Source: Chloroflexota bacterium | GTDB lineage: Bacteria; Chloroflexota; Limnocylindria; P2-11E; CF-107 | Direction: 5' to 3' | Length of the DNA stretch: 64,000 nt | Assembly (NCBI GenBank): GCA_005881435.1 | Contig: VBHP01000031.1 | Span: 15,242 to 79,241, forward strand | Shown: piece after piece, positions 1-64,000 of the stretch | Layout: each line of letters starts with the position of its first letter | Numbering within the stretch: the first letter of the stretch is position 1 | The notes under the pieces: generated by a model | Told to the model about the DNA's origin: nothing | Seen by the model: only the letters and a program-made list of their open reading frames with translations | Database searches by the model: none | Program-made: the position numbers and the translations under genes

Positions 1-1
1 G

Positions 2-400
2 ATGATCAGCGGCGAGGTACCGCCGCCACCGGTCGCGCGGCTGGTCGGCTTCAAGCTCGAATCCATCGAGCCCGGGATCGCCGTCGTGAGTCTCGAAGCC
101 GACGAGCGACGCCACGCGAATCCGATGGGCACGTTGCACGGCGGCATCCTCTGCGACATCACCGACGCGGCCATGGGACTCGCGTTCGCTTCGACGCTCC
201 AGGACGACGAAAGCTTCACCACTCTGGAGCTGAAGATCAGCTTCCTGCGCGCCGTGCGGAACGGCAGGCTCGTCGCCAGCGGCAGGGTGCTGCATCGCGG
301 TAGGAACATCGGCTTCGTCGAGAGCGACGTGGTCGATGAGACCGGCGCGCTGATAGCGCGAGCGACGAGCACCTGCCTCCGGCTTGCGGCTAAGTCCTGA
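2..400 (+). CDS. PaaI/4HBT-family hotdog-fold acyl-CoA thioesterase (may be 5'-truncated by the window edge)
   Basis: ORF 2..400; NPMGTLHGG...D hotdog thioesterase signature; about 130 aa. Confidence 0.7.
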   Translation: MISGEVPPPPVARLVGFKLESIEPGIAVVSLEADERRHANPMGTLHGGILCDITDAAMGLAFASTLQDDESFTTLELKISFLRAVRNGRLVASGRVLHRGRNIGFVESDVVDETGALIARATSTCLRLAAKS

Positions 401-3353
401 TCTCCTCGCGCTCCAGCAGCCAGGTTCCGATCTCGTAGGGCTGGAGCCGCGCCTCGAGCCTGCCGTCCGGCAGCTGCTCCAACGGCGCGGCGGTGCGGAT
501 CACGTCCAGCCCGTTCGCGCCCAGATCGTCCTGGCCCTCGCGCAGATCCGTCGTGCGCAGGATGCGCATCGGGGTCATGAAGCGCGCGCGCGCCGAAGCC
601 TCGGCCGGTGACGGGTTAGCCAGGCGCAGCACCACAGTGTTCGGAGCGTGGCCCGGACGGAGCGCCGAGAGCTCGACAGCGCCGTCGGTCTCGAGCGCGA
701 GGCGCGTGCCGGGCCTGCCGCGCCCCAGGAGCGGCGGCTCGTGAAACTCGCGCGCGCTGCGGGCCGCCGAGGCGAGCGCGGACTCGGACGCGAGCGGGAT
801 CACCGCGTAGCGCATGCTCCAGCGCCCCTGCAATTGCGCCCCTGGCGTCTCCAGCTGCGGTCCGGCATGGCCGCGACGCTCCGGGAGATCGCCGCGCGAG
901 AGAAAGCCGACGCACCGCAGCAGGGTTAGCGCGATCTCCCTACCGTCGCCGAGCACCGCGTACTCCGGCAGGCCATCCGCGGTCACGACGACGCCTCCGA
1001 CGGCGTCCGAGATCGCGACGAAGTCCTGCACGTGCGCGGTGTCCGGCGGCTGCTCGGCCCACCCTGCCTTCGGCGCGATCCGGTTGGGGCGGCGCACCCA
1101 CGCGAATTGCTCGCCGGCGACATGGCTACGCGCGGCACGTCCGGTGGCGAAGATCGCGCGCAGGCGATGGTCGCGCGCACGGTTGTCGATCGTCGTCGTG
1201 ATCTCGACGCGATCGGCGTCGGCGTCCAATCGGATCACCGTCTCGATCCCGAGATCCACGATGCGCTCGTCGCGGGCGCGACGATCCGGGCGCAGCGCGG
1301 CCGGTACCGGAAGCGAGAGTCGCACCGCGACCTCGCCGCGCAGCGGGTGCACGCGCGTCTCACGCTCGCCCCCACGGCCGGCGCTACGGACCGGCGGTCC
1401 GGAATAGGAATAGGTGTATTCGTCGCCGCGGTCTCCCTCGTCGAGCAGCACGTTGTGCGGTCCGGTTCGGCCGCCCGGACCCTCTACATAAAAGGAGCCG
1501 TCCGGCGCGACCTCGACCCGAAGGCGGCCGTTGTCCAGAACGCCCTCCGCCGTCGAACGCACGTCGCTCTCCGGCGCCGCCGCGTCGAGCGCCGCCGCGC
1601 CCAGGCCGTCGAAGCGCGCGAACCGTGGACCCGTGCCGTCAGCGACGACGGCGGCGCGGGGAAAAGCCGTCGACGACCACGCCACCTCGCCGGCGCCGCC
1701 CTCGCCGAGCAGCCTCTCGCGCAGCGCGTCGCCCGTCGACCGCACCGTCGCGAATCGCGCACGCATGTCGATCTCGTGTACGGCGTCGATCGAGCAGCCA
1801 CAGATCGAGTCGTGGGGATGACATTGCAACAGGGTGCGCCACAGCGGCCGGAGCTCCTCGCGCGTCACGCTGCCGGAGAGCGCGGCGAACGGCTCGAGCC
1901 AGCGCAGCAGCAACCGCTCGCAGGCGGCGTTCTCCTGCTTGATCCACATCCGCGTCGAATTCACCGCGCGCAGGATGTGGCGATAGCGGCCCTCGATCAT
2001 CTCCCGCGAGTGCACCGGCAGGGTCATCGGCGGGTACGCCGCGACGGCGTCCTCGAGCGTGCCGATCGTGGTCGCCAGACGCGGGCGCAACTCCTTCGCC
2101 TGGCGCAGCGCCGGCAGGAGCTCGGGTGTGATCGGCGTGTGGTCGGTGCCGACCATCAGCAGCAGCACGTCGCTGTGCGCATAGGGCGTCTCGCGCGCCA
2201 GCAAGCGCGGCAGCTCGCGACGCAGCCGCCGCTGCATCTCCGGATCGGCCTCCTCGACGTGATGACTGTCGCGGATCAGCCACAGCGCGTTGTCGTAGTG
2301 ACCGACGAGGTGTAGCGCCAGCACGCGATCCCCCGACGGGGCTTGCCACTCGAACTCCGAGCCGAGCGCTTCGCCTTCATCGCCGAGACCGCGGGCGAAC
2401 ACGTACGAGCGGTAGCCGAAGCCGCGCAGGATCTGCGGCATCTGCGCCGGATGGCCGAAGGGATCGGCAACGTAGCCGACGCGCATGGCGCGGCCGTGTA
2501 ACGCCGCGAGCCGCAGGCCTTCCTCCATGTTCCGCAGCGTCGATTCGGCGTGCACCAGGATGAGATCGGAGAGCACGTACCAGGGTCCGATGAGCAGTTT
2601 CCCCGCGCGCACCAGCGCGTCGATCCGTGCGGACATGTCCGGCCGATCGCCGAGGTAATCCTCCAGCGCCACGGTTTGGCCGTCGAACGTGAACCGATCG
2701 ACGCCCCCGGGGCGCTCGAGCTCCGCGACGACGCCGTCGACGGCCGCAAGCAGGCGCGGACGGTATCCCGCGACCGTCTCGTACCACTCGCGATCCCAAT
2801 GCGTGTGCGGCACCACGATCGCGCGCCAGGGCACGCGCGTCCGCGCGAAACGAACGAGCTCGACGGCCAGGCGTCCGCAGACGAAACCGATGACCGCGCC
2901 GCCGAGAACGTCGCTCGGATAGTGCACGCCGAAATAGATGCGTTCAATCGCGACGAGTCCGCCGAACCCGTACAGCGGCAGCGACCACCACGGGCGGAAG
3001 GCGGTGAACGCGGCGACGGCCGCGAACGCCCCGGCGACGTCACCGGAGGGGAATGATTTCGTGGACACCGTCGGAATGAGGTACGGCCCGATCTCCGGGA
3101 ACGTCGTGAACGGGCGCGCGCGCGCGAACCCCGGCTTCAGCAGGAAATCGACCAAGACGGTGGCGATGACGAGCGCGGTGATGACGCTCGCGGCGACCCA
3201 CTGGCCGCGTCTGCCGTCGCGCAGCGCGAAGATGGCGAGCGCGATCCAGATCCAATCGAACAGCGTCAGCAGCCAGGTCAGGCCGAAGATGACATCGAAC
3301 GGCAGCGAGCGGAGCGCGATGATCTGGCGCAGGAGCGCTTCGTCGAGGCTCAT
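390..3353 (-). CDS. Fusion protein: N-terminal polytopic PAP2-family phosphatase-like domain + GH38 alpha-mannosidase (MngB / mannosylglycerate-hydrolase-like) domain
   Basis: Start taken at the internal ATG (MSLDEALL) that overlaps the DedA stop (ATGA). PAP2 motifs KPGFARARP, PSGD (variant of PSGH) and ERIYFGVHYPSD, with about 5 TM helices. GH38 signature VPHTHWDREWY and a long GH38 central/C-terminal region follow in the same ORF without a stop. Confidence 0.65.
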   Translation of the reverse strand: MSLDEALLRQIIALRSLPFDVIFGLTWLLTLFDWIWIALAIFALRDGRRGQWVAASVITALVIATVLVDFLLKPGFARARPFTTFPEIGPYLIPTVSTKSFPSGDVAGAFAAVAAFTAFRPWWSLPLYGFGGLVAIERIYFGVHYPSDVLGGAVIGFVCGRLAVELVRFARTRVPWRAIVVPHTHWDREWYETVAGYRPRLLAAVDGVVAELERPGGVDRFTFDGQTVALEDYLGDRPDMSARIDALVRAGKLLIGPWYVLSDLILVHAESTLRNMEEGLRLAALHGRAMRVGYVADPFGHPAQMPQILRGFGYRSYVFARGLGDEGEALGSEFEWQAPSGDRVLALHLVGHYDNALWLIRDSHHVEEADPEMQRRLRRELPRLLARETPYAHSDVLLLMVGTDHTPITPELLPALRQAKELRPRLATTIGTLEDAVAAYPPMTLPVHSREMIEGRYRHILRAVNSTRMWIKQENAACERLLLRWLEPFAALSGSVTREELRPLWRTLLQCHPHDSICGCSIDAVHEIDMRARFATVRSTGDALRERLLGEGGAGEVAWSSTAFPRAAVVADGTGPRFARFDGLGAAALDAAAPESDVRSTAEGVLDNGRLRVEVAPDGSFYVEGPGGRTGPHNVLLDEGDRGDEYTYSYSGPPVRSAGRGGERETRVHPLRGEVAVRLSLPVPAALRPDRRARDERIVDLGIETVIRLDADADRVEITTTIDNRARDHRLRAIFATGRAARSHVAGEQFAWVRRPNRIAPKAGWAEQPPDTAHVQDFVAISDAVGGVVVTADGLPEYAVLGDGREIALTLLRCVGFLSRGDLPERRGHAGPQLETPGAQLQGRWSMRYAVIPLASESALASAARSAREFHEPPLLGRGRPGTRLALETDGAVELSALRPGHAPNTVVLRLANPSPAEASARARFMTPMRILRTTDLREGQDDLGANGLDVIRTAAPLEQLPDGRLEARLQPYEIGTWLLEREEIRT

Positions 3354-3982
3354 CGGCGAACGTGACGCCAGACGAACAGAAGCACGAGGACGAGGATCGC
3401 CGCGGCGATGATGTAATCGAGCCCGCCGAGCGTCTCCCGCACAGCCCGCCAGTTGTCGCCGAGCGCCTTGCCCGCGTACACGAGCGCGATCGTCCACGGC
3501 ACCGCGCCCAGCAGCGAGAAGAGCACGAAGCGCCACAAGGGCATGCGCGCGATCCCGGCCGGGAGCGAAATGAACGTCCGCACCACCGGGAGCAGCCGGG
3601 TGAAGAAGACGGTCGCGTCGCCGTATCGCGCGAACCAGCGCTCGGCCAGCTCGATGTCATGGTGCGAGATCAAGATGTAGCGGCCATAGCGTTCGAGGAG
3701 CGGTCGGCCGCCGGCCGCACCCACGGCGTACGCGATGAGCGATCCGGTGGTGTTGCCTAGCACGCCCGCGACCACGGCGAGCCAGAACTCCCACGGCCCT
3801 CCGGTTAACGGCTCGGGGAGCTGTCGCGCCACGGCCCAGCCGGCAAGCGGGAGCACGAGCTCGCTTGGAAGCGGGATGCAGGCGCTCTCGATGGTCATCG
3901 CCAGCACCAGCCCGGCGTAGCCGATGCTCGTGTACAGCGACTCGAGAAATGGGATGACCAGCGTTTCCAGTGCTTGAAGCAC
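3350..3982 (-). CDS. DedA/VTT-family membrane protein
   Basis: Signature FTRLLPVVRTFISLPAGIARMPLWRFVLFSLLGAVPWT. Stop TGA overlaps the ATG of the downstream PAP2-GH38 gene. Start assigned to GTG 3982; the upstream in-frame extension overlaps the other strand, so the 5' end is uncertain. Confidence 0.8.
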   Translation of the reverse strand: MLQALETLVIPFLESLYTSIGYAGLVLAMTIESACIPLPSELVLPLAGWAVARQLPEPLTGGPWEFWLAVVAGVLGNTTGSLIAYAVGAAGGRPLLERYGRYILISHHDIELAERWFARYGDATVFFTRLLPVVRTFISLPAGIARMPLWRFVLFSLLGAVPWTIALVYAGKALGDNWRAVRETLGGLDYIIAAAILVLVLLFVWRHVRR

Positions 3983-4073
3983 GCGGTCATTCTGGGGCGC
4001 AACCGCAGCGGGTGCGTCGAGGCACGCCACCTGCACGTGCGTTCGGCGATATTTCGCCGATAGGAGTGATGAC

Positions 4074-4340
4074 ATGGATCTCGGGAGCATCATCGGTTTC
4101 ATCATCGTCGGCGCCATCGTCGGCGTGATCGCACGATTCCTGGTGCCTGGACCGGACCCGATGGGCTGGGTCGGCACGATCCTGTTGGGCATCGTCGGCT
4201 CGTTCGTCGGCGGTTTCTTGCTGAATCTGCTGTCCGGCAGCGCCACGATCTCGCCGGCGGGATGGATCGGCTCGATCGTCGGCGCCATCATCGTGTTGCT
4301 CATCTGGCGTCAGATGGGTGGCCGCCGCGCCGCGACGTAG
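4074..4340 (+). CDS. GlsB/YeaQ/YmgE-family transglycosylase-associated stress membrane protein
   Basis: 88 aa with glycine-zipper TM helices (GAIVGVIARFL...GIVGSFVGGFLLNLL); AGGAGTG Shine-Dalgarno 6 nt upstream. Confidence 0.8.
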   Translation: MDLGSIIGFIIVGAIVGVIARFLVPGPDPMGWVGTILLGIVGSFVGGFLLNLLSGSATISPAGWIGSIVGAIIVLLIWRQMGGRRAAT

Positions 4341-4368
4341 CCGGGTGCGCGGCGGAGAGCCTTAAGCG

Positions 4369-6075
4369 ATGACACAAGCCGAGACACGCCCGCGAGCGGC
4401 GCGCGACAGCACGTTGCAGCAGCGCGGGCGTGAGCTCGGCCGCCTGGCCGAGCGCCGGCTCGCACTCGCGCCACGGGATGCGGCCGCCGCCGAGCGGGCG
4501 CGCCGTCTACGCGATCACGCGCTCGGCTACATCGTGCCCCGTGCCACGGACCTCGACGCTCCGCTGCTGATCCTGTTGCTCGGTCCAACCGGCGCGGGCA
4601 AATCGTCGATCCTGAACACCATCGCCGCGGGTCCGGTAAGCGCCACGGGCGTGGTCCGGCCGACCACGCGCGACGCGATCCTGTACGCCACGGCGGCCGA
4701 CGCCGAGCGGCTACTCGAGAGCGGGCAGCTCGGACGGCTTTCGCGCGGCAGCGTCGGACGCGTGCTGGCACCCGGCGACCGGACCGGCGTCGCGATCGTC
4801 GACGCGCCCGATATCGACTCCGTCGAACGTGCGAACCGCGAGCTCGCGGACGCGTTGATCGAGTCCGCCGACCTCTGCGTGTTCGTCACCACGGCGACGC
4901 GGTATGCGGATCTCGTCCCGTTCGAGGTCCTCCGCCGCGTTCGCGAGCGCGGTCTTCCGCTGGTCGTCGTGATCAACCGGCTGCCGCGCGACGAGCACGA
5001 CCGCGAGGTCGTGGTGGCCGACGCGTCGAGACTCCTGGCGCAGGCGGGCGTCCCGACGGAGCGAATGACCATCGCCCTGGTCGGTGAAGGCGAGTTGGAC
5101 CCGACTGTCGATGGTCTCTCGCGCGAGGCGCTTCGACCGGTACTCGAGCGCATCGACCAGCTCGCCGGCGATCGGGACGAGCGGGCCGCGCTGGCGGCAT
5201 CGACGCTCGAGGCCGCGATCCGCGGTCTGGCGCCATTGGCCCACTCCGTGGCCGACGACCTGGAACATGACGCGCTGGACACGGAGACGCTCCGGCGGAT
5301 CGCTGCCACGACGTACGTCGAGGAGCTGGACGACCTCCTGCGTGCATTACGCGAAGGCGGCGTGCTTCGCGAGGAGATTCTCCGTCAGTGGCACGACTTC
5401 GTGGGCGCCGATCAGATCACGCGGCTGTTCGCCACCGGCTTCGGTCGCTTGCGCGGGATGCTGCTGGTCGCGCTGCGCGGACGTCCGAACTCCCCGGCGC
5501 CGCAGGTCGAGGAGGAGGCCGTCACGGTGCTGGCCGCTCAGGTCGGTCGGTACGCCAACGAGGCCGCGCGCCGGACCGCCGGACGTTGGTCCGAACGCGA
5601 GGATGGCGCCGGACTCGTCGCCACCGAGCCAGGGCTGTGGAGCGCGTCGCCGGATCTCGGGAACGCGGTCCGCGGGGACCTGGACGAATGGCTGCGCTCG
5701 ATCGTCGACGATGTCCGCGCCGCGGGAGACCGTAAACGCACGACGGCACAGATCGCGGCGCTCGGCGTCAACGCGGTCGGCGTCGCCGTCATGCTCGCGG
5801 TCTTCGCGCACACCGCGGGTCTGACCGGCGCCGAGCTCGGCATCGCCGGCGGGACCGCGTTCGTGAACCAGAAGCTCTTAGAGACCATCTTCGGCGAGCG
5901 CGTCATGGAGGAGCTGATCGAGCGTGCCCGCTCACGCCTCGACGCGCTGCTGACCGCGCTCTTCGCCCACGAGCGCGATCGCTTCGATCGCGTCGCCGCC
6001 GCTCCGCAGGACCTGCGCGAGATCGCGTCGTCATTGCGGCGCACCGTCGACGCCTTCGCCGCGGAACGGGCATGA
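4369..6075 (+). CDS. Dynamin-like GTPase family protein (first of a pair)
   Basis: P-loop LLGPTGAGKSSILN, G3 VDAPDID, G4-like NRLP, long helical C-terminal region. ATGA overlap with the next, paralogous GTPase. Confidence 0.6.
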   Translation: MTQAETRPRAARDSTLQQRGRELGRLAERRLALAPRDAAAAERARRLRDHALGYIVPRATDLDAPLLILLLGPTGAGKSSILNTIAAGPVSATGVVRPTTRDAILYATAADAERLLESGQLGRLSRGSVGRVLAPGDRTGVAIVDAPDIDSVERANRELADALIESADLCVFVTTATRYADLVPFEVLRRVRERGLPLVVVINRLPRDEHDREVVVADASRLLAQAGVPTERMTIALVGEGELDPTVDGLSREALRPVLERIDQLAGDRDERAALAASTLEAAIRGLAPLAHSVADDLEHDALDTETLRRIAATTYVEELDDLLRALREGGVLREEILRQWHDFVGADQITRLFATGFGRLRGMLLVALRGRPNSPAPQVEEEAVTVLAAQVGRYANEAARRTAGRWSEREDGAGLVATEPGLWSASPDLGNAVRGDLDEWLRSIVDDVRAAGDRKRTTAQIAALGVNAVGVAVMLAVFAHTAGLTGAELGIAGGTAFVNQKLLETIFGERVMEELIERARSRLDALLTALFAHERDRFDRVAAAPQDLREIASSLRRTVDAFAAERA

Positions 6076-7652
6076 ACGTCGCTCGCTGCCTGGAGCGGCT
6101 CGACGAGGCGGTCGACGCAACGCGAGCGCTGGGATTGCCGGTCGACGACGCGACGGCGGTCTCCGAGCGCGCGCGCACGCGGCTCGGGCTGGGCGGGGAC
6201 GCCTACGTCGTCGCGCTCATCGGCGGCACCGGTGTCGGAAAGTCGTCGCTGCTGAACGCGCTCGCAGGCACCGAGGTCGCCGCGGCCGGCGCGAAGCGCC
6301 CGACGACGGATCAGGCCGTGGCCTGGGTCCCGCGACAGCGGCGCGGCGAGCTCACCTCGGTGCTGGAGTGGCTCGGTGTCGATCGCGTGAGCGAACACGC
6401 CGGCAACGGCATGGCGTCGGTCGCGGTGCTCGACCTCCCAGACCTCGACTCGGTCGCGCGCGAGCACCGCGCCCGGGTCGACCAGCTGCTGCCGCGCATC
6501 GACGCGGTCGCGTGGGTCGTCGATCCCGAGAAGTACAAGGACCTCGTGCTCCACGACACCTACCTGCGGGCATGGTCGCGACGGCTGCCACATCAGGTGG
6601 TCGTGCTGAATCGGACCGACCTCCTCCCCGACGGCTCGGCCACGCGCGTACGCGAGGACCTGCGCGCCGAGCTCGACGACGCCGGCTTGCGCGAGGTGCC
6701 GGTGCTGACGACGCAGGCCCGCCGCGGCGGATCCGGCGTCGAAGAGCTCCGTCGCTGGCTCACCGCTGAAAGCGACGACAAGACCGTGGTGGCCGAGCGC
6801 CTTGCCGCTGACATCCGTGAGGCGATCGGCGACCTCGCCCGCCGCGCCGCCGTCACGGACGGCCTCGCGCCGCCGCTGGTGACGGCCGAGCGACGCGAAG
6901 CCGCCCTGCGCGACATTGCCGGCGCGGCGATCGCGCTCGTCGATCCGCGCGGGTTGGAGGCGCAGGCGGTCGCGGCGACGCGCCTCAGCGCTCGACGCCG
7001 CGGGACCGGTCCGCTCGGTGTGCTCACCAGCGCGCTCTACCGCTGGAGCGGCCGCGCACGAGCGTCGGCAAATCCGGCGACGTATCTGCGCCACTGGCGC
7101 GAGCGCGGGAGCCTCGCGCCCGCGTCGGAGCCCATGCGCGCGCTTGTCGCGTCAGCATTGCCCCCATTGCCTTCGACGCTGCGCCCGGCGGTCGCCGCGC
7201 TGGCCGAGCCGGCGAACATCGAACGCGGCCTGGCGGCCGCGATCGATCGAGCCATCGACGACGAGGCGCGCGACCTGCGCGTACCGGCGAGCGTGCTGTG
7301 GTCCGCGATCGGCGCCGGCCAGTTCGTCGTCGCGGCACTGCTGGTGTTCGCCGCGATCTGGTTCGCATCGCTGTTCGTGCTCGACCATCCGGCGGTCGGA
7401 AGCGTGGCGCTGCCGCTGCTCGGGCCGGTGCCGTCGCCGGTCCTCTTTCTCGCCGGGGTCCTGCTGGCCGGATATGTCCTGACGCTGCTGCTCCGGCTGC
7501 ACGCGGGATGGGTGGCGCGACGCTGGGCGCGCCGCGTGGTGTCGCGGATACGATCCGGCGTCGAGTCGCGCATCCGCGGCTCGGTCTTCCTGCCGCTTGA
7601 CGCGATCGAGGCCGCGCGCTCGCGCCTCGCCGCGGCGATGAAGGACTGCTAG
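6072..7652 (+). CDS. Dynamin-like GTPase family protein (second of a pair; membrane-anchoring hydrophobic hairpin near the C-terminus)
   Basis: P-loop LIGGTGVGKSSLLN, DLPDLD, NRTD (NKxD-like); two TM segments (FVVAALLVFAAIWFASLFVL ... VLFLAGVLLAGYVLTLLL). Confidence 0.6.
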   Translation: MNVARCLERLDEAVDATRALGLPVDDATAVSERARTRLGLGGDAYVVALIGGTGVGKSSLLNALAGTEVAAAGAKRPTTDQAVAWVPRQRRGELTSVLEWLGVDRVSEHAGNGMASVAVLDLPDLDSVAREHRARVDQLLPRIDAVAWVVDPEKYKDLVLHDTYLRAWSRRLPHQVVVLNRTDLLPDGSATRVREDLRAELDDAGLREVPVLTTQARRGGSGVEELRRWLTAESDDKTVVAERLAADIREAIGDLARRAAVTDGLAPPLVTAERREAALRDIAGAAIALVDPRGLEAQAVAATRLSARRRGTGPLGVLTSALYRWSGRARASANPATYLRHWRERGSLAPASEPMRALVASALPPLPSTLRPAVAALAEPANIERGLAAAIDRAIDDEARDLRVPASVLWSAIGAGQFVVAALLVFAAIWFASLFVLDHPAVGSVALPLLGPVPSPVLFLAGVLLAGYVLTLLLRLHAGWVARRWARRVVSRIRSGVESRIRGSVFLPLDAIEAARSRLAAAMKDC

Positions 7653-8575
7653 CGGCTGAAGGCGGTTCGCAGCGCTCGCCCGATGTCGTCGATCGCGCGA
7701 TCGGCGCTGTCGACCTCGCCGGCCATAGGGATGAATCCGTGCACCACGCCCTCATAGCGCCGGCACTCGACCGCTACGCCACTGTCGCGTAGACGTCTGG
7801 CGTAGGCCTCGCCTTCGTCACGCAGCGGATCGAACTCCGCGATCACGATCACCGCCGGGGGGACACGGCTCAGATCGTTCGCCCGCAGCGGCGAGGCATA
7901 TGGATTCGCGCCGTCGGCGACGTCGCGCAGGTAATGGCTCCAGAACCATTGCATCTCGTTCCGCGTGAGCCGGTAGCCCTCGGCGTTCTCGGCGTACGAC
8001 GGGGTATCGAAGGCGTAGTTCAGCACCGGCACCAGCAGGACCTGGAACACGAGCCGCGGACCGCCACGGTCGCGCGCGGCCAGCGCCATGGCCGCAGCCA
8101 GGTTGCCACCGGCGCTCTCGCCGCCCACGGCGATGCGACTGGGGTCGACGTCGAGAGACCGAGCATTCTCGGCGAGCCACTTCGTCACCGCGTAGGACGC
8201 TTCGAGCGCGACGGGAAACGGATGTTCCGGCGCGAGTGGGTAGTCGACCGATACGACCACGCAGCGCGCCGCGTTGGCCAAACGCCGGCACAGCGCATCG
8301 GGAGCATCGAGGTCGCCGAGCACCCATCCGCCGCCGTGCAGATAGACGAGCGCCGGCAGATCAGTCCCGCCCGGTGCGTAGATGCGGACGCCAACGTCCC
8401 CCGCCGCAGTCCGTAGGGTGCGCTCGAAGACTCGAGCAACCGCTGCGCTGGGAGGATGGAGCAGCGCACCACGCTCACGCGAGGCGCGTCTTGCTTCGTC
8501 CGGGCTCATGCGGTCGCGGGCGATCTCCGGCAGCCGTTCGAGCACCCGTTCCACCTGCGGATCGAGGCGTGCCAC
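7649..8575 (-). CDS. Alpha/beta-hydrolase esterase/lipase (HSL family)
   Basis: HGGGW oxyanion motif, GESAGG nucleophile elbow, C-terminal DPLRD/HGF. Confidence 0.8.
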   Translation of the reverse strand: MARLDPQVERVLERLPEIARDRMSPDEARRASRERGALLHPPSAAVARVFERTLRTAAGDVGVRIYAPGGTDLPALVYLHGGGWVLGDLDAPDALCRRLANAARCVVVSVDYPLAPEHPFPVALEASYAVTKWLAENARSLDVDPSRIAVGGESAGGNLAAAMALAARDRGGPRLVFQVLLVPVLNYAFDTPSYAENAEGYRLTRNEMQWFWSHYLRDVADGANPYASPLRANDLSRVPPAVIVIAEFDPLRDEGEAYARRLRDSGVAVECRRYEGVVHGFIPMAGEVDSADRAIDDIGRALRTAFSR

Positions 8576-8617
8576 AGCGGGAGCCTACGCCCTCGGCCGG
8601 TAGTATTCGCGCGCGGA

Positions 8618-9838
8618 ATGCCGACCGAAACCGATCGCACGCTCGCCGAGGCGCTCTCGGGTATCGCGCGCGCGGACGTGATCGTCGGGATCCCGTCGTA
8701 CAACAACGCCAAGACCATCGCGCACGTCGTCGACATGGCGCGTCAGGGATTGCGCCACTCGTTCCCCGCGCTGACCGGCGTCGTCGTCAACTCCGACGGG
8801 GGCAGCGAGGACGGCACGCGCGATGTCGTCACGGAACAGGACACGCCCGAGCTGCGCGTCGTCAGCGGCCGCTACACCGGGCCAAGCGGAAAGGGCAGCG
8901 CCCTGCGTGCCGTGTTCGAAGCGGTGAGGCAGCTCGGCGCTCGCGCCGCCTGCGTCGTCGACAGCGACCTCCGCAGCATCGCCCCGGAGTGGATCGAGCG
9001 GCTGCTACGTCCCGGCATCGATGGTCGCGCCGGGTACGTCACGCCGCTGTACATCCGTCACAAGCACGACGGCACCATCACCAACAACGTCATCTATCCG
9101 GTGGTGCGAGCGCTGTACGGCAAGCGCGTGCGACAGCCGATCGGCGGCGACTTCGGGTTCAGCGCCGACATGGCGCGGCGCTGGCTCGCCGAGGACGTCT
9201 GGGAGACGGACGTGGCCCGCTTCGGCATCGACGTGTTCATGACCACGACGGCCCTCGCGTCCGGCGCGACGGTGATGCAGGCCGCGCTCGGCGCGAAGCT
9301 GCACGATCCCAAGGATCCGGCGCGACACCTCGCGCCGATGTTCACGCAGGTCAGTAGCGCCCTGGTCGACCGGCTCCGGGCGCACCGCGCGTTCTGGTCC
9401 CGAGCGGTCGGATCCGAGCCGCTCGAGACCGAAGGACAAGCGCCGGCGATCGAGCCCGACGATGTTCGCGTCGACCTCGCCGGGCTCGATGCCGCGTTCC
9501 GCCTTGCCAACACGCCCGATCGCGAGCGCTGGTCGGAGATCATCTGCGCCGACGAGCTCGCGACGTTCACGGCGGCGGCCGAAGCCGAGGCGCCGTCGGG
9601 ATGGGACACGGAGCGCGCCTGGGCGCGGATCGTCTACGACGTTCTCGGTTCGTCGATGCGCGACGGCGCGCAGACCGCCGCGAACGTGCGGGCGCTGCTG
9701 CCGCTGTACTTCGGTCGCATCGCGATGCACGTCCGCGCCGCCTCGGGGATGCCGAGCAGCGCCGCGGAGGCGCTCGTGGAGCGTCAGGCGGAAGCGTTCG
9801 AGGCGGAGAAGCCGCATCTGCTGAAGTCGGCGCGATGA
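8618..9838 (+). CDS. GT-A glycosyltransferase resembling GT78 mannosylglycerate synthase / MggS (glycosyl-glycerate synthase-like)
   Basis: Start at the internal ATG 8618, because the upstream part overlaps the esterase. IPSYNN, DGGSEDGT, GKG, and the block CVVDSDLRSIAPEWI, which resembles HFYDADITSFGPDWI of Rhodothermus MGS as recalled from memory. Confidence 0.5.
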   Translation: MPTETDRTLAEALSGIARADVIVGIPSYNNAKTIAHVVDMARQGLRHSFPALTGVVVNSDGGSEDGTRDVVTEQDTPELRVVSGRYTGPSGKGSALRAVFEAVRQLGARAACVVDSDLRSIAPEWIERLLRPGIDGRAGYVTPLYIRHKHDGTITNNVIYPVVRALYGKRVRQPIGGDFGFSADMARRWLAEDVWETDVARFGIDVFMTTTALASGATVMQAALGAKLHDPKDPARHLAPMFTQVSSALVDRLRAHRAFWSRAVGSEPLETEGQAPAIEPDDVRVDLAGLDAAFRLANTPDRERWSEIICADELATFTAAAEAEAPSGWDTERAWARIVYDVLGSSMRDGAQTAANVRALLPLYFGRIAMHVRAASGMPSSAAEALVERQAEAFEAEKPHLLKSAR

Positions 9839-11943
9839 CGGTTTCGCTGAAAGAGGGCGAGGTCGTCCTGATCACCCCGGACGACGGCTCGATCCCGGCG
9901 GACGATCCCGGCGCACACGGCCTCTACTACCACGACATGCGCTTCGTCTCGGTGTTCGAGCTGCGGATCAACGGCGAGCCACCGATGCTGCTGTCAGCGA
10001 ACGGCGACGAGAACTACGTCGCGACCTTCCAGCTCATCAACGACCAGGTCGTGCTCGCCGACGGCTCGAGGCTCCAGCCCCAGTCACTGTCGATCCGCCG
10101 CACGCGGTTCGTTGCCGACGGCTGGCGCGAGCGCATCGGGCTGCTGAACTGTTCGGCGCAGACGGTCACGCTGGAGATCGCGCTGATCGTCGACGCCGAT
10201 TTCCAGGATCTGTTCTCCATCCGCGGATACCACGGCATGGACCTGCCGCCGGTCACGCGAGAGATGCGCGAGGGTGGCGTGAACCTGTGGGCGCGCGGGG
10301 CCGACGGGATCGTCCGCACCACCCGCGTCCGTACCATCCCCGATCCCACCGCCGTCGTCGGACGCGAGCTGCGGTTCACTCGCACGCTCGGGCCGCAGGA
10401 GGTCTTCGCCATGGAGGTGCGGCTCATACCGTACGAAGACGACAAGCCGCCGACCGCGGGACTACGCGACTTCGACGAGGCCATCGAGGCGGTCCGCGAG
10501 AGCTACAAGGGCTTCTTGAAGGACAGCACCCGCGTCGCGACCTCGCGTGAGCGGCTCGACCGCGAGCTGCTCGAGCGCTCGGCCCGCGATGTGCGAGCGC
10601 TGCTCGACTTCGAGCCGACCGGGCCGTATCCGACCGCGGGCATCCCGTGGTACGCGACGCCGTTCGGCCGCGACGGGATCATCGCCGGGCTGCAGACGTT
10701 GTGCTTCAACCCCGACGTGGCCGTCGGCACGTTGCGGCTGCTGGCGCGCTACCAAGGTCGAAAGGTCGATCCCTACACCGAGGAGGAGCCGGGAAAGATC
10801 CTCCACGAGCTGCGGCGCGGCGAGCTGGCACGGCTCGGGCGGGTGCCGCATCGCCCTTACTACGGGACCGTCGACGCGACGCCGCTCTTCGTCTCGCTGC
10901 TGGTCGAGACGGTCCGCTGGCTTGGCGACTGGACGCTGTACCGCGAGCTGCTGCCAAGCGCCGATGCGGCCCTGCGCTGGTGCGACACATTCGGCGACAT
11001 CGACGACGACGGCTTCGTGGAGTACGCCAGCAGCGGTTCCAGCGTCGAGCTCCGCAACAAGGGTTGGAAGGACTCGCAGTCGTCGTTGTCATACCGCGAC
11101 GGCTCATACGCCCAGCTGCCCGCCGCGCTCGTCGAAGTCCAAGCGTACGTGTACCACGCCAAGCGCGGCATGGCCGAGCTGGCCGCGCTCGACGGCGACG
11201 CCGAGCGCGCGGCGCGCCTGCACCGCGAGGCCGAAACGCTACGCGAGCACTTCGAAGACGTCTTCTGGATGCCTGCCGAGCGCTGCTACGCGCAGGCGCT
11301 CGACGCGTCGAAGCGACAGATCGAGGCCGTGACGAGCAATGCCGGTCACGCGCTGTGGGCCGGCATAGCCTCGCCCGAACGCGGCGCGCTCGTCGCAGCG
11401 CGGCTGATGGAGCGCGACATGTTCAGCGGCTGGGGCGTGCGCACGCTCTCATCGGGCTATCCGACGTACAACCCCATGAGCTACCACAACGGCTCGGTGT
11501 GGCCACATGACAACTCCATGATCGCCGCGGGTCTGGCGGCATACGGCGAGCACGATCGCGCGAATCAGATCATCAGCGCCATGGTCGACGCCGGCCTCCG
11601 CTTCCCGAACGCGCGGCTGCCGGAGCTCTTCTGCGGGTTCTTCCGCGACCAGCGATTCTCCAACCGTCCGGCCGACTACCTCGTGTCGTGCATCCCGCAA
11701 GCGTGGTCGGCCGCGGCGCCGCTGCTGTTCCTTCAGACCATGCTCGGCCTGCGGCCGGAGCTCGCGACGCGCGAGCTTCACGTCGATCCGGTCCTGCCGC
11801 AATGGCTCGAGCGTGTCGACGTCGTCGGCCTTCGCGCTCTCGGCCGCCGCTATACGTTTCGCGTCCGACGGACGCGCCGCGGTGTCCGCGTCAGCGGAGA
11901 CCTTCGCCGGCCACTGGGCACGCGCGTTGCAGCTACCGCCTGA
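9835..11943 (+). CDS. Glycogen-debranching-enzyme-like (GDE_N_bact + amylo-alpha-1,6-glucosidase / six-hairpin GH) glycoside hydrolase
   Basis: ATGA overlap with the upstream GT; GDE-type motifs PWYATPFGRDGII and GWKDSQ; (alpha/alpha)6-type C-terminal region; 702 aa. Confidence 0.65.
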   Translation: MTVSLKEGEVVLITPDDGSIPADDPGAHGLYYHDMRFVSVFELRINGEPPMLLSANGDENYVATFQLINDQVVLADGSRLQPQSLSIRRTRFVADGWRERIGLLNCSAQTVTLEIALIVDADFQDLFSIRGYHGMDLPPVTREMREGGVNLWARGADGIVRTTRVRTIPDPTAVVGRELRFTRTLGPQEVFAMEVRLIPYEDDKPPTAGLRDFDEAIEAVRESYKGFLKDSTRVATSRERLDRELLERSARDVRALLDFEPTGPYPTAGIPWYATPFGRDGIIAGLQTLCFNPDVAVGTLRLLARYQGRKVDPYTEEEPGKILHELRRGELARLGRVPHRPYYGTVDATPLFVSLLVETVRWLGDWTLYRELLPSADAALRWCDTFGDIDDDGFVEYASSGSSVELRNKGWKDSQSSLSYRDGSYAQLPAALVEVQAYVYHAKRGMAELAALDGDAERAARLHREAETLREHFEDVFWMPAERCYAQALDASKRQIEAVTSNAGHALWAGIASPERGALVAARLMERDMFSGWGVRTLSSGYPTYNPMSYHNGSVWPHDNSMIAAGLAAYGEHDRANQIISAMVDAGLRFPNARLPELFCGFFRDQRFSNRPADYLVSCIPQAWSAAAPLLFLQTMLGLRPELATRELHVDPVLPQWLERVDVVGLRALGRRYTFRVRRTRRGVRVSGDLRRPLGTRVAATA

Positions 11944-12042
11944 GCACGCTCGCCTTCTCGCTCGGTGTCCGTTCGGAGCGTGAGTCCCTCGGCCGCAAAT
12001 GGTGCTGAAATAAGGTCGTTCGGAGGTCGGAGCAGGAGAAGC

Positions 12043-13254
12043 ATGCCGCGCGTACTGCTGCTGCACTACACCTTCCCCGGCATCGTCGGCGGTGTCGAGA
12101 TGGTGCTCGCGCGTCATGCGGCCGCGCTGCGCGATGCCGGCGCCGACGTCGTCATCGCCGCCGCGGGCGTGCGCTCGGCGCGCATCCCGGAGCTGGACTC
12201 GCGCCATCCCATGGTCGAACGCGTCTTCCACGAGCTAGCCGCGGGCGAGGTCAGTGAACGACTCGAGCATCTGCGCGAACGGATCCGCGAACGGCTGGCG
12301 CCGGAGATCCTCCGCAGCGAGCGCGTGGTCGCGCACAACGTCCTCACGCTGCATAAGAATCCCGCGCTCGCGCTGGCGCTCCGCGACCTCGCACGCGGCA
12401 TGACGCCGGGCAAGCTCGTGGTGTGGGTGCACGATCTGGCGTGGACCGACCGGCGCTATGCGCGGCAGCGCCACGACGGGGAACCCTGGGACACGTTCGC
12501 TCGTCCGATCCCTGGCGCCCGCTACGTGGCCGTGTCGGAGGCGCGTCGAGACGAGACCGCGCAGCTGCTCGGCATCCCCGACGATGCCATCGCGATCGTG
12601 CCGAACGGCATCGATCTCGCCGAGGTGCTCCGACTTTCGTCGACGACACGCGCACTCGTCGACCGGCTCGGCCTCGGCGGCGCGACGGTGCTGCTGCTGC
12701 CGGCACGACTGACCCGGCGAAAGCGCGTCGAGGTGGCCATCGACGCCGCGGCGGCGCTGTCGCGTCGTGGCCGCCGCATCCGCTTGCTCGTGACCGGTGG
12801 TCCCGGACCGCACAACGCGGACAACGTCCGGTATCTCGAGGAGCTGCGTGGCCGCGTGACGGCCTCGCGGGGTGCGGCGGTGCTCCTGCACGACGCCGTG
12901 CCCGGACCGCTGTCGCATCGCGCGGTGATGGAGCTGCTGTCGCTGGCCGATGCCCTGGTCTTCCCCTCCGAGCAGGAGGGCTTCGGCATCCCGTTGCTGG
13001 AAGCCGCGGCGCTGCGGGTGCCGATCATCGCAAGCGACATCCCGGCGCATCGCGCGCTCGTCGGCGAGCAGGCGACCTACGTGGCGCCGGATGCCGACGC
13101 GGATCAGCTCGCCGCAGCCATCGAGCACGCGCTCGAAAGCGACGCCGCTGCCCGCCGCCGGGCTGTGGCGCGGGAGCACGAGTGGTCCCGCATCCTGGCC
13201 GATCGGGTCGTGCCGCTGGTCCTCGGCGAACGCTCGGGCACGCGGAGCGCGTGA
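12043..13254 (+). CDS. GT4-family glycosyltransferase (MggA-like candidate)
   Basis: Internal ATG 12043 preceded by AGGAGAAG Shine-Dalgarno. GT4 C-terminal EX7E-type region PSEQEGFGIPLLEAAALRVPIIASD. Confidence 0.75.
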   Translation: MPRVLLLHYTFPGIVGGVEMVLARHAAALRDAGADVVIAAAGVRSARIPELDSRHPMVERVFHELAAGEVSERLEHLRERIRERLAPEILRSERVVAHNVLTLHKNPALALALRDLARGMTPGKLVVWVHDLAWTDRRYARQRHDGEPWDTFARPIPGARYVAVSEARRDETAQLLGIPDDAIAIVPNGIDLAEVLRLSSTTRALVDRLGLGGATVLLLPARLTRRKRVEVAIDAAAALSRRGRRIRLLVTGGPGPHNADNVRYLEELRGRVTASRGAAVLLHDAVPGPLSHRAVMELLSLADALVFPSEQEGFGIPLLEAAALRVPIIASDIPAHRALVGEQATYVAPDADADQLAAAIEHALESDAAARRRAVAREHEWSRILADRVVPLVLGERSGTRSA

Positions 13255-15065
13255 TGCGCGTGCTCGTCGCCATCGGCGACATCGATCGGGACCGCGGCCT
13301 CGTCGACGTGGCGCGGGCGCTCGGCGACGGCGGCGATCTGGTCCTCGCCTCGGTCGTGGAGATACCCGGATCACGATCGCTGGCCTCGGCGCAGCCGCGC
13401 GCCCGAACGCGCCGGCTGCAGCTGCAATCGTTCACCAAACGCGCCGGCATCACCGCGGGCGTGGTGGTGAAGGTCGCGCGCAAGACGCTCGACGCCATCG
13501 CCGAGGCGGTCGAGCACGAGCAGGCCAAGCTTCTGATCATCGGTTGGCCGAGCGCATCACCGAGCGAGGCGCTCAACGAGTTCCTGTCGCATCCACCCTG
13601 CGACGTCGCCGTCGTGGTCGGCGATGTCGGCGGCGCGCGCCGGATCCTCGTGCCGGTGCGCGGCGGACGCTACGCGCAGCTCGCGGTGGCGATCGCCTCG
13701 GCCATCGCCGCGCATAACGACGGCAACGTCACGCTGCTGCACGCGACCGAGCCCGGACGCGATGCCCCACGAACGCGGAGCGCGCTGTATGACGTGCTCG
13801 GCGCGGCGCAGCACTCGCGCATCGGACAGCTTGTCAGCGCCGTCGGTCCGGCCGCGGAAGTGATCCGCTCACAGCTGCCGGACCACGACCTCGTGGTGCT
13901 CGGTGCAACCGCGCGCGACGGCGTGAGCTCCTCGTTCGGACCCATCGCCGAGGCGCTGGCGGCGTCGGGGACGCCGCTCCTGGTGGTGCGCACCCGCACG
14001 CCGGTCGCCTCGCGCATCTTTTCGGCGCGCTCGACGCTGCCGGCTGACCGACGCGAACGCAGCGGTTACATCTCCGAGCTGGTGGACAAGTGGTTCGCCG
14101 AGAACACCTTCGTCTCCTCCGAGTTCGCCGACCTCGAGCGCCTCGTCGATCTCAAGCGCCGCCAGGGCGTGACCATTTCGGTGGGACTGCCGGCATTGAA
14201 CGAAGAGGAGACGATCGGCGACGTGGTGTACACGATGCGCAAGCGGCTGATGGGCCGCTATCAACTGGTCGACGAGATCGTCGTCATCGACTCCGGCTCG
14301 AGCGACCGGACCCGCGAGATCGCGAAGGGCGAAGGCGTGCCCGTCTACGTGCATCAGGAGATCGTGCCCGAACTGGGCGCGAACTCCGGCAAGGGCGAGG
14401 CGCTGTGGAAGAGCCTGTTCGTGCTGCGCGGCGACATCGTCTGTTGGGTCGATACGGACATCCGCAACATCCACCCCAAGTTCGTGTACGGCATCGTCGG
14501 CCCACTTCTGGTCCATCCGCGGCTGCAGTATGTGAAGGCGTTCTATCAGCGACCGCTCAACGTCGGAGAGACGATGCAGGCAACCGGCGGCGGACGAGTG
14601 ACGGAGCTGACCGCGCGGCCGATCCTCAATCTCTTTTTTCCGGAGCTCTCCGGCATGATCCAGCCGCTCTCCGGCGAATACGGTGGGCGGCGCGCGCTGC
14701 TCGAGCAACTGCCGTTCTTCACCGGTTACGGCGTCGAGACCGGCCTGCTCATCGACGTCCTGCAGCGCGGCGGACTCGACGCCATCGCGCAAACGGACAT
14801 GAAGCAGCGGATCCATCGCAACCAGTCGCTGCTGGCGCTGTCGAAGATGTCGTTCGCCCTGCTCCAAGTGGTGCTGAAGCGCGTCGGCGAATCGACCGGT
14901 CGAGCCATCTGGGAAGAAGCGAACTCGTCGCTGAAGCTCATCCGCGGCGACCGCGGTCGCTATCGGCTCGACGTCCAGGAGATCGTCGAGGGCGAGCGGC
15001 CGCCGCTGGTCAGCGTGCCGCAATATCGCATTCGCCGGAATTCCTCGTTGGTCGGGGTCGGTTAG
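13255..15065 (+). CDS. gpgS: Tandem universal-stress-protein (UspA) domains fused to glucosyl-3-phosphoglycerate synthase (GpgS, GT81)
   Basis: ATG immediately follows the GT4 stop. The N-terminal 280 aa carry two USP-like alpha/beta repeats. The C-terminal half matches GpgS motifs: TISVGLPALNEEETI, VIDSGSSDRT, GKGEALWKSL, ATGGGRVTEL, QPLSGEY, IAQTDMKQRIHRNQ. Confidence 0.75.
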
Positions 15066-15153
15066 CGCCGCTCTAATGCATTCGGGCTAGGTAGCGGCCA
15101 CCCATTGGTGTGATGACGCACTCGCTGCCGGCGTCGAGACTGGTCGCACAGCT

Positions 15154-16326
15154 ATGGCCGGGGAGCGGATCCGAGTCCTGATCGTCGACGATCACGACGC
15201 CACGGTGCAGACCGTGACGACGATGCTTCAACTCGACCCCGAGTTCGAAGTGATCGGGGTCGCCGGCGACGGGAAGACCGGCGTCGACCAAGTCGCGGCG
15301 CTGCACCCTGACGTCGTGCTGATGGACATCAACATGCCGGTGATGGACGGCATCAGCGCGACCGAGATCATCGTCCAGCAGCACCCCGGCACCGCGGTGG
15401 TGATGCTGTCGGCGCAGACCGATCACGAATACCTCCGGCGCTCGATGAACGTCGGCGCCAGCTACTTCCTGGCGAAGCCGGTCTCGAGCGATGAGATCTA
15501 TAACGCCATCCGGCGCGCGAACGAGGTCAACCGACTCCGTTCGCAGCGCTACGCCGCTCCGCCCCCGGAGCCCGAGCCGACCGCGCCAGCCGGTACGGCG
15601 ATCGCGTTCTTCTCCCCGAGCGGCGGCGTCGGGCGCACGACGATCGTGACCAACCTCGCCGTCGCGCTGCAGAAGATCGCCCCGACCGCGATCGTCGACC
15701 TGAGCCTCCCGTTCGGCGACATCGCGGTGCTGCTGAACGCGCCGCCGAAAGCGAAGTCCATCGGCGACCTCGTCGGCAAGTTCGCCACGCTTCGCGGGGC
15801 CGACGTCGACCAGGTGCTGTTCACGCATCGCTCTGGCGTTCGCGCGCTGCTCGCGCCGCCCTCGCCGGAGATGGAGGAGCGCATCGGACCCGACGATGTG
15901 CGCAAGCTGCTCACCGTGATCCGGCAACAGTTCCGCTTCGTGATCGTGGACACCTGGGCCTCGTACGGCGAGACGATGCTCGCCGTCCTCGAGAGCGCCG
16001 ACCGCATCGTCCTTCCCTTCACCCTGGAGCTGACGAGCGTCAAGAACGCACGGGTCTTCATCGAGGTAATGCGCAAGGTCGGGCTGGATCCCAAGGTCTC
16101 GCTGCTGGTGAATCGCGTGGATCAGCCCAACGGGCTGAAGCTATCCGAGATCGAAGGCGGGCTCGGCCGCAAGTCGTCGTACCAGCTATCGACGGACGAG
16201 GCGTCGCTGCGTCTGGCCATGAACCGCGGGCTGCCCGTCGTCGACACGCACCCGGACAGCAAGCTCGCCAGAGAGTTCGCCGCCGTCGCCAAGGCAGTCG
16301 CAGCCGAGCCGGCCCTCACGCGTTAG
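15154..16326 (+). CDS. Response-regulator receiver domain fused to a CpaE/TadZ-like (MinD/ParA-fold) ATPase domain
   Basis: Receiver with DD, phospho-acceptor D (LMDINMP) and K (LAKP). Deviant Walker A FFSPSGGVGRTT, typical of TadZ/CpaE. Confidence 0.65.
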   Translation: MAGERIRVLIVDDHDATVQTVTTMLQLDPEFEVIGVAGDGKTGVDQVAALHPDVVLMDINMPVMDGISATEIIVQQHPGTAVVMLSAQTDHEYLRRSMNVGASYFLAKPVSSDEIYNAIRRANEVNRLRSQRYAAPPPEPEPTAPAGTAIAFFSPSGGVGRTTIVTNLAVALQKIAPTAIVDLSLPFGDIAVLLNAPPKAKSIGDLVGKFATLRGADVDQVLFTHRSGVRALLAPPSPEMEERIGPDDVRKLLTVIRQQFRFVIVDTWASYGETMLAVLESADRIVLPFTLELTSVKNARVFIEVMRKVGLDPKVSLLVNRVDQPNGLKLSEIEGGLGRKSSYQLSTDEASLRLAMNRGLPVVDTHPDSKLAREFAAVAKAVAAEPALTR

Positions 16327-16330
16327 CGAA

Positions 16331-17539
16331 TCACTCCAGCTTCCGGATCGCCGGCAGCGCCAGGCCGGCCAGCCCGAACAGCGCGATGACCGCGCCTCCC
16401 GCGACGAAGACCGGCGATGCTCCGAACGCGGCAATCATCGCGCCGCCCACGACCGGGGCGATCGGCGCCAGCAGCGAGCCGCCGAACATATCGACGCTCG
16501 AGACTCGTCCGAGGTACTCGCGCGGCACATAGCGCTGCAGCGCGTTGACCCACGGCACCTCGAAGCCGATGAGACAGGTGCCGCTAAGCGCGGCGAAGGC
16601 CAGCGCGACGAGCAGGTTCGGCGACACACCGATCCCCGCCAGCGCCAGCCCGAACAGCGCCGTATACAGGTACAGCACCACGCCGACGCGGCGGTAACGG
16701 AACTGGCCGACGATGAACGCACCGAGGAGCTCGCCGAACCCCGTCGCGCCCGTCACCAGGCCGAAGACCGTGGCATCTCCCGCGAACGTGTCGCGCACCA
16801 GGATCGGCAGTCCGGTCCAGGCCGCGATGTAGGCGGCGACGACGAAGGCGAATCCGAAGATCGTCACCCACAGCCACGTGAGCGAGAACGTGAACCGTAG
16901 GCCCGCGCCGATCTGCGACAGGATCGATCCGCTCACCTGGCCGGCCGTCGTCGTCGTCGCGCGCATGGCGTAGACCGCGCCGAAGCTGACGAAGAACGTC
17001 AGCGCGTTGAACGCGAACGCGGCCGCGGGTCCGGCGGTGCCGATGAGCAGGCCGGCGAAGACGGGACCGACGAGCAGACCAGCCTGCCGCGAGAACGAGC
17101 GCAGCACGTTCCCTTGCAGCAGGACCGCCGCCGGTACGACCTCGGGGATGATCGCCTGCATCGCCGGAAAGAAGAAAGAGAAGGTCGCGCCGTTGATGGC
17201 CGCGGCGACGTAGAGATGCTCGACGCGCAGCAGGCCGGCGGCGGAAAGCCCCGCGACTGCGGTGAAGACGGCGCCGTTCGCGATGTCGCTGGCCAGGATC
17301 ACGCGGCGTCGCGGCAGCCGGTCGACCACCGCGCCGCCGAGCAACAGGAAGATCAGGCCCGCGGCGGCCAGGATTCCCGAGACGATGCCGATCTGGACCG
17401 GCGAGTTCGTCAGCAGCAGCACCTGCCACGGCAGCGCGATCTGGTTCACGAAGTTGCCGACGGCGGAGAAGGTCTGCCCGCTCCACAGCAGCGCGAAATC
17501 GCGGTTGCGCAGCGGCTCGACCAGACGCGGGACCCGCAC
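16331..17539 (-). CDS. MFS transporter (EntS/YbdA-like efflux family)
   Basis: 12 predicted TM helices. The upstream Arg-rich in-frame extension is rejected; start assigned to a GTG that overlaps the HAD stop (TAGTG). Confidence 0.7.
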   Translation of the reverse strand: MRVPRLVEPLRNRDFALLWSGQTFSAVGNFVNQIALPWQVLLLTNSPVQIGIVSGILAAAGLIFLLLGGAVVDRLPRRRVILASDIANGAVFTAVAGLSAAGLLRVEHLYVAAAINGATFSFFFPAMQAIIPEVVPAAVLLQGNVLRSFSRQAGLLVGPVFAGLLIGTAGPAAAFAFNALTFFVSFGAVYAMRATTTTAGQVSGSILSQIGAGLRFTFSLTWLWVTIFGFAFVVAAYIAAWTGLPILVRDTFAGDATVFGLVTGATGFGELLGAFIVGQFRYRRVGVVLYLYTALFGLALAGIGVSPNLLVALAFAALSGTCLIGFEVPWVNALQRYVPREYLGRVSSVDMFGGSLLAPIAPVVGGAMIAAFGASPVFVAGGAVIALFGLAGLALPAIRKLE

Positions 17540-18294
17540 TACGCCGCGGCGAGCTCGGCGATGACGTCGGGGAGCGCGGCCAGATCGCGGAGCACGCGCG
17601 TCGGCCGAACGCTGTCCAGCGGCTCGCCGTGCCGGTTCACGAACACCGTCCGATAGCCGAGCGCCGTCGCTGGGACGACGTCGTGGTAGAGCGATGCGCC
17701 GACGTGAACGGTGCGCTCCGGCGACGCGCCGCTGCGGCGCTGAAAGACTTGCCAGTGGCCGTGGGCCGGCTTGTAGCTGCCGGCGTCCTCGGCGGTGATG
17801 GCCAGATCGGGCGCGATGCCGAGCTGAGCGATCGAGGTGGCGAGCAGATCGCGATCGACGTTGGAGAGGATCGCCACGCGCGGTCCGCCGGCGCGAAGAC
17901 GGCGCAGCGCCGCCGGCACCTCCGGGAAGGGCCGCCACGATGGCAATGAGGCCGGCACCGGCGAGGGCTTCGTTTCGGGCAGGGGCCGCCCGAGTCGTTC
18001 GAGGAGCAGCCGGCTCGCGCGGTTGAGCACCTCGCGGTACTTGAGGTACTGGCCGCGCTCCACCTCGGCCTCGACGGCGATGTACAGCTGGCCCAGCTCG
18101 TCGCGATCGATCCCGCGCGGCAGCAGCGGCGCGAGCGCGGCGTAGATTCCGCCCTCCCAGTCGATGAGCGTTCCGTAGCAATCGAACGTGACCCAATCCA
18201 CCGCGGACACGGCGCAAGTATTACGAACCGCGTGCACGAACTCGTAGCCCAACTCTGTCGCGGCGACGGAGCCTCCGGCTGACCATTCGAGCAT
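17539..18294 (-). CDS. HAD-superfamily hydrolase (haloacid-dehalogenase type II-like)
   Basis: Motif I FDCYGTLID, motif III K, motif IV D; ATG at 18294..18292 chosen as start. Confidence 0.7.
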   Translation of the reverse strand: MLEWSAGGSVAATELGYEFVHAVRNTCAVSAVDWVTFDCYGTLIDWEGGIYAALAPLLPRGIDRDELGQLYIAVEAEVERGQYLKYREVLNRASRLLLERLGRPLPETKPSPVPASLPSWRPFPEVPAALRRLRAGGPRVAILSNVDRDLLATSIAQLGIAPDLAITAEDAGSYKPAHGHWQVFQRRSGASPERTVHVGASLYHDVVPATALGYRTVFVNRHGEPLDSVRPTRVLRDLAALPDVIAELAAA

Positions 18295-18376
18295 GCGACC
18301 CACGGCTGATTCCGTCTGGTGTGGCGTGCGAGCGCCGCGTGATGCCGTGACGTTCCAGCGACTCTGCGCGATCGCG

Positions 18377-19405
18377 ATGGCACTCGTGGCGGTCGCCTGC
18401 GGCACGCGCGCGCCGACCGGCGACGCTCTCGGCGGTGGCGCCGCGCCGACGATCGCTGCTACGCCCATACCGTGGGCCCCCCGGGCCGCGCCCTCGTGGA
18501 CGCCCCGGCCGCCGGCGGTACCCACTCCGCTCGGGGTGCGGTTCTGTGCCCCGGCCGACCTGGCCGTCTACGCACAGTGGGACGCTGGTATGACCCACTG
18601 GTACACAACGATGCTGATCGCGAACACCAGTGCCACGTCGTGCCAATTAACCGGCACACCGAATGTGCGTGCGCTCGACGCCAACGGTAAAACCACGGTG
18701 CGCACCGTCGCCGACGCTCGCAGCGAGATCGACTACGCGCCGGTGCTCCTCGACCCGGGCCACCCCCTACCGACCGACCGCTCATGGCTCGTCTCCGGCC
18801 TCGCGGTCCTGCCGGTGGAATGGACGCCGTGGTGCGGGGACGCGGTGCGAGTGCGCACCCTCGCGCTCGAGCTTCCCGCGGGCACGCTCTCGATCCCGCT
18901 ACCAGAGGTGGTCAAAGGAAGCAACGAGGTCACGCTCGAACAACGTTGCCTTGTGGCGGGGCTTGCCAGAACTCCGAGCCTCAGGCCCGCGCCGTTCTTC
19001 GCGACGATCCTTCGCGAGCCACCGCCGCCGCTGGTGCTGTCGGCGGTCATCGACGCGCCGGCCACGGTCGCGGCCGACGGCGTGCTCCGCTACACCGTCA
19101 CGCTCACGAACGTAACGCCAACGACATACGTCTTCACCGAGTGCCCGATCTTCAGCGAGCAGTTCGTCAAGAACATGCGGCGGTACTACCTCTCGTGCGA
19201 GACCACACCATCGCTCGCACCCGGCCAATCCGCGACGTTCGCGATGGAGCTATCCCTAGAGCCGCCGCTGACGCCTCGGGAGGACTGGGATCTCCGCTGG
19301 GAGCTAGAGCCCAGTCCGAACAGCGCCAGCGCAACGGCGCGCATCCGCGTCACGCCGCCGTCGTCGGCGCCGAGCATCGCGCCGGCGCCGAAGCGAACGC
19401 CCTAG
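18377..19405 (+). CDS. Secreted/lipoprotein-like protein with two Cys-containing repeats (DUF4232-like)
   Basis: Signal peptide MALVAVACG; Cys-containing repeat modules; start is uncertain, as an ATG at 18293 is also in frame. Confidence 0.4.
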   Translation: MALVAVACGTRAPTGDALGGGAAPTIAATPIPWAPRAAPSWTPRPPAVPTPLGVRFCAPADLAVYAQWDAGMTHWYTTMLIANTSATSCQLTGTPNVRALDANGKTTVRTVADARSEIDYAPVLLDPGHPLPTDRSWLVSGLAVLPVEWTPWCGDAVRVRTLALELPAGTLSIPLPEVVKGSNEVTLEQRCLVAGLARTPSLRPAPFFATILREPPPPLVLSAVIDAPATVAADGVLRYTVTLTNVTPTTYVFTECPIFSEQFVKNMRRYYLSCETTPSLAPGQSATFAMELSLEPPLTPREDWDLRWELEPSPNSASATARIRVTPPSSAPSIAPAPKRTP

Positions 19406-20592
19406 CGGCCGATCCGTGCGGCGATGATCGCGACGAGATGCGTCGCCGCCTCAGTCTTCGACATCGGAGCCATTCGTTCGACACCGTCCGGCGAGACGAT
19501 CGCGATCTCGGTCTGATCGCCGCCGAAGCCGACGGCGACGTCGTTGGCCACCACGAGGTCGGGCTTCTTGTCTCGCAGGAGCTGCTCCGCCGCCCGGATC
19601 GGATCGCCGGTCTCGGCTTTGAAACCGATGATCAGCGCGCCCTGCTTTCGGCGCCGGCCCACCTCGCTCAGGATGTCGGCGTTCTCTTCGAGCCGCAGGT
19701 CCACCGCGCGTCCCAGCTTCTTGATCTTCTGCCCGCTCGGGTTCGCGACGCGGTAGTCCGCTACCGCCGCGGCCATCACCACCGCGTCGGCGTCGGGCAG
19801 CGTCGCGAGGACGGCATCGCGCATCTCCGCGGCAGTGCTCACCGAGACGAACGAAACGCCGAGCACCGGAAGGAGTGCCGTCGGACCGGAGATCAGGGTC
19901 ACGCGCGCGCCGGCGCGTCGCGCCGCGTCGGCGATGGCGTAGCCGAACTTTCCTGATGAGCGATTCGCGATATAGCGGACCGGATCGATCGCCTCGTGCG
20001 TCGGCCCGGCGGTCACGACCACATGCCGGCCCTCGAGCGACTCACTACGAGCGAGCACGTCGCGGATCGCGGCCTCGATCCGCTCGATCGGCGCCAGCCG
20101 CCCCGGACCGACCGCGCCCGAGGCGAGCGCGCCCTCCTCCGGGTCGACGACGTGCACGCCGCGCCGCCGCAGCACCGCGAGGTTGTCCTGAGTGGCCAGG
20201 TTCGCGTACATGTACCGGTTCATCGCCGGCGCGACGATGACCGGCGCGCGCGTGGCGAGCACGGTCGTGCCGATGACATCGTCGGCCTCGCCGTGCGCCA
20301 GCTTTGCGATCGTGTGCGCCGTCGCGGGCGCGACGACCACGACATCCGCCCGTTCACCGAGCGCGACGTGGCCCGCCGCGTTCTCCTCGAGGCCGAACAT
20401 GTTCGTGATGACGGGCCGGTAGGTCAGCGCCTGGAAGGTGAGCGGTGTGACGAACTCCTGCGCGCTCTGCGTCATGACCACTTCGACCGCGGCGCCCTGC
20501 TGCGTCAGCCGCCGCGCGAGCTCGACCACCTTGTACGCCGCGATGCTGCCGGTGACGGCGAGGACGACGGTCTTGCCGGCGACGTCGCTCAT
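19402..20592 (-). CDS. coaBC: Bifunctional phosphopantothenoylcysteine decarboxylase / phosphopantothenate-cysteine ligase
   Basis: Flavoprotein N-domain GKTVVLAVTGSIAAYK plus the CoaB domain; ATGA overlap with coaX. Confidence 0.85.
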   Translation of the reverse strand: MSDVAGKTVVLAVTGSIAAYKVVELARRLTQQGAAVEVVMTQSAQEFVTPLTFQALTYRPVITNMFGLEENAAGHVALGERADVVVVAPATAHTIAKLAHGEADDVIGTTVLATRAPVIVAPAMNRYMYANLATQDNLAVLRRRGVHVVDPEEGALASGAVGPGRLAPIERIEAAIRDVLARSESLEGRHVVVTAGPTHEAIDPVRYIANRSSGKFGYAIADAARRAGARVTLISGPTALLPVLGVSFVSVSTAAEMRDAVLATLPDADAVVMAAAVADYRVANPSGQKIKKLGRAVDLRLEENADILSEVGRRRKQGALIIGFKAETGDPIRAAEQLLRDKKPDLVVANDVAVGFGGDQTEIAIVSPDGVERMAPMSKTEAATHLVAIIAARIGR

Positions 20593-21353
20593 CGATTGAG
20601 CTCCCATAGCAGGCGCAGACCCTGGAGCGTGAGCGCGTCGTCGAGCGTGTCCAGGCTCTTGGTCAGCGGCGCCATGGTCGACGCGAGCCCGCCGGTGGCG
20701 ATCGTTTTCGCCCCCGGAAGCTCCTGCCGCAGCCGCGTCACCAGGCCTTCGACCAGACCGACGTAGCCGAACACCAGGCCGGACTGCAGGCACGCCGCGG
20801 TGTTCTTGCCGATGGCCTCCTTCGGCGCGGTGAGCGGCACGCGGAAGAGCCGCGCCGCACGCGCGAAGAGGGCCTCGCTGGCGAGTTCCAGCCCGGGCGC
20901 AAAGGACCCGCCGACGAAGTCGCCGTCGGCGGACACGCAGTCGAAGTTCGTGGTCGTCCCGAAGTCGACGACGATCGCGGGGCCGCCGTAGAGGCGGTGG
21001 GCCGCCAGCGTGTTGGCGATGCGGTCGGCGCCGACCTCGCTGGGATTGTCCACGCGCAGCTTCACGCCGGTCTTGATGCCCGGCGCGATGAAGAAAGGCG
21101 GCTTGGCCAGGTATTTCTTGCCGAGGCGCTGCAGCGCCGTCGTCAGCGGCGGGACGACGCTGCCGATCACGACCGCGTCGACGGTGCGGAGCGAGATGTC
21201 GTCGCGCGACAGGAACCCGTCCAGGAACACCGCGAGCTCGTCCTCGGTGCGGTCATGTTCCGTCGCCGCGCGCCACGTGGCCGCTAACGTCGAGTCGCGG
21301 AAGACGCCGAGCGAGATCTGCGTGTTGCCGACGTCGATCGCGAGCAGCAGCAT
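20589..21353 (-). CDS. coaX: Type III pantothenate kinase
   Basis: LLAIDVGNT ... ASKHD-fold motifs; 254 aa. Confidence 0.85.
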   Translation of the reverse strand: MLLLAIDVGNTQISLGVFRDSTLAATWRAATEHDRTEDELAVFLDGFLSRDDISLRTVDAVVIGSVVPPLTTALQRLGKKYLAKPPFFIAPGIKTGVKLRVDNPSEVGADRIANTLAAHRLYGGPAIVVDFGTTTNFDCVSADGDFVGGSFAPGLELASEALFARAARLFRVPLTAPKEAIGKNTAACLQSGLVFGYVGLVEGLVTRLRQELPGAKTIATGGLASTMAPLTKSLDTLDDALTLQGLRLLWELNR

Positions 21354-21880
21354 CAGTCGTTACCTTCGATCGCTCCGGTGCGCTGCCCCTTTCGCGCCGG
21401 GATCTTCTTCAGGCGTTTCAGCACCTGCGGCGGCACCAGCGGCGAGACGTCGGCCCCGAACGCGTGGAGCTCCTTGACCCGGGAGGCGGAGACGAACAGG
21501 TACTCCGGCGAGGTCATCAGAAAGACCATCTCGACCTCGGGCGCGAGCAGCCCGTTCATGTTCGCCATCTCGAATTCGAATTCGAAGTCCGAGAGGGCGC
21601 GGATACCGCGGATGATGAACTTGGCCTGGTGCTTTCGCGCGAACTCGACCTGCAGTCCGTCGAACGGCTCGACGCGAACGTTGTCGCAATCCGCGGTCGA
21701 CTCGCGCATCATCGCGACGCGCTCGTCCGCGGAGAACATCGTCTTCTTGGCGAGGTTCACGCCGACGCCGACGATGACCTCATCGAAGAGGCTCGCGGCC
21801 CTTCGCACGATGTCGACGTGTCCGTTTGTGGGTGGGTCGAACGAACCCGGGTAGATGCCGATGCGCTTTTGCACGGTCAC
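21353..21880 (-). CDS. coaD: Phosphopantetheine adenylyltransferase
   Basis: GIYPGSFDPPTNGH nucleotidyltransferase motif. Confidence 0.85.
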   Translation of the reverse strand: MTVQKRIGIYPGSFDPPTNGHVDIVRRAASLFDEVIVGVGVNLAKKTMFSADERVAMMRESTADCDNVRVEPFDGLQVEFARKHQAKFIIRGIRALSDFEFEFEMANMNGLLAPEVEMVFLMTSPEYLFVSASRVKELHAFGADVSPLVPPQVLKRLKKIPARKGQRTGAIEGND

Positions 21881-21895
21881 CTCTCAGCCGGCAGT

Positions 21896-23107
21896 CTACC
21901 CCGCGACGCGGCGGCCGGCGGCGTACACCTCTCGTATCAATCGCGCGCCGACGCGGTAGGCCAGGTCGCGCTCATCGTCGGTGTCCAGGACGACGAGATC
22001 GGCGCGCTTGCCGATCCGCAGCGATCCCGACACGCGCTCGCGTCCGAGCGCGGCCGCGGCATTGCGCGTCGCAGCTGTCAGCGCTTCGTCGGGCCTCATG
22101 CCGCAGAGGTTCACGCCGAGGGCGATGGCCGTCGGCATGCCCTCCAGTGGCGAGGTCCCGGGGTTCTGATCCGTCGCCAGCGCCATGCGCACACCTGCTT
22201 TCCGGAAGCGCGTCGCATCGGGTGGCGTGTAGCCGACGATGAGCGCGCTCCCGGGCAGGAGCACGGCGACGGTGCCGGCCCCGGCCATCGCGGCAAGGCC
22301 GCGATCGCTTGCCGCGGCGAGATGGTCGGCGGAGAGCGCGTGCGAACGCGCGGCAAGCGCGGCGCCGCCGGTGTCGTTGAATTGATCCGCATGGAGGACC
22401 ACAGCGAGACCGGCACGTCGCGCGGCGCGGAACACGACGCCGGCGTCGGACACGGAGAACACGGCTTCGTCGACGAACGCGTCGACACGCTCGGCGAGCT
22501 TCTCGCGCGCGACGGTCGCGACCGCGCGTCCGGCCGCGGCCACGAAAGCTGCCCGATCCGCACCGACCGGCAACGCGTGCAGCGCCAGATACGTCGTCAC
22601 GATGTCGATAGGGGCCTCAGCGCGTACGCGGTCGATGATGCGTAGCTGCCGCAGTTCCTCCTCCACGGCGAGCCCATAGCCGGATTTGATCTCGAGCGTC
22701 GTTGTGCCCTGAGCGGCCGCGCGCGCGATGCGCTCACGAAGCAGCCTCGCGAGCGCGGCGTCGGACGCGGCACGCGTTTGCGCCACGGTGCGGTGGATGC
22801 CGCCACCGCGTTTGAGGATCTCCAGGTACGGCGTGCCGGCGCGGCGTTCGACGAACTCCTCGTACCGCCGGCCCGCGTACAGCAGGTGGGTGTGCGGATC
22901 CACCAGGCCCGGGATCACCACACGGCCACGGACGCGACGCTCCACGGCGCGAGCGCTGCCGCGCACCCGCGGCTCGCCCGTTCCAAGCCCGACGATCCGT
23001 CCAGCCCGAGCCGCGATCCAGCCGCGCTCGATCACCCCGCTGCGCGGCTCCTGCGTCACCACGCGCGCATCGCGAAGGATGAGGTCGGCCAGCGGGCGCT
23101 CGGGCAC
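21896..23107 (-). CDS. hutI: Imidazolonepropionase
   Basis: Amidohydrolase with PGLVDPHTHL; GTG start overlaps the upstream gene's stop (TAGTG). Confidence 0.85.
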   Translation of the reverse strand: MPERPLADLILRDARVVTQEPRSGVIERGWIAARAGRIVGLGTGEPRVRGSARAVERRVRGRVVIPGLVDPHTHLLYAGRRYEEFVERRAGTPYLEILKRGGGIHRTVAQTRAASDAALARLLRERIARAAAQGTTTLEIKSGYGLAVEEELRQLRIIDRVRAEAPIDIVTTYLALHALPVGADRAAFVAAAGRAVATVAREKLAERVDAFVDEAVFSVSDAGVVFRAARRAGLAVVLHADQFNDTGGAALAARSHALSADHLAAASDRGLAAMAGAGTVAVLLPGSALIVGYTPPDATRFRKAGVRMALATDQNPGTSPLEGMPTAIALGVNLCGMRPDEALTAATRNAAAALGRERVSGSLRIGKRADLVVLDTDDERDLAYRVGARLIREVYAAGRRVAG

Positions 23108-23994
23108 TACTCCAGGAAGTGCCCCTCGATCACACGCGTGCGCTCCAACTGACGAAGTCGAAGCTTCGATCCGGCGACTTCGAGGGCGGCGTCGAGTGGC
23201 ATCAGGCCGATGAGCTCGCCTTCGTCGACCTCCACGCCGGCGGCCCTCGCGCGCGACTCGACCGCATCCCACAGGACCGAGAGCGGCGTGACGGTGTAGT
23301 CGAGCAGATTCATGCTCACCTGCGCGCGTCCATCGCCGAGCTGCACCCCCATCGCCTGGACCGCCGGCATGCCACCCGACGACTCGCGGATCTCTTTGGC
23401 GATTCGCCGGGCGAGCGCGAGATCGTTCGATCGCAAGTTCATGTTGAACGCGATCAGCGGCGGACGAGCGCCGACGACGATCGCTCCGGCCCTCGGATGG
23501 ACCAGCGAAGGACCGAAGTCGGGTTTCCAGTCGCCTTCGATCAGCGCGGCGAGACCTTCGTACTGCGGCTTGCGGATGTCGGGAAGCCGCACGCGTTCGG
23601 GTCGCGACGCGGCCTTGGCGTAGAGATAGACGGGGAGCTTGTGCTTCCGCGCCAGCGCCTGCGCCACCTTTTTGGCCAGCGACACGCAGTCGGCCATCGA
23701 GACCCCGGAGATGGGTACGAACGGGATCACATCGACCGCGCCGATGCGCGGATGAGCGCCCTGGTGCGAACGCATGTCGATGCGTGCGATGGACGCGTCG
23801 GCAAGTGCGATCGCGGCGCGCGCTACGGCCGCGGGCGGTCCGGCAAAGGTGAAGACGCTGCGGTTGTGGTCCACGTCGCTGGAGTAGTCGAGGAGGCGGA
23901 CGCCCTTGGTCCGCTCCACCGCTCTCGCGATCTCGCGCACGATGCGCGGCCGTCGTCCTTCACTGATGTTGGGGACGCACTCGACGATGGCCAT
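23107..23994 (-). CDS. Glutamate formimidoyltransferase (FTCD_N-type formiminotransferase)
   Basis: N-terminus MAIVECVPNISEGR, characteristic of the formiminotransferase domain. Confidence 0.8.
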   Translation of the reverse strand: MAIVECVPNISEGRRPRIVREIARAVERTKGVRLLDYSSDVDHNRSVFTFAGPPAAVARAAIALADASIARIDMRSHQGAHPRIGAVDVIPFVPISGVSMADCVSLAKKVAQALARKHKLPVYLYAKAASRPERVRLPDIRKPQYEGLAALIEGDWKPDFGPSLVHPRAGAIVVGARPPLIAFNMNLRSNDLALARRIAKEIRESSGGMPAVQAMGVQLGDGRAQVSMNLLDYTVTPLSVLWDAVESRARAAGVEVDEGELIGLMPLDAALEVAGSKLRLRQLERTRVIEGHFLE

Positions 23995-24021
23995 CGACTG
24001 ACTCTATGTGAACCGCGTGTG

Positions 24022-24480
24022 CTAATGCCGCATCGCCTCGGTCGCCTGACGTTCCGCGTTGCGCAGCCGCTTGGTGAGCACGGGCAGGATGGCGAGCGCG
24101 ATCTGCGGATGGCTCTCGAGGATGCCTCGGAAATGCCAGCGCGTGAGCCCAAGACAAGTGGTCGGTTCGATCGCGCGCACCGTCGCCGAGCGCGGAAACT
24201 CATCCAGTAGCGCCATCTCGCCGAAGAAGTCGCCCGGCCCGAGCTCGCCGAGGCGGACCTGCTCCCCGCCGCGCCGCTGCAGGACCTCGCAGCGGCCGGA
24301 GCGAATGATGAAGGCGCCGACGCCGGTGTCGCCCTCACGGACGATCTCCTGTCCCGGCGCGTAGCTCTGCTCCACGACGGCATTCACGATCGCGGTCAAC
24401 GATCGATCGTCGAGCTCTTCGAAGAGCGGAACCTTGCGGATGAATTCGGCGACCTGCTGCACGGCGTAGGAGCTTAGCAT
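24022..24480 (-). CDS. Stand-alone cyclic-nucleotide-binding (CAP-effector) domain protein
   Basis: cNMP-binding signature GDFFGEMALL...RSATVRA; no DNA-binding domain. Confidence 0.7.
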   Translation of the reverse strand: MLSSYAVQQVAEFIRKVPLFEELDDRSLTAIVNAVVEQSYAPGQEIVREGDTGVGAFIIRSGRCEVLQRRGGEQVRLGELGPGDFFGEMALLDEFPRSATVRAIEPTTCLGLTRWHFRGILESHPQIALAILPVLTKRLRNAERQATEAMRH

Positions 24481-24488
24481 CGGGCGTA

Positions 24489-25331
24489 GTGGACTACCGG
24501 ATCGAGGTGCGGACAGACCTCGCCGCGTGCGACGCCGCGGTGCAGCTCCAGCGAGAGACGTGGGGCGATGCCGTGACGGTCCCGTCGAACATGCTCTTCG
24601 CGACCGTCCACGTCGGCGCCTTTCTCGCGCTCGGTCTCGTCGCGGACGATGCGGTCGGATTCGTGTACTCGTTCTACGGCGTCAAGGGCTGGCGCTTCGT
24701 GCATCACTCCCACATGCTCGCGGTGCTCCCGCCGTTTCGCGCCACCAGCCTGGCGCGGGATCTGAAATCGGTGCAGCGCGATTACTGCCTCGAGCGCGGG
24801 CTCGAGGTGGTCACCTGGACGATGGATCCGCTGCAGTCGCGGAACGCGAGGTTCAATCTGGCAAAGCTCGGCGCGTACGCGGCCGAGTACCACGAGGACT
24901 TCTATGGCGAGATGCCGGACAAGCTGAACGCGGGCATGCCCTCCGATCGATTCGTGATGGAGTGGCCGATCGCGACCGATCGCGTCGACCGCCGGCTCCG
25001 CGGCGAGGATCCGATCGCCACACTCGCGGATGCCGAGCGCGAAATTCCCTTCTTGCTGAAGGCCGAGGGCGAACGTCCGGGCGCGGAAGGGAAGCTCGAT
25101 GGCTCGCATCTCCTGGTGGCGACGCCTTGGGACATCGACGCCATCAAGACGAAGGACCTCGCACTCGCGCGCTCATGGCGCGAAGCGCATCGCCGGACGC
25201 TCGGCGCGGCGCTGCATGCCGGCTACGGCGCGGTGGAATATCTCATCGACGAAGGGCGTGGTGCGTATCTACTCGTGAAACGGCCGCCGCTCGTCGAGGC
25301 TCGACCGCGGGTCGAAGAGTCGAGCCGCTAG
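24489..25331 (+). CDS. Hypothetical protein, possibly a GNAT-fold acyltransferase partnering the downstream NSAR/OSBS enzyme
   Basis: ORF of 280 aa, co-directional and tightly linked to the enolase-superfamily gene; the fold assignment is weak. Confidence 0.35.
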   Translation: MDYRIEVRTDLAACDAAVQLQRETWGDAVTVPSNMLFATVHVGAFLALGLVADDAVGFVYSFYGVKGWRFVHHSHMLAVLPPFRATSLARDLKSVQRDYCLERGLEVVTWTMDPLQSRNARFNLAKLGAYAAEYHEDFYGEMPDKLNAGMPSDRFVMEWPIATDRVDRRLRGEDPIATLADAEREIPFLLKAEGERPGAEGKLDGSHLLVATPWDIDAIKTKDLALARSWREAHRRTLGAALHAGYGAVEYLIDEGRGAYLLVKRPPLVEARPRVEESSR

Positions 25332-25666
25332 TGCGGTCGTTCGTTGCCTCTCCCGCAAGCGGATTCCGCGGCAAATTCACGCCGAAATCTCTTGGCCGTG
25401 AAATCGATGTCATCTCGACCCTGGATGGAGACGTCCTCGACCCCGACGATCCGCCGGTTCCGGGCGCGAAGACGTTGGCGGAGCACAAGGCGACCTTCTG
25501 GGACCCGACCACCTCGTCGCTGAAATTCCCGCACGGACGTGACGCGTTCACCATCGGGCCGGAGATCCTGCGCGACGTTCCCGATACGGCCGTCATCGTC
25601 CTGCGCTTCAAGTTCGTTCCGGCAGAAATTGTCTCGCGACCCGATGCCAAAAAGGGCAGCGGATGA
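25331..25666 (+). CDS. Small hypothetical protein (about 111 aa), translationally coupled on both sides
   Basis: GTG overlaps the upstream TAG (TAGTG) and its TGA overlaps the ATG of the downstream OSBS/NSAR gene (ATGA); the sequence is protein-like and non-repetitive. Confidence 0.35.
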   Translation: MRSFVASPASGFRGKFTPKSLGREIDVISTLDGDVLDPDDPPVPGAKTLAEHKATFWDPTTSSLKFPHGRDAFTIGPEILRDVPDTAVIVLRFKFVPAEIVSRPDAKKGSG

Positions 25667-26772
25667 GGGTCCAGCGCGTCGAGCTGTTCCTGCTCCGCTT
25701 GCCGCTGAAGAACCCGTTTGAGACGTCGTTCGGGGTGGAGACGCACCGCACACCGATCCTCTGTCGCGTCGAGGACGACGGTGCGGTCGGCTGGAGCGAG
25801 TGCGTCGCCCAGGAGCTTCCGGCGTATTCCGAGGAGACGGTCGAGACGTGCTGGCACGCGCTGGCCGACTTCCTGATCCCGCGCGTTCTCGGCGCGTCGC
25901 TGTCCGGCCCGCAGTACGTGGCGGACCGATTCGCCGGTATCCGGCGTCACAACATGGCCAAGGCGACGCTCGAGATGGCGGCCTGGGACCTCGCGGCGAA
26001 GCAGCGCGATGCGCCGCTGTCGAAGCTCCTCGGCGGCACACGCGATCGCATCCTGTCCGGTGTCTCCATCGGCCTGCAGCCGTCGCTCGACAAACTGGTG
26101 GAGACGGTGCGGCGGGAGCGCGCCGCGGGCTACCTGCGCATCAAGCTGAAGATCAAGCCCGGTATGGACGCGCAGATCGCGGAACGGATCCGCAGTGAAT
26201 TTCCCGATCTCGACTTCATGCTCGATGCCAACTCCGCGTACACGCTGGAGGACACGCCCCTGTTTCAGCGCATCGACGCCACACGCCCGATGATGATCGA
26301 GCAGCCGCTGGCGCACGACGACATCATCGACCACGCCACGCTGCAGCGAGCCATCCGCACTCCGATCTGCCTCGACGAGTCGATCCACTCCGCCGAAGAC
26401 GCGCGCAAGGCCATCGACATCGGCGCCACGCGGATCATCAACATCAAGGCCGGACGCGTCGGCGGCCATCGCGAAGCCAAACGCGTGCACGACGTCTGCG
26501 CCGCGGGCAACGTGCCGGTGTGGTGTGGCGGCATGCTCGAGACCGGGATCGGCCGAGCGCACAACGTGCATCTGGCGTCACTCCCGAATTTCCGCCTGCC
26601 GGGGGACGTCTCCGCGTCGGACCGCTACTTCGAGACGGAGCTTATCGGCGAACCGTTCCGGGTCGCGGCGGATGGCACGATCGCCGTCCCGCTCAAGCCG
26701 GGTATCGGCGTGACCGTCCTCGAGGATCGCGTGCGCGGGCTCGCGGTGCGCGCCGCCAAATGGCCCGCCTAA
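25663..26772 (+). CDS. Enolase-superfamily o-succinylbenzoate synthase / N-succinyl (N-acyl) amino-acid racemase family enzyme
   Basis: KxK motif (IKLKIKPG), metal ligands D...E...D, catalytic K in NIKAGRVGG. Confidence 0.8.
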   Translation: MRVQRVELFLLRLPLKNPFETSFGVETHRTPILCRVEDDGAVGWSECVAQELPAYSEETVETCWHALADFLIPRVLGASLSGPQYVADRFAGIRRHNMAKATLEMAAWDLAAKQRDAPLSKLLGGTRDRILSGVSIGLQPSLDKLVETVRRERAAGYLRIKLKIKPGMDAQIAERIRSEFPDLDFMLDANSAYTLEDTPLFQRIDATRPMMIEQPLAHDDIIDHATLQRAIRTPICLDESIHSAEDARKAIDIGATRIINIKAGRVGGHREAKRVHDVCAAGNVPVWCGGMLETGIGRAHNVHLASLPNFRLPGDVSASDRYFETELIGEPFRVAADGTIAVPLKPGIGVTVLEDRVRGLAVRAAKWPA

Positions 26773-26776
26773 CGCG

Positions 26777-27271
26777 CTAGGCCGTCTTCTCCGCTTTTGC
26801 GGGCTCCGCGGCCTTTGGCGCGGCGATGACGATCACCTCATCGATCACGGCGCCAAAAGCCTCGACCAGCCGCAGATAGTCGCCCGGGACATAGCGGACG
26901 CGCGCGCCGGCGAGGGGACCCGCGGCGTAGACATGCTTGCGGCCCGGAACGAGGTCGTCGGGCTCGGGATGCGTCGCGGCGCGCACCCGCGAACCGGAAT
27001 GGACGCGGTAGATCTCGCCGGCTCGCACGAAGGCCGGCGAGCCGAACGTGTACACGAACTCCCACGCGATCGGACGCGCGATGTCCTCGGTCCACTTCGG
27101 CCGTAGCTGCATCAGGCGCCAATTCGCGAGATCGCCGTCCTCTGTGGCCATGAGCTCCACCCACTCCAGATTCGCGTGCTCTGGCGGGATCTCGATCGAG
27201 ACGGACCTGATGGTGAGGATCTGCGCCTTGCGGCCCTCACTGGGTCTGAAGTCGGTCATGGCTTCCACCAT
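26777..27271 (-). CDS. Hypothetical protein with a lamin-tail-domain-like (LTD) segment
   Basis: NLEWVELMATEDGDLANWRL resembles the LTD EWVEL...N..L.GW motif; weak. Confidence 0.3.
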   Translation of the reverse strand: MVEAMTDFRPSEGRKAQILTIRSVSIEIPPEHANLEWVELMATEDGDLANWRLMQLRPKWTEDIARPIAWEFVYTFGSPAFVRAGEIYRVHSGSRVRAATHPEPDDLVPGRKHVYAAGPLAGARVRYVPGDYLRLVEAFGAVIDEVIVIAAPKAAEPAKAEKTA

Positions 27272-27282
27272 AATGACGCGTC

Positions 27283-27978
27283 GTGACGGCGACGACGCGC
27301 TCGCTCCTCGCGGAGTTCGTCGGCACGTTCTTCTTCTTCAGCATCGGCGCCGGCGCGATCATCGCCAACGACGTTTCCGGTGGTCAGGTCGGATTGATCG
27401 GCGTCGCGCTCGCACATGGCCTCGCCCTCGCGGTCGTGGTGTCGATGTTCGGTCCGACATCGGGCGGACACTTCAATCCTGCGGTCTCGTTCGCGCTCGC
27501 GGTCGGCGGCGCGTTCCCCTGGCCGCGGGTACTGCCCTACTGGATCGCACAGCTCGCGGGCGGCATCCTCGCCGGCCTGTTCGCGCTGGCGGTGTATCCG
27601 GAGAAGTCGCGGATCGCGACGCATCTCGGCACACCGGCGGTGGCTGCGGGAGTGAGCGATGCGGCCGCGATCCTGCTCGAAGCCGGTCTCACCCTGTTCC
27701 TCGTGCTCGCGGTCTTCGGCACCGCCGTGTCGCCGTCAGCGCCGCGGATCGCGGGCTTCGGCATCGGCCTCACGGTGCTCGTCGACATCCTTGCCGGCGG
27801 TCCGCTGACGGGCGCCGCGATGAACCCGGCGCGCTATTTCGGCACGGGCATTCCCGCGCTCTTCTTCGAGCGGTGGTGGGTATACGTCGTCGGGCCGCTC
27901 GGCGGTGGTCTCCTCGGCGGACTGCTGTGGCGCTATGTCTTCGCGCCAGTGGTCCCGGCGGTGAGCACGCAACGCTGA
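27283..27978 (+). CDS. Aquaporin/MIP-family channel
   Basis: Two NPA boxes (HFNPAVS, AMNPARY) and six TM helices. Confidence 0.85.
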   Translation: MTATTRSLLAEFVGTFFFFSIGAGAIIANDVSGGQVGLIGVALAHGLALAVVVSMFGPTSGGHFNPAVSFALAVGGAFPWPRVLPYWIAQLAGGILAGLFALAVYPEKSRIATHLGTPAVAAGVSDAAAILLEAGLTLFLVLAVFGTAVSPSAPRIAGFGIGLTVLVDILAGGPLTGAAMNPARYFGTGIPALFFERWWVYVVGPLGGGLLGGLLWRYVFAPVVPAVSTQR

Positions 27979-28117
27979 CGGCGCGGCGTTCGCTTCAGCT
28001 GGCGATAGCGCTGGTGGTGGTCGGACTGGTGCTGATCGTGTTCGTCTCGGACTCCCTGGCCGCGGTGGTCATCGGGATCCTGGCGATCACCGCCGCGGCA
28101 TTCCTGGCTATGCGGAG

Positions 28118-28573
28118 CTAAAACCCCGCCGGGGTGAGCGCCAGCACCTCGACCGTGTCGCCGACGCGGATTGGTCCGGCCGCGCGCACCACGGTGCAGA
28201 GCGCACCACGCCTGCCCCGCAGTGAGGCGCGGAAGGCGTCCGGATCTTCGACCGCGAGCATGCCGCCGATGTGCGTACAGGGCTCGCACTCGCCATTGAC
28301 TCGTAAGGTGAGGGCGCCGGCGCGCAGCAGCGTGCCGGGAACAAGGGCCGATACGCCCGGCAGTCCCTCGATCGTGATCTGCTCGCGAAGATCGCCCGGC
28401 CGGAGAGCGTGGGCGTCCAGCGTCGTGCGGTCGACCACGAGCAGCGCCCGGGTCTGCTTCTCGGCGTGCGAATCGCCGATGAGCCCGCCGCCCACGACCG
28501 CCCCCGCTTCATCGACCGAACGCGGCTGGACGCAGCGCTGTTCGTGGAGTTGGAGCGCGATGACCCGAGCCAT
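28118..28573 (-). CDS. MOSC-domain protein
   Basis: GDSHAEK..RALLVVD and a conserved Cys (CEPCTHIG), typical of MOSC. Confidence 0.75.
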   Translation of the reverse strand: MARVIALQLHEQRCVQPRSVDEAGAVVGGGLIGDSHAEKQTRALLVVDRTTLDAHALRPGDLREQITIEGLPGVSALVPGTLLRAGALTLRVNGECEPCTHIGGMLAVEDPDAFRASLRGRRGALCTVVRAAGPIRVGDTVEVLALTPAGF

Positions 28574-28590
28574 CCGGGAACGAGCGTAGA

Positions 28591-28620
28591 GGAATGGCGC
28601 CCGCTCGCGCGAGCGCCATT
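28591..28620 (-). terminator. GC-rich hairpin between yceI and the MOSC gene (possible terminator/attenuator)
   Basis: GAATGGCGC ... GCGCCATTC inverted repeat with an inner CGCTCG/CGAGCG pairing; weak U-tract. Confidence 0.3.
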
Positions 28621-28633
28621 CGTGGTCAGCTGA

Positions 28634-29173
28634 TCAGGCCGCGACGGCCGCGGCTACCTGGACCGCGGTGATCTCGAGCTCGAGCTTGATGCGCTCGCTG
28701 ACGAGCACGCCCCCCGCCTCGAGCGACTGGTTCCACCGCAGGCCGAAGGCGGTCCGATCGATGGAGCCGGTGGCGCTGATGCCGAGGCGCGTTCCGCGCT
28801 TCGAGTCGACCATCAGATCGCTGATCTCCGCCTCGAGCGACACCGGTTTGGTGACGTCACGGATGGTCAGGTCGCCGTCGACGCGGAATCGGTCCGGTCC
28901 GAGGCGATGCACTCCGCTGACGCGGTAGGTCAGATGCGGGTACTTCTCCGCCTCGAAGAAGTCCGCCGAGCGGAGATGGTTGTCCCGCATCGGCATGCCC
29001 GTTTCGACGCTGGCGGCATCGATCACGACCTCCGCTGTTGCCTTCTCCGGCTCCGCCGGATCGAGTTCGATTTCGCCACGAACGCCGCCGAAGCGGCCAC
29101 GTACGGTCGAGACCATCAGATGCTTTGCCGCGAACCCGATCGACGAATGTATCGGGTCAATCTCCCATTTCAT
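28634..29173 (-). CDS. YceI-family protein
   Basis: About 179 aa, N-terminus MKWEIDPIHSSIGF, YceI-like lipid/polyisoprenoid-binding beta-barrel. Confidence 0.85.
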   Translation of the reverse strand: MKWEIDPIHSSIGFAAKHLMVSTVRGRFGGVRGEIELDPAEPEKATAEVVIDAASVETGMPMRDNHLRSADFFEAEKYPHLTYRVSGVHRLGPDRFRVDGDLTIRDVTKPVSLEAEISDLMVDSKRGTRLGISATGSIDRTAFGLRWNQSLEAGGVLVSERIKLELEITAVQVAAAVAA

Positions 29174-29202
29174 ATCGAATACACACTCCTTTGCTGAGAC
29201 AT

Positions 29203-29232
29203 CTGTTGACGCAACAGCGAAGCCGGTACAAT
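29203..29232 (+). promoter_or_regulatory. Divergent yceI/hxlR control region: perfect palindrome CTGTTGACGCAACAG overlapping a TTGACG(-35)/TACAAT(-10) promoter-like pair
   Basis: Read directly in the sequence: 15-nt inverted repeat at 29203-29217, TTGACG at 29206-29211, TACAAT at 29227-29232, then a GAGGGG Shine-Dalgarno and the GTG start of hxlR. Confidence 0.4.
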
Positions 29233-29281
29233 ACTTCCCGATAGAAACTAGTTACCAAAAAGTGCGTAAGAGGGGTGCGGA

Positions 29282-29635
29282 GTGACCACCATTGGGGCGC
29301 CCGAGCTACGGCGCGTCGCAGCGAAGCACGTCTGCCCGGTCGAACGAACGCTCGCCATCGTCGGCGCGAAGTGGACGCTCCTCATCCTCCATAACCTGAT
29401 GGATGGCCCGCGGCGGTTCGGAGAGCTCGAGCGCCTCATCGCTGGCGCCAGCCCGAAGATGCTCACCGCGCGCCTTCGCGAGCTGGAGCAGCTCGGGCTC
29501 GTGTCCCGCACCGTGTTCGCAGAAGTGCCGCCGCGCGTGGAGTACGAGCTGACCGACGCCGGGACGAGTCTGAAGCCGATCATCGACTCACTCGCCGACT
29601 GGGGCGAGCGTCTCAAGCCAGCTCGTCCGCGATAG
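29282..29635 (+). CDS. HxlR-family transcriptional regulator
   Basis: HxlR wHTH signature CPVERTLAIVGAKWTLLILHNL...RFGEL. Confidence 0.85.
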   Translation: MTTIGAPELRRVAAKHVCPVERTLAIVGAKWTLLILHNLMDGPRRFGELERLIAGASPKMLTARLRELEQLGLVSRTVFAEVPPRVEYELTDAGTSLKPIIDSLADWGERLKPARPR

Positions 29636-29644
29636 GCCGGCGGC

Positions 29645-30010
29645 ATGCCGCGGCGCCGCGAGTTCGCCTACCTGACGACCACAGGCCGCCGCACCGGCCG
29701 CGAGCACACCGTCGAGCTCTGTTGCGGCGTCCGCGGCGACACGCTCTATTTCCTCTCCGGGGGCGGTGAGCGCGCCGACTGGATCCGCAACGCAAACGCC
29801 GATCCCCGTGTACGCGTGCGCCTCGGCCGCGAGACGGTCCAGGGCTCGGCCCGGTCGATCACCGATCCTGATGAAGAGCTCGCCGCGCGACGCGCGCTGG
29901 CCGCGAAGTACGAGGACTGGAGCGCCGGCAAACGACTCTCATCGTGGGCGCGCAGCGCGCTGCCGCTAGCGGTCGACATGCCGCCTGGTGCGATCGCCGA
30001 CGAGCGCTAG
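29645..30010 (+). CDS. Deazaflavin (F420)-dependent nitroreductase-family protein (Ddn/DUF385-like)
   Basis: About 120 aa; LTTTGRRTGREHTVEL...ADWIRNANADPRVRV resembles the Ddn-family split-barrel. Confidence 0.65.
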   Translation: MPRRREFAYLTTTGRRTGREHTVELCCGVRGDTLYFLSGGGERADWIRNANADPRVRVRLGRETVQGSARSITDPDEELAARRALAAKYEDWSAGKRLSSWARSALPLAVDMPPGAIADER

Positions 30011-30016
30011 GCGCCG

Positions 30017-31057
30017 ATGATCAGAGCCGAAGCACACGGCCGCGTGAACCTCATGGGCGAGCACACCGACTACAACCTCGGGCTCGTGCTGCCGACGCCG
30101 ATCCCGCAGCGCACCGTCGTGCAGCTCGAACCGCGCGCCGACGACACAATCCGGATCCGCGCTCGCGGCTTCGGGGAGGTCTCCTACCGCCTCGGCGCCG
30201 AAAAGCCGGCGCACGACTGGTCCGACTACGCGAAGGCCTGCACCGCAACGCTCCAGAGCTCCGGCGTCGGATTGCGTGGGTTCGACGCCGAGGTCACCAG
30301 CGACGTACCGGTGGGCGCGGGTGTGTCCTCTAGCGCGGCGTTCCTCGTCGCGCTGTTGCGTGCGATCCGCGACGCCTTCGCCCTGCAGTTCGACGACACC
30401 ACCTTGGCCTTGCTCGCGCAGCGCGCGGAGGTCGAGTTCGTCGGCGCGCGGGTCGGGATCATGGATCAGCTCGCGGCCAGTCGCGGTCACCTCGGCGAAG
30501 CGTTGCTCATCGACACCGCCGACCTCTCCGTCGACCGCGTCGAGCTGCCCCTGTCGATCGCGCTCGTGGTGATCGATTCCGGAGTGCGACACGCGCACGC
30601 CGGCGGCGGCTACAACACCAGACGCGCCGAGTGCGAGGAGGCGGCGCGCGCGCTCGGCCTACCGTCACTGCGGAACGTGCGCGACCTCGACGCGCTGGAG
30701 CGGCTCCCACCACTGCTTGCGCGTCGTGTCCGGCACGTCGTCAGCGAGAACGAGCGCGTGCAGGAAGCCGCGGCTGCGCTGTCCGGCGGGGACGTCGGTC
30801 GCCTGGGCCAGCTCTTCGACGCCTCGCACGCCTCGCAGCGCGACGACTTCGACGTCTCCATCCCTGAGGTGGACGCGCTCGCCGCTGCGCTCCGTCACGC
30901 CGGCGCGCTGGGTGCGCGCCTCACCGGCGGCGGTTTTGGCGGTTCCGTCGTGGCCGTCGCCGCTTTGGGGACGGAGCGGGAGGTCGCGAAGGCGGCGCGC
31001 CTCGCATACGAGCGACAGAGCGGTCGTAAGGCCTCGGTCATCCTGCCGCCGCCATGA
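30017..31057 (+). CDS. galK: Galactokinase
   Basis: GHMP kinase with RVNLMGEHTDYN galactokinase signature and PVGAGVSSSAA. Confidence 0.85.
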   Translation: MIRAEAHGRVNLMGEHTDYNLGLVLPTPIPQRTVVQLEPRADDTIRIRARGFGEVSYRLGAEKPAHDWSDYAKACTATLQSSGVGLRGFDAEVTSDVPVGAGVSSSAAFLVALLRAIRDAFALQFDDTTLALLAQRAEVEFVGARVGIMDQLAASRGHLGEALLIDTADLSVDRVELPLSIALVVIDSGVRHAHAGGGYNTRRAECEEAARALGLPSLRNVRDLDALERLPPLLARRVRHVVSENERVQEAAAALSGGDVGRLGQLFDASHASQRDDFDVSIPEVDALAAALRHAGALGARLTGGGFGGSVVAVAALGTEREVAKAARLAYERQSGRKASVILPPP

Positions 31058-31090
31058 GAGGTGGCGTCCGGCTTGCACCGTCGCCAGGCC

Positions 31091-31909
31091 ATGCCTCGCT
31101 CGATCTGGAAAGGTGTCATCAGCTTCGGTCTGGTGGCCATTCCGATCCGCGTGTATCTCGCCACCGAGAGCAAGTCCATCCACTTCCGCCTGCTCTGCCC
31201 GAAACACAAAGAACCGATCAAGATGCGCCGCTGGTGCGTCGAGGGCGAGCACGAAGTCGCATGGAACGAGGCGCTCCGCGGTTTCGAGATCTCAAAGGGA
31301 CGCTACGTGATCCTCGACGAGAAAGACCTGGAGAAGATCCCGCTGCCGACGACCAAGGCGATCGAGATCTCGCGCTTCGTCACCGAAGAGGAAGTGCAGG
31401 GCGAGCTGTACTTCCAGAGCGCCTACTACCTCGAGCCCGAGAAGGCCGCCGCCAAGCCGTACGCGCTGCTGCGCAAGGCGCTCGATGAATCGAAGCGCCT
31501 GGCCATCGCGAAAGTCGCGTTCCGCGATCGCGAGCACCTCTGCGCGCTGCGACCGGTGGACGAGGTGCTCCTGATGAACACGCTGTACTGGCCCGACGAG
31601 ATCCGCTCCTATCAGGACCTGGACCTTCCGGAGCGCGTGACCGTCAACGCGCGAGAGCTGCAGATGGCGAAGAGCCTCATCGACGCCATGACCGCCGAGT
31701 TCGATCCGTCCGAATTCAAGGATGAGTACCGCGAGGCGCTGCTCGAGCTGATCAAGGCCAAACAGAAGGGCAAGGAAGAGATCGTCGAGGTCGAAGAGCC
31801 AGAGCCGACGGCCGTCGCGGATCTCATGGACGCGCTGAAACGCTCGGTCGAGGCCACCAAGAAGGGCGAGCGCGCGCGAAAGGCCGGCCGCAAGCCGCGC
31901 GCGGCATAG
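31091..31909 (+). CDS. ku: Ku protein (non-homologous end-joining DNA-end-binding protein)
   Basis: MPRSIWKGVISFGLVAIPIRVY Ku core; lysine-rich C-terminal tail; slightly lower GC than the surroundings. Confidence 0.85.
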   Translation: MPRSIWKGVISFGLVAIPIRVYLATESKSIHFRLLCPKHKEPIKMRRWCVEGEHEVAWNEALRGFEISKGRYVILDEKDLEKIPLPTTKAIEISRFVTEEEVQGELYFQSAYYLEPEKAAAKPYALLRKALDESKRLAIAKVAFRDREHLCALRPVDEVLLMNTLYWPDEIRSYQDLDLPERVTVNARELQMAKSLIDAMTAEFDPSEFKDEYREALLELIKAKQKGKEEIVEVEEPEPTAVADLMDALKRSVEATKKGERARKAGRKPRAA

Positions 31910-31924
31910 CGCGCGGACCGCACC

Positions 31925-32822
31925 TCAGCTCGCCAGCGACAGGCGCATCTGCTCCGGTCCACGTTCGGGCTCGCCGCGGGGGTCGTCGCCGAAGCGATAC
32001 CGCAGCTTGAGCCGCTCGATGCGTCGATCGATATCAGCTGCGTAGCGGGGATCGGCATGCTGTCCTCTGGTATAGAGCGCGCGCTGGCTCTCCAGCAGGG
32101 CCGGGAACTCCGCGAGCAGGAAGGCGAAGTAGTAGTCCTTGACGTGCGGGTCGAGCTTCAGCAGCCGGGGATGCAGAAAGCACGCGTCGTTCGCCGCGGC
32201 GGCGAGGATCACGGCTTCGAGGGACTCTTCGGAGTCAGACAGGCCGGGCAGGATCGGCGCGACCAGTACGCCGGCGCTGACGCCGGCCTGGCGCAGCCGG
32301 CGCAGGCCCTCGAGTCGCTTCGCCGGCGGCGGCGCCAGCGGCTCGACGCGGCGCGCGAGATCAGGGTCAACGCTGCCGATGCTGAAGTAGACGCGGACCG
32401 ACGTCCGCGCCGCGAGGCGAGCGAGCAGGTCCGCGTCGCGGACGATCATCGCGGACTTGGTGACGATCGAGAGCGGCATGGGATGCTCGACCAACGCTTC
32501 GAGTGACTTCCTGGTCAATCGATACCGCCCCTCCGCGGCCTGGTACGGATCCGTCGCCGTCCCGAGCGCGATGCTGCCGCTGCGTTTCGGGCCCGACAGC
32601 TCGGCGCGCAGCACCTCCGCGAAGTTGAGCTTGACCTCGATCTGGCTGTCGAAACCGCGTCCGAGGTCGCGCCGCATCTTGGCGTGGTACTCGCGCGCGT
32701 AGCAGTAGGTGCAGCCGGCGGTGCAGCCCCGGTACGGATTGAGGCTCCAGTCGAACGGCATCCCCTGGACCCGCGTCATCGCGGTCTTGCACGTGATCGG
32801 CGTGTAACTCGCGAAAGCCATC
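31925..32822 (-). CDS. Radical-SAM protein, Rv2578c/SplB-like DNA-repair photolyase family
   Basis: CxxxCxxC as CTAGCTYCY near the N-terminus; ATG 32822 preceded by GGGGAG; the long upstream extension is rejected. Confidence 0.7.
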
Positions 32823-32849
32823 CGCGCTCCCCACGAACCGGTTATCGAC

Positions 32850-32868
32850 ACTATAGAACATTTGTTCT
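32850..32868. promoter_or_regulatory. LexA (Cheo/SOS) box aGAACatttGTTCt abutting a TATAGT -10 element on the minus strand
   Basis: Palindrome GAAC-N4-GTTC at 32856-32867, matching the Gram-positive/actinobacterial LexA consensus; minus-strand TATAGT at 32855..32850, about 31 nt upstream of the radical-SAM ATG. Confidence 0.5.
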
Positions 32869-32933
32869 CAATGCGGCGTGGCACCCCTAGTGCAGCCCCG
32901 GCGCAATCAACACCTGCGCGTGGAGGGAATGTC

Positions 32934-33758
32934 ATGCCTGCTACGCCGATCACCGACTGGGGCACGGCCTTCATGACCTCGATGGCCGCGGCGCTCGCGC
33001 TCCTGCTCGGTGGTATCCCCAAGCTCATCGCCTTCGCGCTCATCCTCATCGTCGGCTGGATCATCGCCAGCATCGTCGGCGGCGCCGTCAGCCGGCTGCT
33101 GCAGACGATCCAATTCGAACGGTTCGCCGAACGCTCCGGCCTGCGTGGGTTTGTGCGCCAGATGGGCGTGCAACTCGGCGCGTCCCAGCTCGTCGGCGAG
33201 CTGGCGAAATGGCTGATCCGCGTCGTCACGCTCGTCGTCGCCTTTGACGCGCTCGGCCTTCCGGCGGTGTCCCAAGCCCTGCAGAGCCTGCTGCTGTGGC
33301 TGCCGAACCTCGTTGTCGCGATCGTCGTGCTCGTGCTCGGCGGTCTCGCGGCGACAGCACTCTCGCGCCTGGTGCGAGGCGCGACTGCGGAGGCCGGCTT
33401 CAGCAATCCCGGTCTTCTGGCCACGATCACCAGCGTCGCGGTCTTGGCCTTTGCGGTCCTGATCGCGGTGAACCAGATCGGCGTGGCTGCGAACATCGTG
33501 AACATCCTCTTCACTGGCATCGTCGCGGCAGCCGCGTTAGCCTTCGGCCTCGCGTTCGGGCTTGGCGGCCGTGACGTCGCCAACGGCATCCTGACCAGTT
33601 GGTATCAGGGCGGCGCGAACGTCGGAGCTCGTACGAACCGCGTCGTCGCCGCCGCGCGCGAGCAGGCTGCGGCCACCGAGCCCGGCGCCACACGCCGCAT
33701 GACCGAGCCTGCGGAGAACGGCGATCTCGTCCCACCCGCGGAGCGCACGCGCCGCTAA
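32934..33758 (+). CDS. Membrane protein with conserved TM-helix repeats (MscS-associated 'TM helix' repeat-like)
   Basis: GGAGGG Shine-Dalgarno 7 nt upstream of the ATG; repeated amphipathic TM modules; Gly/Ala-rich. Confidence 0.5.
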   Translation: MPATPITDWGTAFMTSMAAALALLLGGIPKLIAFALILIVGWIIASIVGGAVSRLLQTIQFERFAERSGLRGFVRQMGVQLGASQLVGELAKWLIRVVTLVVAFDALGLPAVSQALQSLLLWLPNLVVAIVVLVLGGLAATALSRLVRGATAEAGFSNPGLLATITSVAVLAFAVLIAVNQIGVAANIVNILFTGIVAAAALAFGLAFGLGGRDVANGILTSWYQGGANVGARTNRVVAAAREQAAATEPGATRRMTEPAENGDLVPPAERTRR

Positions 33759-33767
33759 TCCCGCGCG

Positions 33768-33809
33768 CGCCAACAAAAGAAGCGGCGGCTCATCAAAATG
33801 GCCGCCGCT
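33768..33809 (-). terminator. Rho-independent terminator (bidirectional hairpin between convergent genes)
   Basis: AGCGGCGGC-N11-GCCGCCGCT perfect 9-bp stem, followed on the minus strand by GCTTCTTTTGTTG. Confidence 0.55.
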
Positions 33810-33832
33810 TCGTCACGTTGTGAGGCGGAGTC

Positions 33833-33913
33833 TTAGTGGCCGACGCCGAGCAGGAACAGCAGGATGATCAGGCCGAGGGGAACACCCAGCAGCCACAGCA
33901 GGATGAGGATCAT
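33833..33913 (-). CDS. 26-aa hydrophobic micropeptide (MILILLWLLGVPLGLIILLFLLGVGH)
   Basis: Strong GGAGGT Shine-Dalgarno 8 nt upstream of the ATG; single TM helix; lies between the membrane-protein gene and the terminator. Confidence 0.4.
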   Translation of the reverse strand: MILILLWLLGVPLGLIILLFLLGVGH

Positions 33914-33928
33914 CTTTGGTTACCTCCG

Positions 33929-34540
33929 TTAGCGCACGCCGATACGACGCGCGTCGGTCTCGTGCGTGACGAGATCGCGGCGCCGCTCGAGCGCGAGCGT
34001 CATAGGCTCGCCCGACGCCATCCAGCCACCGATCACAGAACCGATGAGGCCGATGAGCAAGCCGGCGACGGCGAATCGCGCCGCGTTTTCGGCCGCTGCA
34101 GCCGGGATGTTCTGCACCGCGGGCTGTCCGAGCGGGACGGCAAGGCCGGAGAACCAGCCACCGAGATAGGAAGCGCCGCCAAGTGCGATCGCAATCAGCA
34201 GGATCGGGATCCCCGACAGCCACACCAGAGCGCCGTGCAGTAGCGCCGGCTCGGCACGGGTGAAGCCGGCGATCTTTCCGGCGACCCACCCGCCGACGAC
34301 GCCCGAGAAGAACGCGCCGACGACGGCGAACAGCGCTCCGAGGAGCGTGACGTCGCCGTAGCGATTGATGGGCGCGGGCGCGCCGGTCTGATGCGCGCCG
34401 ACGGCGATACCGGTGAGACCGATGACCACGGCGACTGCCAACCCAGCGAGCACACCGACCCAGACTGCGCTCCAGTACACGGGCCAGGCACGCCAGGGCT
34501 CGCCGCGCCGAACGACAGTGACGTCCGCGTCGCTACGCAT
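33929..34540 (-). CDS. Hypothetical 4-TM membrane protein with GxxxG glycine-zipper helices
   Basis: VVGGWVAGKIAG and SVIGGWMASG motifs; co-directional with the AAA gene and the micropeptide. Confidence 0.5.
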   Translation of the reverse strand: MRSDADVTVVRRGEPWRAWPVYWSAVWVGVLAGLAVAVVIGLTGIAVGAHQTGAPAPINRYGDVTLLGALFAVVGAFFSGVVGGWVAGKIAGFTRAEPALLHGALVWLSGIPILLIAIALGGASYLGGWFSGLAVPLGQPAVQNIPAAAAENAARFAVAGLLIGLIGSVIGGWMASGEPMTLALERRRDLVTHETDARRIGVR

Positions 34541-34655
34541 AAAGCCCTCCTCGCGATAGATGCAGGCAGCAAATGCAGCCGCTGTGCCAGTGGCACCTTT
34601 GAAGAAGGGCTCGCTTCGGTGAGGATCGGTCAGGCGTGCGGAGGTCGCGGGTGAG

Positions 34656-35975
34656 TTACGCCGAAGCGGACGCCTGCACGAAGTAGCTTTCGCACGCCAA
34701 CGTCAGCAGCTCCGGTGAGAACGCGGGAGGCTCCTCGCGGTACGCCGCCATGTCGACGAGCTGCTCGACGATGTCGCGCGGATGACACGAGCGCGGGATG
34801 ATGCGCCGCTCGGCGCAATACGACAAGACCGTCGCGACCGCCTGCGGTTGGAAGGCGACGCCGGCGCGCTCGCAGACGCGGCGGAAGATTTCGGCGTACT
34901 CCTCCGGCGTGGGCGAATCGATGCGCAGCTTGTACCGAATGCGCCGCAGGAACGCCTCGTCGACAAGATCCGCCGGTGCGAGGTTCGTGGCGAAGACGAG
35001 CAGAAGCTCGAACGGAAGCTCGACCTTGGCGCCGTTGTGCAGCGTGTAGTAATCGACGCCGCGATCGAGCGGGACGATCCAGCGGTTCAGCAGCTCGGCC
35101 GGCGGCACCCGTTGCCTGCCGAAGTCGTCGATCAGCAAGATGCCGCCAGTCGCTTTCAACTGCAGCGACGCGTGATGGATTCGCGAGCTGGCCTGATATC
35201 CGAGATCGAGCAGCTCGAGGGTGAGCTCGCCGCCGGCGACGACGAGCGGGCGCGCGACCGCGATCCAGCGCGCGTCCATGCGCGTCCCGTCCGGAACGGG
35301 GAGCGGACGGTGATGCACCGGGTCGTAGACGCGCACGATCTGATCGTCGACCAGCACCGCGTGCGGCATCAGCACGGCTCCGGGTTGTGCCTTTCCAAGT
35401 ACTTCGGCGATCGTGGTCTTGCCGTTGCCAGGAGGGCCGAAGATGAACAGCGAGCGACCGCGGTTGAATGCCGGTCCGAGCGCATCGAGGACGCGTCGCG
35501 GCAGCACCAGATTCGCGAACGCTCGCTCGAAATCGGCGCGCCGCAGACGCGAGCGCACGCCGGCTTGGGCGCGAATGCTGGCGATGTAGTCGGTGACCGG
35601 CACCGGCGCGGGTCCGAGGTATTCGTTGCGCTCGAGCGCCTCGCGCGCCCGCATCTCGCCGGCTTCGGAGAGCCCGTATTCGAATGTCGAGGACGCGACG
35701 GCGGCGCTGCGACGGACTTCGGCCAGCCGCTCCGCCTTCAAGAATTCGAGGACGTTGTCGACGACGTGTCGCAACGGCAGTCCCAGGATCTGCGCCACGT
35801 CCGTGGCTGTGACCTGTCCGCGGCGGTAGAGCGCTTTCAGGACGAGGTCGACGAGAACGATGAAAGGAAGGCCGGTCTCGGCGATGGAGGCCGGTTCCCG
35901 CGGGACGGCTGGCGCCGCCGGAGCTGAAGCCGGGGCAGCCCTCGGGGCGCTCAGGACTTCGGTCGCCGTCTTCAC
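34656..35975 (-). CDS. AAA+ ATPase with an N-terminal winged-helix-like region
   Basis: Walker A IFGPPGNGKTTIA, Walker B LLIDDFG, sensor/arginine-finger region; GGAGGA Shine-Dalgarno before the start. Confidence 0.7.
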   Translation of the reverse strand: MKTATEVLSAPRAAPASAPAAPAVPREPASIAETGLPFIVLVDLVLKALYRRGQVTATDVAQILGLPLRHVVDNVLEFLKAERLAEVRRSAAVASSTFEYGLSEAGEMRAREALERNEYLGPAPVPVTDYIASIRAQAGVRSRLRRADFERAFANLVLPRRVLDALGPAFNRGRSLFIFGPPGNGKTTIAEVLGKAQPGAVLMPHAVLVDDQIVRVYDPVHHRPLPVPDGTRMDARWIAVARPLVVAGGELTLELLDLGYQASSRIHHASLQLKATGGILLIDDFGRQRVPPAELLNRWIVPLDRGVDYYTLHNGAKVELPFELLLVFATNLAPADLVDEAFLRRIRYKLRIDSPTPEEYAEIFRRVCERAGVAFQPQAVATVLSYCAERRIIPRSCHPRDIVEQLVDMAAYREEPPAFSPELLTLACESYFVQASASA

Positions 35976-36343
35976 AGGTCCTCCGTTTTCGGTCGCCGCG
36001 GGGCCGGGGTCCCATCCAGCCCTGGCGCGCGATCGTAAGGGCGACGGTCTGCAAAAGTCATCACTCCCCCGGTGGTACTAGGCATGGCGGCGGGGGACGT
36101 GGCAGTGGCGAGGTGGTGCGCGTGACCGCGCGGAGGTCAAAAGCGCGAAAAGGAGCGGTGAGACCGTCTAACGGGTGGCTCGTTCGGAGTGTTAGGACAG
36201 AGTCGTAGCTGCAAGGTCGCTCGGCGCGATGAACACTTGAGGCACAAGCGAGCGGCGCCGATTCAGCAGCGTTCGCGAGCAGCCGCGTCCCCCGCGCGCA
36301 CGTCATGATCCTGTCGTCCACCGTCGATGCGAGAATTGAGTCG

Positions 36344-36417
36344 GGGCCGCTAGCTCAACGGCAGAGCAGGAGACTTTTAATCTCTTGGTTCCGGGTTCGA
36401 GTCCCGGGCGGCTCACC
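36344..36417 (+). tRNA. tRNA-Lys (anticodon UUU)
   Basis: Manual cloverleaf: acceptor GGGCCGC/GCGGCUC with one G-U pair, D-arm GCUC-AACGGCA-GAGC, anticodon stem GGAGA/UCUCU with loop CUUUUAA, T-arm CCGGG-UUCGAGU-CCCGG, discriminator A, genomically encoded CC. Confidence 0.85.
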
Positions 36418-36467
36418 GCAGACCGGCAATCAGTCAAGTCATCGGCGCCGCGCTACGCTTCGACTGG

Positions 36468-37487
36468 ATGCCAACGAAAAAAGGAACGGTCAAGGCCACA
36501 AAGGACACCGGCAAAAAGGCGCCGGCGCGCCGCTCGCGCAAGCCCCAGGAACCTCGCGGCCCGGAGCCGCACGAAAGTCTGATCGACTCCGGCGGTACGG
36601 ACATGGCGATGCTGTCCGCCCAGGTCGAGCAGGCCGGTGGGGCGGTCCTCGGCGCATATCGCGATCCGTACGCCGGGGCGCCGCTGCTGCTGGCTTCACT
36701 GCCGCTGCGCAAAGTGGAGCCGACGCCGTTCCAACGCGACCTGTCGAAGACGCATGCTGACCGCCTGATGGAAGCCATCGGCGCCGCCGGCCTGTTCCTC
36801 GATCCGGTCATCGCCTCACCGGCGGACGGCGGCTACTGGACCCCCAACGGCAGGCATCGTCTCGAGGCCGCGCGCCGGTTGGGGATGCGCGCGATCACCG
36901 CGCTCATCGTTCCGGACGAAAAGATCGCCTACCGCATCCTGGCGCTGAACACCGAGAAGGCGCACAACCTGCGCGATCGCTCCATGGAGGTCATCCGCAT
37001 GGCGCAGCGGCTGGCGAAAGAACAACCGAAGACGAAGGAAGCCGACCACGCGGTCACCTTCGAGTCGCCGGCGTTCCTCACGCTCGGCTCGGTCTACGAG
37101 CAGCGGACGCGCTTTGCCGGCTCGTCGTACCAATCGATGCTCCGACGGGTCGACCGTTTCCTCGATCAACCGCTCCCGAAAGCGCTGCGGCAGCGTGAGC
37201 AATGGGCGGTCCGCCTGATGGATATCGACGATCGCGTCGCGGCGCACGTGAAGACGATGCAGGAGCTGGGCTTCAAGAGCCCGTACCTGCGCGCGCTCAT
37301 CGTCGCGCGGTGCAATCCGGTGCGGTGGGTGCGCTTATCGACGAAGAAGGACGCGCCGCCGCCGATGTCGATGGCCGAGGCGCTGACGCGCATGGCCGCG
37401 AACGTCAGGAAGTTCGATCCCAAGAGCGTGAAACCGGGCGACCTCGCTCTCGTCGCCGCGATGTCGGGGTCGGCAGCGGAGGAGTAG
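36468..37487 (+). CDS. ParB/sulfiredoxin-fold nuclease-like domain protein with a lysine-rich (histone-H1-like) N-terminal tail
   Basis: ParB-type core DPVIASPADGGYWTPNGRHRLEAARRLG; N-terminus MPTKKGTVKATKDTGKKAPARRSRKPQ. Confidence 0.55.
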   Translation: MPTKKGTVKATKDTGKKAPARRSRKPQEPRGPEPHESLIDSGGTDMAMLSAQVEQAGGAVLGAYRDPYAGAPLLLASLPLRKVEPTPFQRDLSKTHADRLMEAIGAAGLFLDPVIASPADGGYWTPNGRHRLEAARRLGMRAITALIVPDEKIAYRILALNTEKAHNLRDRSMEVIRMAQRLAKEQPKTKEADHAVTFESPAFLTLGSVYEQRTRFAGSSYQSMLRRVDRFLDQPLPKALRQREQWAVRLMDIDDRVAAHVKTMQELGFKSPYLRALIVARCNPVRWVRLSTKKDAPPPMSMAEALTRMAANVRKFDPKSVKPGDLALVAAMSGSAAEE

Positions 37488-37490
37488 CGG

Positions 37491-38102
37491 CTAGCGGAGC
37501 CCTTCCGCCACGAATGCGGCGATGAGCTCCAGGACCTCTTCTCCGTACTTGGCTTTGAACATCGCCTTCGAATGCTCTCGCCCGGGAAACAGGCGCAGCG
37601 TCTTCGGCTCCTCGGCATCGGTGAAGGCCTGCGTCACCGCGGCCGCCGCGCCGAGCGAGTCGCGCTCGGCGCAGACGAAAAGCTTGCGCCCGAGGATCCG
37701 TTTCGCGTCGCCGTCAGAGAGCGCCCGGACCGGCGCGCTGATGGCGACGACGGATTCGGGCGACACGGCGGCGGAAGCCATCAGCACCGCATGCCCGCCC
37801 ATCGACGCTCCGACCAACGCGACTTCACGCGCGCCGCTGGAGCGAAGCCAGGCCGCGGCATTCCGCACATCGACGGGCGCGCTGTTGCGGTTCGTCCTGC
37901 CGCTCGAGCCGTCATAGCCGCGAAAGTTCAGGGCCAGGACGGCGAGGCCGCGCTTGGTGAAGCGGCCGGGGATTTCGCCCCAGCCCGAGGCATCCCAGTT
38001 CGCGCCGTGACACAGCAGCGCGGCACGTGAGGACGGCAACTCGCCGTGGAGCGCGGCGACCAGCGTCGCGCCCTCCGATTCGAGCCGGACCTCACGCGCC
38101 AC
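37491..38102 (-). CDS. Alpha/beta hydrolase (dienelactone-hydrolase-like)
   Basis: Nucleophile elbow GASMGG, about 200 aa. Confidence 0.7.
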   Translation of the reverse strand: MAREVRLESEGATLVAALHGELPSSRAALLCHGANWDASGWGEIPGRFTKRGLAVLALNFRGYDGSSGRTNRNSAPVDVRNAAAWLRSSGAREVALVGASMGGHAVLMASAAVSPESVVAISAPVRALSDGDAKRILGRKLFVCAERDSLGAAAAVTQAFTDAEEPKTLRLFPGREHSKAMFKAKYGEEVLELIAAFVAEGLR

Positions 38103-38136
38103 ATGGAGAGCATCGCACGCGAGGACGTGTCGCGGG

Positions 38137-38598
38137 CTAGGCCTCGCCTCGAGCGCCGGCTCGCCACAACATCAGACCGCTGGCCGTCAGCATCGTCAGC
38201 AGCATCGCGACGGGAATCGCGGCCGCGAGATCGAGTCCGAGGGCCATGTAGGGCGTGTACTGCGCGAGTCCGAGCGCGTCCCGATCGACCGCGCGTGCCG
38301 CGACGACGACGAGGACGACGAACGCCAGCACGAGCACGATCAGCGAAAAGAATCGAGTCGGGATCTGCGGCAGCTTCGCACCGCGGGGCAGGCTCAGCAG
38401 CAGACCGGCGAGGAGCAGTGCGCCGCAGGTCGGCAGATAGACCGTGCCGAGCAGCTCGAGCAGCCAGTAGAACGTCGAACCGTCGCCGGTCGCGCGCAGG
38501 TGTTCGAATGCGACGGCGAGGTCGAAGGCCCGGGCGATCGACAGCCCGAGCGCGACGAGACCAGCGAGGGCCAACAGTTGCGCAAGGGTGTGCTTCAT
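38137..38598 (-). CDS. Hypothetical membrane protein
   Basis: Start at the internal ATG (MKHTLAQLLALAG); 4 predicted TM helices. Confidence 0.4.
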   Translation of the reverse strand: MKHTLAQLLALAGLVALGLSIARAFDLAVAFEHLRATGDGSTFYWLLELLGTVYLPTCGALLLAGLLLSLPRGAKLPQIPTRFFSLIVLVLAFVVLVVVAARAVDRDALGLAQYTPYMALGLDLAAAIPVAMLLTMLTASGLMLWRAGARGEA

Positions 38599-38647
38599 GG
38601 CGACACGCTCGCCCAAAAGTGCGGTTGGGCGCAATCCGTGATCGGTA

Positions 38648-41035
38648 CTAGCCCGATCGTCCTCCCGCGCCGTCATGTCGCGACGCCGCATCGGCGGCCT
38701 GGCGCAGCTTGGCCAGCCGCTGCGGGCGCTCGCGGGCAAAGCGCTCGACGCCGGCAAGGAGATGTTCGGGATCAAGATGGGCCTCGGCGATGACCTCGTC
38801 GACCGTCCCGCCGGTGCGCCAGCGCGCGTCCCAGTCGGACGTCAGCGAATACTCCGCGACGACGTCGTTCTTGATCCAGTCACGCATCGTGCGCAACGCG
38901 CGATTGGTGATCGTCATGGCGTCGTGCCAGTCGGCGAGCGAGACAGTCCGTTCGCGGTATGCGGCGTCCTGCAGCGCGAAGAGCTGCGGGCTGATCGCGG
39001 CCACGATCTTGACGTTCAGCCCCCTCTCGTCGAGCTTCGGGAGCAGCTTCACCAGGTTCGCCGTCGTCATCGTGCCCTGCACGAAGATCGCGCCGTGACG
39101 CTCGCCGGGCTTGAACTCACGCATCACGTACGCGCCGCGCGCGGCGGCGAAGTGCGACGGCATGCCGAGCGCGGCGCGATCGGGGATCTCGATCGCCGGA
39201 CGCGTCAGGTGCAGGGCGACGATCGGGGCGTTCTCGCGAAAGGCCGCCGCCAGCACGACGGGGACCTCGTTGTGCTCCCACGGATGCACGTCGATGACGT
39301 GTCCATCGGGGAAAAGCTGCGTCACGCCGGTCTCGAAGATGCCGAAGTGCGTCCGCGAGTCCTCCGCGGTCTCCGGGCCGGAGTGGCCCGCTACCCACAG
39401 CACCTTGCCCACTTTTAGCTCGCAGTCCTGCGCCAGTTGGCTGAACAGCCGCATCTCGCCGTACTTCAAATAGGAGAAGGAGCCGTACGTCGAGCACGCG
39501 CCGTAGAAGCCGTCGAACTCGCTGAACGGGTCCGCGCCCAGGTTGACCGAGGCGATGCCGCAGGCGACGCCGGCGTTGGTGAACTCGGTGATCTGCTGCG
39601 GCAGCAGCGTGCCGCGCGGATTGCGCTCGCGCTCGTACCAGCCCCAGCCCTCGACGTCGTCGAAGCCCTTCATGAAGCCGGCGATGTTCGTCGACTCGGC
39701 CAAGTCCGCCGACATCGCGATGAAGAGCGGACGGCCGTATTCCTTCCTCGCGAAGGAGTTGATCCACGAGCCCCAGGTCGAGAACGCCGCGCGGTTCGCC
39801 TTCTTCTCGCCGGGTTTGGCCCACACCGAGTCCGGATAGCGCTCGAAGTCGTACAGGCGCTCGTCGGCGAAGATCCGCTGGGCCCTGCCACCGAGATTGA
39901 AGCTCGGCAGACGCTCCGGGACTTCGGACGCGACCTCCGCCAGCCGGTCGCTCAGGTACTCCACCAGCAGGGCGTCGTCACGCATGACGCCGATCGCGAC
40001 CTCGAAGTTGCGGCGGGCCTGGCGCTTCAGCTCCGCCGGGTCCTTGGGCGGCGGCTGATCGACGCCTTCGTACGCGACACCGTATTTCGCCATGAACTGC
40101 TTGCGCACCGCCCAGAAGGGTTCGCTGTTCATCGGATGCGGCGTGCCGTGCGACTTGTAGTCGTACTTGCCGTAGCCGCGGCCCTTGCGCGTCTTGAACC
40201 ATGCCATGCTCGGCGTCTTCGAGGGGTTGTCACCCCGCGCCAGCTCGAGCACCGTGCGCGTGACCTCGTCCCACTCCGAGCCGTGCTCCGTGCCCATCAC
40301 GCGCCAGCCGTACGGCGCGAACCAGTCCTCCGGCACGCCGTGCACGACCGAGGACAGCGCGTTCTCGTCGATGCCGAAGTCGTTCCAGTCGACCAGGAAG
40401 GCGAGGTTCGACAGGCCCAGTCCCCACGCCGAGTTCTTGCTCTCGTGTGCCGCGCCGGGCGTGAGTCCGCCCTCGCCCTCGAAGACGAAGACCTTGACCT
40501 CTTCGGCGCCGGCGAGACGGAGCGCGACCGCCTGCCCGACCGACGGCGGCATGCCGTGCCCCGACGGTCCGGTGTTGGCCTTCAGAAAGAGGGTCTTGCC
40601 GGCGAACTCGGCATGCCCCGGCAATCCCTGATTGCGGCGGAGGAGGAGCAGGTCCTCCCAGGTGAGCGCGAACCTGCCGTCGAAGGGGAAGGCGAACGCC
40701 GGATCGCCGTCGCTGGCCCGGCGTGCGCGCATGGCCTCGTTCAGCACGGCCAGGGTGGCGTAGACCAACGGCACGGTATGACCGGCGGAGAGCACAAAGC
40801 GGTCGGCGAAGGGGCGCCACGGCTGCAGCACGTCCCAGCGCATCGCGCCCGACAGCATCAGCGACAGCAGCATGTGGACTTTGGACCGCGAGCCACCGGG
40901 ATGCCCGGACTGCCGGTAATTCAGCGCGAGGTCGATCATCTCGTCGACCAGGTCCTTGGTCTTCTCCCAGTGTGCGAACGCGCGCTCGGCGCGCGCGTAC
41001 AGGGCCGGAACCGTGCGTTCCTGGAGCGTCGCCAC
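38648..41035 (-). CDS. Transketolase-family thiamine-diphosphate-dependent enzyme (unusually long, 795 aa)
   Basis: TK N-terminal motifs SGHPGGS, DRFVLSAGH, TGPSGHG(M)P; long insertions relative to the canonical transketolase of about 660 aa. Confidence 0.65.
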   Translation of the reverse strand: MATLQERTVPALYARAERAFAHWEKTKDLVDEMIDLALNYRQSGHPGGSRSKVHMLLSLMLSGAMRWDVLQPWRPFADRFVLSAGHTVPLVYATLAVLNEAMRARRASDGDPAFAFPFDGRFALTWEDLLLLRRNQGLPGHAEFAGKTLFLKANTGPSGHGMPPSVGQAVALRLAGAEEVKVFVFEGEGGLTPGAAHESKNSAWGLGLSNLAFLVDWNDFGIDENALSSVVHGVPEDWFAPYGWRVMGTEHGSEWDEVTRTVLELARGDNPSKTPSMAWFKTRKGRGYGKYDYKSHGTPHPMNSEPFWAVRKQFMAKYGVAYEGVDQPPPKDPAELKRQARRNFEVAIGVMRDDALLVEYLSDRLAEVASEVPERLPSFNLGGRAQRIFADERLYDFERYPDSVWAKPGEKKANRAAFSTWGSWINSFARKEYGRPLFIAMSADLAESTNIAGFMKGFDDVEGWGWYERERNPRGTLLPQQITEFTNAGVACGIASVNLGADPFSEFDGFYGACSTYGSFSYLKYGEMRLFSQLAQDCELKVGKVLWVAGHSGPETAEDSRTHFGIFETGVTQLFPDGHVIDVHPWEHNEVPVVLAAAFRENAPIVALHLTRPAIEIPDRAALGMPSHFAAARGAYVMREFKPGERHGAIFVQGTMTTANLVKLLPKLDERGLNVKIVAAISPQLFALQDAAYRERTVSLADWHDAMTITNRALRTMRDWIKNDVVAEYSLTSDWDARWRTGGTVDEVIAEAHLDPEHLLAGVERFARERPQRLAKLRQAADAASRHDGAGGRSG

Positions 41036-41083
41036 GGGTAAAGACTAAACGGACGAGCGACGCCACACATACAGTGGCGTGCC

Positions 41084-41893
41084 GTGAAACGCGACCGTGT
41101 CGTCGAGCACAACCGACGCATGTGGGATCGACTCGCGAAGGCCGGCATTCCGTACACGCGGCCGCTCGGCCGGCCGCCGCGTTCGCGCGAGGGCATGCGG
41201 CGCTTCATCGATCCGCGCGGCCGGCTTCGCGCCGTGACGCTCGCGGGCGCTCGCGTCCTGGCGCTCGCGGCCGGAGGCGGCTGGGACCCGGTGGTGTTCG
41301 CCAAGCTCGGCGCCGCCGTAACGCTGCTCGACATCTCCACGCGCCAGCTTCGAACGGTGCGCGAGCTGGCGAAGCGCGAGGGCGTGCGGATGCGATTCGT
41401 GCAGGGCGACATGCGGGACCTGTCGCGGTTCGAGGCCGGGTCTTTCGATCTGGTCTGGCACTGCCACTCGCTCGTCTTCGTGCGCCAGGCGGCGCGAGTG
41501 ATCCGCGAGGTCGCCCGGGTCCTTGCTCCCGGCGGCATCTACGTGCTGTCGACGATGCATCCGACGACGCTCCGGCTGTACGGCACCTATCGCGACGGCG
41601 GCTGGCGGCCCCGGACCTCGTACTTCGACGACAGCGCCGTCCCCCACTACACGGTGGAGGACGCGACCTGGGATTTCGGGGAGACGAAGGTGTACGCGCC
41701 GACGATCGAATTCGGTCATACGTTCGAAACGATCATCAACGCCTTGTCCGGCGCGGACCTCGTGACCGAGGGCCTCTGGGAGTTCTCGCCGAATCCGCCC
41801 GATCCCGAGGCGGCTCCGGGCAGCGACGACCACCTGGAAACACTCTTCCCGGCCTTCATCGAGGTCCGCGCCCGGAAGAACAAGCGGCCCTAG
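41084..41893 (+). CDS. Class I SAM-dependent methyltransferase
   Basis: Motif I VLALAAGGG and motif post-I LLDIS. Confidence 0.75.
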   Translation: MKRDRVVEHNRRMWDRLAKAGIPYTRPLGRPPRSREGMRRFIDPRGRLRAVTLAGARVLALAAGGGWDPVVFAKLGAAVTLLDISTRQLRTVRELAKREGVRMRFVQGDMRDLSRFEAGSFDLVWHCHSLVFVRQAARVIREVARVLAPGGIYVLSTMHPTTLRLYGTYRDGGWRPRTSYFDDSAVPHYTVEDATWDFGETKVYAPTIEFGHTFETIINALSGADLVTEGLWEFSPNPPDPEAAPGSDDHLETLFPAFIEVRARKNKRP

Positions 41894-41924
41894 CGCGTCT
41901 GTCGGGCTAACATGCGAGGTCCTC

Positions 41925-43376
41925 GTGGGGAGCTTCCGGGTGCCGCGCCTATCCGCGGTCGTTGCCGCCTGCGCTGCCGGTGCCGTGTCGATCGTCGCCG
42001 TCGCCGTCGTCGTCATCGCGATCCAGTTCACGCGAACAATCGTCAGCGTTTCGAGTGATCCATTGCGCGATCTCGACGTGCGCGTGGTGCCGTCGCAGAC
42101 ACCGTCGAGCGGAGTCACAGGAATGATCGCGCGCGGCGAGCGGATCAATGTGCTGCTGCTCGGATATGGCGGCGCGGGTCATGACGGCGCGTTCCTGACC
42201 GACAGCCTGATGATCGCGTCGATCGAGCCACAGACGGCGGCGGTCACGTTGTTCTCGATCCCAAGGGACCTGTGGGTGACGATCTCGAAGAGCAAGTACT
42301 CGGGAACGTTCGAGGCCAAGATCAACGAAGCATTCTCGGTCGGAGCCAGCGCCGGCGACAGGGACGAAGGCATCCGCGTCGCCGTCGCCACGATCGAAAG
42401 CGTGCTCGGCATCCCGATCGATCGCACCATCGCGTTGGACTTCCGCGCCTTCCGCACGGTCGTCGACGCGATCGGCGGCATCGACGTCACCGTCGATCGC
42501 TCCTTCGTCTCGATGTACCCGAAGAACGACGACCCGAGCGTCGACGCTTCGTGGATCGAGATCTCGTTCGCCGCCGGGGCGCAGCACATGGACGGCGAGA
42601 CGGCGCTCCGTTACGCCCGTGCCCGATACAGCGACGGCCCGGAAGGCTCCGACTTCGCGCGCGCGAAGCGGCAGCAGAAGGTGATCCTCGGGGCGAAGGA
42701 CCGGATCGTGTCCGCCGACGTCTTCACCAAGCTCTTCGGCCTGACGGAAGCATTGCGCGACAACGTGCGGACCGACCTCTCGCTCTCGGACATCCAGGCG
42801 CTGGCGTCGTTCGCGCGAGCCTACGACGACGAGCGGACGGTCAAGGCCGCCCTCTCCACCGACAACGTCTTGCAGAACGGCTACAGCAAGCAAACCGGCT
42901 ACGCGTTGTGGCCGAAGGTTGAGGGCTGGCGCGAGGTGCACGCGTACGCGGAGCGCGCGATCGGATTCTCGGCGAGCCTGTCAGAGAACCCGCAGATCGT
43001 CGTGCTCGTGTCCGGGGAGCGCGTGGCGATCGGAGCGCAAGCCGCGCGGCGCCTCACCGACCTCGGCCTGCGGGCTCGTGTCGATGCCACCGACAGCGAA
43101 GCGCCGGCGGGGACGACGATCAGCGAGGCCATCAGCGTCGCCGACTCGACGGCGCAGTTCCTGTCGGACTACTTCACCGACTCGCTGATCGCGACCGCGA
43201 GCGCTCCGGGGCTGATCGTGATCAGGCTCGGCCTGGACTGGGCGCCACCGCTCGAGTTTGCCGCGCCGAATGAGGCGCCCACGCCGACGCCCGGGGCGAC
43301 GCCTGAGCCGGAACGGATCGCGGTGCCGACGCTACGGGCAAATGCTCCGCCGACCCGGCCGACGCCGAAGCGCTAG
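41925..43376 (+). CDS. LCP-family (LytR-CpsA-Psr) cell-envelope glycopolymer transferase
   Basis: N-terminal TM anchor, LCP core LLLGYGGAGHDGAFLTDSLM, LytR_C domain, Pro-rich C-terminal tail. Confidence 0.8.
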   Translation: MGSFRVPRLSAVVAACAAGAVSIVAVAVVVIAIQFTRTIVSVSSDPLRDLDVRVVPSQTPSSGVTGMIARGERINVLLLGYGGAGHDGAFLTDSLMIASIEPQTAAVTLFSIPRDLWVTISKSKYSGTFEAKINEAFSVGASAGDRDEGIRVAVATIESVLGIPIDRTIALDFRAFRTVVDAIGGIDVTVDRSFVSMYPKNDDPSVDASWIEISFAAGAQHMDGETALRYARARYSDGPEGSDFARAKRQQKVILGAKDRIVSADVFTKLFGLTEALRDNVRTDLSLSDIQALASFARAYDDERTVKAALSTDNVLQNGYSKQTGYALWPKVEGWREVHAYAERAIGFSASLSENPQIVVLVSGERVAIGAQAARRLTDLGLRARVDATDSEAPAGTTISEAISVADSTAQFLSDYFTDSLIATASAPGLIVIRLGLDWAPPLEFAAPNEAPTPTPGATPEPERIAVPTLRANAPPTRPTPKR

Positions 43377-43708
43377 GCCGACGCCTGTGGCGGCCGCAGC
43401 CGCTCCGCCGCCTCGCGGCTGGCCTCGGCGTACTGCTGCGCCATCTCCATCAGCTTGCGGCCGGCGGTCGGGATGTTGATCGCCCAGCCGACCCCGACCA
43501 CATGCTCGCTGAACACCCGATCCGAGTCCGGATTCCAGTACGCCTTTCGGATCTTCGCCAGCGTCGGAACGCGGAAGTCATACGGCACCATGCCGGCGAC
43601 CCTTCCGTGCCAGGTGCGCAGGGTCGGGGGCTTCTTCAGCTCCTGGTATACCGCCGCGGCGACGGTCGCCCAGAACAGCAATCGCGCGGCCTTGAACAGA
43701 TCACGCAC
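43373..43708 (-). CDS. Small hypothetical protein (one TM helix; YWNPDSDR...VGWAINIP motif)
   Basis: GTG start with GGGAGGAG Shine-Dalgarno 6 nt upstream; overlaps the upstream gene's stop by 8 nt. Confidence 0.35.
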   Translation of the reverse strand: MRDLFKAARLLFWATVAAAVYQELKKPPTLRTWHGRVAGMVPYDFRVPTLAKIRKAYWNPDSDRVFSEHVVGVGWAINIPTAGRKLMEMAQQYAEASREAAERLRPPQASA

Positions 43709-44312
43709 TTCGTGCTCCTCCCTTTGTACCGAACACGCCCGCAGGCGTCGTGCCAGGCTTGACCGCGGCGATGCCGCGGTCGCAGAGCGGACATGCGGCG
43801 GGGTCGAACGTTTCGATCGTCGTCGTCCACAGCGCGAGCAAGGGCACGCCGCCAAGATCCGCACCGCCGGAGCGATCTACGAGCACGGCCACTTGCGCCG
43901 CCTTCCCACCGGATCGACGGACCGCGTCGAGCGTCTCGCTGACCGAGCCTCCGGTCGAAAGGATGTCGTCCACTACCAGCACTCGGTCCGACGTCGTGAT
44001 CGTTTGGCCACGGCGGAAGGCGCGACCGGCACGTCCGTCCTCGCGCTCCGCGAACAGCGCGCGGCTGCCGATCTGGCGGCCCACTTCGTGCGCGAGAATC
44101 ATGCCGCCCGTGGTCGGACCGACGACGACGTCGATCGGATCGCGCAATCGCTCGACGATCGCGGCACACAGACGCTCGGTCAGTCGCGGGTGTTCGAAGA
44201 TGCGGAACTTCTCCAGGTATCGGGCCGAATGCCTCCCGGAGGAGAGCACGAAATGGCCTTCGAGCAAGGCTCCGGCTTCGCGAAAGATGCGCTCGACTTC
44301 GTCCGGCGTCAT
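43701..44312 (-). CDS. Type I phosphoribosyltransferase (orotate-PRTase-like)
   Basis: PRPP-binding motif VLVVDDILSTGGS. Confidence 0.7.
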   Translation of the reverse strand: MTPDEVERIFREAGALLEGHFVLSSGRHSARYLEKFRIFEHPRLTERLCAAIVERLRDPIDVVVGPTTGGMILAHEVGRQIGSRALFAEREDGRAGRAFRRGQTITTSDRVLVVDDILSTGGSVSETLDAVRRSGGKAAQVAVLVDRSGGADLGGVPLLALWTTTIETFDPAACPLCDRGIAAVKPGTTPAGVFGTKGGARSA

Positions 44313-44350
44313 CGCGCGAATGATGTCATCCTCTTCGCGCACGAGCGCGC

Positions 44351-44992
44351 GTGAAGATCATCGACGTCACTCTGACGCTGCGACCTGACATGCCGACGTG
44401 GCCGGGACAACCCGCGCCGTCGTTGACGCCGCACTCGCGCATCGCGCAGGGCGGCTCCTCGAATGTCTCGATCCTCAGCCTTGGCGACCACACCGGCACG
44501 CACGTCGATCCGCCGCTGCACATGCTCGAGGGCGGATACGCCGCCGAGCGGCTGCCGCTGCCGCCGATGTTCGGTCTGTGCCGCGTGCTGCGCTACGACG
44601 GTGATGGACACATCGGTGCCGCCTGGCTCGAGCGGCAGTCACTGCCATCGTCGGTGTCGCGCGTGCTTTTTCGCACCAGAAACAGCGAGCACTGGCGGCG
44701 TGGTGACAATGAGTTCGACAAGACCTTCACCGCCCTGGATCCAACCGCGGGCGCGTGGCTTGCCGCTCGCGACATCGTCCTCGTCGGCGTCGACTATCTC
44801 TCGATCGAGCCATTCGGCTCGAGCCCGATCGGCCATCCGGTGCACAAAGCGTTGCTCGGCAAAGGCGTGATCGTCGTCGAAGGCCTGGACCTCCACGAGG
44901 TCGATCCGGGCGACTACGACATCGCCTGCCTGCCCTTGAAGATCCTGGCTGGAGACGGCGCGCCCGCCCGCGTCGTGCTGATGCGCCGATGA
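44351..44992 (+). CDS. Cyclase-family protein (kynurenine formamidase / arylformamidase-like)
   Basis: HTGTHVDPPLH metal-binding motif. Confidence 0.75.
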   Translation: MKIIDVTLTLRPDMPTWPGQPAPSLTPHSRIAQGGSSNVSILSLGDHTGTHVDPPLHMLEGGYAAERLPLPPMFGLCRVLRYDGDGHIGAAWLERQSLPSSVSRVLFRTRNSEHWRRGDNEFDKTFTALDPTAGAWLAARDIVLVGVDYLSIEPFGSSPIGHPVHKALLGKGVIVVEGLDLHEVDPGDYDIACLPLKILAGDGAPARVVLMRR

Positions 44993-46161
44993 GCGACGCC
45001 TACACGCCGCGACGCGATGATCGTTTCACCTGCGGACTGTGGTGCACGGCGTACGGCGGCCGCGAGGTGTTCGGCCGCGAGGTGCGACCGGCACTGGATC
45101 CGATCGAGAACATCCGCGGGCTCGCGAAGGTCGGCTGCTACGGCTTCAACTTCCACGATGACGACCTCGTGCCATTCGGAGCGCCACTCTCGGAGCGCGA
45201 CGAGATCGTCAAGCGTGCGAAGGCGGCAATGCGCGACGAAGGCATCGTCAACGCCATGGTCACCTGCAACATGTTCGAGCACCCGGTGTTCAAGGATGGC
45301 GCGCTGACCTCGAACGACGTGCGTATCCGGGCCTACGCGCTGCAGAAAGCGATGCGGGCGATCGATCTCGGCGCCGAGCTCGGCGCGAAGGTGTACGTGA
45401 TGTGGGGTGGCCGCGAGGGCCTCGAGGTCGAGGCGTCGAAGGATCCGCGGGAGTCCATCAAGCGCTACCGCGAAGGCGTGGAGTTCCTGGGGCACTACAT
45501 TCTCGAGAACAACTACGGCATGCGCGTGGCCATGGAACCGAAGCCGAACGAGCCGCGCGGCGACATCTTCCTGGCGAGCGTCGGCCACATCCTCGGCTTC
45601 ATCGCCACGCTCGACCGCACGGTGCAGCCGATCGTCGGCGTGAATCCCGAGATACAGCACTCGCGCATGGCCGGCCTGAACACGGTGCACGAGCTGGGAC
45701 AGGCCCTCGAGGCGGGAAAGCTTTTCCACCTCGATTTGGGCGCGCAGAAGCCGACCCGTTACGACCAGGACCTGCGCTTCGGGTCGGAAGACATGAAGGA
45801 GACGTTCTTCATCGTGCATCTGCTCGAGTCGACCTGGTGGGACGGCACGCGGGCGTTCGACGTGAAACCGTACCGACAGGATTCGGCCGACGAGGTCTGG
45901 GATCTCGTACGCGGCTGCATCCGCAGCTACCTCATCCTGCGCGAGCGCGCCAAGCGGTTCGACGCCGATGCCGAGATCCAGCAGCTGCTGCAGGCCCTTC
46001 AGGTGACCGATGGGGAGCTCGGCGCGCTCCTGAAGTGGTCGCCCCAGAACGCGAAGGCGCTCAAGGAGCGCCGCTTCGATCCCGACGATCTGGCGCGGCG
46101 CCGGCTGAACTACCAGCGCCTGGACCAGCTCGTGTTCGAGCTGCTTGCGGGCGTGCGCTGA
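44989..46161 (+). CDS. xylA: Xylose isomerase (actinobacterial type)
   Basis: DRFTCGLW N-terminus and MEPKPNEPRGDI signature; ATGA overlap with the upstream cyclase gene. Confidence 0.9.
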   Translation: MSDAYTPRRDDRFTCGLWCTAYGGREVFGREVRPALDPIENIRGLAKVGCYGFNFHDDDLVPFGAPLSERDEIVKRAKAAMRDEGIVNAMVTCNMFEHPVFKDGALTSNDVRIRAYALQKAMRAIDLGAELGAKVYVMWGGREGLEVEASKDPRESIKRYREGVEFLGHYILENNYGMRVAMEPKPNEPRGDIFLASVGHILGFIATLDRTVQPIVGVNPEIQHSRMAGLNTVHELGQALEAGKLFHLDLGAQKPTRYDQDLRFGSEDMKETFFIVHLLESTWWDGTRAFDVKPYRQDSADEVWDLVRGCIRSYLILRERAKRFDADAEIQQLLQALQVTDGELGALLKWSPQNAKALKERRFDPDDLARRRLNYQRLDQLVFELLAGVR

Positions 46162-47222
46162 CGAGTCGAAGCGACAGCGTCAGACGGAAGGTCGCGCTGC
46201 TGCGCGAGGTGCTCGAGCGGCGCGGGTTCGCCTCGGCCGCGCTGACGACGCGACGGAACTTCGCCTGGCTGACCGACGGCGGCGACGCGCACGTCGCCGG
46301 TGCGACGGATGAAAGCGTCGCCGCGATCGTGGTGACCGCGCGGGAAGTCCATGTCGTCACGACCGTGATCGAGGCCGGCCGACTCGCGGACGAGGAGCTC
46401 GCGGACACGGACCTAGCAGTCGAGTCCGTGCCGTGGCCGGATGGTCTGCAGACGCACCTGCGCGACCTGTCGGCGCCGGTGGCGCACGATGCCGACATCG
46501 AGGCCGAGCTACGGCACGTTCGCGCGCGCCTTACCGCCGAAGAGGAGGAGCGTCTGGTCTGGCTCGGAGCTCGCGCCGCGCGCGCCGTTACGGATGCCTT
46601 CCTGGCGACGCGTCCGGGCGATCTCGAGACCGTCGTTGCCGAACGCATGGCGCTGCGGCTCGCGGACGACGGCGTGAACGCGCCGGTGCTGCTGGTGGCG
46701 AGCGACGAGCGGATTGCGCGATACCGCCATCCATTGCCGAAGCCGAAGCGTGTCGAGCGCACGCTGCTGCTGGTCCTCTGCGCCGAGTGGCGCGGTCTGT
46801 ACGCGGCGCTCACGCGTCAGGGTGCGCTCCGCGGGAGCTTCGACGCGGACACGCGACGGCGCTTCGCGGCAGCGCGGCAGATCGAGGTCGCGTTCAACGA
46901 CGCGACCATTCCCGGGCGGACGCTGGGCGAGGTGTTCGCGATCGGCATCGAGGCCTATCGCACTGCTGGGTACGCGGATGAATGGCGGCTGCATCATCAG
47001 GGCGGCACGATCGCCTACCGCGGGCGAGAGATCCTGGGCACACCAGATGAGCGCGAGGGCGTCGATCCCGGGATGGCGTTCGCGTGGAACCCGTCGTTGA
47101 CCGGCGCCAAGGTGGAAGACACGCTGCTGTTGCGACGCGACGGCCCTCGCGCGTTCGTCACGCGCGACGAATCATGGCCGCTCGATGCGAGCGGCGGCCC
47201 GGCGCTGTGGGACGATCGGTAG
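46158..47222 (+). CDS. M24-family metallopeptidase (creatinase/Xaa-Pro aminopeptidase-like)
   Basis: Creatinase_N-like N-terminus and a pita-bread domain with HHQGGTIAY...E; no ATG/GTG near the expected N-terminus, so the start is uncertain (CTG 46158 or GTG 46209). Confidence 0.55.
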   Translation: MTSRSDSVRRKVALLREVLERRGFASAALTTRRNFAWLTDGGDAHVAGATDESVAAIVVTAREVHVVTTVIEAGRLADEELADTDLAVESVPWPDGLQTHLRDLSAPVAHDADIEAELRHVRARLTAEEEERLVWLGARAARAVTDAFLATRPGDLETVVAERMALRLADDGVNAPVLLVASDERIARYRHPLPKPKRVERTLLLVLCAEWRGLYAALTRQGALRGSFDADTRRRFAAARQIEVAFNDATIPGRTLGEVFAIGIEAYRTAGYADEWRLHHQGGTIAYRGREILGTPDEREGVDPGMAFAWNPSLTGAKVEDTLLLRRDGPRAFVTRDESWPLDASGGPALWDDR

Positions 47223-47226
47223 TGAG

Positions 47227-47493
47227 CTAGCGCCGGCCGTAGACGGAGCCCGAGCCGGCCCGGCCGATCGCGTACGAACCAACGCGGACTTTTTCAGCGA
47301 GCTCCGCGGTGAGCGGCAGCTTGACGGTCTCGGTGCGGCAGCGGATCACGAGCTTCTGACCGGAGTTGAAGAAGCCCGACTTCTCCACGCGCACTTCGAG
47401 GACATCGCTCCACGGAATTCGCTTGACGCCGGACACGTCGCGGATCCAGATGGCTTCGTCGGCCACCAAGACCTTCTTCGAAAACATCGCCAT
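47227..47493 (-). CDS. Small hypothetical protein (possibly a bacterial PH-like domain)
   Basis: AGGGAGG Shine-Dalgarno immediately before ATG 47493; 88 aa. Confidence 0.4.
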   Translation of the reverse strand: MAMFSKKVLVADEAIWIRDVSGVKRIPWSDVLEVRVEKSGFFNSGQKLVIRCRTETVKLPLTAELAEKVRVGSYAIGRAGSGSVYGRR

Positions 47494-47599
47494 CCTCCCT
47501 GCCCCCTGACTTTCCCTACGCCCTGCTGCATATGCAACGCGGCGCGACAACCGCGGTAAATGGGTCGAAAGTCACCCGGTACCCATTACCATCCCGCAC

Positions 47600-48277
47600 G
47601 TGGCCGTAATCCCACGGAACCTGGTCCGGCGCGCGGAGCAATTGCGTATCTTCGGGGAGGATCGCCTCGTCGCGGTCATCCGCACGGCCATAACGGAGGA
47701 TGCGCTGGTCACGGCCCGCGCCGTCGCTTCGGCCGGCGTGCGGCTGATCGAGATCACCATGACGATCCCGGATGCCGACGAGGCCATCGCCGCGCTGAGC
47801 GAGGAGCTGCCGGATCGGGTCATCGGCGCCGGCACGGTGCTGTCACGCGCGCAGGCCGAGGCCGCGATGCTCGCTGGCGCGCGGTTCCTGGTGAGCCCCT
47901 GCATGTTGCCCGAGCTCGTCGAGGTCGCCCGCGCGCACGATGGGATGAGCATGCTCGGCACGCTGACTCCCACCGAGATCGTGCAGGCTGCGCGTGCGGG
48001 CTCGGACTTTATCAAGATCTTTCCGGTGCAGCCCGTCGGCGGTCCGGCGTACGTCCGCGGCATCACGCGTGCGTTGCGAGACCTGCCGCTCGTCGCCACC
48101 GGCAACATCGAGCTCAGCGAGATCCGCGCGTACTTCGACGCCGGCTGCGTCGGTTTCGGGATTAGCACGCCGATGACGCGGCCCGACCTCATCGCCACCG
48201 GCGACGTCGACGGTGTGACGCGTGTCGCGAGCGCGTTCTTGAGCGCCACGCGACGCGCTGGCGCCGCCGGCAACTAG
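47600..48277 (+). CDS. eda: KDPG / KHG aldolase (Eda family)
   Basis: TIM-barrel aldolase motifs VIRT..., GAGTVL, FKIFP. Confidence 0.8.
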   Translation: MAVIPRNLVRRAEQLRIFGEDRLVAVIRTAITEDALVTARAVASAGVRLIEITMTIPDADEAIAALSEELPDRVIGAGTVLSRAQAEAAMLAGARFLVSPCMLPELVEVARAHDGMSMLGTLTPTEIVQAARAGSDFIKIFPVQPVGGPAYVRGITRALRDLPLVATGNIELSEIRAYFDAGCVGFGISTPMTRPDLIATGDVDGVTRVASAFLSATRRAGAAGN

Positions 48278-48345
48278 GCCGACGGTCTCATCGCGTTCTT
48301 AGCTTTCGCATAGCGTTCGGCACGGCGCGGCCGATATGCTCGGGT

Positions 48346-49359
48346 GTGATGCGTGTCGTGCGACAGCCGCTCGCGCTCGCGGGGGCGGCCATCGTCGTGG
48401 CCGTCGCGCTCGTGGTCGTGGTCGCGAAAGGGTTGAGCACTGGGTCGCCGGGCCCGAGCCCCACACCGGTCACGTCAAAGGCACCGCCGAACTACAACTT
48501 CATCCTGGCCACGCCCGCGGGCATGCTCGCGCTCGACTCGAAGGGCGCGGTGATCGGCCAGGTGACGACGCTGCCGAAGGACTCGGCGCCGTCCTATCCG
48601 TCGTTGATGCCGGATCGGAAGACGCTCGTATTCGGCATCACCCTCAGCGACGCCAGCAACTTCGGCTCGGATGTGTGGTCGGTCAGCATCGATGGCACGA
48701 ATCTGAAAACGTTGATCCAGCACGATCGCGAGAACGTCTTCTACGACACGCCGCTGATCGATCCCACCGGAAAGGTGATGTACGTGCACCGGCGCGCGGC
48801 CATCGTCCAGAACAACACCTACGTCGGCAACGACGACTCGCTCGAGCGTGTCGACCTCGCGACCGGAAAGATGACACGGGTGGTGAGCGACGCCGCGGAT
48901 CCGACCCTGTCTCCGGACGGCAAGCTCCTGGTCTACGTGCGCTACGACAACGGGGCCCCCAAGGGACTGTGGCGGGTCGCGACGGACGGGACTGACAACC
49001 GGCTGTTCTTTTCCATTCCCGATTCGTGGTGGTGGATGCAGTCTCCGCGGTTCGCGCCCGACGGCAACACGATCGCCTTCTCCGCCGCGGGACACAATGC
49101 GCAATCGCTGGCGCCCGGAGTGAAGCTCGCGCACCTCGGCATCCCGAGCGAGCTATTCATTGCGCCCCTGGACGGGAAGAGCGTGAAGTCGATCATTCAG
49201 ACCAACGACGACACGAACCCGGCCTGGTCACCGGACGGCACGAAGATCATCTTCATCTCCGGCGGCGCGCTCTCGATCCTGACCGTCGCCGACGGCAAAG
49301 TGCAGCAGCTGCAACGCGGCGACAACTTCTTCTTCGGCGACCTGGTGTGGCTGCGATAG
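48346..49359 (+). CDS. Secreted TolB-like beta-propeller protein (PD40/WD40-like repeats)
   Basis: N-terminal signal anchor; repeats LSPDGKLLVY, FAPDGNTIAF, WSPDGTKIIF. Confidence 0.7.
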   Translation: MMRVVRQPLALAGAAIVVAVALVVVVAKGLSTGSPGPSPTPVTSKAPPNYNFILATPAGMLALDSKGAVIGQVTTLPKDSAPSYPSLMPDRKTLVFGITLSDASNFGSDVWSVSIDGTNLKTLIQHDRENVFYDTPLIDPTGKVMYVHRRAAIVQNNTYVGNDDSLERVDLATGKMTRVVSDAADPTLSPDGKLLVYVRYDNGAPKGLWRVATDGTDNRLFFSIPDSWWWMQSPRFAPDGNTIAFSAAGHNAQSLAPGVKLAHLGIPSELFIAPLDGKSVKSIIQTNDDTNPAWSPDGTKIIFISGGALSILTVADGKVQQLQRGDNFFFGDLVWLR

Positions 49360-49363
49360 GACG

Positions 49364-50155
49364 CTAGCCGCCGCCCCGCTCGCCCTCGAGCTTCGCGGTG
49401 CGCTCGGCGCGGCGGATGCGCGTAAAGAGGGCGGTAATGAAGACGCCGAAGATCAGGCCGAACCCGAGCCAGCCGAGCAACGTGATCGTGCCCGACGGCG
49501 CCTCGATCGGCGGGTCGCTGACCGCGATCGTCGGGGCGGCCGTGCGCGTGACCGCGGTCGCCGACGGTGCTGGCCCGGATGGTTTCGGTGTGGTCGCGTT
49601 CGTCGGTGCGGGCGATACGACGCCGCCCGCCGCTACCGGGGCGCAGACGCGCGAGCCGTCGACGCCAGGCGCGCTGCCACAAACCGACTGCAGCGCTGAC
49701 AACCACGCGCTGCCGTCGTTGGCCGTGCGCGAGAGCGACACCAGGACGAAGGGATAGCGAGCGCCGGCAGGAGCGCCACAGGTGCCGTCCTGCCAACCGA
49801 GATTCAAGTTAACGGTACCGGCGCTCACGCTCGACGACCCCACCGACGTGATGCAGCGATTGCCGACGTCCGCACCGCGCGCATAGAGGGCCAGGATGTC
49901 GTGTCCGAAGTTCGAGAACAGGGCGCTCGACGGCGGGAAGATGTCGGCGTCGCCGAGTCCCTTGTGGAAGGCGTCGTACTCAGCGGCACTGTTGAACAGA
50001 CGCAGCGACGGCGCCGTGCCGAGATCGGGCAGGTGCCCGCGCAGCTGGACCTGGGTCGAAACGGCCGTGGCTGCCGCCTGCGGCGCGGCCGTGGCATCGC
50101 CCATCGCGGCGAGCGTGAGGGCGAGCACCGCCGCGGCGACGTACGGTCGCTTCAC
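49364..50155 (-). CDS. Secreted Cys-containing domain protein with Pro/Thr/Ser linker and C-terminal TM anchor (paralog A)
   Basis: Signal peptide, conserved block QLRGHLPDLG...CGAPA..YPFVL.SLSRTA.DGS.WL...APGVDGSR.CAP, C-terminal TM plus basic tail. Confidence 0.5.
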   Translation of the reverse strand: MKRPYVAAAVLALTLAAMGDATAAPQAAATAVSTQVQLRGHLPDLGTAPSLRLFNSAAEYDAFHKGLGDADIFPPSSALFSNFGHDILALYARGADVGNRCITSVGSSSVSAGTVNLNLGWQDGTCGAPAGARYPFVLVSLSRTANDGSAWLSALQSVCGSAPGVDGSRVCAPVAAGGVVSPAPTNATTPKPSGPAPSATAVTRTAAPTIAVSDPPIEAPSGTITLLGWLGFGLIFGVFITALFTRIRRAERTAKLEGERGGG

Positions 50156-50218
50156 TTCAGCGGGAACGGTCCCACCACGGGACCGTGACGTGCTCGCCTC
50201 TTCGGGGGAACCCGGGCG

Positions 50219-51121
50219 CTAGAGACGATAGACGCGTGGCCGCATCACCAGCGCGGTCACGAACACACCGACGATGAGACCGACGGCCAGCCATCCCGCG
50301 ACGTCGAGCAGTCCCGAGCCGCCTCCGCTCGACGTGCCGGCGACGACGGCGGTGCCGGTCGGAGAGGGCGAGCTCGTACGCGCGCTGGTCGGCACGGCCG
50401 ATGCCGTCCGCGTCGGCGCGGGCGTCGCCGTTTGCGCCGCCGAAGAAGTTGCCGTCGGGAACGGCGTCGGCGACGAGGTTGGGAGCGGTGTGGCGCTGGG
50501 CGCCGGCGTCGGCGTCGCCGATGGTGCCGGGGAGGCCGAGCCGCCCGACGCCGGCGCGCAGGCGCGCGAACCGTCGACGCCCGGCGCCGCGGCGCAGACC
50601 TGTCGACCGGCGAGCCAACTGCTGCCGTCGTCGGCCGTGCGCGACAGCGAGGTGAGCACGAATGGGTAGTGCGCGCTCGCCGGTGCGCCGCAGCTCGATG
50701 CATCCCAGGAGAGGTCGAGGATCACGGTCGTGCCGACAAGACCCGAGACCGGACCGGCGCGGAGACAGCGTCCACCGGTGTCATCGCCACGCGTGTACAC
50801 CGCGAGGATCTCTTTGTCGAAGGTCATGAACAGCGAATCGGAATCCGGAAACACATCGGCGATGTCCTGCTGCACGCGGAAGGAGTCGTACGACGCGGCG
50901 GTCGTGAAGACCCACATCGCGGGCGCCTCCCCCAAGTCGGGGAGATGACCGCGCAGCTGCAGCTTCGTCGCGACCGAGGTCGGAGCGGCGAGGACCGTTC
51001 CGGCCGCGAGCGCGAGCATCGCGACGACGAGCGGGGCCAGCGCGAGGAGCCGCCTCACGCTAGCCGAACGAGCGAGCGGGGACGGCGTGACGTCACGACA
51101 CACGCCTGACCTGGCAGCCAT
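50219..51121 (-). CDS. Paralog B of the preceding secreted/anchored protein
   Basis: About 55% identity by eye to paralog A across the globular domain; longer PT/S-rich linker; start at ATG 51121, with GTG 51058 an alternative. Confidence 0.5.
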   Translation of the reverse strand: MAARSGVCRDVTPSPLARSASVRRLLALAPLVVAMLALAAGTVLAAPTSVATKLQLRGHLPDLGEAPAMWVFTTAASYDSFRVQQDIADVFPDSDSLFMTFDKEILAVYTRGDDTGGRCLRAGPVSGLVGTTVILDLSWDASSCGAPASAHYPFVLTSLSRTADDGSSWLAGRQVCAAAPGVDGSRACAPASGGSASPAPSATPTPAPSATPLPTSSPTPFPTATSSAAQTATPAPTRTASAVPTSARTSSPSPTGTAVVAGTSSGGGSGLLDVAGWLAVGLIVGVFVTALVMRPRVYRL

Positions 51122-51161
51122 CTGGCAGTACCGACCGCAACGACGCGACGAGGAGTACGAG

Positions 51162-52061
51162 ATGGCGAAGCAGGTTGGCGGCAACGGCAGCGTGGCGCAG
51201 GATCCGCGCGAGGCCGGACCGAAGCCGCCGTTCCCGAAGCAATCGCAGGAGACGCCCGGCACGGAACAGGCGATGCGGCCGAAGCCCGATCACGGCGAGG
51301 ACAGCTATCGCGGCAACGGCAAGCTGACCGGCCGCGCGGCGCTCATCACCGGTGCCGACAGCGGGATCGGGCGCGCCGTCGCGCTGGCCTTCGCGCGCGA
51401 AGGCGCGGACATCGTGCTGTCGTACCTGCCCGCGGAAGAAGATGACGCTCGCGAATCCGCGTCGTGGATCGAGAAGGCGGGTCGGCGCGCGATACGCGCG
51501 CCAGGCGACATCCAGGATCAACGGCACTGCCGCGAGCTCGTGGAACGGACCGTCGCCGAGCTTGGTCGCATCGACATTCTGGTGAACAACGCCGCATACC
51601 AGAAGGCGCACGACGACTTCACCACGATCCCTGCGGAAGACATCGAGCGAACCTTCCGCACCAACATCATCGCCATGTTCTTCCTGGCGCAGGCCGCGGT
51701 CCCGCGGATGAAGGCCGGCAGCTCGATCATCAACACCGCGTCGATCCAGGCCCGCAAGCCGACGCCTCCGATCCTGGCCTACGCCACGACGAAGGGCGCG
51801 ATCGTGACCTTCACCATGGGCCTGGCGGAAACGCTCATCGAGCGCGGCATCCGCGTGAACGCCGTCGCGCCCGGACCGGTCTGGACACCGCTGATCCCGC
51901 AGACGCCGATGGACACCGAGGACTTTGGCGAGTCATCGCCGATCAAGCGACCGGCACAGCCCGCCGAGCTGGCGCCGGTGTACGTATTCCTGGCCTCCGA
52001 CGACGCGCGTTATGTGAACGGCGGCGTCTATCCGGTCACGGGCGGAATGCCGATGGAGTAG
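51162..52061 (+). CDS. SDR-family oxidoreductase (YghA / general-stress-protein-39-like)
   Basis: TGADSGIGRA cofactor motif and YxxxK; GAGGAG Shine-Dalgarno before ATG 51162. Confidence 0.85.
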   Translation: MAKQVGGNGSVAQDPREAGPKPPFPKQSQETPGTEQAMRPKPDHGEDSYRGNGKLTGRAALITGADSGIGRAVALAFAREGADIVLSYLPAEEDDARESASWIEKAGRRAIRAPGDIQDQRHCRELVERTVAELGRIDILVNNAAYQKAHDDFTTIPAEDIERTFRTNIIAMFFLAQAAVPRMKAGSSIINTASIQARKPTPPILAYATTKGAIVTFTMGLAETLIERGIRVNAVAPGPVWTPLIPQTPMDTEDFGESSPIKRPAQPAELAPVYVFLASDDARYVNGGVYPVTGGMPME

Positions 52062-52671
52062 CGCGCCGTTTCGCTCCGGCGCGTGGCGGTCCCGCGACCA
52101 CGACGTACGCGGCATGCGCGATGACCGTGGGCCACAGCGATTGTGAGAGGCCGGCGACCATGCCGGCGGCGACGTTCGTGCCGAACACGACGGCGAGCGA
52201 GCGCGGATCCCGATCGCGATAGGTGACCGCGCGCCAGACCACGTAGGCGATGGCTGAGCCGACGCTCGCGAGCAGCGTGATGAGCGGCGTGCCGGCGGCG
52301 ACGAGCACGAAGGCGCCGCGGAAGATGAGCTCTTCGACGACGGACACGATGAAGGCGAGGTAGGTGGCCTGCACGAGCATCGCGGGATCGCTCGCGGCCA
52401 GCGTCGCGAGGTCGCGCCGTCGGACGATCGCAATGAGCGCTGTCAACGCGACGCCGATCAGCACGCCTGTCGCAGCAGTCGCGGTGAGCCATCGCAGCGG
52501 ATCGATGCCGGCGAAAGCGAAGTACACGGCCGCGAGCGCTCCTCGTGCGAGGTACGCGAACATCGGATGGCGGACCGGCGACAGCGCCGGCGATCGACGA
52601 AGGCGTTCGAACAGCAAGAGAACGACGAAGAGAACGACGGCGGCGAGGTGCTGGGCGGCGAGGCCGCTCAC
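52036..52671 (-). CDS. CPBP-family (CAAX) intramembrane metalloprotease
   Basis: EELIFRG motif and a second His motif; GTG start overlapping the pyrD stop (GTGA). Confidence 0.65.
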   Translation of the reverse strand: MSGLAAQHLAAVVLFVVLLLFERLRRSPALSPVRHPMFAYLARGALAAVYFAFAGIDPLRWLTATAATGVLIGVALTALIAIVRRRDLATLAASDPAMLVQATYLAFIVSVVEELIFRGAFVLVAAGTPLITLLASVGSAIAYVVWRAVTYRDRDPRSLAVVFGTNVAAGMVAGLSQSLWPTVIAHAAYVVVAGPPRAGAKRRATPSAFRP

Positions 52672-53954
52672 TCGGCGCGATATTCCGTGTCGGGCTCGGA
52701 GCTCGGTTTCGGCGGCAGCGCGACGCCGATGACCTCGCGGATCGATGCCAGCCGCGCGTCGCGGACATGCGCCGCCAGACCCTCGAGACAGCGCACCGGC
52801 GCCAGCGGATCGGCGAACGTGGCAGTGCCGATCTGCACCGCGGAGGCGCCGGCCATCAAGAACTCGAGCGCATCCTCGGTCGACGTCACGCCACCGGCCC
52901 CGATGATCGGGATCGAAACGCGCTGCGCCACCTGATACGTCAGGTGGACGGCGATGGGTCGGACTGCCGGACCGGAGAGACCGCCGGACCGCGTCCCGAG
53001 GATCGGCCTGCGCCTCCGCACATCGATGCGCATGCCGAGCATGGTGTTGATGCAGGTCAGCGCGTCGGCGCCGGCGCTCTCGATGGCCATTGCCACCGCG
53101 ACGACGTCGGGCGCGTTCGGCGTCAGCTTCACGATCACTGGCAGATCCGTCTCGGCTTTGACCGCCTCGGTGACCTGCGCCGCGAGCAACGGATCTGTCC
53201 CGAAGAGCATGCCGCCGTCGACATTGGGACACGAGATGTTTAGCTCGAAGGCGGCCACGCCCGGGACGTCCGCGAGCGTGCGGACCACGAAGACGTAGTC
53301 CTCGATGCTGTAGCCGGCGACGTTGACGATGACCGGCGCGCCGATGTCCCGCCACTGCTTCGCGTACGAGCGCGCGACGCCTTCCGCGCCGGGATTCTCC
53401 AGACCGATCGAGTTCAGGATGCCCGACGGTGTTTCGGCGATGCGGTACTGCGGATTGCCGGGCCGCTTCTTCGGCGTCGTCCCCTTGGTGACGATGGCGC
53501 CGAGCAGCGCCGGATCGAACAGCTCGGCGTAGTCCAACCCCCAGCCGAAGCAGCCGCTCGCGGGCATGACCGGATTGCGCAGCTCCAGCGATCCGATGCG
53601 CACGCGGAGATCGACGTCGTCGATCGCGAGCGACCCGATCGGATAGCGCGAGGTTGGGCGTGCTGCGATCTCCGGCCGCGGCGCTCGGGCGCGCCGCGCC
53701 TTCGGCGTCGCCGTCGTCTCGCTCGGCAGATCGACGCCTTTGAGCGCCTGCGCCAACGGCAGCGCCAGCGACGACTCGGCAGTACCGGTGGGCTCGCCGA
53801 GCGCGACCTCGTCCAGCGAGGCGCCCTCGAGCGCCGCGAGCTCGACCGCGTCACTCGCCTCGTCGTCCTCGGCTGCCTCCTCGATGCGCTCCTCGGGCGA
53901 ACTACGCACCAGCCCGCCGCGCTCCACGCGCTTACGCGGACGGCGCCACGGCAT
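52668..53954 (-). CDS. pyrD: Dihydroorotate dehydrogenase catalytic subunit (class 1B) with an acidic N-terminal extension of about 120 aa
   Basis: Core LELRNPVMPASGCFGWG...; ATG overlaps the pyrK stop; the extension is unusual and the true start may lie downstream. Confidence 0.75.
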   Translation of the reverse strand: MPWRRPRKRVERGGLVRSSPEERIEEAAEDDEASDAVELAALEGASLDEVALGEPTGTAESSLALPLAQALKGVDLPSETTATPKARRARAPRPEIAARPTSRYPIGSLAIDDVDLRVRIGSLELRNPVMPASGCFGWGLDYAELFDPALLGAIVTKGTTPKKRPGNPQYRIAETPSGILNSIGLENPGAEGVARSYAKQWRDIGAPVIVNVAGYSIEDYVFVVRTLADVPGVAAFELNISCPNVDGGMLFGTDPLLAAQVTEAVKAETDLPVIVKLTPNAPDVVAVAMAIESAGADALTCINTMLGMRIDVRRRRPILGTRSGGLSGPAVRPIAVHLTYQVAQRVSIPIIGAGGVTSTEDALEFLMAGASAVQIGTATFADPLAPVRCLEGLAAHVRDARLASIREVIGVALPPKPSSEPDTEYRAE

Positions 53955-54784
53955 CAGCGGTCCAGTCCGACCGTCGCCGGCTCGCCGCGCTCGAACCGCA
54001 CGTCGCCGAGCCCGAAGACCGGTCCTTCGCGGCAGACGCGCTCGTTGCCGCGCTCGGTGACGATGACGCACGCTCGGCACACGCCCATGGCGCAGCCCAT
54101 GTGCTGCTCCACCGCGATCTGGGCGTCGAGCAGCGCGTTGCGGCCGACGCGCGTCGCGGGCCCACGGCGCAGGTCTTCGCGCAGACGCGACAGCGCCGCC
54201 AGCATCGGCCACGGCCCGCAGGCGATGATCTGATCGGCCCACGGCATCAGCTCCGCGAGGACGTCGGTCACGCGCCCGCGCGTTCCGAACGAGCCGTCCT
54301 CCGTCGTGGTGACGTACTCGACGGCGGCGGGGAGTCGGTCCGAGGGCCAGAGGTGCCGGATGGTGCGACCGCCCATCAGTAGGGTCACGCTCCGACGGTC
54401 GCCCTCCTGCTCGGCGAGAACGCGCATCGGCGCGATGCCGGTGCCGCCGGCGACGAGCAGCAGGTTACGCGTGTCGCGCTGCACCACGAAAGACGTGCCC
54501 AGCGGTCCGAGCAGGTCGAGGGCGTCACCGGGCCGGCGCGTGGCGATCCACTCGCCCCCGCTGCCGAGTGCCTTCACGATCAGCTCGATCTCGCCGCCGT
54601 CGCGGTCGATGCGGCAGAACGAATAGGGTCGTCGGAGCAGCGGATCCCATCCCGTTCCCGGCCGCACGTGCGCGAACTGGCCCGGCCGGGCGCGCGAGGC
54701 GATGTCCGGCGCGCGGATCGCAAGGAGCGTTCCGAGCTCACCAATGTCGCTCGCCTGCACGACGCGACCGGTCTCGAGGACCAT
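53954..54784 (-). CDS. pyrK: Dihydroorotate dehydrogenase electron-transfer subunit
   Basis: FAD/NAD-binding RPYS, GGTGIAP, C-terminal 2Fe-2S Cys cluster CAMGVCRAC. Confidence 0.8.
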   Translation of the reverse strand: MVLETGRVVQASDIGELGTLLAIRAPDIASRARPGQFAHVRPGTGWDPLLRRPYSFCRIDRDGGEIELIVKALGSGGEWIATRRPGDALDLLGPLGTSFVVQRDTRNLLLVAGGTGIAPMRVLAEQEGDRRSVTLLMGGRTIRHLWPSDRLPAAVEYVTTTEDGSFGTRGRVTDVLAELMPWADQIIACGPWPMLAALSRLREDLRRGPATRVGRNALLDAQIAVEQHMGCAMGVCRACVIVTERGNERVCREGPVFGLGDVRFERGEPATVGLDR

Positions 54785-54825
54785 GACGTCGAGTTTGGCA
54801 GACGGAGCCAGGGAAGTGGCGAGAC

Positions 54826-56739
54826 CTATCTGGCCATCTTGAATACGTCACGTTGGAGCGCGACGCCGGTGTTCATCCGGATGATCTCAGCCAGCGTGTG
54901 CTGGTAGGTGATGCCGTACCGCTGCGCGATCGCCGGCAGGGCGGAGTCGTTCCGATAGAAGAACCGGTCGCCGGCTCGGAGAGCCTCGAATTGCCGCTTC
55001 CAGATCGCGAGCTGCAGCTCTCCGAATTCGGTTCCCACCACGTGGCGCTCCGAGATCATGCCGACAAACGCATCGAGCTTACCGACGTCGCCGTAGACGG
55101 CCTTCAGCCGCGCCGCGAGCGTCGTGCGTCGAACCCCGACCACGGCATCCTCCTCAGCCGCCGGGTCATCGAGTGCGATCACCGCCCCGTTCGCGTCGCG
55201 TAGCTCCACGAAGTCGAGGATGTTCGGATCATCGATCGGATCGAAACGATCGATCTGCCGGTCGTGTGGGAAGACTTGGGTCCGCTCACCGGTGATCGCA
55301 GCGAAGGTGTGCTTCGGCGCCAAACCGTAGGCCCGCCTCAGCTCGTTGTACGAGGGCATGCCGTGATCTCGTCCGCGCTGGATGTCGATCGCGCCAAGAT
55401 CGCTGACGCCACTGAAGCAGTCCGGATTCACCACCGGCTGGCCGCACACGGTCGGATCAGCGATCCCGGGCTTAGGGACCTGGAACAGGACGCTCCGCAG
55501 CGTGTTGTCGATCTGCTCGTCGTTCTTGTATTGGCGCTCGGAGGCGAGGCTCCGGAGGACCGCACCAAGACCGAGCTGGCGGACAAGATCCGGGTTGCCG
55601 AAAGCGACGTTCAACGGGATCACGAGGGTCACGTCGCTTGCGGTTCGTTCGATGCCGATGCCCTGGGCGGCAAAGGCCGCGAGGCGCGCTTCGGAATATC
55701 GGCCTGGCGCGGACGTCACGTCGAACTCGCCGTGGATCATGCTGTGCGCCCGATAGCCCACGACGGCGAACTCGTTAGACAGCCCCGCATTCACGGTCGG
55801 GTCGTAGCCGGAGTAGCTGTTGAGCCGAACGCCGAGCGCCGGCAGGAACTGCGTAAACGTCACGTATTGGATCTCGGCGCCGACCACGCGGCGCGCGATC
55901 TCGAACTTTTCCTCGTCGCTGAGAGAGGACGGCAGCGCGGCCACGATGCGGTTGTGCTCACGAGCGAACAAGGTATGAACAGCCGTGAGCGCGATGTTCT
56001 CGTTCGCGCGCACGTCGCCCGCCACGATCGCGCGCCCGGGCGTCGCGAGGAGTGCACCCATGAGGTCCATCGCCGGGGCGGCCGCGGCGTCCCCGCGCGC
56101 GTTGACGCGGGGCAGGAAGCCGTCGGCCAGAAGCAGTCGCGCCCCATTGTCCGCGAGGTTGCCATCGATCGGGCCCTCGCGCAGCCACTCCAGCCGCGCG
56201 GCGCTGACGCCGTAGACGCCGGAGCCATCGATATAGCTGCTGATCGTGTTCAGCTGTTGCCGCGGCGAAGTCTGGCCCGTGCCGGGGGCCGCGGGCGTGC
56301 GGAAAAAAGCGATAGAGCCGAGGTCGTCGCGGAACGCCTCGAGCGCGTCGTTGGGATCGAACGCGATGGCGGCGTTCTCCGCGGCGGTCTCGACGCGCAG
56401 ACCGAAGTCATGATCCAGGAACTGTCCCCACGTCCAGGCCCACTGCGTGAGGCCGTTCTCGGAAAAAAGATTCTGACCGACGTCGTTGAAGACCCGATTG
56501 CTCACGTACCGCGCGGCGGGTCCACCGACCATCGCGCTCGTGCCGTCCGCGTACCGCGGCACAGCGACCCGCAGGTACTGCGTGTTCGCGCTTCCCCATT
56601 GCGGATTGCGGAGGTTGTTACCAGTGCCGTCGAGCGTGCGACCCGTGAGGACAGCCGCAGCGGGCGTCGCCGGCAGCGCCATGAGCAGCACGGTCGACAG
56701 GAACACCAAGACAGTCGTAGACAGCCGGATCTTGCGCAC
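54826..56739 (-). CDS. Secreted haem peroxidase of the peroxidase-cyclooxygenase ('animal haem peroxidase') superfamily
   Basis: Signal peptide; WGQFLDHD distal-His motif; RANENIALTAVHTLFAREHNR proximal-His region. Confidence 0.75.
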   Translation of the reverse strand: MRKIRLSTTVLVFLSTVLLMALPATPAAAVLTGRTLDGTGNNLRNPQWGSANTQYLRVAVPRYADGTSAMVGGPAARYVSNRVFNDVGQNLFSENGLTQWAWTWGQFLDHDFGLRVETAAENAAIAFDPNDALEAFRDDLGSIAFFRTPAAPGTGQTSPRQQLNTISSYIDGSGVYGVSAARLEWLREGPIDGNLADNGARLLLADGFLPRVNARGDAAAAPAMDLMGALLATPGRAIVAGDVRANENIALTAVHTLFAREHNRIVAALPSSLSDEEKFEIARRVVGAEIQYVTFTQFLPALGVRLNSYSGYDPTVNAGLSNEFAVVGYRAHSMIHGEFDVTSAPGRYSEARLAAFAAQGIGIERTASDVTLVIPLNVAFGNPDLVRQLGLGAVLRSLASERQYKNDEQIDNTLRSVLFQVPKPGIADPTVCGQPVVNPDCFSGVSDLGAIDIQRGRDHGMPSYNELRRAYGLAPKHTFAAITGERTQVFPHDRQIDRFDPIDDPNILDFVELRDANGAVIALDDPAAEEDAVVGVRRTTLAARLKAVYGDVGKLDAFVGMISERHVVGTEFGELQLAIWKRQFEALRAGDRFFYRNDSALPAIAQRYGITYQHTLAEIIRMNTGVALQRDVFKMAR

Positions 56740-56957
56740 CGGAGCGCCTCCCCTGGCGACGGCCGACGGCCTTTCCGTCCCACCACCTCGCGCGCGCTAC
56801 GTGCCGGCGGCACCAGCGCCCCTGCCCCATTCAGACCCGGTGATCGCTCGCCACTGCATCAACGCCCCCGCGCGAAAGAGGCGTTACGAGCGTGCCGATA
56901 GGAAAGTCGTTCGACTGAAACGAATCGTGGGCGTAGGCAAGCGTGTCGAAAAACGGG

Positions 56958-57509
56958 TCATCGCGGCCACACCCGAGTGAACCCGTGCGGATACTCGACC
57001 ACGAGGCCGTCGGCGTCGAGCACGATGTCCGAGCGGAACGTGCCCGACTCGAAACGGTGCATCGTGCCATCGTCGCGCCGGACCAGGCAGGTGTAGCGCT
57101 GGCGTGAGATGCCGACGCGCAGATCGGGAACGTCGACGTACGCGACGCTCAGCTCCTGCGACGCCAGTGGCGCGAGGTCGAGCCGCCGCACCGGCAGGGT
57201 GTTCGTGAACGGCGTCACCGACAGATCGACGTCGATGCAGCCGTCGAGCGCCGCGATCGCTCGGCCCTCGGCGGTGCGCCAGTTGCCTTCGCCGTCGGCA
57301 AGAAGCACAACGCTCTTTGCGGCATCGAGCAGATCGACGTGCAGCGAGCGCGTCCGCCAGCGCTCATCCCATTCGACGGCGTAGCGTGTGCGGAAGGGTT
57401 GATCGCCGCGGATGCCGATGACCATCCCATCCGCCACTCGCCCCGTGACGCGACAGTGCTCGAACCCGGGTCCGCGCACCGGCGTCCACATCACCTCGCG
57501 CGGCTTCAC
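56958..57509 (-). CDS. Hypothetical protein (possibly glycolipid-binding DUF1089-like), translationally coupled to carB
   Basis: GTG overlaps the carB stop (GTGA); an internal ATG at 57491 is an alternative start; the upstream extension is antisense to carB and was discarded. Confidence 0.4.
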   Translation of the reverse strand: MKPREVMWTPVRGPGFEHCRVTGRVADGMVIGIRGDQPFRTRYAVEWDERWRTRSLHVDLLDAAKSVVLLADGEGNWRTAEGRAIAALDGCIDVDLSVTPFTNTLPVRRLDLAPLASQELSVAYVDVPDLRVGISRQRYTCLVRRDDGTMHRFESGTFRSDIVLDADGLVVEYPHGFTRVWPR

Positions 57510-60500
57510 CTGCTCGCCGCCAGCACCCGTTGCTCGCGGTACTCGCGCAGCGGCGCGACGCTGTAGCCCGCGCCTGCTCCCTGCAGCGCGGTGACGACGG
57601 CGCCGGCGGTGTCGAGCGAGGTCAGGCACGGCACACGACTCTCGACCGCGGCGCGCCGGATCAGAAAACCGTCGCGCTGCACCGATCGTCCCAGCGTCGG
57701 CGTGTTCAGCACCGCGGCGCAGGTGCCGGAGCGGATGAACTGGATGATCGCGTTCGAGCCCTCGTCGAGCTTCTTGATCTCGCGCACCGGCAGACCGAGC
57801 TTGCGGATCGCGTCGGCCGTGCCGCTGGTGGCGACGAGCTCGTATCCGAGCCAGTGGAAGCCCTCGATGATCGGCAACGCCTCGGCCTTGTCCTTGTCCG
57901 CGACGGTGACGAGGACGGCGCCCTCGTGCGGCGGGGCCATCCCCGCCGCGACCAGCGCCTTCCACAGCGCCGGAGCGAACGAGCGATCCACGCCCATGAC
58001 CTCACCGGTGCTCTTCATCTCGGGGCCGAGATGGGTGTCGACGTCGAGCAGCTTGGCCATGGAGAAGACCGGCGCCTTCACCGCCACGAGGTCGCCGGAG
58101 GGATGCAGCCCGGGCACGTACCCCAAATCGGACAGCGTCTTCCCCTGTGCGATCTCGACGGCGAGGCGCACCAGGGGCACGCCGGTGACCTTGCTCAGGA
58201 ACGGGACCGTGCGCGAGGCGCGCGGATTGACCTCGAGGACGTAGACCACGCCGCCCTGGACGATGAACTGGATGTTGAGCAGACCCTTTACCGGAAGGGC
58301 CGCGGCGATGCGGCGGGTGTGTTCGACGAGCTGGCGCTCCTCGTCCGCCAGCAGGTTTCGGGCGGGGTACACCGCGAACGAATCGCCGGAGTGCACGCCC
58401 GCGCGCTCGATGTGCTCCATCACGCCGGCGATGAGCGTGTCCCGGCCGTCGGCGACGGCATCGACCTCGACCTCGCGGCCCTCGACGTACTTGTCGACGA
58501 GCACCCGGCCGGTGCCGGCTTTCAGCGCGGCGTCGAAGTAGCGCGCCAGATCCTCGTCGGCATAGACGATCTCCATGCCGCGGCCGCCGAGGACATAAGA
58601 AGGACGCACCAGCACCGGGAAGCCGACGTCGTGAGCGATGGCCTGGGCGTCCTTGAGATCGTCGGCGGTGCCGCCCGGCGGCTGCGCGATGCCGAGGTCG
58701 TCGCACAGCTGGTGGAACGTGCGCCGGTCCTCGGCCACGGCGATCGCGGCGGCGGACGTCCCGGCGATGGTCCCGCCGATGCCGGCCAGGCGCTCGGCGA
58801 TGTTCAGCGCCGTCTGCCCGCCGAATTGCACCAGCACCGGCAGCGGATCGTCCGCCGTGGCGCCTTCGTTCGCCAGCACCCCGGCGATGGATTCGTCGTC
58901 CAGCGGCTCGAAGTACAGCCGCGCGCTGGCGTCGAAGTCGGTGGAGACCGTCTCCGGATTCGAGTTGATCATGATCGAGCGGATGCCGGACGCGTCCAGC
59001 GCGGCCGCGCCCTGCACGCAGCAGCAATCGAACTCGATGCCCTGCGCGATGCGGATCGGGCCGGCGCCGAGCACGATCGTCTTCGGAGCGGGAAGTGGAA
59101 CGGCTTCGTTCTCCTGCTCGTAGGTGGAGTAGAAATAGGGCGTCTGTGCGGCGAACTCGGCGGCGCAGGTGTCGACCATCTTGTAGACCGGCGCGATGCG
59201 CCATTGCGCGCGCAGTCCGCGGATATCCGAGACGAGCACTCCCGCGAGCCGCGCCACATCGGTGTCGGGGAAGCCGAGGCGCTTGGCGCGGCGCAGCAGC
59301 GCCGGCGTCGGCGTCTTGCCCTGCAGCTCATCCTCCGCGAATCGCACCAGGCGCTGCATCTTGCGCAAGAACCACGGGTCCACGCCGGTCTGCGCGCGCA
59401 GCTCATCGATCGCCGCGCCGCGGCGGAGCGCGGCCAGGAGCGCCCAAAGCCGGTCGTCGCGCGGCCGATCCAGGAAACGGTATGCGAATTCGTGCGCGTC
59501 GCTGACGGCGACCCATTCCGGATCCTCCCACAGCAGGCCGCGCCCTTTGAGCTCGAGCGAGCGCAACGCCTTCTGCAGGGCGGCTTCGAAGGTGCGATCG
59601 ATGGCCATGACCTCGCCGGTCGCCTTCATCTGCGTACCGAGCGTGCGATCGGCCGTGGCGAACTTGTCGAACGGCCAGCGCGGGATCTTGACCACGACGT
59701 AGTCGAGGGCCGGCTCGAAGGCCGCCGTGGTCTTGCCGGTGACGGAATTCGCGATCTCGTGCAGCCGCTTCCCGACGGCGATCTTGGTCGCGACGCGGGC
59801 GATCGGATAGCCGGTGGCCTTCGACGCCAGCGCCGACGAACGCGACACCCGCGGGTTGACCTCGATGACGTAGTACGGTGCCCGGGCGTTCGGCTCGCTC
59901 GACGGCTCGAACGACGGATCGAGGCCGAACTGGATGTTGCAACCGCCCTCGATGCCCAGCGCACGAATGATCCGGATCGCGGCGCTGCGAAGCTCCTGAT
60001 ACTCCTTGTCCGTCAGCGTCTGCGACGGTGCGATGACGATCGAATCGCCCGTGTGCACGCCCATGGGATCGAAGTTCTCCATGTTGCAGATGGTGATGCA
60101 GGTGTCGTTGGCGTCGCGCATCACCTCGTACTCGATCTCCTTCCATCCCACGAGGGACCGCTCCACCAGGACCTGGCCGATCGGCGAGGCGCGGATGCCG
60201 GCGTGCACGCGTTCGACGAGCTCGCCCGGGTCGCGGGCGAAACCGCCGCCGGTGCCGCCGAGGGTGTAAGCGGGACGGACCACCAGCGGGAAGCCGATGC
60301 GGCGCGCGAAGCTCTCAGCCTGTTCGACGCCGGTCACCGTCATCGATTCCGGCACCGGCTCCCCGATGCTGATCAGCAGCTGCTTGAACTTCTCGCGGTC
60401 CTCGGCCGCACGGATGGCCTCGAGCGGGGTCCCGAGGAGTCGAACGCCGTAGCGATCGAGCACGCCGGCGTCGGCCAGCGCCACGGCGAGATTCAGACCG

Positions 60501-60760
60501 GTCTGGCCGCCCAGCGTCGGGAGTAGCCCGCCCGGCCGCTCTTTCGCGATCACGCGCTCGAGCACTTCGACCGTGAGCGGCTCGACGTACGTGATATCCG
60601 CGACGCCGGGGTCGGTCATGATCGTGGCCGGGTTCGAGTTGACGAGCACCGTCTCGATGCCTTCCTCCCGCAGCGCGCGGCACGCCTGCGTCCCGGCGTA
60701 GTCGAACTCGGCGGCTTGGCCGATGACGATCGGCCCGGAGCCGATGATCAAAACCTTCAT
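57506..60760 (-). CDS. carB: Carbamoyl-phosphate synthase large subunit
   Basis: 1084 aa with two ATP-grasp halves, oligomerisation domain and MGS-like domain. Confidence 0.95.
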   Translation of the reverse strand: MKVLIIGSGPIVIGQAAEFDYAGTQACRALREEGIETVLVNSNPATIMTDPGVADITYVEPLTVEVLERVIAKERPGGLLPTLGGQTGLNLAVALADAGVLDRYGVRLLGTPLEAIRAAEDREKFKQLLISIGEPVPESMTVTGVEQAESFARRIGFPLVVRPAYTLGGTGGGFARDPGELVERVHAGIRASPIGQVLVERSLVGWKEIEYEVMRDANDTCITICNMENFDPMGVHTGDSIVIAPSQTLTDKEYQELRSAAIRIIRALGIEGGCNIQFGLDPSFEPSSEPNARAPYYVIEVNPRVSRSSALASKATGYPIARVATKIAVGKRLHEIANSVTGKTTAAFEPALDYVVVKIPRWPFDKFATADRTLGTQMKATGEVMAIDRTFEAALQKALRSLELKGRGLLWEDPEWVAVSDAHEFAYRFLDRPRDDRLWALLAALRRGAAIDELRAQTGVDPWFLRKMQRLVRFAEDELQGKTPTPALLRRAKRLGFPDTDVARLAGVLVSDIRGLRAQWRIAPVYKMVDTCAAEFAAQTPYFYSTYEQENEAVPLPAPKTIVLGAGPIRIAQGIEFDCCCVQGAAALDASGIRSIMINSNPETVSTDFDASARLYFEPLDDESIAGVLANEGATADDPLPVLVQFGGQTALNIAERLAGIGGTIAGTSAAAIAVAEDRRTFHQLCDDLGIAQPPGGTADDLKDAQAIAHDVGFPVLVRPSYVLGGRGMEIVYADEDLARYFDAALKAGTGRVLVDKYVEGREVEVDAVADGRDTLIAGVMEHIERAGVHSGDSFAVYPARNLLADEERQLVEHTRRIAAALPVKGLLNIQFIVQGGVVYVLEVNPRASRTVPFLSKVTGVPLVRLAVEIAQGKTLSDLGYVPGLHPSGDLVAVKAPVFSMAKLLDVDTHLGPEMKSTGEVMGVDRSFAPALWKALVAAGMAPPHEGAVLVTVADKDKAEALPIIEGFHWLGYELVATSGTADAIRKLGLPVREIKKLDEGSNAIIQFIRSGTCAAVLNTPTLGRSVQRDGFLIRRAAVESRVPCLTSLDTAGAVVTALQGAGAGYSVAPLREYREQRVLAASR

Positions 60761-60776
60761 CGGATGCCGTCGTGGC

Positions 60777-61907
60777 TCATGCGCCGCTCCGGCACAGCGC
60801 GATGAAATCGGCGAACGCGGACTGATTGTCTTCCGGGCCCGGAGCCGCTTCGGGATGGAACTGCAGTGTCCGGATCGGTAGCGTCTTGTGCGCCAGTCCC
60901 TCGACGCTGCCGTCGTTCAGGTTGCGGTGGCTGACGTAGAAGCCGCTCTCCGCGGCGAGCGATTTCTCATCGACCTGGAACTCGTGGTTCTGCGAGGTGA
61001 TCGCGACGCGCCCGGTGCGCACGTCCTGGACCGGATGGTTCGCGCCGTGATGTCCGAAGGGCAGACGCGAGGTCGTCGCTCCGATCGCGCGCGCGAGCAG
61101 CTGATGACCGAGGCAGATGCCGAAGATCGGCAGTGGATGACCGTTGCCGCGGGTGGTCGAGGCGTCGAGCAGAAGACGGGTGGTCTGGACCGCGGCGTCG
61201 AGGCTCGCCGGATCGCCGGGGCCGTTGGATAGGAGGATGCCGTCGGGCCGCCAGCCCAGGATCTCGGAGGCCTTCGCCGCCGCCGGAAAGAGCCGCACCG
61301 TCGCCCCGTATGCGGAAAGCAGCCGGAGCTGTTGCTCCTTCACGCCCGTATCCAGCAGCGCGATCCGCGGACCTCCCGACCGACCGTCCTGCTGGCGGAG
61401 GGCGCCGCTGACCTCGGCCACGACGGGACGATCAGCGAGGCGCGGGACGGCGCGGGCCTTGGCGATCGCCTCCTGTGCCGCCGCGACAGCCCCCGCTTCT
61501 TCCGGACGCACCTGCAGCAGGTAGCCGCGCATCGTGCCCTTCGATCGCAGCCGGCGCACCAAGGCCCTGGTGTCGATGCCGGCGAGCCCCGGAACGCCGT
61601 ACGAGCGCAGGTATTCGTGGAACGATGCGACGCCGCCTCGCGTGGGCTCGTTCAGCTCGCGGACGACGATCGCCTCGGCCCACGGCCGCCGCGATTCAGC
61701 GGCGCGCGCAAAAGTGCCGTAGTTCCCGATCAGCGGATAGGTGAAGACGACGATCTGTCCGCGATACGACGCGTCCGTCGCCACCTCCTGGTATCCGGTC
61801 ATCGCGGTGTTGAAGACGACTTCGGCGCCGACGCTGACGGCGTCGCCGAAGGCTTCGCCCCAGAACGTCGATCCGTCTTCCAGCGCCAGGACGGTGGCTC
61901 GTTGCAT
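60777..61907 (-). CDS. carA: Carbamoyl-phosphate synthase small subunit
   Basis: Start at the internal ATG (MQRATVLALEDGS); glutamine amidotransferase GICLGHQ, HE. Confidence 0.9.
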   Translation of the reverse strand: MQRATVLALEDGSTFWGEAFGDAVSVGAEVVFNTAMTGYQEVATDASYRGQIVVFTYPLIGNYGTFARAAESRRPWAEAIVVRELNEPTRGGVASFHEYLRSYGVPGLAGIDTRALVRRLRSKGTMRGYLLQVRPEEAGAVAAAQEAIAKARAVPRLADRPVVAEVSGALRQQDGRSGGPRIALLDTGVKEQQLRLLSAYGATVRLFPAAAKASEILGWRPDGILLSNGPGDPASLDAAVQTTRLLLDASTTRGNGHPLPIFGICLGHQLLARAIGATTSRLPFGHHGANHPVQDVRTGRVAITSQNHEFQVDEKSLAAESGFYVSHRNLNDGSVEGLAHKTLPIRTLQFHPEAAPGPEDNQSAFADFIALCRSGA

Positions 61908-61987
61908 CGGTGAATAACTATACGGATGGTCTGCATAAAGATTCAATTGCCATTCGGTCAGTCGCTGTCCGTTCGTCCTCGCCTGTC

Positions 61988-63250
61988 TCACTCGAGGCGC
62001 TGCTCTCCCTCGACGAAGGCGGCCACGACCCGACCGCCCATGCGCCGCCCCAGCAACGGCGTGTTCTTGCCGCGCGAGATGAGCGCGTCGATGGCCACCG
62101 TCCATTCGGCGTCCGGATCGATGAGCACGACGTCGCGAGCGAGCGATGGCGCGTCCAGCCCGAAGCACCGCGCCGGTCCCACGGTGAGGCGTTCGATCAG
62201 CACTCCCAGGTCGATCCATCCCGCGCCCGCGGCGTCGAGCAAGACGGACAGCGCAGTCTCGAGTCCGCTGATGCCGAACGCGGCCTGGTCGTACTCGACG
62301 TCCTTGTAGGTTGAGGCGTGCGGGGCGTGGTCGGTCGCGATCGCGTCGATCGTGCCGTCGCGAAGGCCCTGCCACAGCGCCTCGATGTCGGCGCGAGGAC
62401 GCAGCGGCGGGTTCACTTTCGTGGCCGTGTCGTATGGCGCGGCCGCGGCGCTGCCGTTCCGGCGATCCCAGGCGAAGGTGCGATCGCCCGCGACCCAGTC
62501 GTCGGTCAACGCCAGATGGTGCGGCGTGACCTCACAGGTCACCGGCACCCCTTCGCGTTTGGCCGCTCGCACCAGCGCCACGCCGCGTGCGGTCGACACG
62601 TGCGCGATGTGCACACGCCCGCCGGTGAGCCGCGCCAGCGCGAGGTCGCGTGCGATGGCCGTCTCCTCCGCGGCGCTCGGAATGCCGGGCAGGCCGAGGA
62701 GCGCGCTGGCCTCGCCTTCATGCATCACCCCGTTCGCCGCCAGCACCGCGTCCTGAGCGTGGTCGGCGATCACGCGCCCGGTGGCGCGGGCGTACTCCAG
62801 CGCGTAGCGCATCAGTCGCGCGTCCTGCAGTGGCGCGCCGTCGTCGGAGAACGCGACCGCGCCGGCATCGGCAAGCTCCGCCATATCCGACAGCGCCACG
62901 CCCTTGCGGGCGCGCGTGATCGACCCGATCGGCAGCACGCGCGCCGCCTTCGCCGCCGCGGCGCGCTCGCGGACCTCCTCCAGCAAGCCGGGCGCGTCGA
63001 GGACCGGCTCGGTGTTGGGCATGCAGCACACCGTGGTGAACCCGCCGCGAAGCGCGGCGCGCGCACCATCGGCGATCGTCTCGCTCTCTTCGAAGCCGGG
63101 CTCGCGGAGGTGCGTGTGGAGGTCGATGAAGCCAGGAGTCGCGATGAGCCCGGCTGCGTCGATCGTGCCGGCGCGATCGCCGATCGACAGCTCGCGGATC
63201 TCGTCGGTCCCGCTAGTGGGGTCGATGACTCGCGCGCCGACGATCCTCAA
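61988..63250 (-). CDS. pyrC: Dihydroorotase
   Basis: FIDLHTHLREPG...; TTG start overlapping the pyrB stop (TTGA). Confidence 0.8.
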   Translation of the reverse strand: MRIVGARVIDPTSGTDEIRELSIGDRAGTIDAAGLIATPGFIDLHTHLREPGFEESETIADGARAALRGGFTTVCCMPNTEPVLDAPGLLEEVRERAAAAKAARVLPIGSITRARKGVALSDMAELADAGAVAFSDDGAPLQDARLMRYALEYARATGRVIADHAQDAVLAANGVMHEGEASALLGLPGIPSAAEETAIARDLALARLTGGRVHIAHVSTARGVALVRAAKREGVPVTCEVTPHHLALTDDWVAGDRTFAWDRRNGSAAAAPYDTATKVNPPLRPRADIEALWQGLRDGTIDAIATDHAPHASTYKDVEYDQAAFGISGLETALSVLLDAAGAGWIDLGVLIERLTVGPARCFGLDAPSLARDVVLIDPDAEWTVAIDALISRGKNTPLLGRRMGGRVVAAFVEGEQRLE

Positions 63251-64000
63251 TCCGGCACCTCCGTCCCGGCGAGCAGGTACAGCAGCGCCATGCGCACGGC
63301 CACGCCGTTCGTCACCTGCTCCTCGATCACCGCGCGCGGTCCGCGGGCCACCGCGGCCGCGATCTCCACGCCTTCGTTCAGCGGCCCCGGATGGAGGACC
63401 GGCGCGCCCGGCTTCGTCACCGCGAGACGCGCTTCGGTGATTCCCCAGACGCGGGCGTATTCGCGGGTCGAGGGAAGAAGTCCGGCGCTCATCCGCTCCT
63501 TCTGTAGCCGCAATGCCATCACCGCGTCGACACCTTCCAGTGCTCGTCCGAGGTCCGTCTCGACGCGCACGCCGGCTGGCGCGTGGCCGCAGCGCCACGC
63601 CGCCGGCAGCAACGTCGGCGGCCCGCATAGGACGACCTCGGCTCCGAGCGCGCGAAGGGCGTGCACGTTCGAACGCGCCACGCGCGAGTGCAGGACGTCG
63701 CCGACGATCGCGACGGTCTTGTTCGAGAGCGTCCCCAGGCGCGCGCGCAGGGTGAACGCGTCGAGCAGCGCTTGAGACGGATGCGCGTGCCAGCCGTCGC
63801 CGGCGTTCACCACCGACGCCTCGACACGGTCCGCTACGAAGTAGGGCGCTCCGGACGAGCCGTGGCGCAGCACGATGACGTCGCCGCCGAGCGCTTGCAG
63901 CGTCCGCACGCTGTCCAGCAGCGACTCCCCCTTCTCCACGCTCGAGCCGGAGCTGGTGATGTTGACGACGTCGGCGGAGAGCGCCTTCGCCGCAAGCTCG
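63247..64000 (-). CDS. pyrB: Aspartate carbamoyltransferase catalytic subunit (C-terminal part; the gene continues beyond the window end)
   Basis: HPSQALLD and the C-terminal ATCase region; no start codon inside the window. Confidence 0.85.
   Translation of the reverse strand, partial: ELAAKALSADVVNITSSGSSVEKGESLLDSVRTLQALGGDVIVLRHGSSGAPYFVADRVEASVVNAGDGWHAHPSQALLDAFTLRARLGTLSNKTVAIVGDVLHSRVARSNVHALRALGAEVVLCGPPTLLPAAWRCGHAPAGVRVETDLGRALEGVDAVMALRLQKERMSAGLLPSTREYARVWGITEARLAVTKPGAPVLHPGPLNEGVEIAAAVARGPRAVIEEQVTNGVAVRMALLYLLAGTEVPD

Follow-up and report, generated by a model that had tools for sequence, protein, structure and literature searches.

What could a protein do that joins a PAP2 phosphatase domain to a GH38 alpha-mannosidase, at a membrane and directly behind a DedA family gene? 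In the window, the 64-kb stretch of Chloroflexota DNA analysed here, the open reading frame in question lies at 390..3353 on the minus strand, like all features of dedA and the fusion given below. It encodes 987 amino acids, the 988 of the original prediction having included the stop codon. The frame is single and unbroken, with a PAP2 domain (aa 1-172) followed by a complete GH38 (aa 176-987), which excludes that the two domains lie in separate frames. Pfam recognizes PAP2 (aa 57-168; 69.7 bits, cut-off 27.2; E 2.6e-19), Glyco_hydro_38N (aa 179-421; E 8e-29), Alpha-mann_mid (aa 463-547) and Glyco_hydro_38C (aa 607-814), and the AlphaFold2 (AF2) model of the whole protein has a mean pLDDT of 86.3 and a pTM of 0.87.

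When the whole architecture was compared with the database, PAP2 followed by GH38 was found in 118 of the best 120 clusters, and the PAP2 signature PSGD in 118/118 PAP2-bearing homologues among them; therefore, a chance reading frame, a sequencing error and an assembly error are all ruled out. The fusion occurs in more than 100 protein clusters, all from Ca. Limnocylindria, an uncultured soil class of Chloroflexota; an artefact was considered and rejected, since independent assemblies carry the same architecture. The fusions form one tight clade. Clustering at 50% leaves just two fused clusters and the remaining GH38 relatives begin at about query residue 175, pointing to a single origin. As had been anticipated, no description of a PAP2-GH38 fusion was found in the literature library searched. 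This is a genuine, conserved and so far undescribed fusion, a new domain architecture built from known parts.

The gene upstream, dedA (3350..3982), encodes a 210-aa protein of the COG0586/UptA-like type (Pfam VTT_dom, E 1e-25) starting with GTG at 3982. Its stop and the start of the fusion overlap by 4 nt as ATGA (3350..3353), seen directly in the sequence cgccgATGAgcctc, where the fusion ATG occupies 3353..3351 and the dedA TGA 3352..3350. Among 34 non-redundant related loci, 29 have the two genes overlapping by 4 nt or 1 nt and 3 others have them 0-1 nt apart, so that the translational coupling first proposed from this single locus holds across the family. The GTG start is supported by orthologues aligning from residue 1 and by a putative -10-like box, CAGAAT (3989..3994), 6 nt before it. 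Similar boxes (GATGAT, TACGAT or CATCAT) precede the start codon by 6-8 nt in nearly all related loci, and a sigma-70 consensus scan of the region upstream of dedA gave no match. Judging from these sequence features, the dedA mRNA looks leaderless.

The best NCBIfam match of this DedA is UptA, the undecaprenyl phosphate transporter (176 bits, under the 250-bit cut-off), and 38 orthologues all share E32, E41, R129 and R135. A partnership of DedA and PAP2 proteins in carrier recycling is documented, and DedA::PAP2 fusions are known elsewhere. In fact, B. subtilis UptA and BcrC, as well as P. aeruginosa PA4011 (DedA::PAP2), tie a COG0586-type DedA genetically to a PAP2 as is the case here; the paired arginines R129/R135 and the acidic residues are kept, and the nearest named relatives of our PAP2 are undecaprenyl-diphosphatases. 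This agrees with the link of both proteins to polyprenyl-phosphate recycling that was originally suggested. Unlike in these known systems, PAP2 is here joined to GH38 instead of DedA, DedA comes from its own, translationally coupled gene, motif C2 reads PSGD, and the scores fall under the equivalog cut-offs.

The PAP2 domain (2838..3353; Pfam PF01569) has six membrane helices according to the hydropathy profile and the AF2 model, which places them at residues 17-30, 34-46, 48-76, 104-119, 121-140 and 146-171. Motifs C1 (K73-x6-R80-P81, reading KPGFARARP; 3111..3137) and C3 (R138-x5-H144-x3-D148, reading RIYFGVHYPSD; 2910..2942) are present in 53/53 canonical family members. Motif C2 (P102-S-G-D105; 3039..3050) carries Asp at the canonical His position, also in 53/53 aligned sequences, so the predicted PSGD variant is a family trait. 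The remaining catalytic residues are conserved, the catalytic set is invariant over about 50% sequence divergence, and the predicted pocket comprises K73, R80, S103, G104, D105, R138, H144 and D148. The best solved relative is LpxE of Aquifex aeolicus (6ebu, E 6e-12), equal in size and number of helices, which has a canonical PSGH and no C-terminal extension, in contrast to the PSGD and GH38 of the fusion. The closest named relatives are undecaprenyl-diphosphatases of the SepP-type and PRK11837-type NCBIfam models, with a score under the equivalog cut-off.

On which side of the membrane does each active site lie? The junction (aa 166-176; 2826..2858) runs from the end of helix 6 through RFARTRVPW into the first GH38 strand. 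In the AF2 model the linker from the last PAP2 helix is about 4 residues, a beta-strand directly follows the six helices, and pLDDT over the junction is 94-97. The junction does not vary in length, positions 166-180 measuring 15.0 aa across 115 sequences with a net charge of +3.9; W176 is likewise invariant and R177 conserved. The loops beside GH38 have net charges of +4.0 and +3.9, those bearing the PAP2 motifs +1.0 (three of its residues being catalytic) and -0.3, and PAP2 active sites are reported to be non-cytoplasmic. The positive-inside rule and the AF2 model thus strongly suggest that the PAP2 site faces outside and GH38 the cytoplasm. With sites on opposite faces, one substrate molecule would not be handled by both simultaneously, and the idea of one membrane machine that trims a glycan and resets its carrier is weakened; moreover, the locus has no genes for a polyprenyl-linked glycan.

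The same idea is further weakened by two close sister lineages: there, motifs C1-C3 are gone from the 917-aa relatives, while the anchor (as four helices), the same junction, the DedA partner, GH38 and the GpgS operon remain. It is partly on these relatives that we infer independent action of the two halves. That DedA coupling persists after PAP2 decay, together with the rigid, invariant junction, hints at a membrane-linked substrate for GH38.

Perhaps the fusion is neutral: an ancestral dedA-pap2-gh38 order would have lost a stop codon, the product being tolerated since the C-terminal end of PAP2 lies in the cytoplasm, as does GH38, the tethering having no role and PAP2 drifting towards a mere anchor. 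The single origin in one class only, the decay of PAP2 motifs in two sublineages with nothing else changed, and a GH38 part beginning precisely where its unfused homologues begin fit such an account. However, the invariance of the PAP2 catalytic residues across that divergence, the constant junction length with its conserved W176 and R177, and the retention of four helices and junction in the decayed forms, rather than shedding of the anchor, make it improbable.

The mannosidase half (393..2828) is complete, with its N, middle and C domains in Pfam and with both HTHWDREWY and DPFGH, as had been read from the sequence alone. The motif H183-T-H185-W-D187 (2793..2807), which we take to bind the metal as do H90/D92 of Golgi mannosidase II, is invariant in 55/55 sequences. 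D297 in DPFGH (2463..2465), presumably the nucleophile by correspondence to dGMII D204, is present here and in 54/55, and P298, F299, G300 and H301 each in 55/55; the predicted catalytic Asp is not missing from this GH38. D404 in G-x-D-H (2142..2144), predicted as the acid/base from its motif position, and H514-D515 in HPHDSICGCS (1809..1814), the predicted fourth metal ligand region, are conserved in 55/55. By its sequence, this GH38 is catalytically intact.

The top NCBIfam match of the GH38 part is mannosylglycerate hydrolase (378 bits against an equivalog cut-off of 1138), and it aligns collinearly from residue 6 of E. coli MngB, end to end, with 27% identity over 833 columns (E 4e-83). 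In both cases a GH38 enzyme shares its operon with a membrane protein and is connected with mannosylglycerate. MngB is a soluble, unfused 2-O-(6-phospho-alpha-mannosyl)-D-glycerate hydrolase acting on the 6-phospho form, whose partner MngA is a PTS permease that phosphorylates its substrate, whereas our GH38 is tethered to the membrane and partnered by DedA. By Foldseek, the five-domain fold (TM 0.77) and the catalytic motifs are shared with the cytoplasmic GH38 enzymes of S. pyogenes (2wyh) and E. faecalis (5kbp), which differ in having 23-24% identity, no membrane domain and host-glycan mannosides as substrates.

Which alpha-mannoside, then? A plus-strand operon 4.6 kb from the fusion locus in this rearranged genome offers candidates. 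Its first gene encodes a 406-aa glycosyltransferase of MGS/GgS-like type, GT2' (8618..9838; AF2 pLDDT 90.9): its best PDB folds are, at full length, R. marinus mannosylglycerate synthase (TM 0.72-0.77), its sequence profile matches in the PDB are GpgS and MpgS only, and some orthologues are labelled glucosylglycerate synthase (JGI) or match PF21969 MGS_GT (23.5 bits, under the 27-bit cut-off). There follow, with an ATGA start/stop overlap, a GH176 of GDE_N_bis plus (alpha/alpha)6 barrel (9835..11943; Pfam; PDB 7vma, E 4e-100), a family that includes a characterised alpha-1,2-glucosidase; a retaining GT4 (11965..13254; Pfam), whose NCBIfam matches are weak (including MggS, 56 bits) and whose PDB matches are generic (PimA and a sucrose-phosphate-synthase-like protein, at most 31 bits); and, with a GTGA overlap, a 604-aa Usp::GpgS (13251..15065; NCBIfam NF010496, 379.7 bits against a 262-bit cut-off; Pfam Usp and GT2).

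In 36/37 other loci GT2' lies immediately next to dedA and divergent from it; these lack the lineage-specific 4.6-kb insertion that splits the locus here (4074..8575; Transgly_assoc, two dynamin-like GTPases and an esterase by Pfam), and the sole exception carries Transgly_assoc and a pair of dynamin-like GTPases on the upstream side of dedA. Where the flank is long enough, the operon genes are found with the fusion in 36/37, 31/32, 28/29 and 25/25 loci; the downstream genes (a secreted protein, MalK, DUF4388, ROK and GAPDH) are retained in fractions running from 31/31 to 21/22. Such conservation is weak evidence of shared function, since gene order is conserved generally in this class. As in R. 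marinus (MGS) and in the GpgS-MggA-MggB systems of Petrotoga and Rhodopirellula, where gpgS and mggA adjoin, there is an MGS-fold glycosyltransferase and a true GpgS with an adjoining GT4. Unlike in known glycosyl-glycerate pathways, the operon lacks a pathway phosphatase, its GpgS is fused to Usp, and GH176 and GH38 hydrolases take the place of the GH63 of organisms that make mannosylglycerate or glucosylglycerate.

The original prediction also offered a tie to this osmolyte locus, as hydrolase or phosphatase. The hydrolase half gains from the neighbouring MGS-like synthase, GH176, GT4 and true GpgS and from the MngB-collinear GH38. The phosphatase half gains nothing, an outward-facing PAP2 being unable to remove the phosphate from a phosphoglycerate glycoside in the cytoplasm. 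PAP2 could still be the missing glycosyl-3-phosphoglycerate phosphatase if its topology were inverted, or if DedA exported the substrate for dephosphorylation outside: GpgS is present, neither the annotated ORFs of the window nor the related loci show a HAD-type or histidine-type phosphatase, the cluster has no phosphatase domain other than PAP2, and the superfamily of PAP2 includes soluble class A acid phosphatases (a weak match to 7f17). This is nevertheless very improbable, for the predicted topology puts the PAP2 site outside and GpgS inside the cell, the change of the general-acid His to Asp should be a greater obstacle to cleaving alkyl phosphomonoesters than pyrophosphates, the GpgS operon is still there beside the 917-aa variants, which have no PAP2 motif at all, GpgP is often encoded away from gpgS, and we know of no DedA that moves soluble sugar phosphates. 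The DedA-export route resembles the glucose-6-phosphatase system.

Alternatively, all three proteins could serve polyprenyl-phosphate homeostasis, the tethered GH38 trimming polyprenyl-P(P)-linked or other lipid-linked alpha-mannosides, such as stalled intermediates, at the cytoplasmic face while outer PAP2 and DedA recycle the spent carrier. The main idea of the original prediction has a conceptual precedent here: in B. subtilis, hydrolases at the cytoplasmic face, UshA and UpsH, liberate UndP from lipid-linked sugars and share one regulon with bcrC (PAP2) and uptA (DedA), although they are unfused, have unrelated folds (alpha/beta hydrolase and metallophosphoesterase) and cleave at the phosphate instead of a glycosidic bond. 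Fusion and coupling unite three proteins, two of them a known carrier-recycling pair, the rigid junction keeps GH38 at the membrane, and anchor and DedA partner survive PAP2 decay. Yet GH38 cuts alpha-mannosidic and not sugar-phosphate bonds, and alone cannot free the carrier; no phosphoglycosyl transferase, flippase (Wzx), polymerase or GT-C was found near the locus in the window or in related loci; and unfused GH38 relatives are ordinary cytoplasmic enzymes. Polyprenyl-P-mannose made by inverting GT2 enzymes is moreover beta-linked. We regard this alternative as unlikely, if the least so of those weighed.

A juxtamembrane GH38, as modelled by AF2, could also strip alpha-mannose from membrane glycolipids of the inner leaflet, such as mannosyl-diacylglycerol or PIM-like lipids, which the GT4 might synthesize, with PAP2 and DedA handling the phospholipids or the carrier in that remodelling. 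The best PDB matches of GT4 include lipid-acting PimA and PimB-type mannosyltransferases, and PAP2 enzymes use many lipid phosphates, as does the trifunctional LpxE. We doubt it strongly, given that these matches are generic, that no gene of the locus makes a lipid acceptor and that the adjoining MGS-like enzyme and GpgS use soluble acceptors.

The reading that we favour, with a probability of about 0.4, is a two-faced bifunctional membrane protein in which PAP2 and GH38, on opposite faces, would share no substrate. The outer-face PAP2 would most likely strip the terminal phosphate from a lipid pyrophosphate (polyprenyl-PP), and the co-translated UptA-like DedA would then bring polyprenyl-P back to the inner leaflet. 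GH38, held rigidly against the membrane in the cytoplasm, would most likely hydrolyse a soluble alpha-mannoside, the best candidate being mannosylglycerate or mannosyl-glucosyl-glycerate from the adjoining operon (MGS-like GT, GT4 and Usp::GpgS), after which its GH176 would take off the alpha-1,2-glucose. Neither the rigid attachment through an invariant junction nor the DedA coupling that outlasts PAP2 decay is accounted for by hydrolysis of a solute. For Ca. Limnocylindria, where alone the protein is found, this would mean that the recycling of polyprenyl phosphate and the hydrolysis of mannosyl-glycerate-type solutes may be housed in one polypeptide.

The fusion ORF (3353..390, minus strand) encodes 987 aa, with a PAP2 domain at aa 1-172 and a GH38 domain at aa 176-987. 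The TGA of dedA (3982..3350, minus strand) at 3352..3350 overlaps the fusion ATG at 3353..3351 on the minus strand (cgccgATGAgcctc), as the original prediction had proposed and as can be read directly in the sequence. Of 34 non-redundant loci, 29 show stop/start overlap of the two genes (by 4 nt in 9 and by 1 nt in 20), and in 3 more they are separated by a gap of 0-1 nt; we hold firmly that the fusion and its UptA-like DedA partner form an operon. A longer ORF of 1048 aa from GTG 3536 was discarded, as homologues align from its residue Met62 and what precedes this belongs to the coding region of dedA. For dedA itself (210 aa), GTG 3982 was taken as the start because orthologues from about 35 loci can be aligned from residue 1 and a -10-like box lies 6 nt 5' of it, with similar placement in nearly all related loci. 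This hexamer, CAGAAT in the window (3983..3994, minus strand) and GATGAT, TACGAT or CATCAT elsewhere among loci L002-L086, precedes the dedA start by 6-8 nt, and its conservation so near the start codon suggests that the transcript may be leaderless. A promoter and terminator scan of positions 1..4400 of the window gave nothing informative.

The suspicion that the two domains lie in separate reading frames through sequencing error, or that they are a chimera, can be dismissed, since they form one ORF and over 100 clusters, drawn from NCBI, JGI, ENA and Logan assemblies, share this architecture. Both PF01569 and PF01074 were found in 118 of the best 120 database clusters, at a length of about 988 aa, and the named ones all belong to Ca. 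Limnocylindria, an uncultured Chloroflexota class represented here by metagenome-assembled genomes only, many of them soil-derived (SMAG). The databases hold these proteins under generic names, "phosphatase PAP2 family protein" at NCBI. All parts of the fusion and its partners come from known families; the literature searched held no description of a PAP2-GH38 fusion, in agreement with the original prediction, or of its PSGD variant, and searches on SepP and on GH38 with transmembrane and Chloroflexi found nothing relevant. Clustered at 50% identity, the library contains just two fused clusters, and the other GH38 relatives (at most 45% identity) match from about query residue 175 and from about their own residue 1-20, so that, judged by sequence, the fusion is of single origin. 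Among one-genome-per-species contigs, full-length matches were assigned to Limnocylindria or to unclassified Chloroflexota, except that five fusion-type loci (L001, L015, L022, L024 and L092) bear other taxon labels and are probably mis-binned; the architecture is firmly regarded as confined to one class. Unfused GH38 relatives (27-42% identity) occur in many phyla; within the +/-10 kb compared around each match, none of them (L033-L079, L087) has DedA, PAP2, GpgS, GH176 or GT2' (the MGS-like glycosyltransferase discussed below) as neighbour, and their context therefore offers no clue to the GH38 substrate.

The PAP2 domain matches PF01569 at aa 57-168 with 69.7 bits, above the Pfam gathering score of 27.2. 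Its motif C1 (K-x6-R-P) reads KPGFARARP (K73...R80-P81) and its motif C3 ((S)R-x5-H-x3-D) reads RIYFGVHYPSD (R138...H144...D148), with Glu here in place of the preceding Ser; both are kept in 53/53 members. Motif C2 (P-S-G-H) departs from the consensus, with Pro, Ser and Gly kept and Asp105 standing for His, and the PSGD that had been noticed originally proved to be present in 118/118 homologues carrying PAP2. In a 55-sequence alignment K73, R80, P102, S103, G104, D105, R138, H144 and D148 are found in all 53 canonical members. In PAP2 enzymes the C3 His serves as nucleophile and the C2 His as general acid; with its invariant PSGD, the family offers a natural experiment on this latter residue. 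The change to Asp should matter less for a pyrophosphate, from which phosphate leaves easily, than for alkyl phosphomonoesters; loss of the usual general acid would therefore fit a lipid-pyrophosphatase role and argue against a sugar-phosphate one. The best named relatives are undecaprenyl-diphosphatase models, at scores below the NCBIfam equivalog cut-offs (SepP-type, 49.7 bits vs 250; PRK11837-type, 36.3 vs 229). LpxE of Aquifex is also among the closest named relatives.

The GH38 half is recognized by Glyco_hydro_38N (aa 179-421, 101.2 bits vs 25), Alpha-mann_mid (463-547, 39.2 vs 31.1) and Glyco_hydro_38C (607-814, 37.8 vs 25), while the C2 beta-sandwich stays below the Pfam cut-off (19.4 vs 22). 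Its fold is that of GH38 enzymes: against the cytoplasmic ones of S. pyogenes (2wyh) and E. faecalis (5kbp), Foldseek gave a TM around 0.77 (0.76-0.78) across some 940 columns. The HTHWDREW, DPFGH, G-x-DH and HPHD signatures are all present, and with them the metal ligands (H-x-H-x-D and the later His/Asp) and the acid/base Asp; roles of the metal ligands, D297, D404 and H514/D515 were assigned by motif from published GH38 literature. In the alignment H183, H185, D187, H301, D404, H405, H512, H514 and D515 are found in 55/55 sequences, and the predicted catalytic nucleophile, on which the original identification of a complete mannosidase depended, is in place as D297 of DPFGH in 54/55. E. coli MngB is collinear with this half from MngB residue 6 (27% identity, E 4e-83), yet the score against the NCBIfam equivalog NF007331 for mannosylglycerate hydrolase MngB, 378 bits, is far from its cut-off of 1138.

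In the AlphaFold model (pLDDT 86.3, pTM 0.87) helices are formed by residues 17-30, 34-46, 48-76, 104-119, 121-140 and 146-171, and the beta-strand 176-184, bearing the HxHxD metal motif, follows helix 6 directly, with a junction pLDDT of 94-97. Positions 166-180 always comprise 15 residues across 115 family members, in which the short loops facing GH38 have net charges of +4.0 (between helices 2 and 3) and +3.9 (past helix 6), and those with the PAP2 motifs +1.0 (three residues being catalytic) and -0.3. The PAP2 fold has all three motifs on one face, opposite its C-terminus; GH38 and the PAP2 pocket must therefore sit on opposite sides of the membrane, and by the positive-inside rule GH38 would be cytoplasmic and the pocket outward, which is the canonical PAP2 orientation in the literature. 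The reverse arrangement, GH38 outside and the PAP2 site inside, was rejected on the charge distribution. We are firm in regarding the fusion, as modelled, as a two-faced, putatively bifunctional membrane protein, the topology itself being strongly indicated. The original picture of the fusion and DedA as a single machine trimming mannose from a polyprenyl-linked glycan survives in part; one shared substrate is hard to reconcile with sites on opposite faces, yet the kinship of PAP2 and DedA with carrier recycling holds.

DedA proteins were recently demonstrated to act as polyprenyl-phosphate flippases, and it was not until 2025 that enzymes releasing the carrier from intermediates that had stalled were described. 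The DedA encoded here matches PF09335 (VTT/DedA, 91 bits), its E32, E41, R129 and R135 do not vary among 38 orthologues, and its closest named relative is the undecaprenyl-phosphate transporter UptA (176.3 bits, below the equivalog cut-off of 250). The COG0586 flippase subfamily, where DedA::PAP2 fusions have been seen before, is described as having a conserved acidic pair together with the R-x5-R pair of re-entrant helices. Refitting the original idea to the topology gives the main rival explanation, at which GH38 would trim lipid-linked alpha-mannosides at the cytoplasmic face to salvage the carrier. The rigid tether, the persisting DedA coupling and the precedent of B. subtilis, where bcrC, uptA, ushA and upsH belong to one regulon and both hydrolases act at the cytoplasmic face, speak for it; however, GH38 cannot cleave the sugar-phosphate bond and polyprenyl-dependent glycan genes are absent nearby, and we consider this salvage unlikely.

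Two close relatives bear on the importance of the phosphatase. P0007 (L085, 9368..12121) and P0009 (L086, 10001..12754), both of 917 aa and with 72% and 69% identity in the GH38 part, begin with a roughly 105-aa, four-helix remnant from which C1, C2 and C3 are gone, yet they retain the junction, the overlapping DedA and the neighbours, with synteny and DedA coupling as elsewhere. PAP2 chemistry must therefore be dispensable in this sublineage, in which tether, DedA and GH38 are kept. A further rival, akin to the original alternative of a tie to the osmolyte locus, casts PAP2 as the missing phosphatase of the glycosyl-3-phosphoglycerate pathway, whose synthase gene lies close by; both the topology and the variants lacking PAP2 motifs speak against it, and we hold it to be very improbable. 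A functionally neutral fusion and turnover of a glycolipid are each viewed as improbable.

Directly next to dedA, and divergent from it, 36 of 37 related loci have an operon encoding GT2', GH176, GT4 and a Usp::GpgS protein, which in the window spans 8618..15065 with overlapping stops and starts. The last gene (13251..15065, plus strand) matches the NCBIfam glucosyl-3-phosphoglycerate synthase with 379.7 bits vs 262 and carries N-terminal Usp domains, a fusion kept in all related loci. GH176 (9835..11943, plus strand; "debranching-enzyme-like") matches PDB 7vma (E 4e-100), and its family includes a characterised alpha-1,2-glucosidase. The GT4 beside GpgS recalls the gpgS-mggA pair of the mannosylglucosylglycerate pathway. 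GT2' (8618..9838, plus strand; 406 aa) is by sequence a distant GpgS paralogue. A profile search of the PDB with it found GpgS and MpgS rather than MGS, a single-sequence search of the PDB gave no match, Pfam MGS_GT reaches 23.5 bits vs 27 on some orthologues only, and some orthologues are named "glucosylglycerate synthase" by JGI. The mannosylglycerate synthase (MGS) type, GT78-like, has a GT-A domain followed by a helical C-terminal one, and the AlphaFold model of GT2' (pLDDT 90.9) aligns with the R. marinus enzyme from end to end (TM 0.72-0.77); GpgS structures cover its GT-A half only. The invariant R147 and T155 presumably sit where MGS binds the glycerate carboxylate.

In the window a 4.6-kb insertion (4074..8575) with a Transgly_assoc membrane protein, two dynamin-like GTPases, whose stop and start overlap, and an Abhydrolase_3 esterase parts dedA from GT2'. 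The closest relative, L001, is the only other locus without GT2' beside dedA; there, Transgly_assoc and both GTPases are encoded upstream of dedA. Both flanks are rearranged in the window lineage, and dedA and the fusion are still together with the GpgS operon within 5 kb. The genes for a downstream secreted protein, MalK, DUF4388, ROK and GAPDH are kept in 31/31 down to 21/22 loci. Gene order is generally conserved in the class, hence adjacency alone is weak evidence of shared function, and we down-weighted it, as unrelated flanking genes are equally conserved.

Several other genes were observed around these loci. In 31/31 other loci (for example L080, 12964..13614; L083, 13071..13598; L085, 12225..12749; L001, about 9320..9673) the gene immediately downstream of the fusion encodes a small protein of 166-216 aa, predicted to be secreted and lacking a Pfam match, and in the window a convergent 4HBT thioesterase gene (2..400) overlaps the fusion end instead. 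Just past the left edge of the window, the near-identical contig L088 carries another GH176 gene (16693..18768) along with two GH13 genes and an ABC sugar transporter; GH176 and GT4 are called split or truncated in L088 (236..2655), probably through assembly frameshifts, and both are intact in the window. Directly after the GpgS operon, a response-regulator receiver domain is fused to a ParA/MinD-like ATPase (15154..16326, plus strand), and farther away lie an animal haem peroxidase family gene (54826..56739, minus strand; a strong match, 348 bits) and a LytR-CpsA-Psr family gene (41925..43376, plus strand). LytR-CpsA-Psr enzymes move polyprenyl-PP-linked polymers onto the cell wall, thus carrier-dependent wall polymers probably exist in this organism.

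The reading we favour, tentatively and with a probability of roughly 0.4, is that of two independent activities, PAP2 and DedA working on polyprenyl phosphate and the tethered GH38 on a soluble alpha-mannoside. PAP2 would dephosphorylate at the outer leaflet and DedA would flip polyprenyl phosphate back, while GH38 would hydrolyse most plausibly mannosylglycerate or mannosyl-glucosyl-glycerate from the adjoining locus, where GH176 would take the alpha-1,2-glucoside. Perhaps, and this we find doubtful, the fusion and DedA form instead one vectorial unit joining both membrane faces. In a first version, the PSGD-type PAP2 would dephosphorylate the spent carrier outside, DedA would flip it and the cytoplasmic glycosidase, rigidly docked, would receive it and clear alpha-mannosylated lipid-linked intermediates; if true, the polyprenyl-phosphate cycle would have its first built-in glycoside hydrolase. 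In a second, the outward phosphatase, the DedA transporter and the inward glycosidase would act in turn on one phosphorylated mannoside, which would give DedA a role beyond lipid flipping.

By joining an alpha-mannosidase to a DedA/PAP2 pair, this conserved natural fusion serves as a "Rosetta stone": whether there is a link from carrier recycling to the metabolism of mannosides can be put directly to the test. It points as well to an unstudied glycosyl-glycerate locus in Limnocylindria that had gone unnoticed, with an MGS-like glycosyltransferase, GH176, GT4 and Usp::GpgS. If the link is real, the carrier cycle would gain a glycosidase, and if the halves are independent, the fusion would still be the first membrane-tethered bacterial GH38.

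Follow-up and report, generated by a model that had tools for sequence, protein, structure and literature searches.

In this study, we asked what is made, and what is taken apart, by a row of three putative glycosyltransferase genes and a glycoside hydrolase gene in a stretch of bacterial DNA of 64,000 nucleotides (the window; table 1). A first-pass annotation had likened the enzyme set to the toolkit for glucosylglycerate (GG) and mannosylglucosylglycerate (MGG), and this is borne out by the fold and family context of gene 1 and by the GT81 GpgS. It had also seen in the genes a sign of an uncharacterized osmolyte, an assumption that is not needed as known GG and MGG account for them. Our findings favor a model, which we hold to be fairly probable, where the locus is a conserved operon that makes and turns over GG-based compatible solutes, likely GG and a hexosyl-GG such as MGG. 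The host is an uncultured soil Chloroflexota bacterium (class Limnocylindria), and not actinobacterium-like as had been supposed.

Table 1. Features of the locus (positions in the window)
Feature	Position	Strand	Description
Operon, genes 1–4	8618..15065	+	four co-directional genes
Gene 1	8618..9838	+	406-aa GT-A glycosyltransferase, C-terminal helical domain; predicted Ggs-like one-step glucosylglycerate synthase
Gene 2	9835..11943	+	702-aa CAZy GH176 hydrolase; predicted exo α-1,2-glucosidase
Gene 3	12043..13254	+	403-aa GT4 retaining glycosyltransferase; predicted MggA-like
Gene 4, whole	13254..15065	+
Gene 4, N-terminal part	13254..14063	+	tandem universal-stress-protein (USP) domains; presumed regulatory
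Gene 4, C-terminal part	14064..15065	+	GT81 glucosyl-3-phosphoglycerate synthase (GpgS) catalytic domain
PAP2-GH38 gene, possible accessory	390..3353	-	987-aa PAP2 membrane phosphatase/GH38 α-mannosidase fusion
DedA/VTT-domain membrane protein (UptA-like) gene	3350..4303	-	Pfam VTT_dom; NCBIfam UptA

The row of four co-directional, partly overlapping genes stands as first described, both in the gene structure and in independent gene calls on a public contig, 97–100% identical, with products of 406, 702, 410, and 603 aa. Overlaps of 4 nt between genes 1 and 2 (ATGA) and of 1 nt between genes 3 and 4 (TGATG) make two translationally coupled pairs; gene 3 follows gene 2 after 99 nt, with a GGAG-type ribosome-binding site, and third-position GC is high in all four genes (0.82–0.88). 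The same order, gene 1, GH176, GT4, USP-GpgS, is present in 16 species-level Limnocylindria genomes at protein identities of 44–71%: it is identical in all 10 genomes whose contig spans the whole operon, and the six cut by a contig end are concordant up to their ends. Because the order is kept in these 16 species while the regions downstream fall into three unrelated contexts, the arrangement is more than chance. On the divergent side, the GH38 gene, a MalK-like ATPase gene, and a ROK sugar kinase gene are all kept in relatives.

Gene 4 had been named a GT81 GpgS, and score and motifs agree. It reaches 379.7 bits on the NCBIfam GpgS equivalog (PRK13915/NF010496; cutoff 262) over residues 277–589, and alignment with 3ckj, 4y6n, and 7pdo reveals conserved DTD (DXD), GGGRVTEL, and RIHRNQ (GpgS-type HRN) motifs. 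From mycobacterial GpgS structures we take DXD to be the metal/nucleotide motif and GGRVTE the acceptor loop, with R-x-H-R-N in addition. The assignment is thus at equivalog level, from which we infer GpgS activity. Some 270 aa at the N-terminus, missed earlier, form tandem USP domains, matched by Pfam Usp in two stretches (E 6.8e-13); the same USP-GpgS fusion (610–622 aa) occurs in Acidobacteriota and Anaerolineae and in a deltaproteobacterial MAG (loci L026, L040, L070, and L072). We speculate that, through these domains, GpgS activity probably responds to a stress or nucleotide signal.

Gene 1 had been described as GT78-like, which holds for its fold, and not at the Pfam threshold. Pfam recognizes Glycos_transf_2 (GT-A), whereas the MGS_GT family (PF21969) gives no match to gene 1 even at E 10, and a homolog, P0103, scores 24 bits on it (cutoff 27). 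The suggested structural comparison was nonetheless clear: with the AlphaFold model (pLDDT 90.7) as query, Foldseek places Rhodothermus marinus MGS at ranks 1–8 in the PDB (TM 0.65–0.77, about 400 aligned columns), and the match is full length, taking in the GT-A domain as well as the C-terminal helical one. At the sequence level, identity to MGS is 15–17%, and the GT-A domain is closer to GT81 GpgS (family profile against PDB, E 1.5e-9 for GpgS and 4.9e-5 for MGS). A DSD motif and His229 are invariant. Where GpgS has its GGRVT loop, gene 1 aligns with DGTIT and so lacks the loop Arg, which in GpgS contacts the phosphate of 3-phosphoglycerate; this loss would fit an unphosphorylated glycerate acceptor. 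Some orthologs (51–53% identical) carry the JGI name "glucosylglycerate synthase." The alternative label MggS, on the other hand, has to be abandoned: Fernandes, in 2010, reportedly identified the MGS-like enzyme of the Petrotoga and Persephonella systems as Ggs and MggS as a GT4 related to MggA, and the NCBIfam MggS model (NF041101) matches GT4s.

The neighborhood of gene 1 relatives in other phyla is informative here. In the fetched flanks of 80 species-level loci with such relatives, GpgS is present in at least 46 (30 of the Methanococcoides/Persephonella type and 16 USP-GpgS), an MPGP-family phosphatase in about 28, and a MOFRL glycerate 2-kinase in 19; half of the loci (40/80) have an MscS-like protein directly downstream. 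An operon that holds a one-step as well as a two-step synthase is therefore not unusual but widespread in the loci examined, and the link of this family to gpgS and gpgP that was described in P. marina is found again. Gene 1 relatives also adjoin MggS-like GT4s, clear examples of which stand beside the Ggs-like gene in related Chloroflexota loci; in L020, L047, L067, and L072, the GT4 that neighbors the gene 1 homolog is related to MggS along its whole length (199–265 bits on NF041101). Such company (GpgS, GpgP-type or MPGP-family phosphatase, glycerate kinase, MggS-like GT4) fits a Ggs role. By fold, motifs, and cross-phylum gene context, gene 1 is predicted to be a one-step Ggs, the context pointing to glucosyl rather than mannosyl transfer.

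Gene 3 is a GT4, as annotated (Pfam Glycos_transf_1 and Glyco_transf_4). It falls short of the MggS equivalog NF041101 (56.7 bits, cutoff 640); its best NCBIfam match is the uncharacterized MSMEG_0565 family, and its best PDB sequence matches are GT4s with phosphorylated acceptors (SPS, PimA, GlgM, and MshA). Three orthologs carry the JGI name "mannosylglucosylglycerate synthase." The pairing of GT4 with GpgS known from Petrotoga gpgS-mggA is seen here in the 1-nt overlap with gene 4, and it recurs in the 16 Limnocylindria loci and also in L072, where a GT4 40% identical to gene 3 lies directly upstream of USP-GpgS and a separate MggS-like GT4 adjoins the gene 1 homolog. The order in L072, gene 3-like GT4, USP-GpgS, His-phosphatase, MggS-like GT4, gene 1 homolog, indicates that the gene 3 type is the one paired with GpgS. 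From this pairing, gene 3 is predicted to be MggA-like, adding a second hexose to glucosyl-3-phosphoglycerate or GG.

Divergent from gene 1, and adjoining it in the 16 Limnocylindria genomes, is the PAP2-GH38 gene (Pfam PAP2 plus GH38 N, middle, and C domains), whose fusion and PSGD motif variant are kept in 17/17 loci. The protein scores 378 bits on the NCBIfam MngB mannosylglycerate hydrolase, below the cutoff of 1138, and as MngB is the sole glycosidase-type family among its three NCBIfam matches this says little about GH38 specificity. It is a candidate mannose-removing, perhaps dephosphorylating, enzyme, linked to the operon by synteny; yet synteny on this side reaches further upstream in all relatives, so the adjacency may be partly inherited gene order. 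The DedA/VTT gene is co-transcribed with it and, in relatives too, separates GH38 from gene 1 (174 bits on the UptA undecaprenyl-phosphate transporter model, cutoff 250), though its membership in the system is doubtful.

Given the lipid-phosphatase-like PAP2 to which GH38 is joined, and the DedA/UptA-like gene ahead of it, lipid-linked glycans could be involved instead, and GG might then be not a free solute but the primer of a larger intracellular polysaccharide or glycolipid, as in mycobacterial methylglucose lipopolysaccharide (MGLP). The GT4 would elongate, GH176 and GH38 would trim, and PAP2, which resembles an undecaprenyl-diphosphatase, would handle the lipid carrier with DedA. GpgS does start MGLP in mycobacteria (PMC2674218, PMC3240985), the best NCBIfam match of gene 3 is a mycobacterial family with no assigned role, and a LipP1-type esterase adjoins gene 1 in this genome. 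However, the esterase, together with GTPases, is an insertion found only here; the conserved block holds no methyltransferase, acyltransferase, GH57, or further elongating glycosyltransferase genes; and gene 1 relatives keep company with osmoadaptation-type genes (MscS-like, MPGP-family phosphatase) and MggS-like GT4s. We thus regard a primer role as unlikely.

Still less support can be found for two separate solutes, mannosylglycerate and glucosylglycerate, with gene 1 a true MGS or gene 4 a Rubrobacter-type MpgS, GH38 a mannosylglycerate hydrolase, and GH176 a glucosylglycerate hydrolase. In structure, gene 1 is indeed nearest to Rhodothermus MGS, gene 4 has its best PDB match in Rubrobacter MpgS/GpgS, an enzyme of dual specificity (246 bits, against 225–230 for mycobacterial GpgS), and the best NCBIfam match of GH38 is Escherichia coli MngB. 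Nevertheless, the low identity of gene 1 to MGS and its place under the Pfam threshold, its relatives' association with GpgS, GpgP, and MggS-like genes, for which GG and not mannosylglycerate is required, and the uninformative MngB match all argue otherwise. Gene 4, moreover, passes the GpgS equivalog model, its HRN motif is of the GpgS type and differs from the QNRHQ found at that place in Rubrobacter MpgS, and the GT4 would be left without a role. Such a division of labor is quite improbable.

There remains gene 2. It was taken for a GDE-type hydrolase, and its domains agree (Pfam GDE_N_bis 152 bits, GDE_C 41 bits), but it belongs to CAZy family GH176. The match to PDB 7VMA (TgAMY, the GH176 founder) covers residues 18–652 (E 3.9e-100, 339 bits), with an N-terminal β-sandwich, an (α/α)6 barrel, and conserved FGRDG, ILHE, GWKD, SYHNGSVW, LPELF, and PQAW motifs. 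Retained are the catalytic acid Asp (W-x-D), the base Glu, the fixer Asp (R-D), and the kojibiose-binding residues H-E, Y-H...W, and Q-x-W, numbering being transferred from the A8F5 enzyme by motif via the 7VMA alignment. Inspected by eye, the N-terminus shows nothing that clearly resembles a signal peptide. Thus, gene 2 is predicted from its sequence to be a cytoplasmic exo α-1,2-glucosidase acting on the Glc-α-1,2 bond of GG, itself a 2-O-α-glucoside, or of extended forms, and the recycling of glycosyl-glycerates proposed for it fits a clan GH-G-type (α/α)6 enzyme with a mannosylglycerate hydrolase-like domain (MGH1-like_GH, 74.9 bits, cutoff 27). Conversely, the His and Glu of the GH176 +1 subsite are those that bind glucose in kojibiose and may suit the glycerate carboxylate poorly, which counts against a GG hydrolase. 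The only well-characterized GH176 member is an exo α-1,2-glucosidase and not a debranching enzyme, and 7VMA shares all A8F5 binding residues; gene context and physiological substrates of GH176 are not discussed there (bioRxiv 10.64898/2026.07.01.735942). That gene 2 and the GT4 serve glycogen or α-glucan metabolism, as mere neighbors of two glycerate-glycoside synthases, is very unlikely: public annotation of gene 2 orthologs (glycogen debranching enzyme or amylo-α-1,6-glucosidase), the reported activity of TgAMY on maltodextrin, and weak matches of gene 3 to GlgA-type models would speak for it, but TgAMY has an exo-type pocket, whose kojibiose-binding residues gene 2 shares, and a debranching claim without direct bond-cleavage evidence (bioRxiv 10.64898/2026.07.01.735942), no GlgB, GlgC, GlgP, or GlgX could be recognized in the annotation of the conserved block, and overlaps join the genes into two coupled pairs in an order kept in 16 species.

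Overall, we suggest that in a GG-based solute operon USP-GpgS would form glucosyl-3-phosphoglycerate from NDP-glucose and 3-phosphoglycerate, and that the coupled GT4 would add a second hexose to it or to GG; mannose is suggested here only by the neighboring GH38. The 3-phosphate would be removed by some phosphatase other than the known GpgP/MggB types, none of which is recognizable in the window. Gene 1 would join NDP-glucose-derived glucose directly to free D-glycerate, a one-step route to GG. Once the solute is not needed, the GH38 domain might take off mannose before GH176 cleaves the α-1,2-glucosidic bond of GG or of its Glc-α-1,2-extended form. A point against this scheme is that co-transcription of synthases with a hydrolase entails a futile cycle if the enzymes are not controlled post-translationally. 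The enzyme set is mostly known; new are GH176 within the operon, a family not previously tied to GG-based compounds, the USP-GpgS fusion, and the lack of a recognizable phosphatase. An undescribed di-glycosyl-glycerate is a possible product. It would be a bold and improbable step further to hold, jointly, that GH176 is a new type of glycosyl-glycerate hydrolase, that GG-type solutes are the physiological substrates of much of GH176, and that PAP2-GH38 is the missing phosphatase and/or mannosidase. If true, the operon would make an undescribed α-1,2-linked diglycosyl-glycerate, such as kojibiosyl-glycerate, which GH176 would dismantle stepwise, with the PAP2-GH38 fusion acting membrane-tethered.

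Among known systems, Persephonella marina is said to carry an operon-like ggs-gpgS-gpgP cluster, with one-step and two-step GG routes (the work of Fernandes et al. in 2007). Both loci encode a Ggs-type and a GpgS gene side by side, and Nitrospirota, Gallionellaceae, and other loci likewise join a Methanococcoides/Persephonella-type GpgS, a Ggs-like gene, and an MPGP-family phosphatase. Here, in contrast, GpgS is of the actinobacterial/Rubrobacter GT81 type with the N-terminal tandem USP, GpgP is absent from the operon, and the two synthase genes are parted by those of a GT4 and a GH176 hydrolase. The MGG pathways of Petrotoga mobilis and Rhodopirellula baltica run through GpgS, MggA, and MggB or through Ggs and MggS (PMC3736172). 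As in Petrotoga gpgS-mggA, GpgS is directly coupled to a GT4, here with a Ggs-like gene in addition; yet gene 3 is only distantly MggS-like, MggB-type phosphatase and MggS are absent, and two glycoside hydrolases (GH176 and GH38) are attached, whereas no MGG-degrading enzyme of either family is described in the literature examined. Gene 1 shares with R. marinus MGS (GT78; PDB 2BO4, 2Y4J) the two-domain architecture and profile-level homology, despite its low identity. With the Arthrobacter humicola A8F5 α-1,2-glucosidase and Thermococcus TgAMY, gene 2 has in common both domains and the catalytic, -1, and +1 motifs; it is longer (702 aa against 620/652), differs in loop lengths, and lies in an operon of glycosyl-glycerate synthases, a setting that suggests action on a solute and not on free kojibiose or glycogen. 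Finally, the hydrolases described for such solutes, GgH of Mycobacterium hassiacum and MgH of Thermus and Rubrobacter, belong to GH63 (PMC5381378, PMC6608630), and gene 2 does not (Pfam Glyco_hydro_63, 16.2 bits, cutoff 22.4), having a GDE_N_bis N-domain and GH176-type subsite residues. Even so, they share the clan-level (α/α)6 fold, with MGH1-like_GH matched, and the proposed role, the cytoplasmic cleavage of a 2-O-α-glycosyl-glycerate to recover sugar and glycerate.

Our findings suggest that the operon at 8618-15065 is, on balance, probably a compatible-solute locus of the glucosylglycerate (GG)/mannosylglucosylglycerate (MGG) type; its substrates and products we infer from homology, the predicted structure and the genomic neighborhood. 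In the model we favor, two entry routes, a one-step glucosylglycerate synthase (Ggs, gene 1) and a GpgS carrying a universal-stress-protein (USP) domain (gene 4), would lead to the GG core, an MggA-like GT4 transferase (gene 3) would extend it, and a GH176 hydrolase (gene 2), assisted by a GH38 enzyme, would turn the product over. Neither the enzyme families taken singly nor the logic of a dual route is new; the GH176 component, the USP fusion, the gene 3 type of GT4 and the PAP2-GH38 neighbor are not described in the literature searched. Limnocylindria (the Ellin6529/CSP1-4 lineage) are abundant, uncultured Chloroflexota of soil and freshwater, and a conserved GG/MGG-type operon would, if the reading is true, give them a concrete mechanism for tolerance of desiccation, osmotic or nitrogen stress.

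The first-pass annotation had the coordinates and the count of four co-directional genes right, as independent gene calls on a public contig (ENA, CRIT18-1 scaffold_43, 107.5 kb; 97-100% identical) give the same four-gene model. Third-position GC is high in all four, as in real genes, in a genome of 69% GC. Genes 1 and 2 overlap in an ATGA and genes 3 and 4 by one base, and between genes 2 and 3 lie 99 nt that include a ribosome-binding site of the GGAG type. The genome is not actinobacterium-like, as first described: its nearest protein relatives are all found in Chloroflexota MAGs of the class Limnocylindria. Scanning the locus for promoters and terminators gave no signal above shuffles, and an Rfam search of it returned no RNA element. 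Just 42 nt (8576-8617) lie between the start of gene 1 and that of the divergent esterase. They hold a TAGTAT-like element, 11 nt ahead of the gene 1 ATG, but no clear Shine-Dalgarno sequence, which suggests that the leader of gene 1 is very short or absent. The receiver-ATPase fusion directly downstream of the operon is present only in the window genome and its near-identical contig. Elsewhere in the window, a 656-aa protein matches the animal haem peroxidase family strongly (348 bits), which is unusual for Chloroflexota.

Features of the operon and its surroundings in the window
Feature	Position	Strand	Description
PAP2-GH38 fusion	390-3353	-	987 aa; PAP2 membrane phosphatase and GH38 alpha-mannosidase in a single ORF
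DedA/VTT-domain protein	3350-4303	-	UptA-related, 174 bits against a cutoff of 250
Insertion	4369-8575		4.3 kb
Dynamin-like GTPases, tandem	4369-6075, 6072-7652	+	In the insertion
Esterase	7649-8575	-	LipP1 family, hormone-sensitive-lipase type; in the insertion
Gene 1	8618-9838	+	406 aa; Ggs-like GT-A
Gene 2	9835-11943	+	702 aa; GH176 hydrolase
Gene 3	12043-13254	+	403 aa; GT4
Gene 4	13254-15065	+	603 aa; USP-GpgS
Tandem USP domain of gene 4	13254-14063	+	First 270 residues (Pfam)
Receiver-ATPase fusion	15154-16326	+	Response-regulator receiver domain fused to a MinD/ParA-like ATPase
HAD gene	17539-18525		Type-II haloacid-dehalogenase-like
Haem peroxidase-like gene	54826-56796	-	656 aa

The full gene order recurs in ten Limnocylindria species genomes, and six further Limnocylindria loci, ended by the contig end, keep it as far as they are covered; protein identity to the window is 44-71%. 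The downstream flanks fall into three unrelated contexts, which argues that the block is kept by more than inherited gene order.

Pfam domains bear out the third gene as a GT4 transferase. On the NCBIfam MggS model it reaches just 56.7 bits, far short of the cutoff of 640, and its best NCBIfam match is the uncharacterised MSMEG_0565 family. By comparison, four Chloroflexota loci (L020, L047, L067 and L072) have, next to their gene 1 homolog, a GT4 related to MggS over its full length (199-265 bits). Locus L072 holds both kinds, an MggS-like GT4 (206.8 bits on NF041101) and a gene 3-like GT4 that is 40% identical to gene 3. These pairings and the gene order of L072 define two GT4 types: one, the MggS type, accompanies Ggs, and the other, represented by gene 3, accompanies GpgS. 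The partner of GpgS in Petrotoga is MggA, which acts on the phosphorylated intermediate, and MggS acts on GG (PMC3736172). Since the gene 3 type pairs with GpgS as MggA does there, its role may be MggA-like. A GG-primed polymer, as in mycobacterial MGLP, we regard as less likely than a GG/MGG-type solute. In L072, an Anaerolineae MAG, a gene 3-like GT4, USP-GpgS, a His_Phos_1 phosphatase, an MggS-like GT4 and a Ggs-like gene stand in a row (2767-9194), together resembling a full double MGG pathway. Protein P0226, seemingly a GT4 fusion of 681 aa, proved to be a miscalled start with a spurious Arg-rich extension.

For gene 1, Pfam reports a generic GT2 domain only. As a single-sequence query it matched no PDB sequence, and a profile of 32 orthologs reached GpgS only; mannosylglycerate synthase (MGS) appeared only with a broader, diverse family profile of 37 members (GpgS 1.5e-9, MGS 4.9e-5). 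The AlphaFold model built on the 32 orthologs is confident (pLDDT 90.7), and its top eight PDB structure matches are all Rhodothermus marinus MGS (GT78), covering both the GT-A and the helical C-terminal domains (TM 0.65-0.77, 15-17% identity); GT81 GpgS/MpgS structures rank after these and match over the GT-A domain only. The likeness to GT78 MGS proposed in the first-pass annotation thus holds for the predicted fold, in both domains, but does not extend to formal membership of Pfam MGS_GT, in which gene 1 does not fall. Its equation of the MGS-like enzyme with MggS was mistaken: Ggs is the MGS-like one, and MggS belongs to GT4. Throughout the gene 1 family a DSD motif is invariant, as is a His aligning with the metal-ligand His of the GpgS HRN motif. 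The Arg of the GpgS loop GGRVT touches the phosphate of 3-phosphoglycerate; in the alignment this loop reads DGTIT in gene 1, and the loss of the Arg would fit an unphosphorylated acceptor.

The assignment of the fourth gene to GT81 GpgS stands, although its N-terminal tandem USP domain had been missed. Its C-terminal 330 residues pass the NCBI curated GpgS equivalog model (379.7 bits, cutoff 262), align at roughly 50% identity with crystal structures of GpgS from mycobacteria and MpgS/GpgS from Rubrobacter, and keep the DXD (DTD), GGGRVTEL and R-x-H-R-N motifs. A mixed mannosylglycerate/glucosylglycerate locus would agree with the MGS-like fold of gene 1; we hold it less likely than a GG/MGG-type locus, and at R-x-H-R-N gene 4 reads as GpgS, unlike Rubrobacter MpgS. 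The USP-GpgS fusion also occurs in Acidobacteriota, a deltaproteobacterial MAG and Anaerolineae (L026, L040, L070, L072). Its recurrence in at least four phylum-level lineages suggests nucleotide- or stress-dependent, post-translational control of GpgS and solute synthesis, which could explain why synthases and hydrolase are co-transcribed. In the second USP domain, the ATP motif G-x2-G-x9-G(S/T) is, by eye, no more than degenerate.

GG is 2-O-alpha-D-glucosyl-D-glycerate, and MGG is Man-alpha-1,2-Glc-alpha-1,2-glycerate. Gene 2, rightly called a GDE-type hydrolase at the outset, combines GDE_N_bis and GDE_C/MGH1-like_GH domains (Pfam) and matches PDB 7VMA (TgAMY, the founder of CAZy family GH176) at E 3.9e-100; by eye, its N-terminus has no obvious signal peptide. 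An Arthrobacter GH176 enzyme is a specific, inverting exo alpha-1,2-glucosidase; TgAMY has every residue with which that enzyme binds its substrate, the TgAMY pocket is of the exo type, a debranching role for TgAMY rests on indirect evidence, and gene context is absent from the discussion (10.64898/2026.07.01.735942, July 2026 preprint). Gene 2 keeps all the substrate-binding motifs (FGRDG, ILHE, GWKD, SYHNGSVW, LPELF and PQAW). With GG being a 2-O-alpha-glucoside and a predicted alpha-1,2-glucosidase lying inside the operon, gene 2 is a natural candidate for the solute-recycling hydrolase. In mycobacteria, recycling falls to GgH, which belongs to the clan-related family GH63 rather than GH176 (PMC5381378). 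Cyanobacterial glucosylglycerol hydrolase (GghA/Slr1670) is no analogue, belonging to the unrelated family GHL5. The homolog search with gene 2 returned Limnocylindria orthologs only, and its public orthologs (P0241-P0360) all carry the public name 'glycogen debranching enzyme' or 'amylo-alpha-1,6-glucosidase'; in light of the surrounding operon and of the recent biochemical work on GH176, such naming is probably wrong for the subfamily, and a set of unrelated glycogen enzymes, which these names would favor, is less likely than a solute locus. A connection between GH176 and GG was not found in the literature searched. The operon would thus lend a physiological context to a family with thousands of members annotated 'glycogen debranching enzyme', whose only well-characterised activity, alpha-1,2-glucosidase, is without an obvious natural substrate; as GG is a 2-O-alpha-glucoside, the idea is directly testable.

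On the divergent side, all Limnocylindria operon genomes carry the DedA/UptA-like gene and the PAP2-GH38 fusion; in the window, the former overlaps the start of the latter by 4 nt. The fusion has the PAP2 motifs KX6RP, PSGD in place of PSGH (C2 motif) and RX5HX3D, and GH38 starts exactly 34 residues past the last of them; fusion, PSGD variant and spacing are kept in 17/17 Limnocylindria loci (window, L001-L013, L017, L019 and L023). To our knowledge, no fusion of this kind has been described. The combination of DedA and PAP2 resembles a pair that recycles a lipid carrier, to which a mannosidase is an odd addition. Mannose as the second sugar is hinted at by GH38 alone; the PAP2 and DedA partners of GH38 could serve lipid-carrier chemistry instead, and PAP2-GH38 is a possible accessory of the operon. 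Further upstream, a MalK-like ATPase, a DUF4388 protein and a ROK sugar kinase are all conserved. The insertion between DedA and gene 1 is common to the window and the near-identical contig L081, where a small Transgly_assoc gene is also called; GTDB relatives lack it and are contiguous there.

A search of the 64-kb window for GpgP/MggB turned up neither an MPGP-family gene nor one of the His_Phos GpgP type, nor any other known type of glucosyl- or mannosylglucosyl-3-phosphoglycerate phosphatase, nor a MOFRL glycerate kinase. The downstream HAD gene was rejected as the phosphatase, being not MPGP-like (117.7 bits as type II); it is syntenic only in L003. By analogy with mycobacteria, the phosphatase may be encoded elsewhere in the genome; more speculatively, the PAP2 domain may supply the step.

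The gene 1 family is large (>7,900 proteins in >596 species-level genomes of many phyla), and a few orthologs are already named 'glucosylglycerate synthase' by JGI. We clustered the flanking ORFs of the 80 best loci of gene 1 relatives and annotated representatives. A Methanococcoides/Persephonella-type GpgS occurs in 30/80 and USP-GpgS in 16; about 28 have an MPGP-family HAD phosphatase (GpgP type), 19 an adjacent MOFRL/DUF4147 glycerate 2-kinase, and several a sugar ABC transporter. Such neighbors are the company expected of a glucosylglycerate synthase using free glycerate. In L070 and L072, USP-GpgS is followed by a His_Phos_1 phosphatase of the mycobacterial GpgP type. L031 encodes a MOFRL/DUF4147 glycerate 2-kinase fused to an MPGP-type HAD phosphatase domain (5637-7790), and in 40 of the 80 loci (within L027-L080; e.g. 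L080, 9271-9981) the gene immediately downstream of the Ggs-like one encodes a small, MscS-like membrane protein of 236 aa. Persephonella marina reportedly has a ggs-gpgS-gpgP cluster, which the neighbors of gene 1 relatives mirror; together with the survey, it makes the pairing of one-step and two-step synthases, initially put forward as the novelty of the locus, a common and previously described arrangement.

Follow-up and report, generated by a model that had tools for sequence, protein, structure and literature searches.

[quoted passage not shown] Another GT81 enzyme, the mannosyl-3-phosphoglycerate synthase (MpgS) of Rubrobacter xylanophilus (PDB 3f1y, 3kia, 3o3p), has been solved in a GDP-mannose-binding form and has no universal stress protein (USP) domains. 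Petrotoga mobilis and Rhodopirellula baltica make mannosylglucosylglycerate by a pathway in which GpgS works together with the GT4 enzyme MggA and with MggB; the gene encoding MggA sometimes adjoins gpgS, and GpgS from R. baltica uses ADP-glucose (PMC3736172).

Tandem USP proteins, with two USP domains per chain, are exemplified by Rv2623 (3cis, 2jax), TTHA0350 (3ab7, 3ab8) and UspE (5cb0, 4r2j), all of them free-standing. A USP domain tied to an osmotic-stress or compatible-solute protein is found in the sensor kinase KdpD, which has a single such domain, and in TeaD (3hgm). The KdpD domain from S. aureus reportedly binds c-di-AMP, the motif being given as SxS-x20-FTAxY, whereas TeaD, which belongs to the ectoine TRAP transporter, is an ATP-binding protein in its own right and is not fused to an enzyme. 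A review of the USP family gives kinase, permease and USP–USP fusions, and the word "glycosyl" does not occur in its text. Our literature searches for a USP–GpgS fusion (GpgS or glucosylglycerate with USP, Chloroflexi, Limnocylindria) returned nothing.

The locus described here lies in a 64-kb window (the whole stretch of soil Chloroflexota DNA that was analysed), and its central gene encodes a protein in which a tandem USP module is covalently joined to GpgS. The gene occupies positions 13254–15065 on the forward strand, as do all features with coordinates given below, and encodes 603 aa followed by a stop, with 100% identity to TMD60701.1 (P0001 in our homologue set). USP domain 1 comprises aa 1–122 (13254–13619), USP domain 2, aa 129–247 (13638–13994), an 18-aa interdomain linker, aa 248–265 (13995–14048), and the GT81 glucosyl-3-phosphoglycerate synthase domain, aa 266–603 (14049–15062). 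Pfam family Usp (PF00582) matches in two stretches (49.8 bits vs. the cutoff of 24), of which the best is aa 129–246, Glycos_transf_2 matches at aa 309–444, and the NCBIfam GpgS equivalog NF010496 is passed with 379.7 bits against the cutoff of 262, covering aa 277–589 and model positions 5–306 out of 307. The initial annotation had described two UspA-like alpha/beta repeats at the N-terminus fused to GpgS, and this tandem fusion is real by Pfam, NCBIfam, the predicted fold and the existence of full-length relatives. The statement that canonical mycobacterial GpgS (about 325 aa) has no such domain also proved correct, since its solved chains (326–344 aa) align to aa 279–546 of the fusion only.

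The reading frame runs from the ATG at 13254 to the stop at 15063–15065 as a single ORF, with neither a stop nor a frameshift between the USP and GT81 parts. The start had been placed directly after the stop of the upstream GT4 gene, at 13255; the adjacency stands, but the coordinate is one base late and that frame is full of stops. As the ATG shares one base with the TGA of the GT4 gene (TGATG), the true start is 13254. This architecture is hidden from users of public names, because these give one half each: TMD60701.1 was automatically named "GpgS" alone in NCBI, and public annotation calls the protein either "GpgS" alone or "UspA family protein" alone.

More than 120 clusters at 56–87% identity and full coverage were found in the homologue search, the USP module being present in about 50 of the best 150 clusters at the 50%-identity level. 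Among 8000 scored candidates, a number that the matches saturated, at least 7941 further ones were obtained at E ≤ 1e-20, and the best 120 all contain both Pfam domains. At least 596 species genomes, mostly of Chloroflexota, have relatives (596 of 600 stretches among the matches listed); the best 80 of these loci all encode essentially full-length fusions and include Limnocylindria, Anaerolineales, Thermoflexales and Ca. Chloroploca, and the full-length architecture is seen in all 240 top-listed clusters. Purifying selection acts on both halves, with dN/dS of 0.07–0.27 in the USP part and 0.04–0.20 in the GT part. In large soil and sediment lineages of Chloroflexota that are mostly uncultured (Limnocylindria, Anaerolineae), GpgS has this fused form as a standard.

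The first gene of the operon encodes a GT-A glycosyltransferase (GT2) of 406 aa (8618–9838; Pfam, NCBIfam), a distant GpgS/mannosylglycerate-synthase-like paralogue scoring 56 bits to the NCBIfam GpgS model; its orthologues have weak or faint precomputed matches to PF21969 (MGS_GT-like), and the PDB sequence search with GT2 yielded no match. The GT2 stop is overlapped (ATGA) by the ATG of a 702-aa glycoside hydrolase with GDE_N_bis and MGH1-like domains (9835–11943; Pfam), which matches 7vma (E 4e-100), an entry described by its depositors as a putative glycogen debranching enzyme of the archaeal type, and is syntenic across Limnocylindria loci. The GT4 glycosyltransferase follows (403 aa, 12043–13254; Pfam; exact protein match to TMD60700.1 from 12043). 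Its gene is located directly upstream of the fusion in approximately 65 of the best 80 loci (L008–L087), across classes, as well as in seven extra Limnocylindria loci (L001–L007), with the two genes again overlapping in L004 and L006, there as ATGA. Scanning 7600–16400 for promoters and terminators gave no informative signal.

This pairing of GpgS with a GT4 enzyme resembles the mannosylglucosylglycerate pathway. Among NCBIfam models just one, NF041101 (MggS), is related to the GT4 protein, which it matches with 56 bits, far under its cutoff of 640, and the PDB sequence search gave weak generic GT4 matches only (Tll1590, PimA, MshA). No gene for a GpgP-, MpgP- or MggB-type phosphatase was found within the 64-kb window, its only HAD protein being haloacid-dehalogenase type II-like; in other loci this HAD gene adjoins genes of CoA biosynthesis. 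A divergent GH38 gene is also observed, for which the highest-scoring NCBIfam model is that of the mannosylglycerate hydrolase MngB (378 bits, under the cutoff).

The partners of the fusion are also found joined to GpgS elsewhere. A full-length homologue of the GT4 protein (39% identity) is fused to GpgS in P0166 and P0161, and GT2 homologues are fused to it in P0130 (order GT2-USP-USP-GpgS, that is, with the USP tandem), P0173 (GT2-GpgS) and P0151 (GpgS-GT2); one more protein, P0184, is a fusion of GpgS with a HAD phosphatase. Taken together, the conserved GT4 adjacency and the partner fusions point to a glycosyl-glycerate pathway with several glycosyltransferases. The enzyme had initially been placed at the committed step of glycosyl-glycerate synthesis, a reasonable assignment, although the context suggests a multi-glycosyltransferase pathway and not plain glucosylglycerate.

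The fold of the protein was predicted with AlphaFold. A first model, based on a 23-sequence alignment, had pLDDT of about 80–90 in the USP part and below 50 in the GT domain, and was replaced by a second one based on 105 sequences (pLDDT 88, pTM 0.85). In the latter, the N-terminal part forms two alpha/beta USP units, aa 1–122 and 129–247. The boundaries of USP domain 1 agree with the predicted secondary structure (pLDDT about 90), alignments and motif counts, and those of USP domain 2, with the Pfam stretch, the profile alignment to Rv2623 and column statistics. The linker, delimited by pLDDT below 50 at aa 251–258 and by alignment, includes an LPxDRxxRS stretch kept within Limnocylindria. 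An interface between the USP and GT parts is suggested by the pTM of 0.85 alone.

In Foldseek comparisons (scores are target-normalised TM, TMt) the module matches tandem USPs with TMt 0.55–0.73: in the first model it resembles TTHA0350 (up to 0.73) and UspE, and Rv2623 is matched by both models at about 0.6. Profile comparison agrees with this, giving E 2e-14 for Rv2623 and a weak match, E 2e-8, for TeaD; the tandem USPs matched are 3cis, 3ab7, 3loq and 5cb0. USP-like C-terminal domains of cation-chloride cotransporters are also seen among the structural matches.

USPs of the ATP-binding (UspFG/MJ0577-type) subclass have the canonical motif G-x2-G-x9-G-[ST], which Rv2623 carries in its domains as G-x2-G-x9-G-S. 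The nucleotide-binding loops of the module diverge from it. USP domain 1 keeps the generic "PPCD" strand (aa 114–117), but its loop is degenerate and shortened (GWPSASP---SEAL), with a three-residue deletion and without G-[ST] in the subclade of TMD60701.1. USP domain 2 has a signature of its own, L-V-P-V-R136-G137-G138 and G217-A-T-A-x8-G229-P230. The R136-G137-G138 codons (13659–13667) fall in the beta1-alpha1 loop and, by column statistics, mark a candidate ligand (phosphate) site. Among 50 diverse fusions the three columns are occupied by R in 46, G in 46 and G in 49; G137 is invariant in 105 fusion sequences, with R136 and G138 conserved in at least 90%, and xRGG is found in 231 of 236 fusions (a set combining both homologue searches and including 120 close homologues). 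The profile alignment places R-G-G against D-G-S of Rv2623, so that Arg replaces the conserved Asp that closes strand beta1, an Asp reportedly important for ATP binding in Rv2623 mutagenesis; G-P replaces G-[ST] at the end of the second loop.

We consider it rather probable that the protein is a GT81 GpgS equipped with a regulatory or assembly tandem USP module, the product of which is extended by GT4 (and by GT2). The tandem would fold as an intramolecular pseudo-dimer, like Rv2623 and TTHA0350, and act as the regulatory or assembly module of the synthase. The conserved pocket of USP domain 2, which would sit at the nucleotide-phosphate site of USPs, would most likely bind an anionic phosphate-bearing small molecule, not necessarily ATP, and its occupancy would tune GpgS activity or oligomeric state. 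A regulatory role of the module is a reasonable reading, and ligand gating, a plausible one. Glucosyl-3-phosphoglycerate would then be extended by the translationally coupled GT4, in Limnocylindria by GT2 as well, to yield a di- or oligo-glycosyl glycerate, as in the GpgS plus MggA route to mannosylglucosylglycerate, and the glycoside hydrolase of the operon may recycle this product.

A serious, if less probable, alternative is that the tandem senses no small molecule and serves as a ligand-free dimerisation or scaffolding hub for a metabolon of GpgS with GT4 and GT2. As the canonical nucleotide motif is missing and the ATP motif is degenerate in both domains, the data fit such a structural role equally well, and tandem USPs do form dimers of pseudo-dimers (PMC3673472). 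The cotransporter domains among the structural matches, the hub-like position of the USP tandem between GT2 and GpgS in P0130, and the conserved GT4 adjacency all agree with it. On the other hand, the strongest conservation in the USP part is at the pocket loops (R136-G-G, G217-A, G229) and not on a generic surface, a pattern more like that of a ligand site. Moreover, GT4-GpgS (P0166) and GT2-GpgS (P0173) fusions exist without USP domains, so USP is not required to join the enzymes. Combining both ideas, the R-G-G pocket might bind another phosphorylated metabolite, e.g., 3-phosphoglycerate or a pathway intermediate, while nucleating an assembly of GT2, GT4 and GpgS that makes a new glycosyl-glycerate; in this specific form we regard the proposal as unlikely.

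Quite unlikely is the reading in which the domains sense nucleotides (ATP/AMP, cAMP or c-di-AMP) in the canonical way, their occupancy gating GpgS under stress. It is favoured by the fold, shared with tandem USPs that bind ATP, Rv2623 and TTHA0350 among them, by the glycine-loop remnants G217 and G229 (conserved in at least 90%) in USP domain 2, and by a few Anaerolineae-like relatives with a complete G-x2-G-x9-G-[ST] in USP domain 1. Yet neither domain of TMD60701.1 has the strict motif, none of 120 close homologues has it either, and of 37 distant representatives 36 lack it; among the 236 fusions it is seen in just seven (missing in 229); the shortened loop of USP domain 1 has no G-[ST] in the subclade of TMD60701.1, and in USP domain 2, apart from Arg in place of Asp, the Pro after the last Gly removes one backbone NH. 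The KdpD-type c-di-AMP motif (regular expression S.S.{18,22}FTA.Y) was found in none of the 236 fusion N-termini. Thus, the gating by ATP, AMP or c-di-AMP put forward in the initial annotation finds no support in either motif. Nucleotide binding may nevertheless occur when the ATP motif is missing, since TTHA0350 binds ATP through a C-terminal domain whose motif is degenerate (PMC3673472).

The catalytic domain is close to described GT81 enzymes. PDB phmmer searches with it gave E from 2e-71 to 6e-65; its identity to mycobacterial GpgS is 41–47%, and in the second model, where most of the domain has pLDDT above 90, it superposes on GT81 structures (3o3p, 3kia, 4y6n, 4dec, 7pdo) with TMt 0.85–0.91 and rmsd 2.0–2.7 Å. 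Catalytic residues were mapped by hand, as an offset from the alignment with the M. avium homologue to M. tuberculosis GpgS numbering; the roles of the residues are those assigned by Pereira et al. (2008; PMC2581804). The metal- and donor-binding DxD motif, D400-T401-D402 (14451–14459), corresponds to Asp134-Ser135-Asp136 and is invariant in 105 fusions, as are the equivalents of the Asp134-Lys114-Glu232 network (D400, K380, E495) and of the metal ligand His258 (H521). Val186 and Thr187, contacting the carboxylate of 3-phosphoglycerate, correspond to V449 and T450 within an invariant GGGRVTEL stretch, Pro50, Leu52 and Glu54, to P313, L315 and E317, Tyr229 and Glu232, to Y492 and E495, Arg256, His258 and Asn260, to R519, H521 and N523, and Met269, to M532. 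The DxD, the Lys-Asp-Glu network, the His ligand, the Val-Thr acceptor contacts and the PLSGE loop, P471-L-S-G-E475 (14664–14678), are thus common to the fusion and mycobacterial GpgS, and the mapped residues show little or no variation across the 105 fusion proteins. Of the residues described for the M. tuberculosis enzyme nearly all are present, the lone exception being Arg101, implicated in base discrimination, which is His367 in TMD60701.1. Overall, the catalytic domain is intact and would probably use an NDP-glucose donor, with 3-phosphoglycerate as the acceptor.

A different assignment of the catalytic domain, as MpgS or a dual MpgS/GpgS, in an operon making mannosyl-glycerate-type solutes, appears very unlikely. 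It would agree with R. xylanophilus MpgS being the best PDB match both by sequence (E 2e-71) and by structure (TMt 0.89–0.91), with the MGH1-like hydrolase and the MGS_GT-like GT2 as neighbours, and with the MngB-like divergent GH38 gene. However, the GpgS equivalog cutoff is passed, and the loop reads PLSGE, sharing its Ser (Ser473) with mycobacterial GpgS, while the Rubrobacter enzyme has PLAGE. The PLSGE loop (Ser210 in M. tuberculosis) has been proposed to favour glucose over mannose donors (PMC2581804). At this position 183 of the 236 relatives have Ser and 53, Ala (PLAGE), so the donor sugar may vary within the fusion family.

Finally, that the fusion is only apparent, produced by a sequencing or assembly error or resolved by an internal start at one of the in-frame GTG codons (V244, V245, V277) into a stand-alone GpgS, is highly improbable, as four independent contigs encode an identical protein of 603 aa, the full-length architecture recurs in the best 80 loci and the 240 top-listed clusters, selection acts on the USP part, the model is confident along the whole chain, and the internal start that we looked for was rejected, no Shine–Dalgarno-like sequence preceding these GTGs, whereas GGAG lies 6 nt upstream of the annotated ATG.

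USP domains are very common, and the biochemical role of most of them is poorly defined. Here the module is fused to an enzyme for which a simple, well-established assay and many crystal structures exist, and therefore one could measure directly how it affects activity, oligomeric state and the response to ligands. If the R-G-G pocket indeed binds a non-nucleotide ligand and promotes assembly, a USP domain would for the first time have a defined biochemical role, allosteric or in assembly, in a metabolic enzyme. The GT4 partner and the fusions seen elsewhere suggest that the product of the pathway is more complex than glucosylglycerate, and, if a three-glycosyltransferase assembly exists, its product in Chloroflexota would be a di- or oligo-glycosyl-glycerate not described before. 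Chloroflexota are among the most abundant soil phyla, and, as the fusion is the standard GpgS of their soil and sediment lineages, it bears on how these bacteria regulate glycosyl-glycerate solutes under drying, salt stress and nitrogen limitation.

One open frame without interruption runs on the forward strand from the ATG at 13254 to the stop codon at 15063–15065, as seen in both the ORF table and the sequence, and encodes a 603-aa protein identical to TMD60701.1 of NCBI, with a tandem universal stress protein (USP) module followed by a GT81 glucosyl-3-phosphoglycerate synthase (GpgS). The initial annotation had set the ATG directly after the stop codon of the upstream GT4 glycosyltransferase gene, at 13255; the two genes do adjoin, but the coordinate was one base late, and the frame translated from 13255 is full of stops. 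The fusion ATG and the GT4 TGA share one base (TGATG), and GGAG is found 6 nt upstream of the ATG, which fits translational coupling of the two genes. A frameshift or stop between the halves, or an internal start, would have argued against a single protein, and neither is supported. In-frame internal start candidates are limited to GTG at V244, V245 and V277, all without a Shine-Dalgarno-like sequence upstream; the identical protein is present on four independent contigs, and dN/dS is 0.07–0.27 for the USP part and 0.04–0.20 for the GT part. Together with the conservation of the fusion, this makes an artefact or internal start very unlikely. The G+C content is 72.3% in the USP-coding part (13254–14018) and 64.5% in the GT81-coding part (14019–15065), but GC3 is alike (0.88 and 0.86, respectively), so the gap is due to the amino-acid composition of the Ala/Arg/Gly-rich USP module, not to foreign origin.

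The domain scan agrees with the earlier claim of USP repeats and GpgS in one protein: Pfam Usp (PF00582) matches two stretches (E 7e-13, 49.8 bits vs cutoff 24, the best at aa 129–246), Pfam Glycos_transf_2 matches aa 309–444, and the NCBIfam GpgS equivalog NF010496 covers aa 277–589 with 379.7 bits vs the curated cutoff of 262. A first AlphaFold run with 23 sequences modeled the USP part well and the GT part poorly; in the second, more distant fusions were added to the alignment, yielding mean pLDDT 88.2 and pTM 0.85. The second model comprises USP1 (aa 1–122), USP2 (aa 129–247), a low-confidence linker (pLDDT <50 at aa 251–258) and the GT81 domain from approximately aa 266. In Foldseek comparisons with it, the target-normalized TM-score is 0.85–0.91 for GT81 structures and approximately 0.6 for Rv2623; for TTHA0350 it is 0.73 against the first model, where the USP module was already confident.

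PDB sequence matches (phmmer) are confined to aa 279–546, the best being Rubrobacter xylanophilus mannosyl-3-phosphoglycerate synthase (MpgS; 3f1y, E 2e-71), followed by GpgS of M. avium, M. hassiacum and M. tuberculosis (E ~1e-65). The matched chains are 326–344 aa long (387 aa in Rubrobacter); given these lengths and the limited match, the solved enzymes have no USP part, as the initial annotation held for mycobacterial GpgS. Functional residues of M. tuberculosis GpgS (Pereira et al., 2008, PMC2581804) were mapped by hand, using the offset from the phmmer alignment to PDB GpgS. Pro50, Leu52 and Glu54 correspond to P313, L315 and E317; Ser81 to S347; Lys114 to K380; Asp134-Ser-Asp136 to D400-T-D402; Val186 and Thr187 to V449 and T450; PLSGE to aa 471–475; Tyr229 and Glu232 to Y492 and E495; Arg256, His258 and Asn260 to R519, H521 and N523; and Met269 to M532. 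The sole difference in this mapping is Arg101, replaced by H367. Across 105 fusion proteins, the mapped residues vary hardly or not at all. By sequence, the GT81 GpgS is intact. The PLSGE loop has been proposed to exclude mannose (PMC2581804); its serine is retained here (14664–14678), whereas Rubrobacter MpgS has PLAGE at this site. Within the family the loop varies: of 236 fusions, 183 have QPLSGE and 53 have QPLAGE, the form that matches the mannose-using Rubrobacter enzyme. The donor sugar may differ between clades.

The architecture is solid and widespread, and not a new kind of system. At least 120 clusters, 56–87% identical to the fusion, align at full coverage with both Pfam domains. 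In a library clustered at 50% identity, 692 clusters match at E≤1e-30, with the USP module present in about 50 of the best 150 of them, down to 36% identity. The profile search gave at least 7941 matches at E≤1e-20 among 8000 candidates scored, and all 120 best matches have both domains. Among one-genome-per-species contigs, at least 596 of the 600 stretches listed encode relatives; each of the best 80 spans essentially the whole fusion, and among them are Limnocylindria, Anaerolineales, Thermoflexales and Ca. Chloroploca, as well as some MAGs labeled Deltaproteobacteria, Binatia, Acidobacteriota or Dormibacterota. The public sequences carry automatic names, GpgS or "UspA family protein". We found no literature on the USP–GpgS architecture; a structural review of USPs describes kinase, permease and USP–USP fusions, and "glycosyl" is absent from its text.

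The fusion closes a cluster of four same-strand genes, both in the window and in related contigs of Limnocylindria. The first encodes a GT-A glycosyltransferase (GT2; 406 aa, 8618–9838, forward strand), distantly GpgS/MGS-like, with 56 bits to GpgS, only distant likeness also to the mannosylglycerate synthase GT domain, and no PDB sequence match. It is followed by a GDE_N_bis plus MGH1-like glycoside hydrolase (9835–11943, forward), whose ATG overlaps the preceding stop and which matches PDB 7vma (E 4e-100), and by GT4 (12043–13254, forward), directly upstream of the fusion. In locus L001 (ENA scaffold_19, same population) the hydrolase is split in two and GT4 truncated to 242 aa (6718–8826 and 9273–10001, corresponding to window 9835–13254), probably by assembly indels; both genes are intact in the window and in L002, whose coordinates upstream of the fusion are offset by 21 nt from those of the window. 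GT4 directly precedes the fusion in approximately 65 of the 80 best species-genome loci, including Anaerolineales, Thermoflexales and Chloroploca; GT2 and the hydrolase are restricted, among these 80, to Limnocylindria-type loci, and in three MAG loci GT2 stands in place of GT4. Thus, coupling of the fusion to partner glycosyltransferases is conserved.

Divergent upstream of the operon lie genes for a 987-aa fusion of PAP2 phosphatase and GH38 alpha-mannosidase (390–3353, reverse strand) and a DedA/VTT membrane protein (3350–4036, reverse), syntenic with the operon in Limnocylindria loci L001–L007. Among NCBIfam models, MngB mannosylglycerate hydrolase matches the GH38 part best, at 378 bits and thus under the cutoff of 1138. 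No phosphatase-like domain other than PAP2 lies near the operon, and no GpgP/MpgP-type phosphatase was found within the 64-kb window. The gene directly downstream of the fusion (15154–16326, forward) encodes a response-regulator receiver joined to a MinD/ParA-type P-loop ATPase (390 aa) and is also present downstream in locus L008, which is 87% identical; Limnocylindria loci that are more distant have panC and an MFS transporter instead. Elsewhere in the window, two large GTPases (568 and 526 aa) are encoded side by side (4366–6075 and ~6072–7652, both forward); they match MMR_HSR1, weakly on the first gene, and faintly Dynamin_N, and look like a bacterial dynamin-like pair. A 656-aa protein (54826–56796, reverse) strongly matches the animal haem peroxidase family (PF03098, E 9e-104), unusual in bacteria, and a Ku-domain protein of non-homologous end joining (31058–31909, forward) is encoded beside a galactokinase-like GHMP kinase (30011–31057).

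The GT81 GpgS domain is often fused to other predicted pathway enzymes. In the homologs P0166 and P0161 it is joined to GT4, 39% identical to the window GT4 over its full length, P0161 (1383 aa) having an additional GH13 (alpha-amylase family) domain (GT4–GpgS–GH13); P0197 is GT4–GpgS with a weak GT4 match, and P0184 combines GpgS with a HAD (Hydrolase_3) phosphatase. The types GT4–GpgS, GpgS–GT4, GT4–GpgS–GH13 and GpgS–HAD occur among P0161, P0166, P0197, P0222 and P0184. GT2 homologs (35–44% identity) are fused to GpgS in P0173 (GT2–GpgS), P0151 (GpgS–GT2) and P0130 (1061 aa), where a GT2 44% identical to that of the window precedes tandem USP and GpgS. As the same pairings are fused in other organisms, they confirm the predicted functional link of the fusion to GT4 and GT2. 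In the mannosylglucosylglycerate pathway, the GT4 enzyme MggA is sometimes encoded beside gpgS (PMC3736172); the window GT4 scores only 56 bits on the MggS model vs the cutoff of 640.

The profile of the N-terminal half, built from 31 diverse fusions, has Rv2623 as its best match (2jax/3cis, E 2e-14), followed by 3s3t, 3loq, TTHA0350, TeaD and UspE. The initial annotation took ATP/AMP or c-di-AMP binding to be typical of USP domains and proposed a check for the ATP-binding motif G-x2-G-x9-G-[ST]. Most sequences lack this motif: it is found in neither USP1 nor USP2 of the window fusion, in none of 120 close homologs, in one of 37 distant representatives and in seven of 236 fusions from the two homolog searches, six of these seven having it in USP1 of Anaerolineae-like members. 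The USP1 loop is GWRRPGWDxLGTT in most Limnocylindria, with an extra 3-residue deletion in the subclade of the window (GWPSASP---SEAL). In USP2, the near-invariant L-V-P-V-R136-G137-G138 aligns by profile to V-G-V-D-G-S of Rv2623, and the glycine loop reads G217-A-T-[A/G]-x8/9-G229-P; the R-G-G signature is present in 231 of 236 fusions. The tandem USP is conserved and selected, with a non-canonical pocket signature.

These features suggest that the tandem USP is a regulatory or assembly module of GpgS. The USP2 pocket (R-G-G, G-A, G-P) would sit at the nucleotide-phosphate site of USPs and probably binds an anionic, phosphate-bearing ligand that may tune the first step of the glycosyl-glycerate pathway, GT4, and in Limnocylindria GT2 as well, possibly extending the GpgS product. 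The main rival is a tandem USP acting as a ligand-free scaffold. Canonical ATP or c-di-AMP sensing is the least supported functional hypothesis: given the motif counts, and the KdpD-type c-di-AMP motif in none of 236 fusions, canonical nucleotide binding is unlikely, although the C-terminal domain of TTHA0350 binds ATP with a degenerate motif (PMC3673472), so some nucleotide binding is possible. The main value of the fusion lies in its tractability for learning how a USP domain affects the enzyme joined to it; it also points to a glycosyl-glycerate pathway, as yet unexplored, in Chloroflexota that are abundant in soil.
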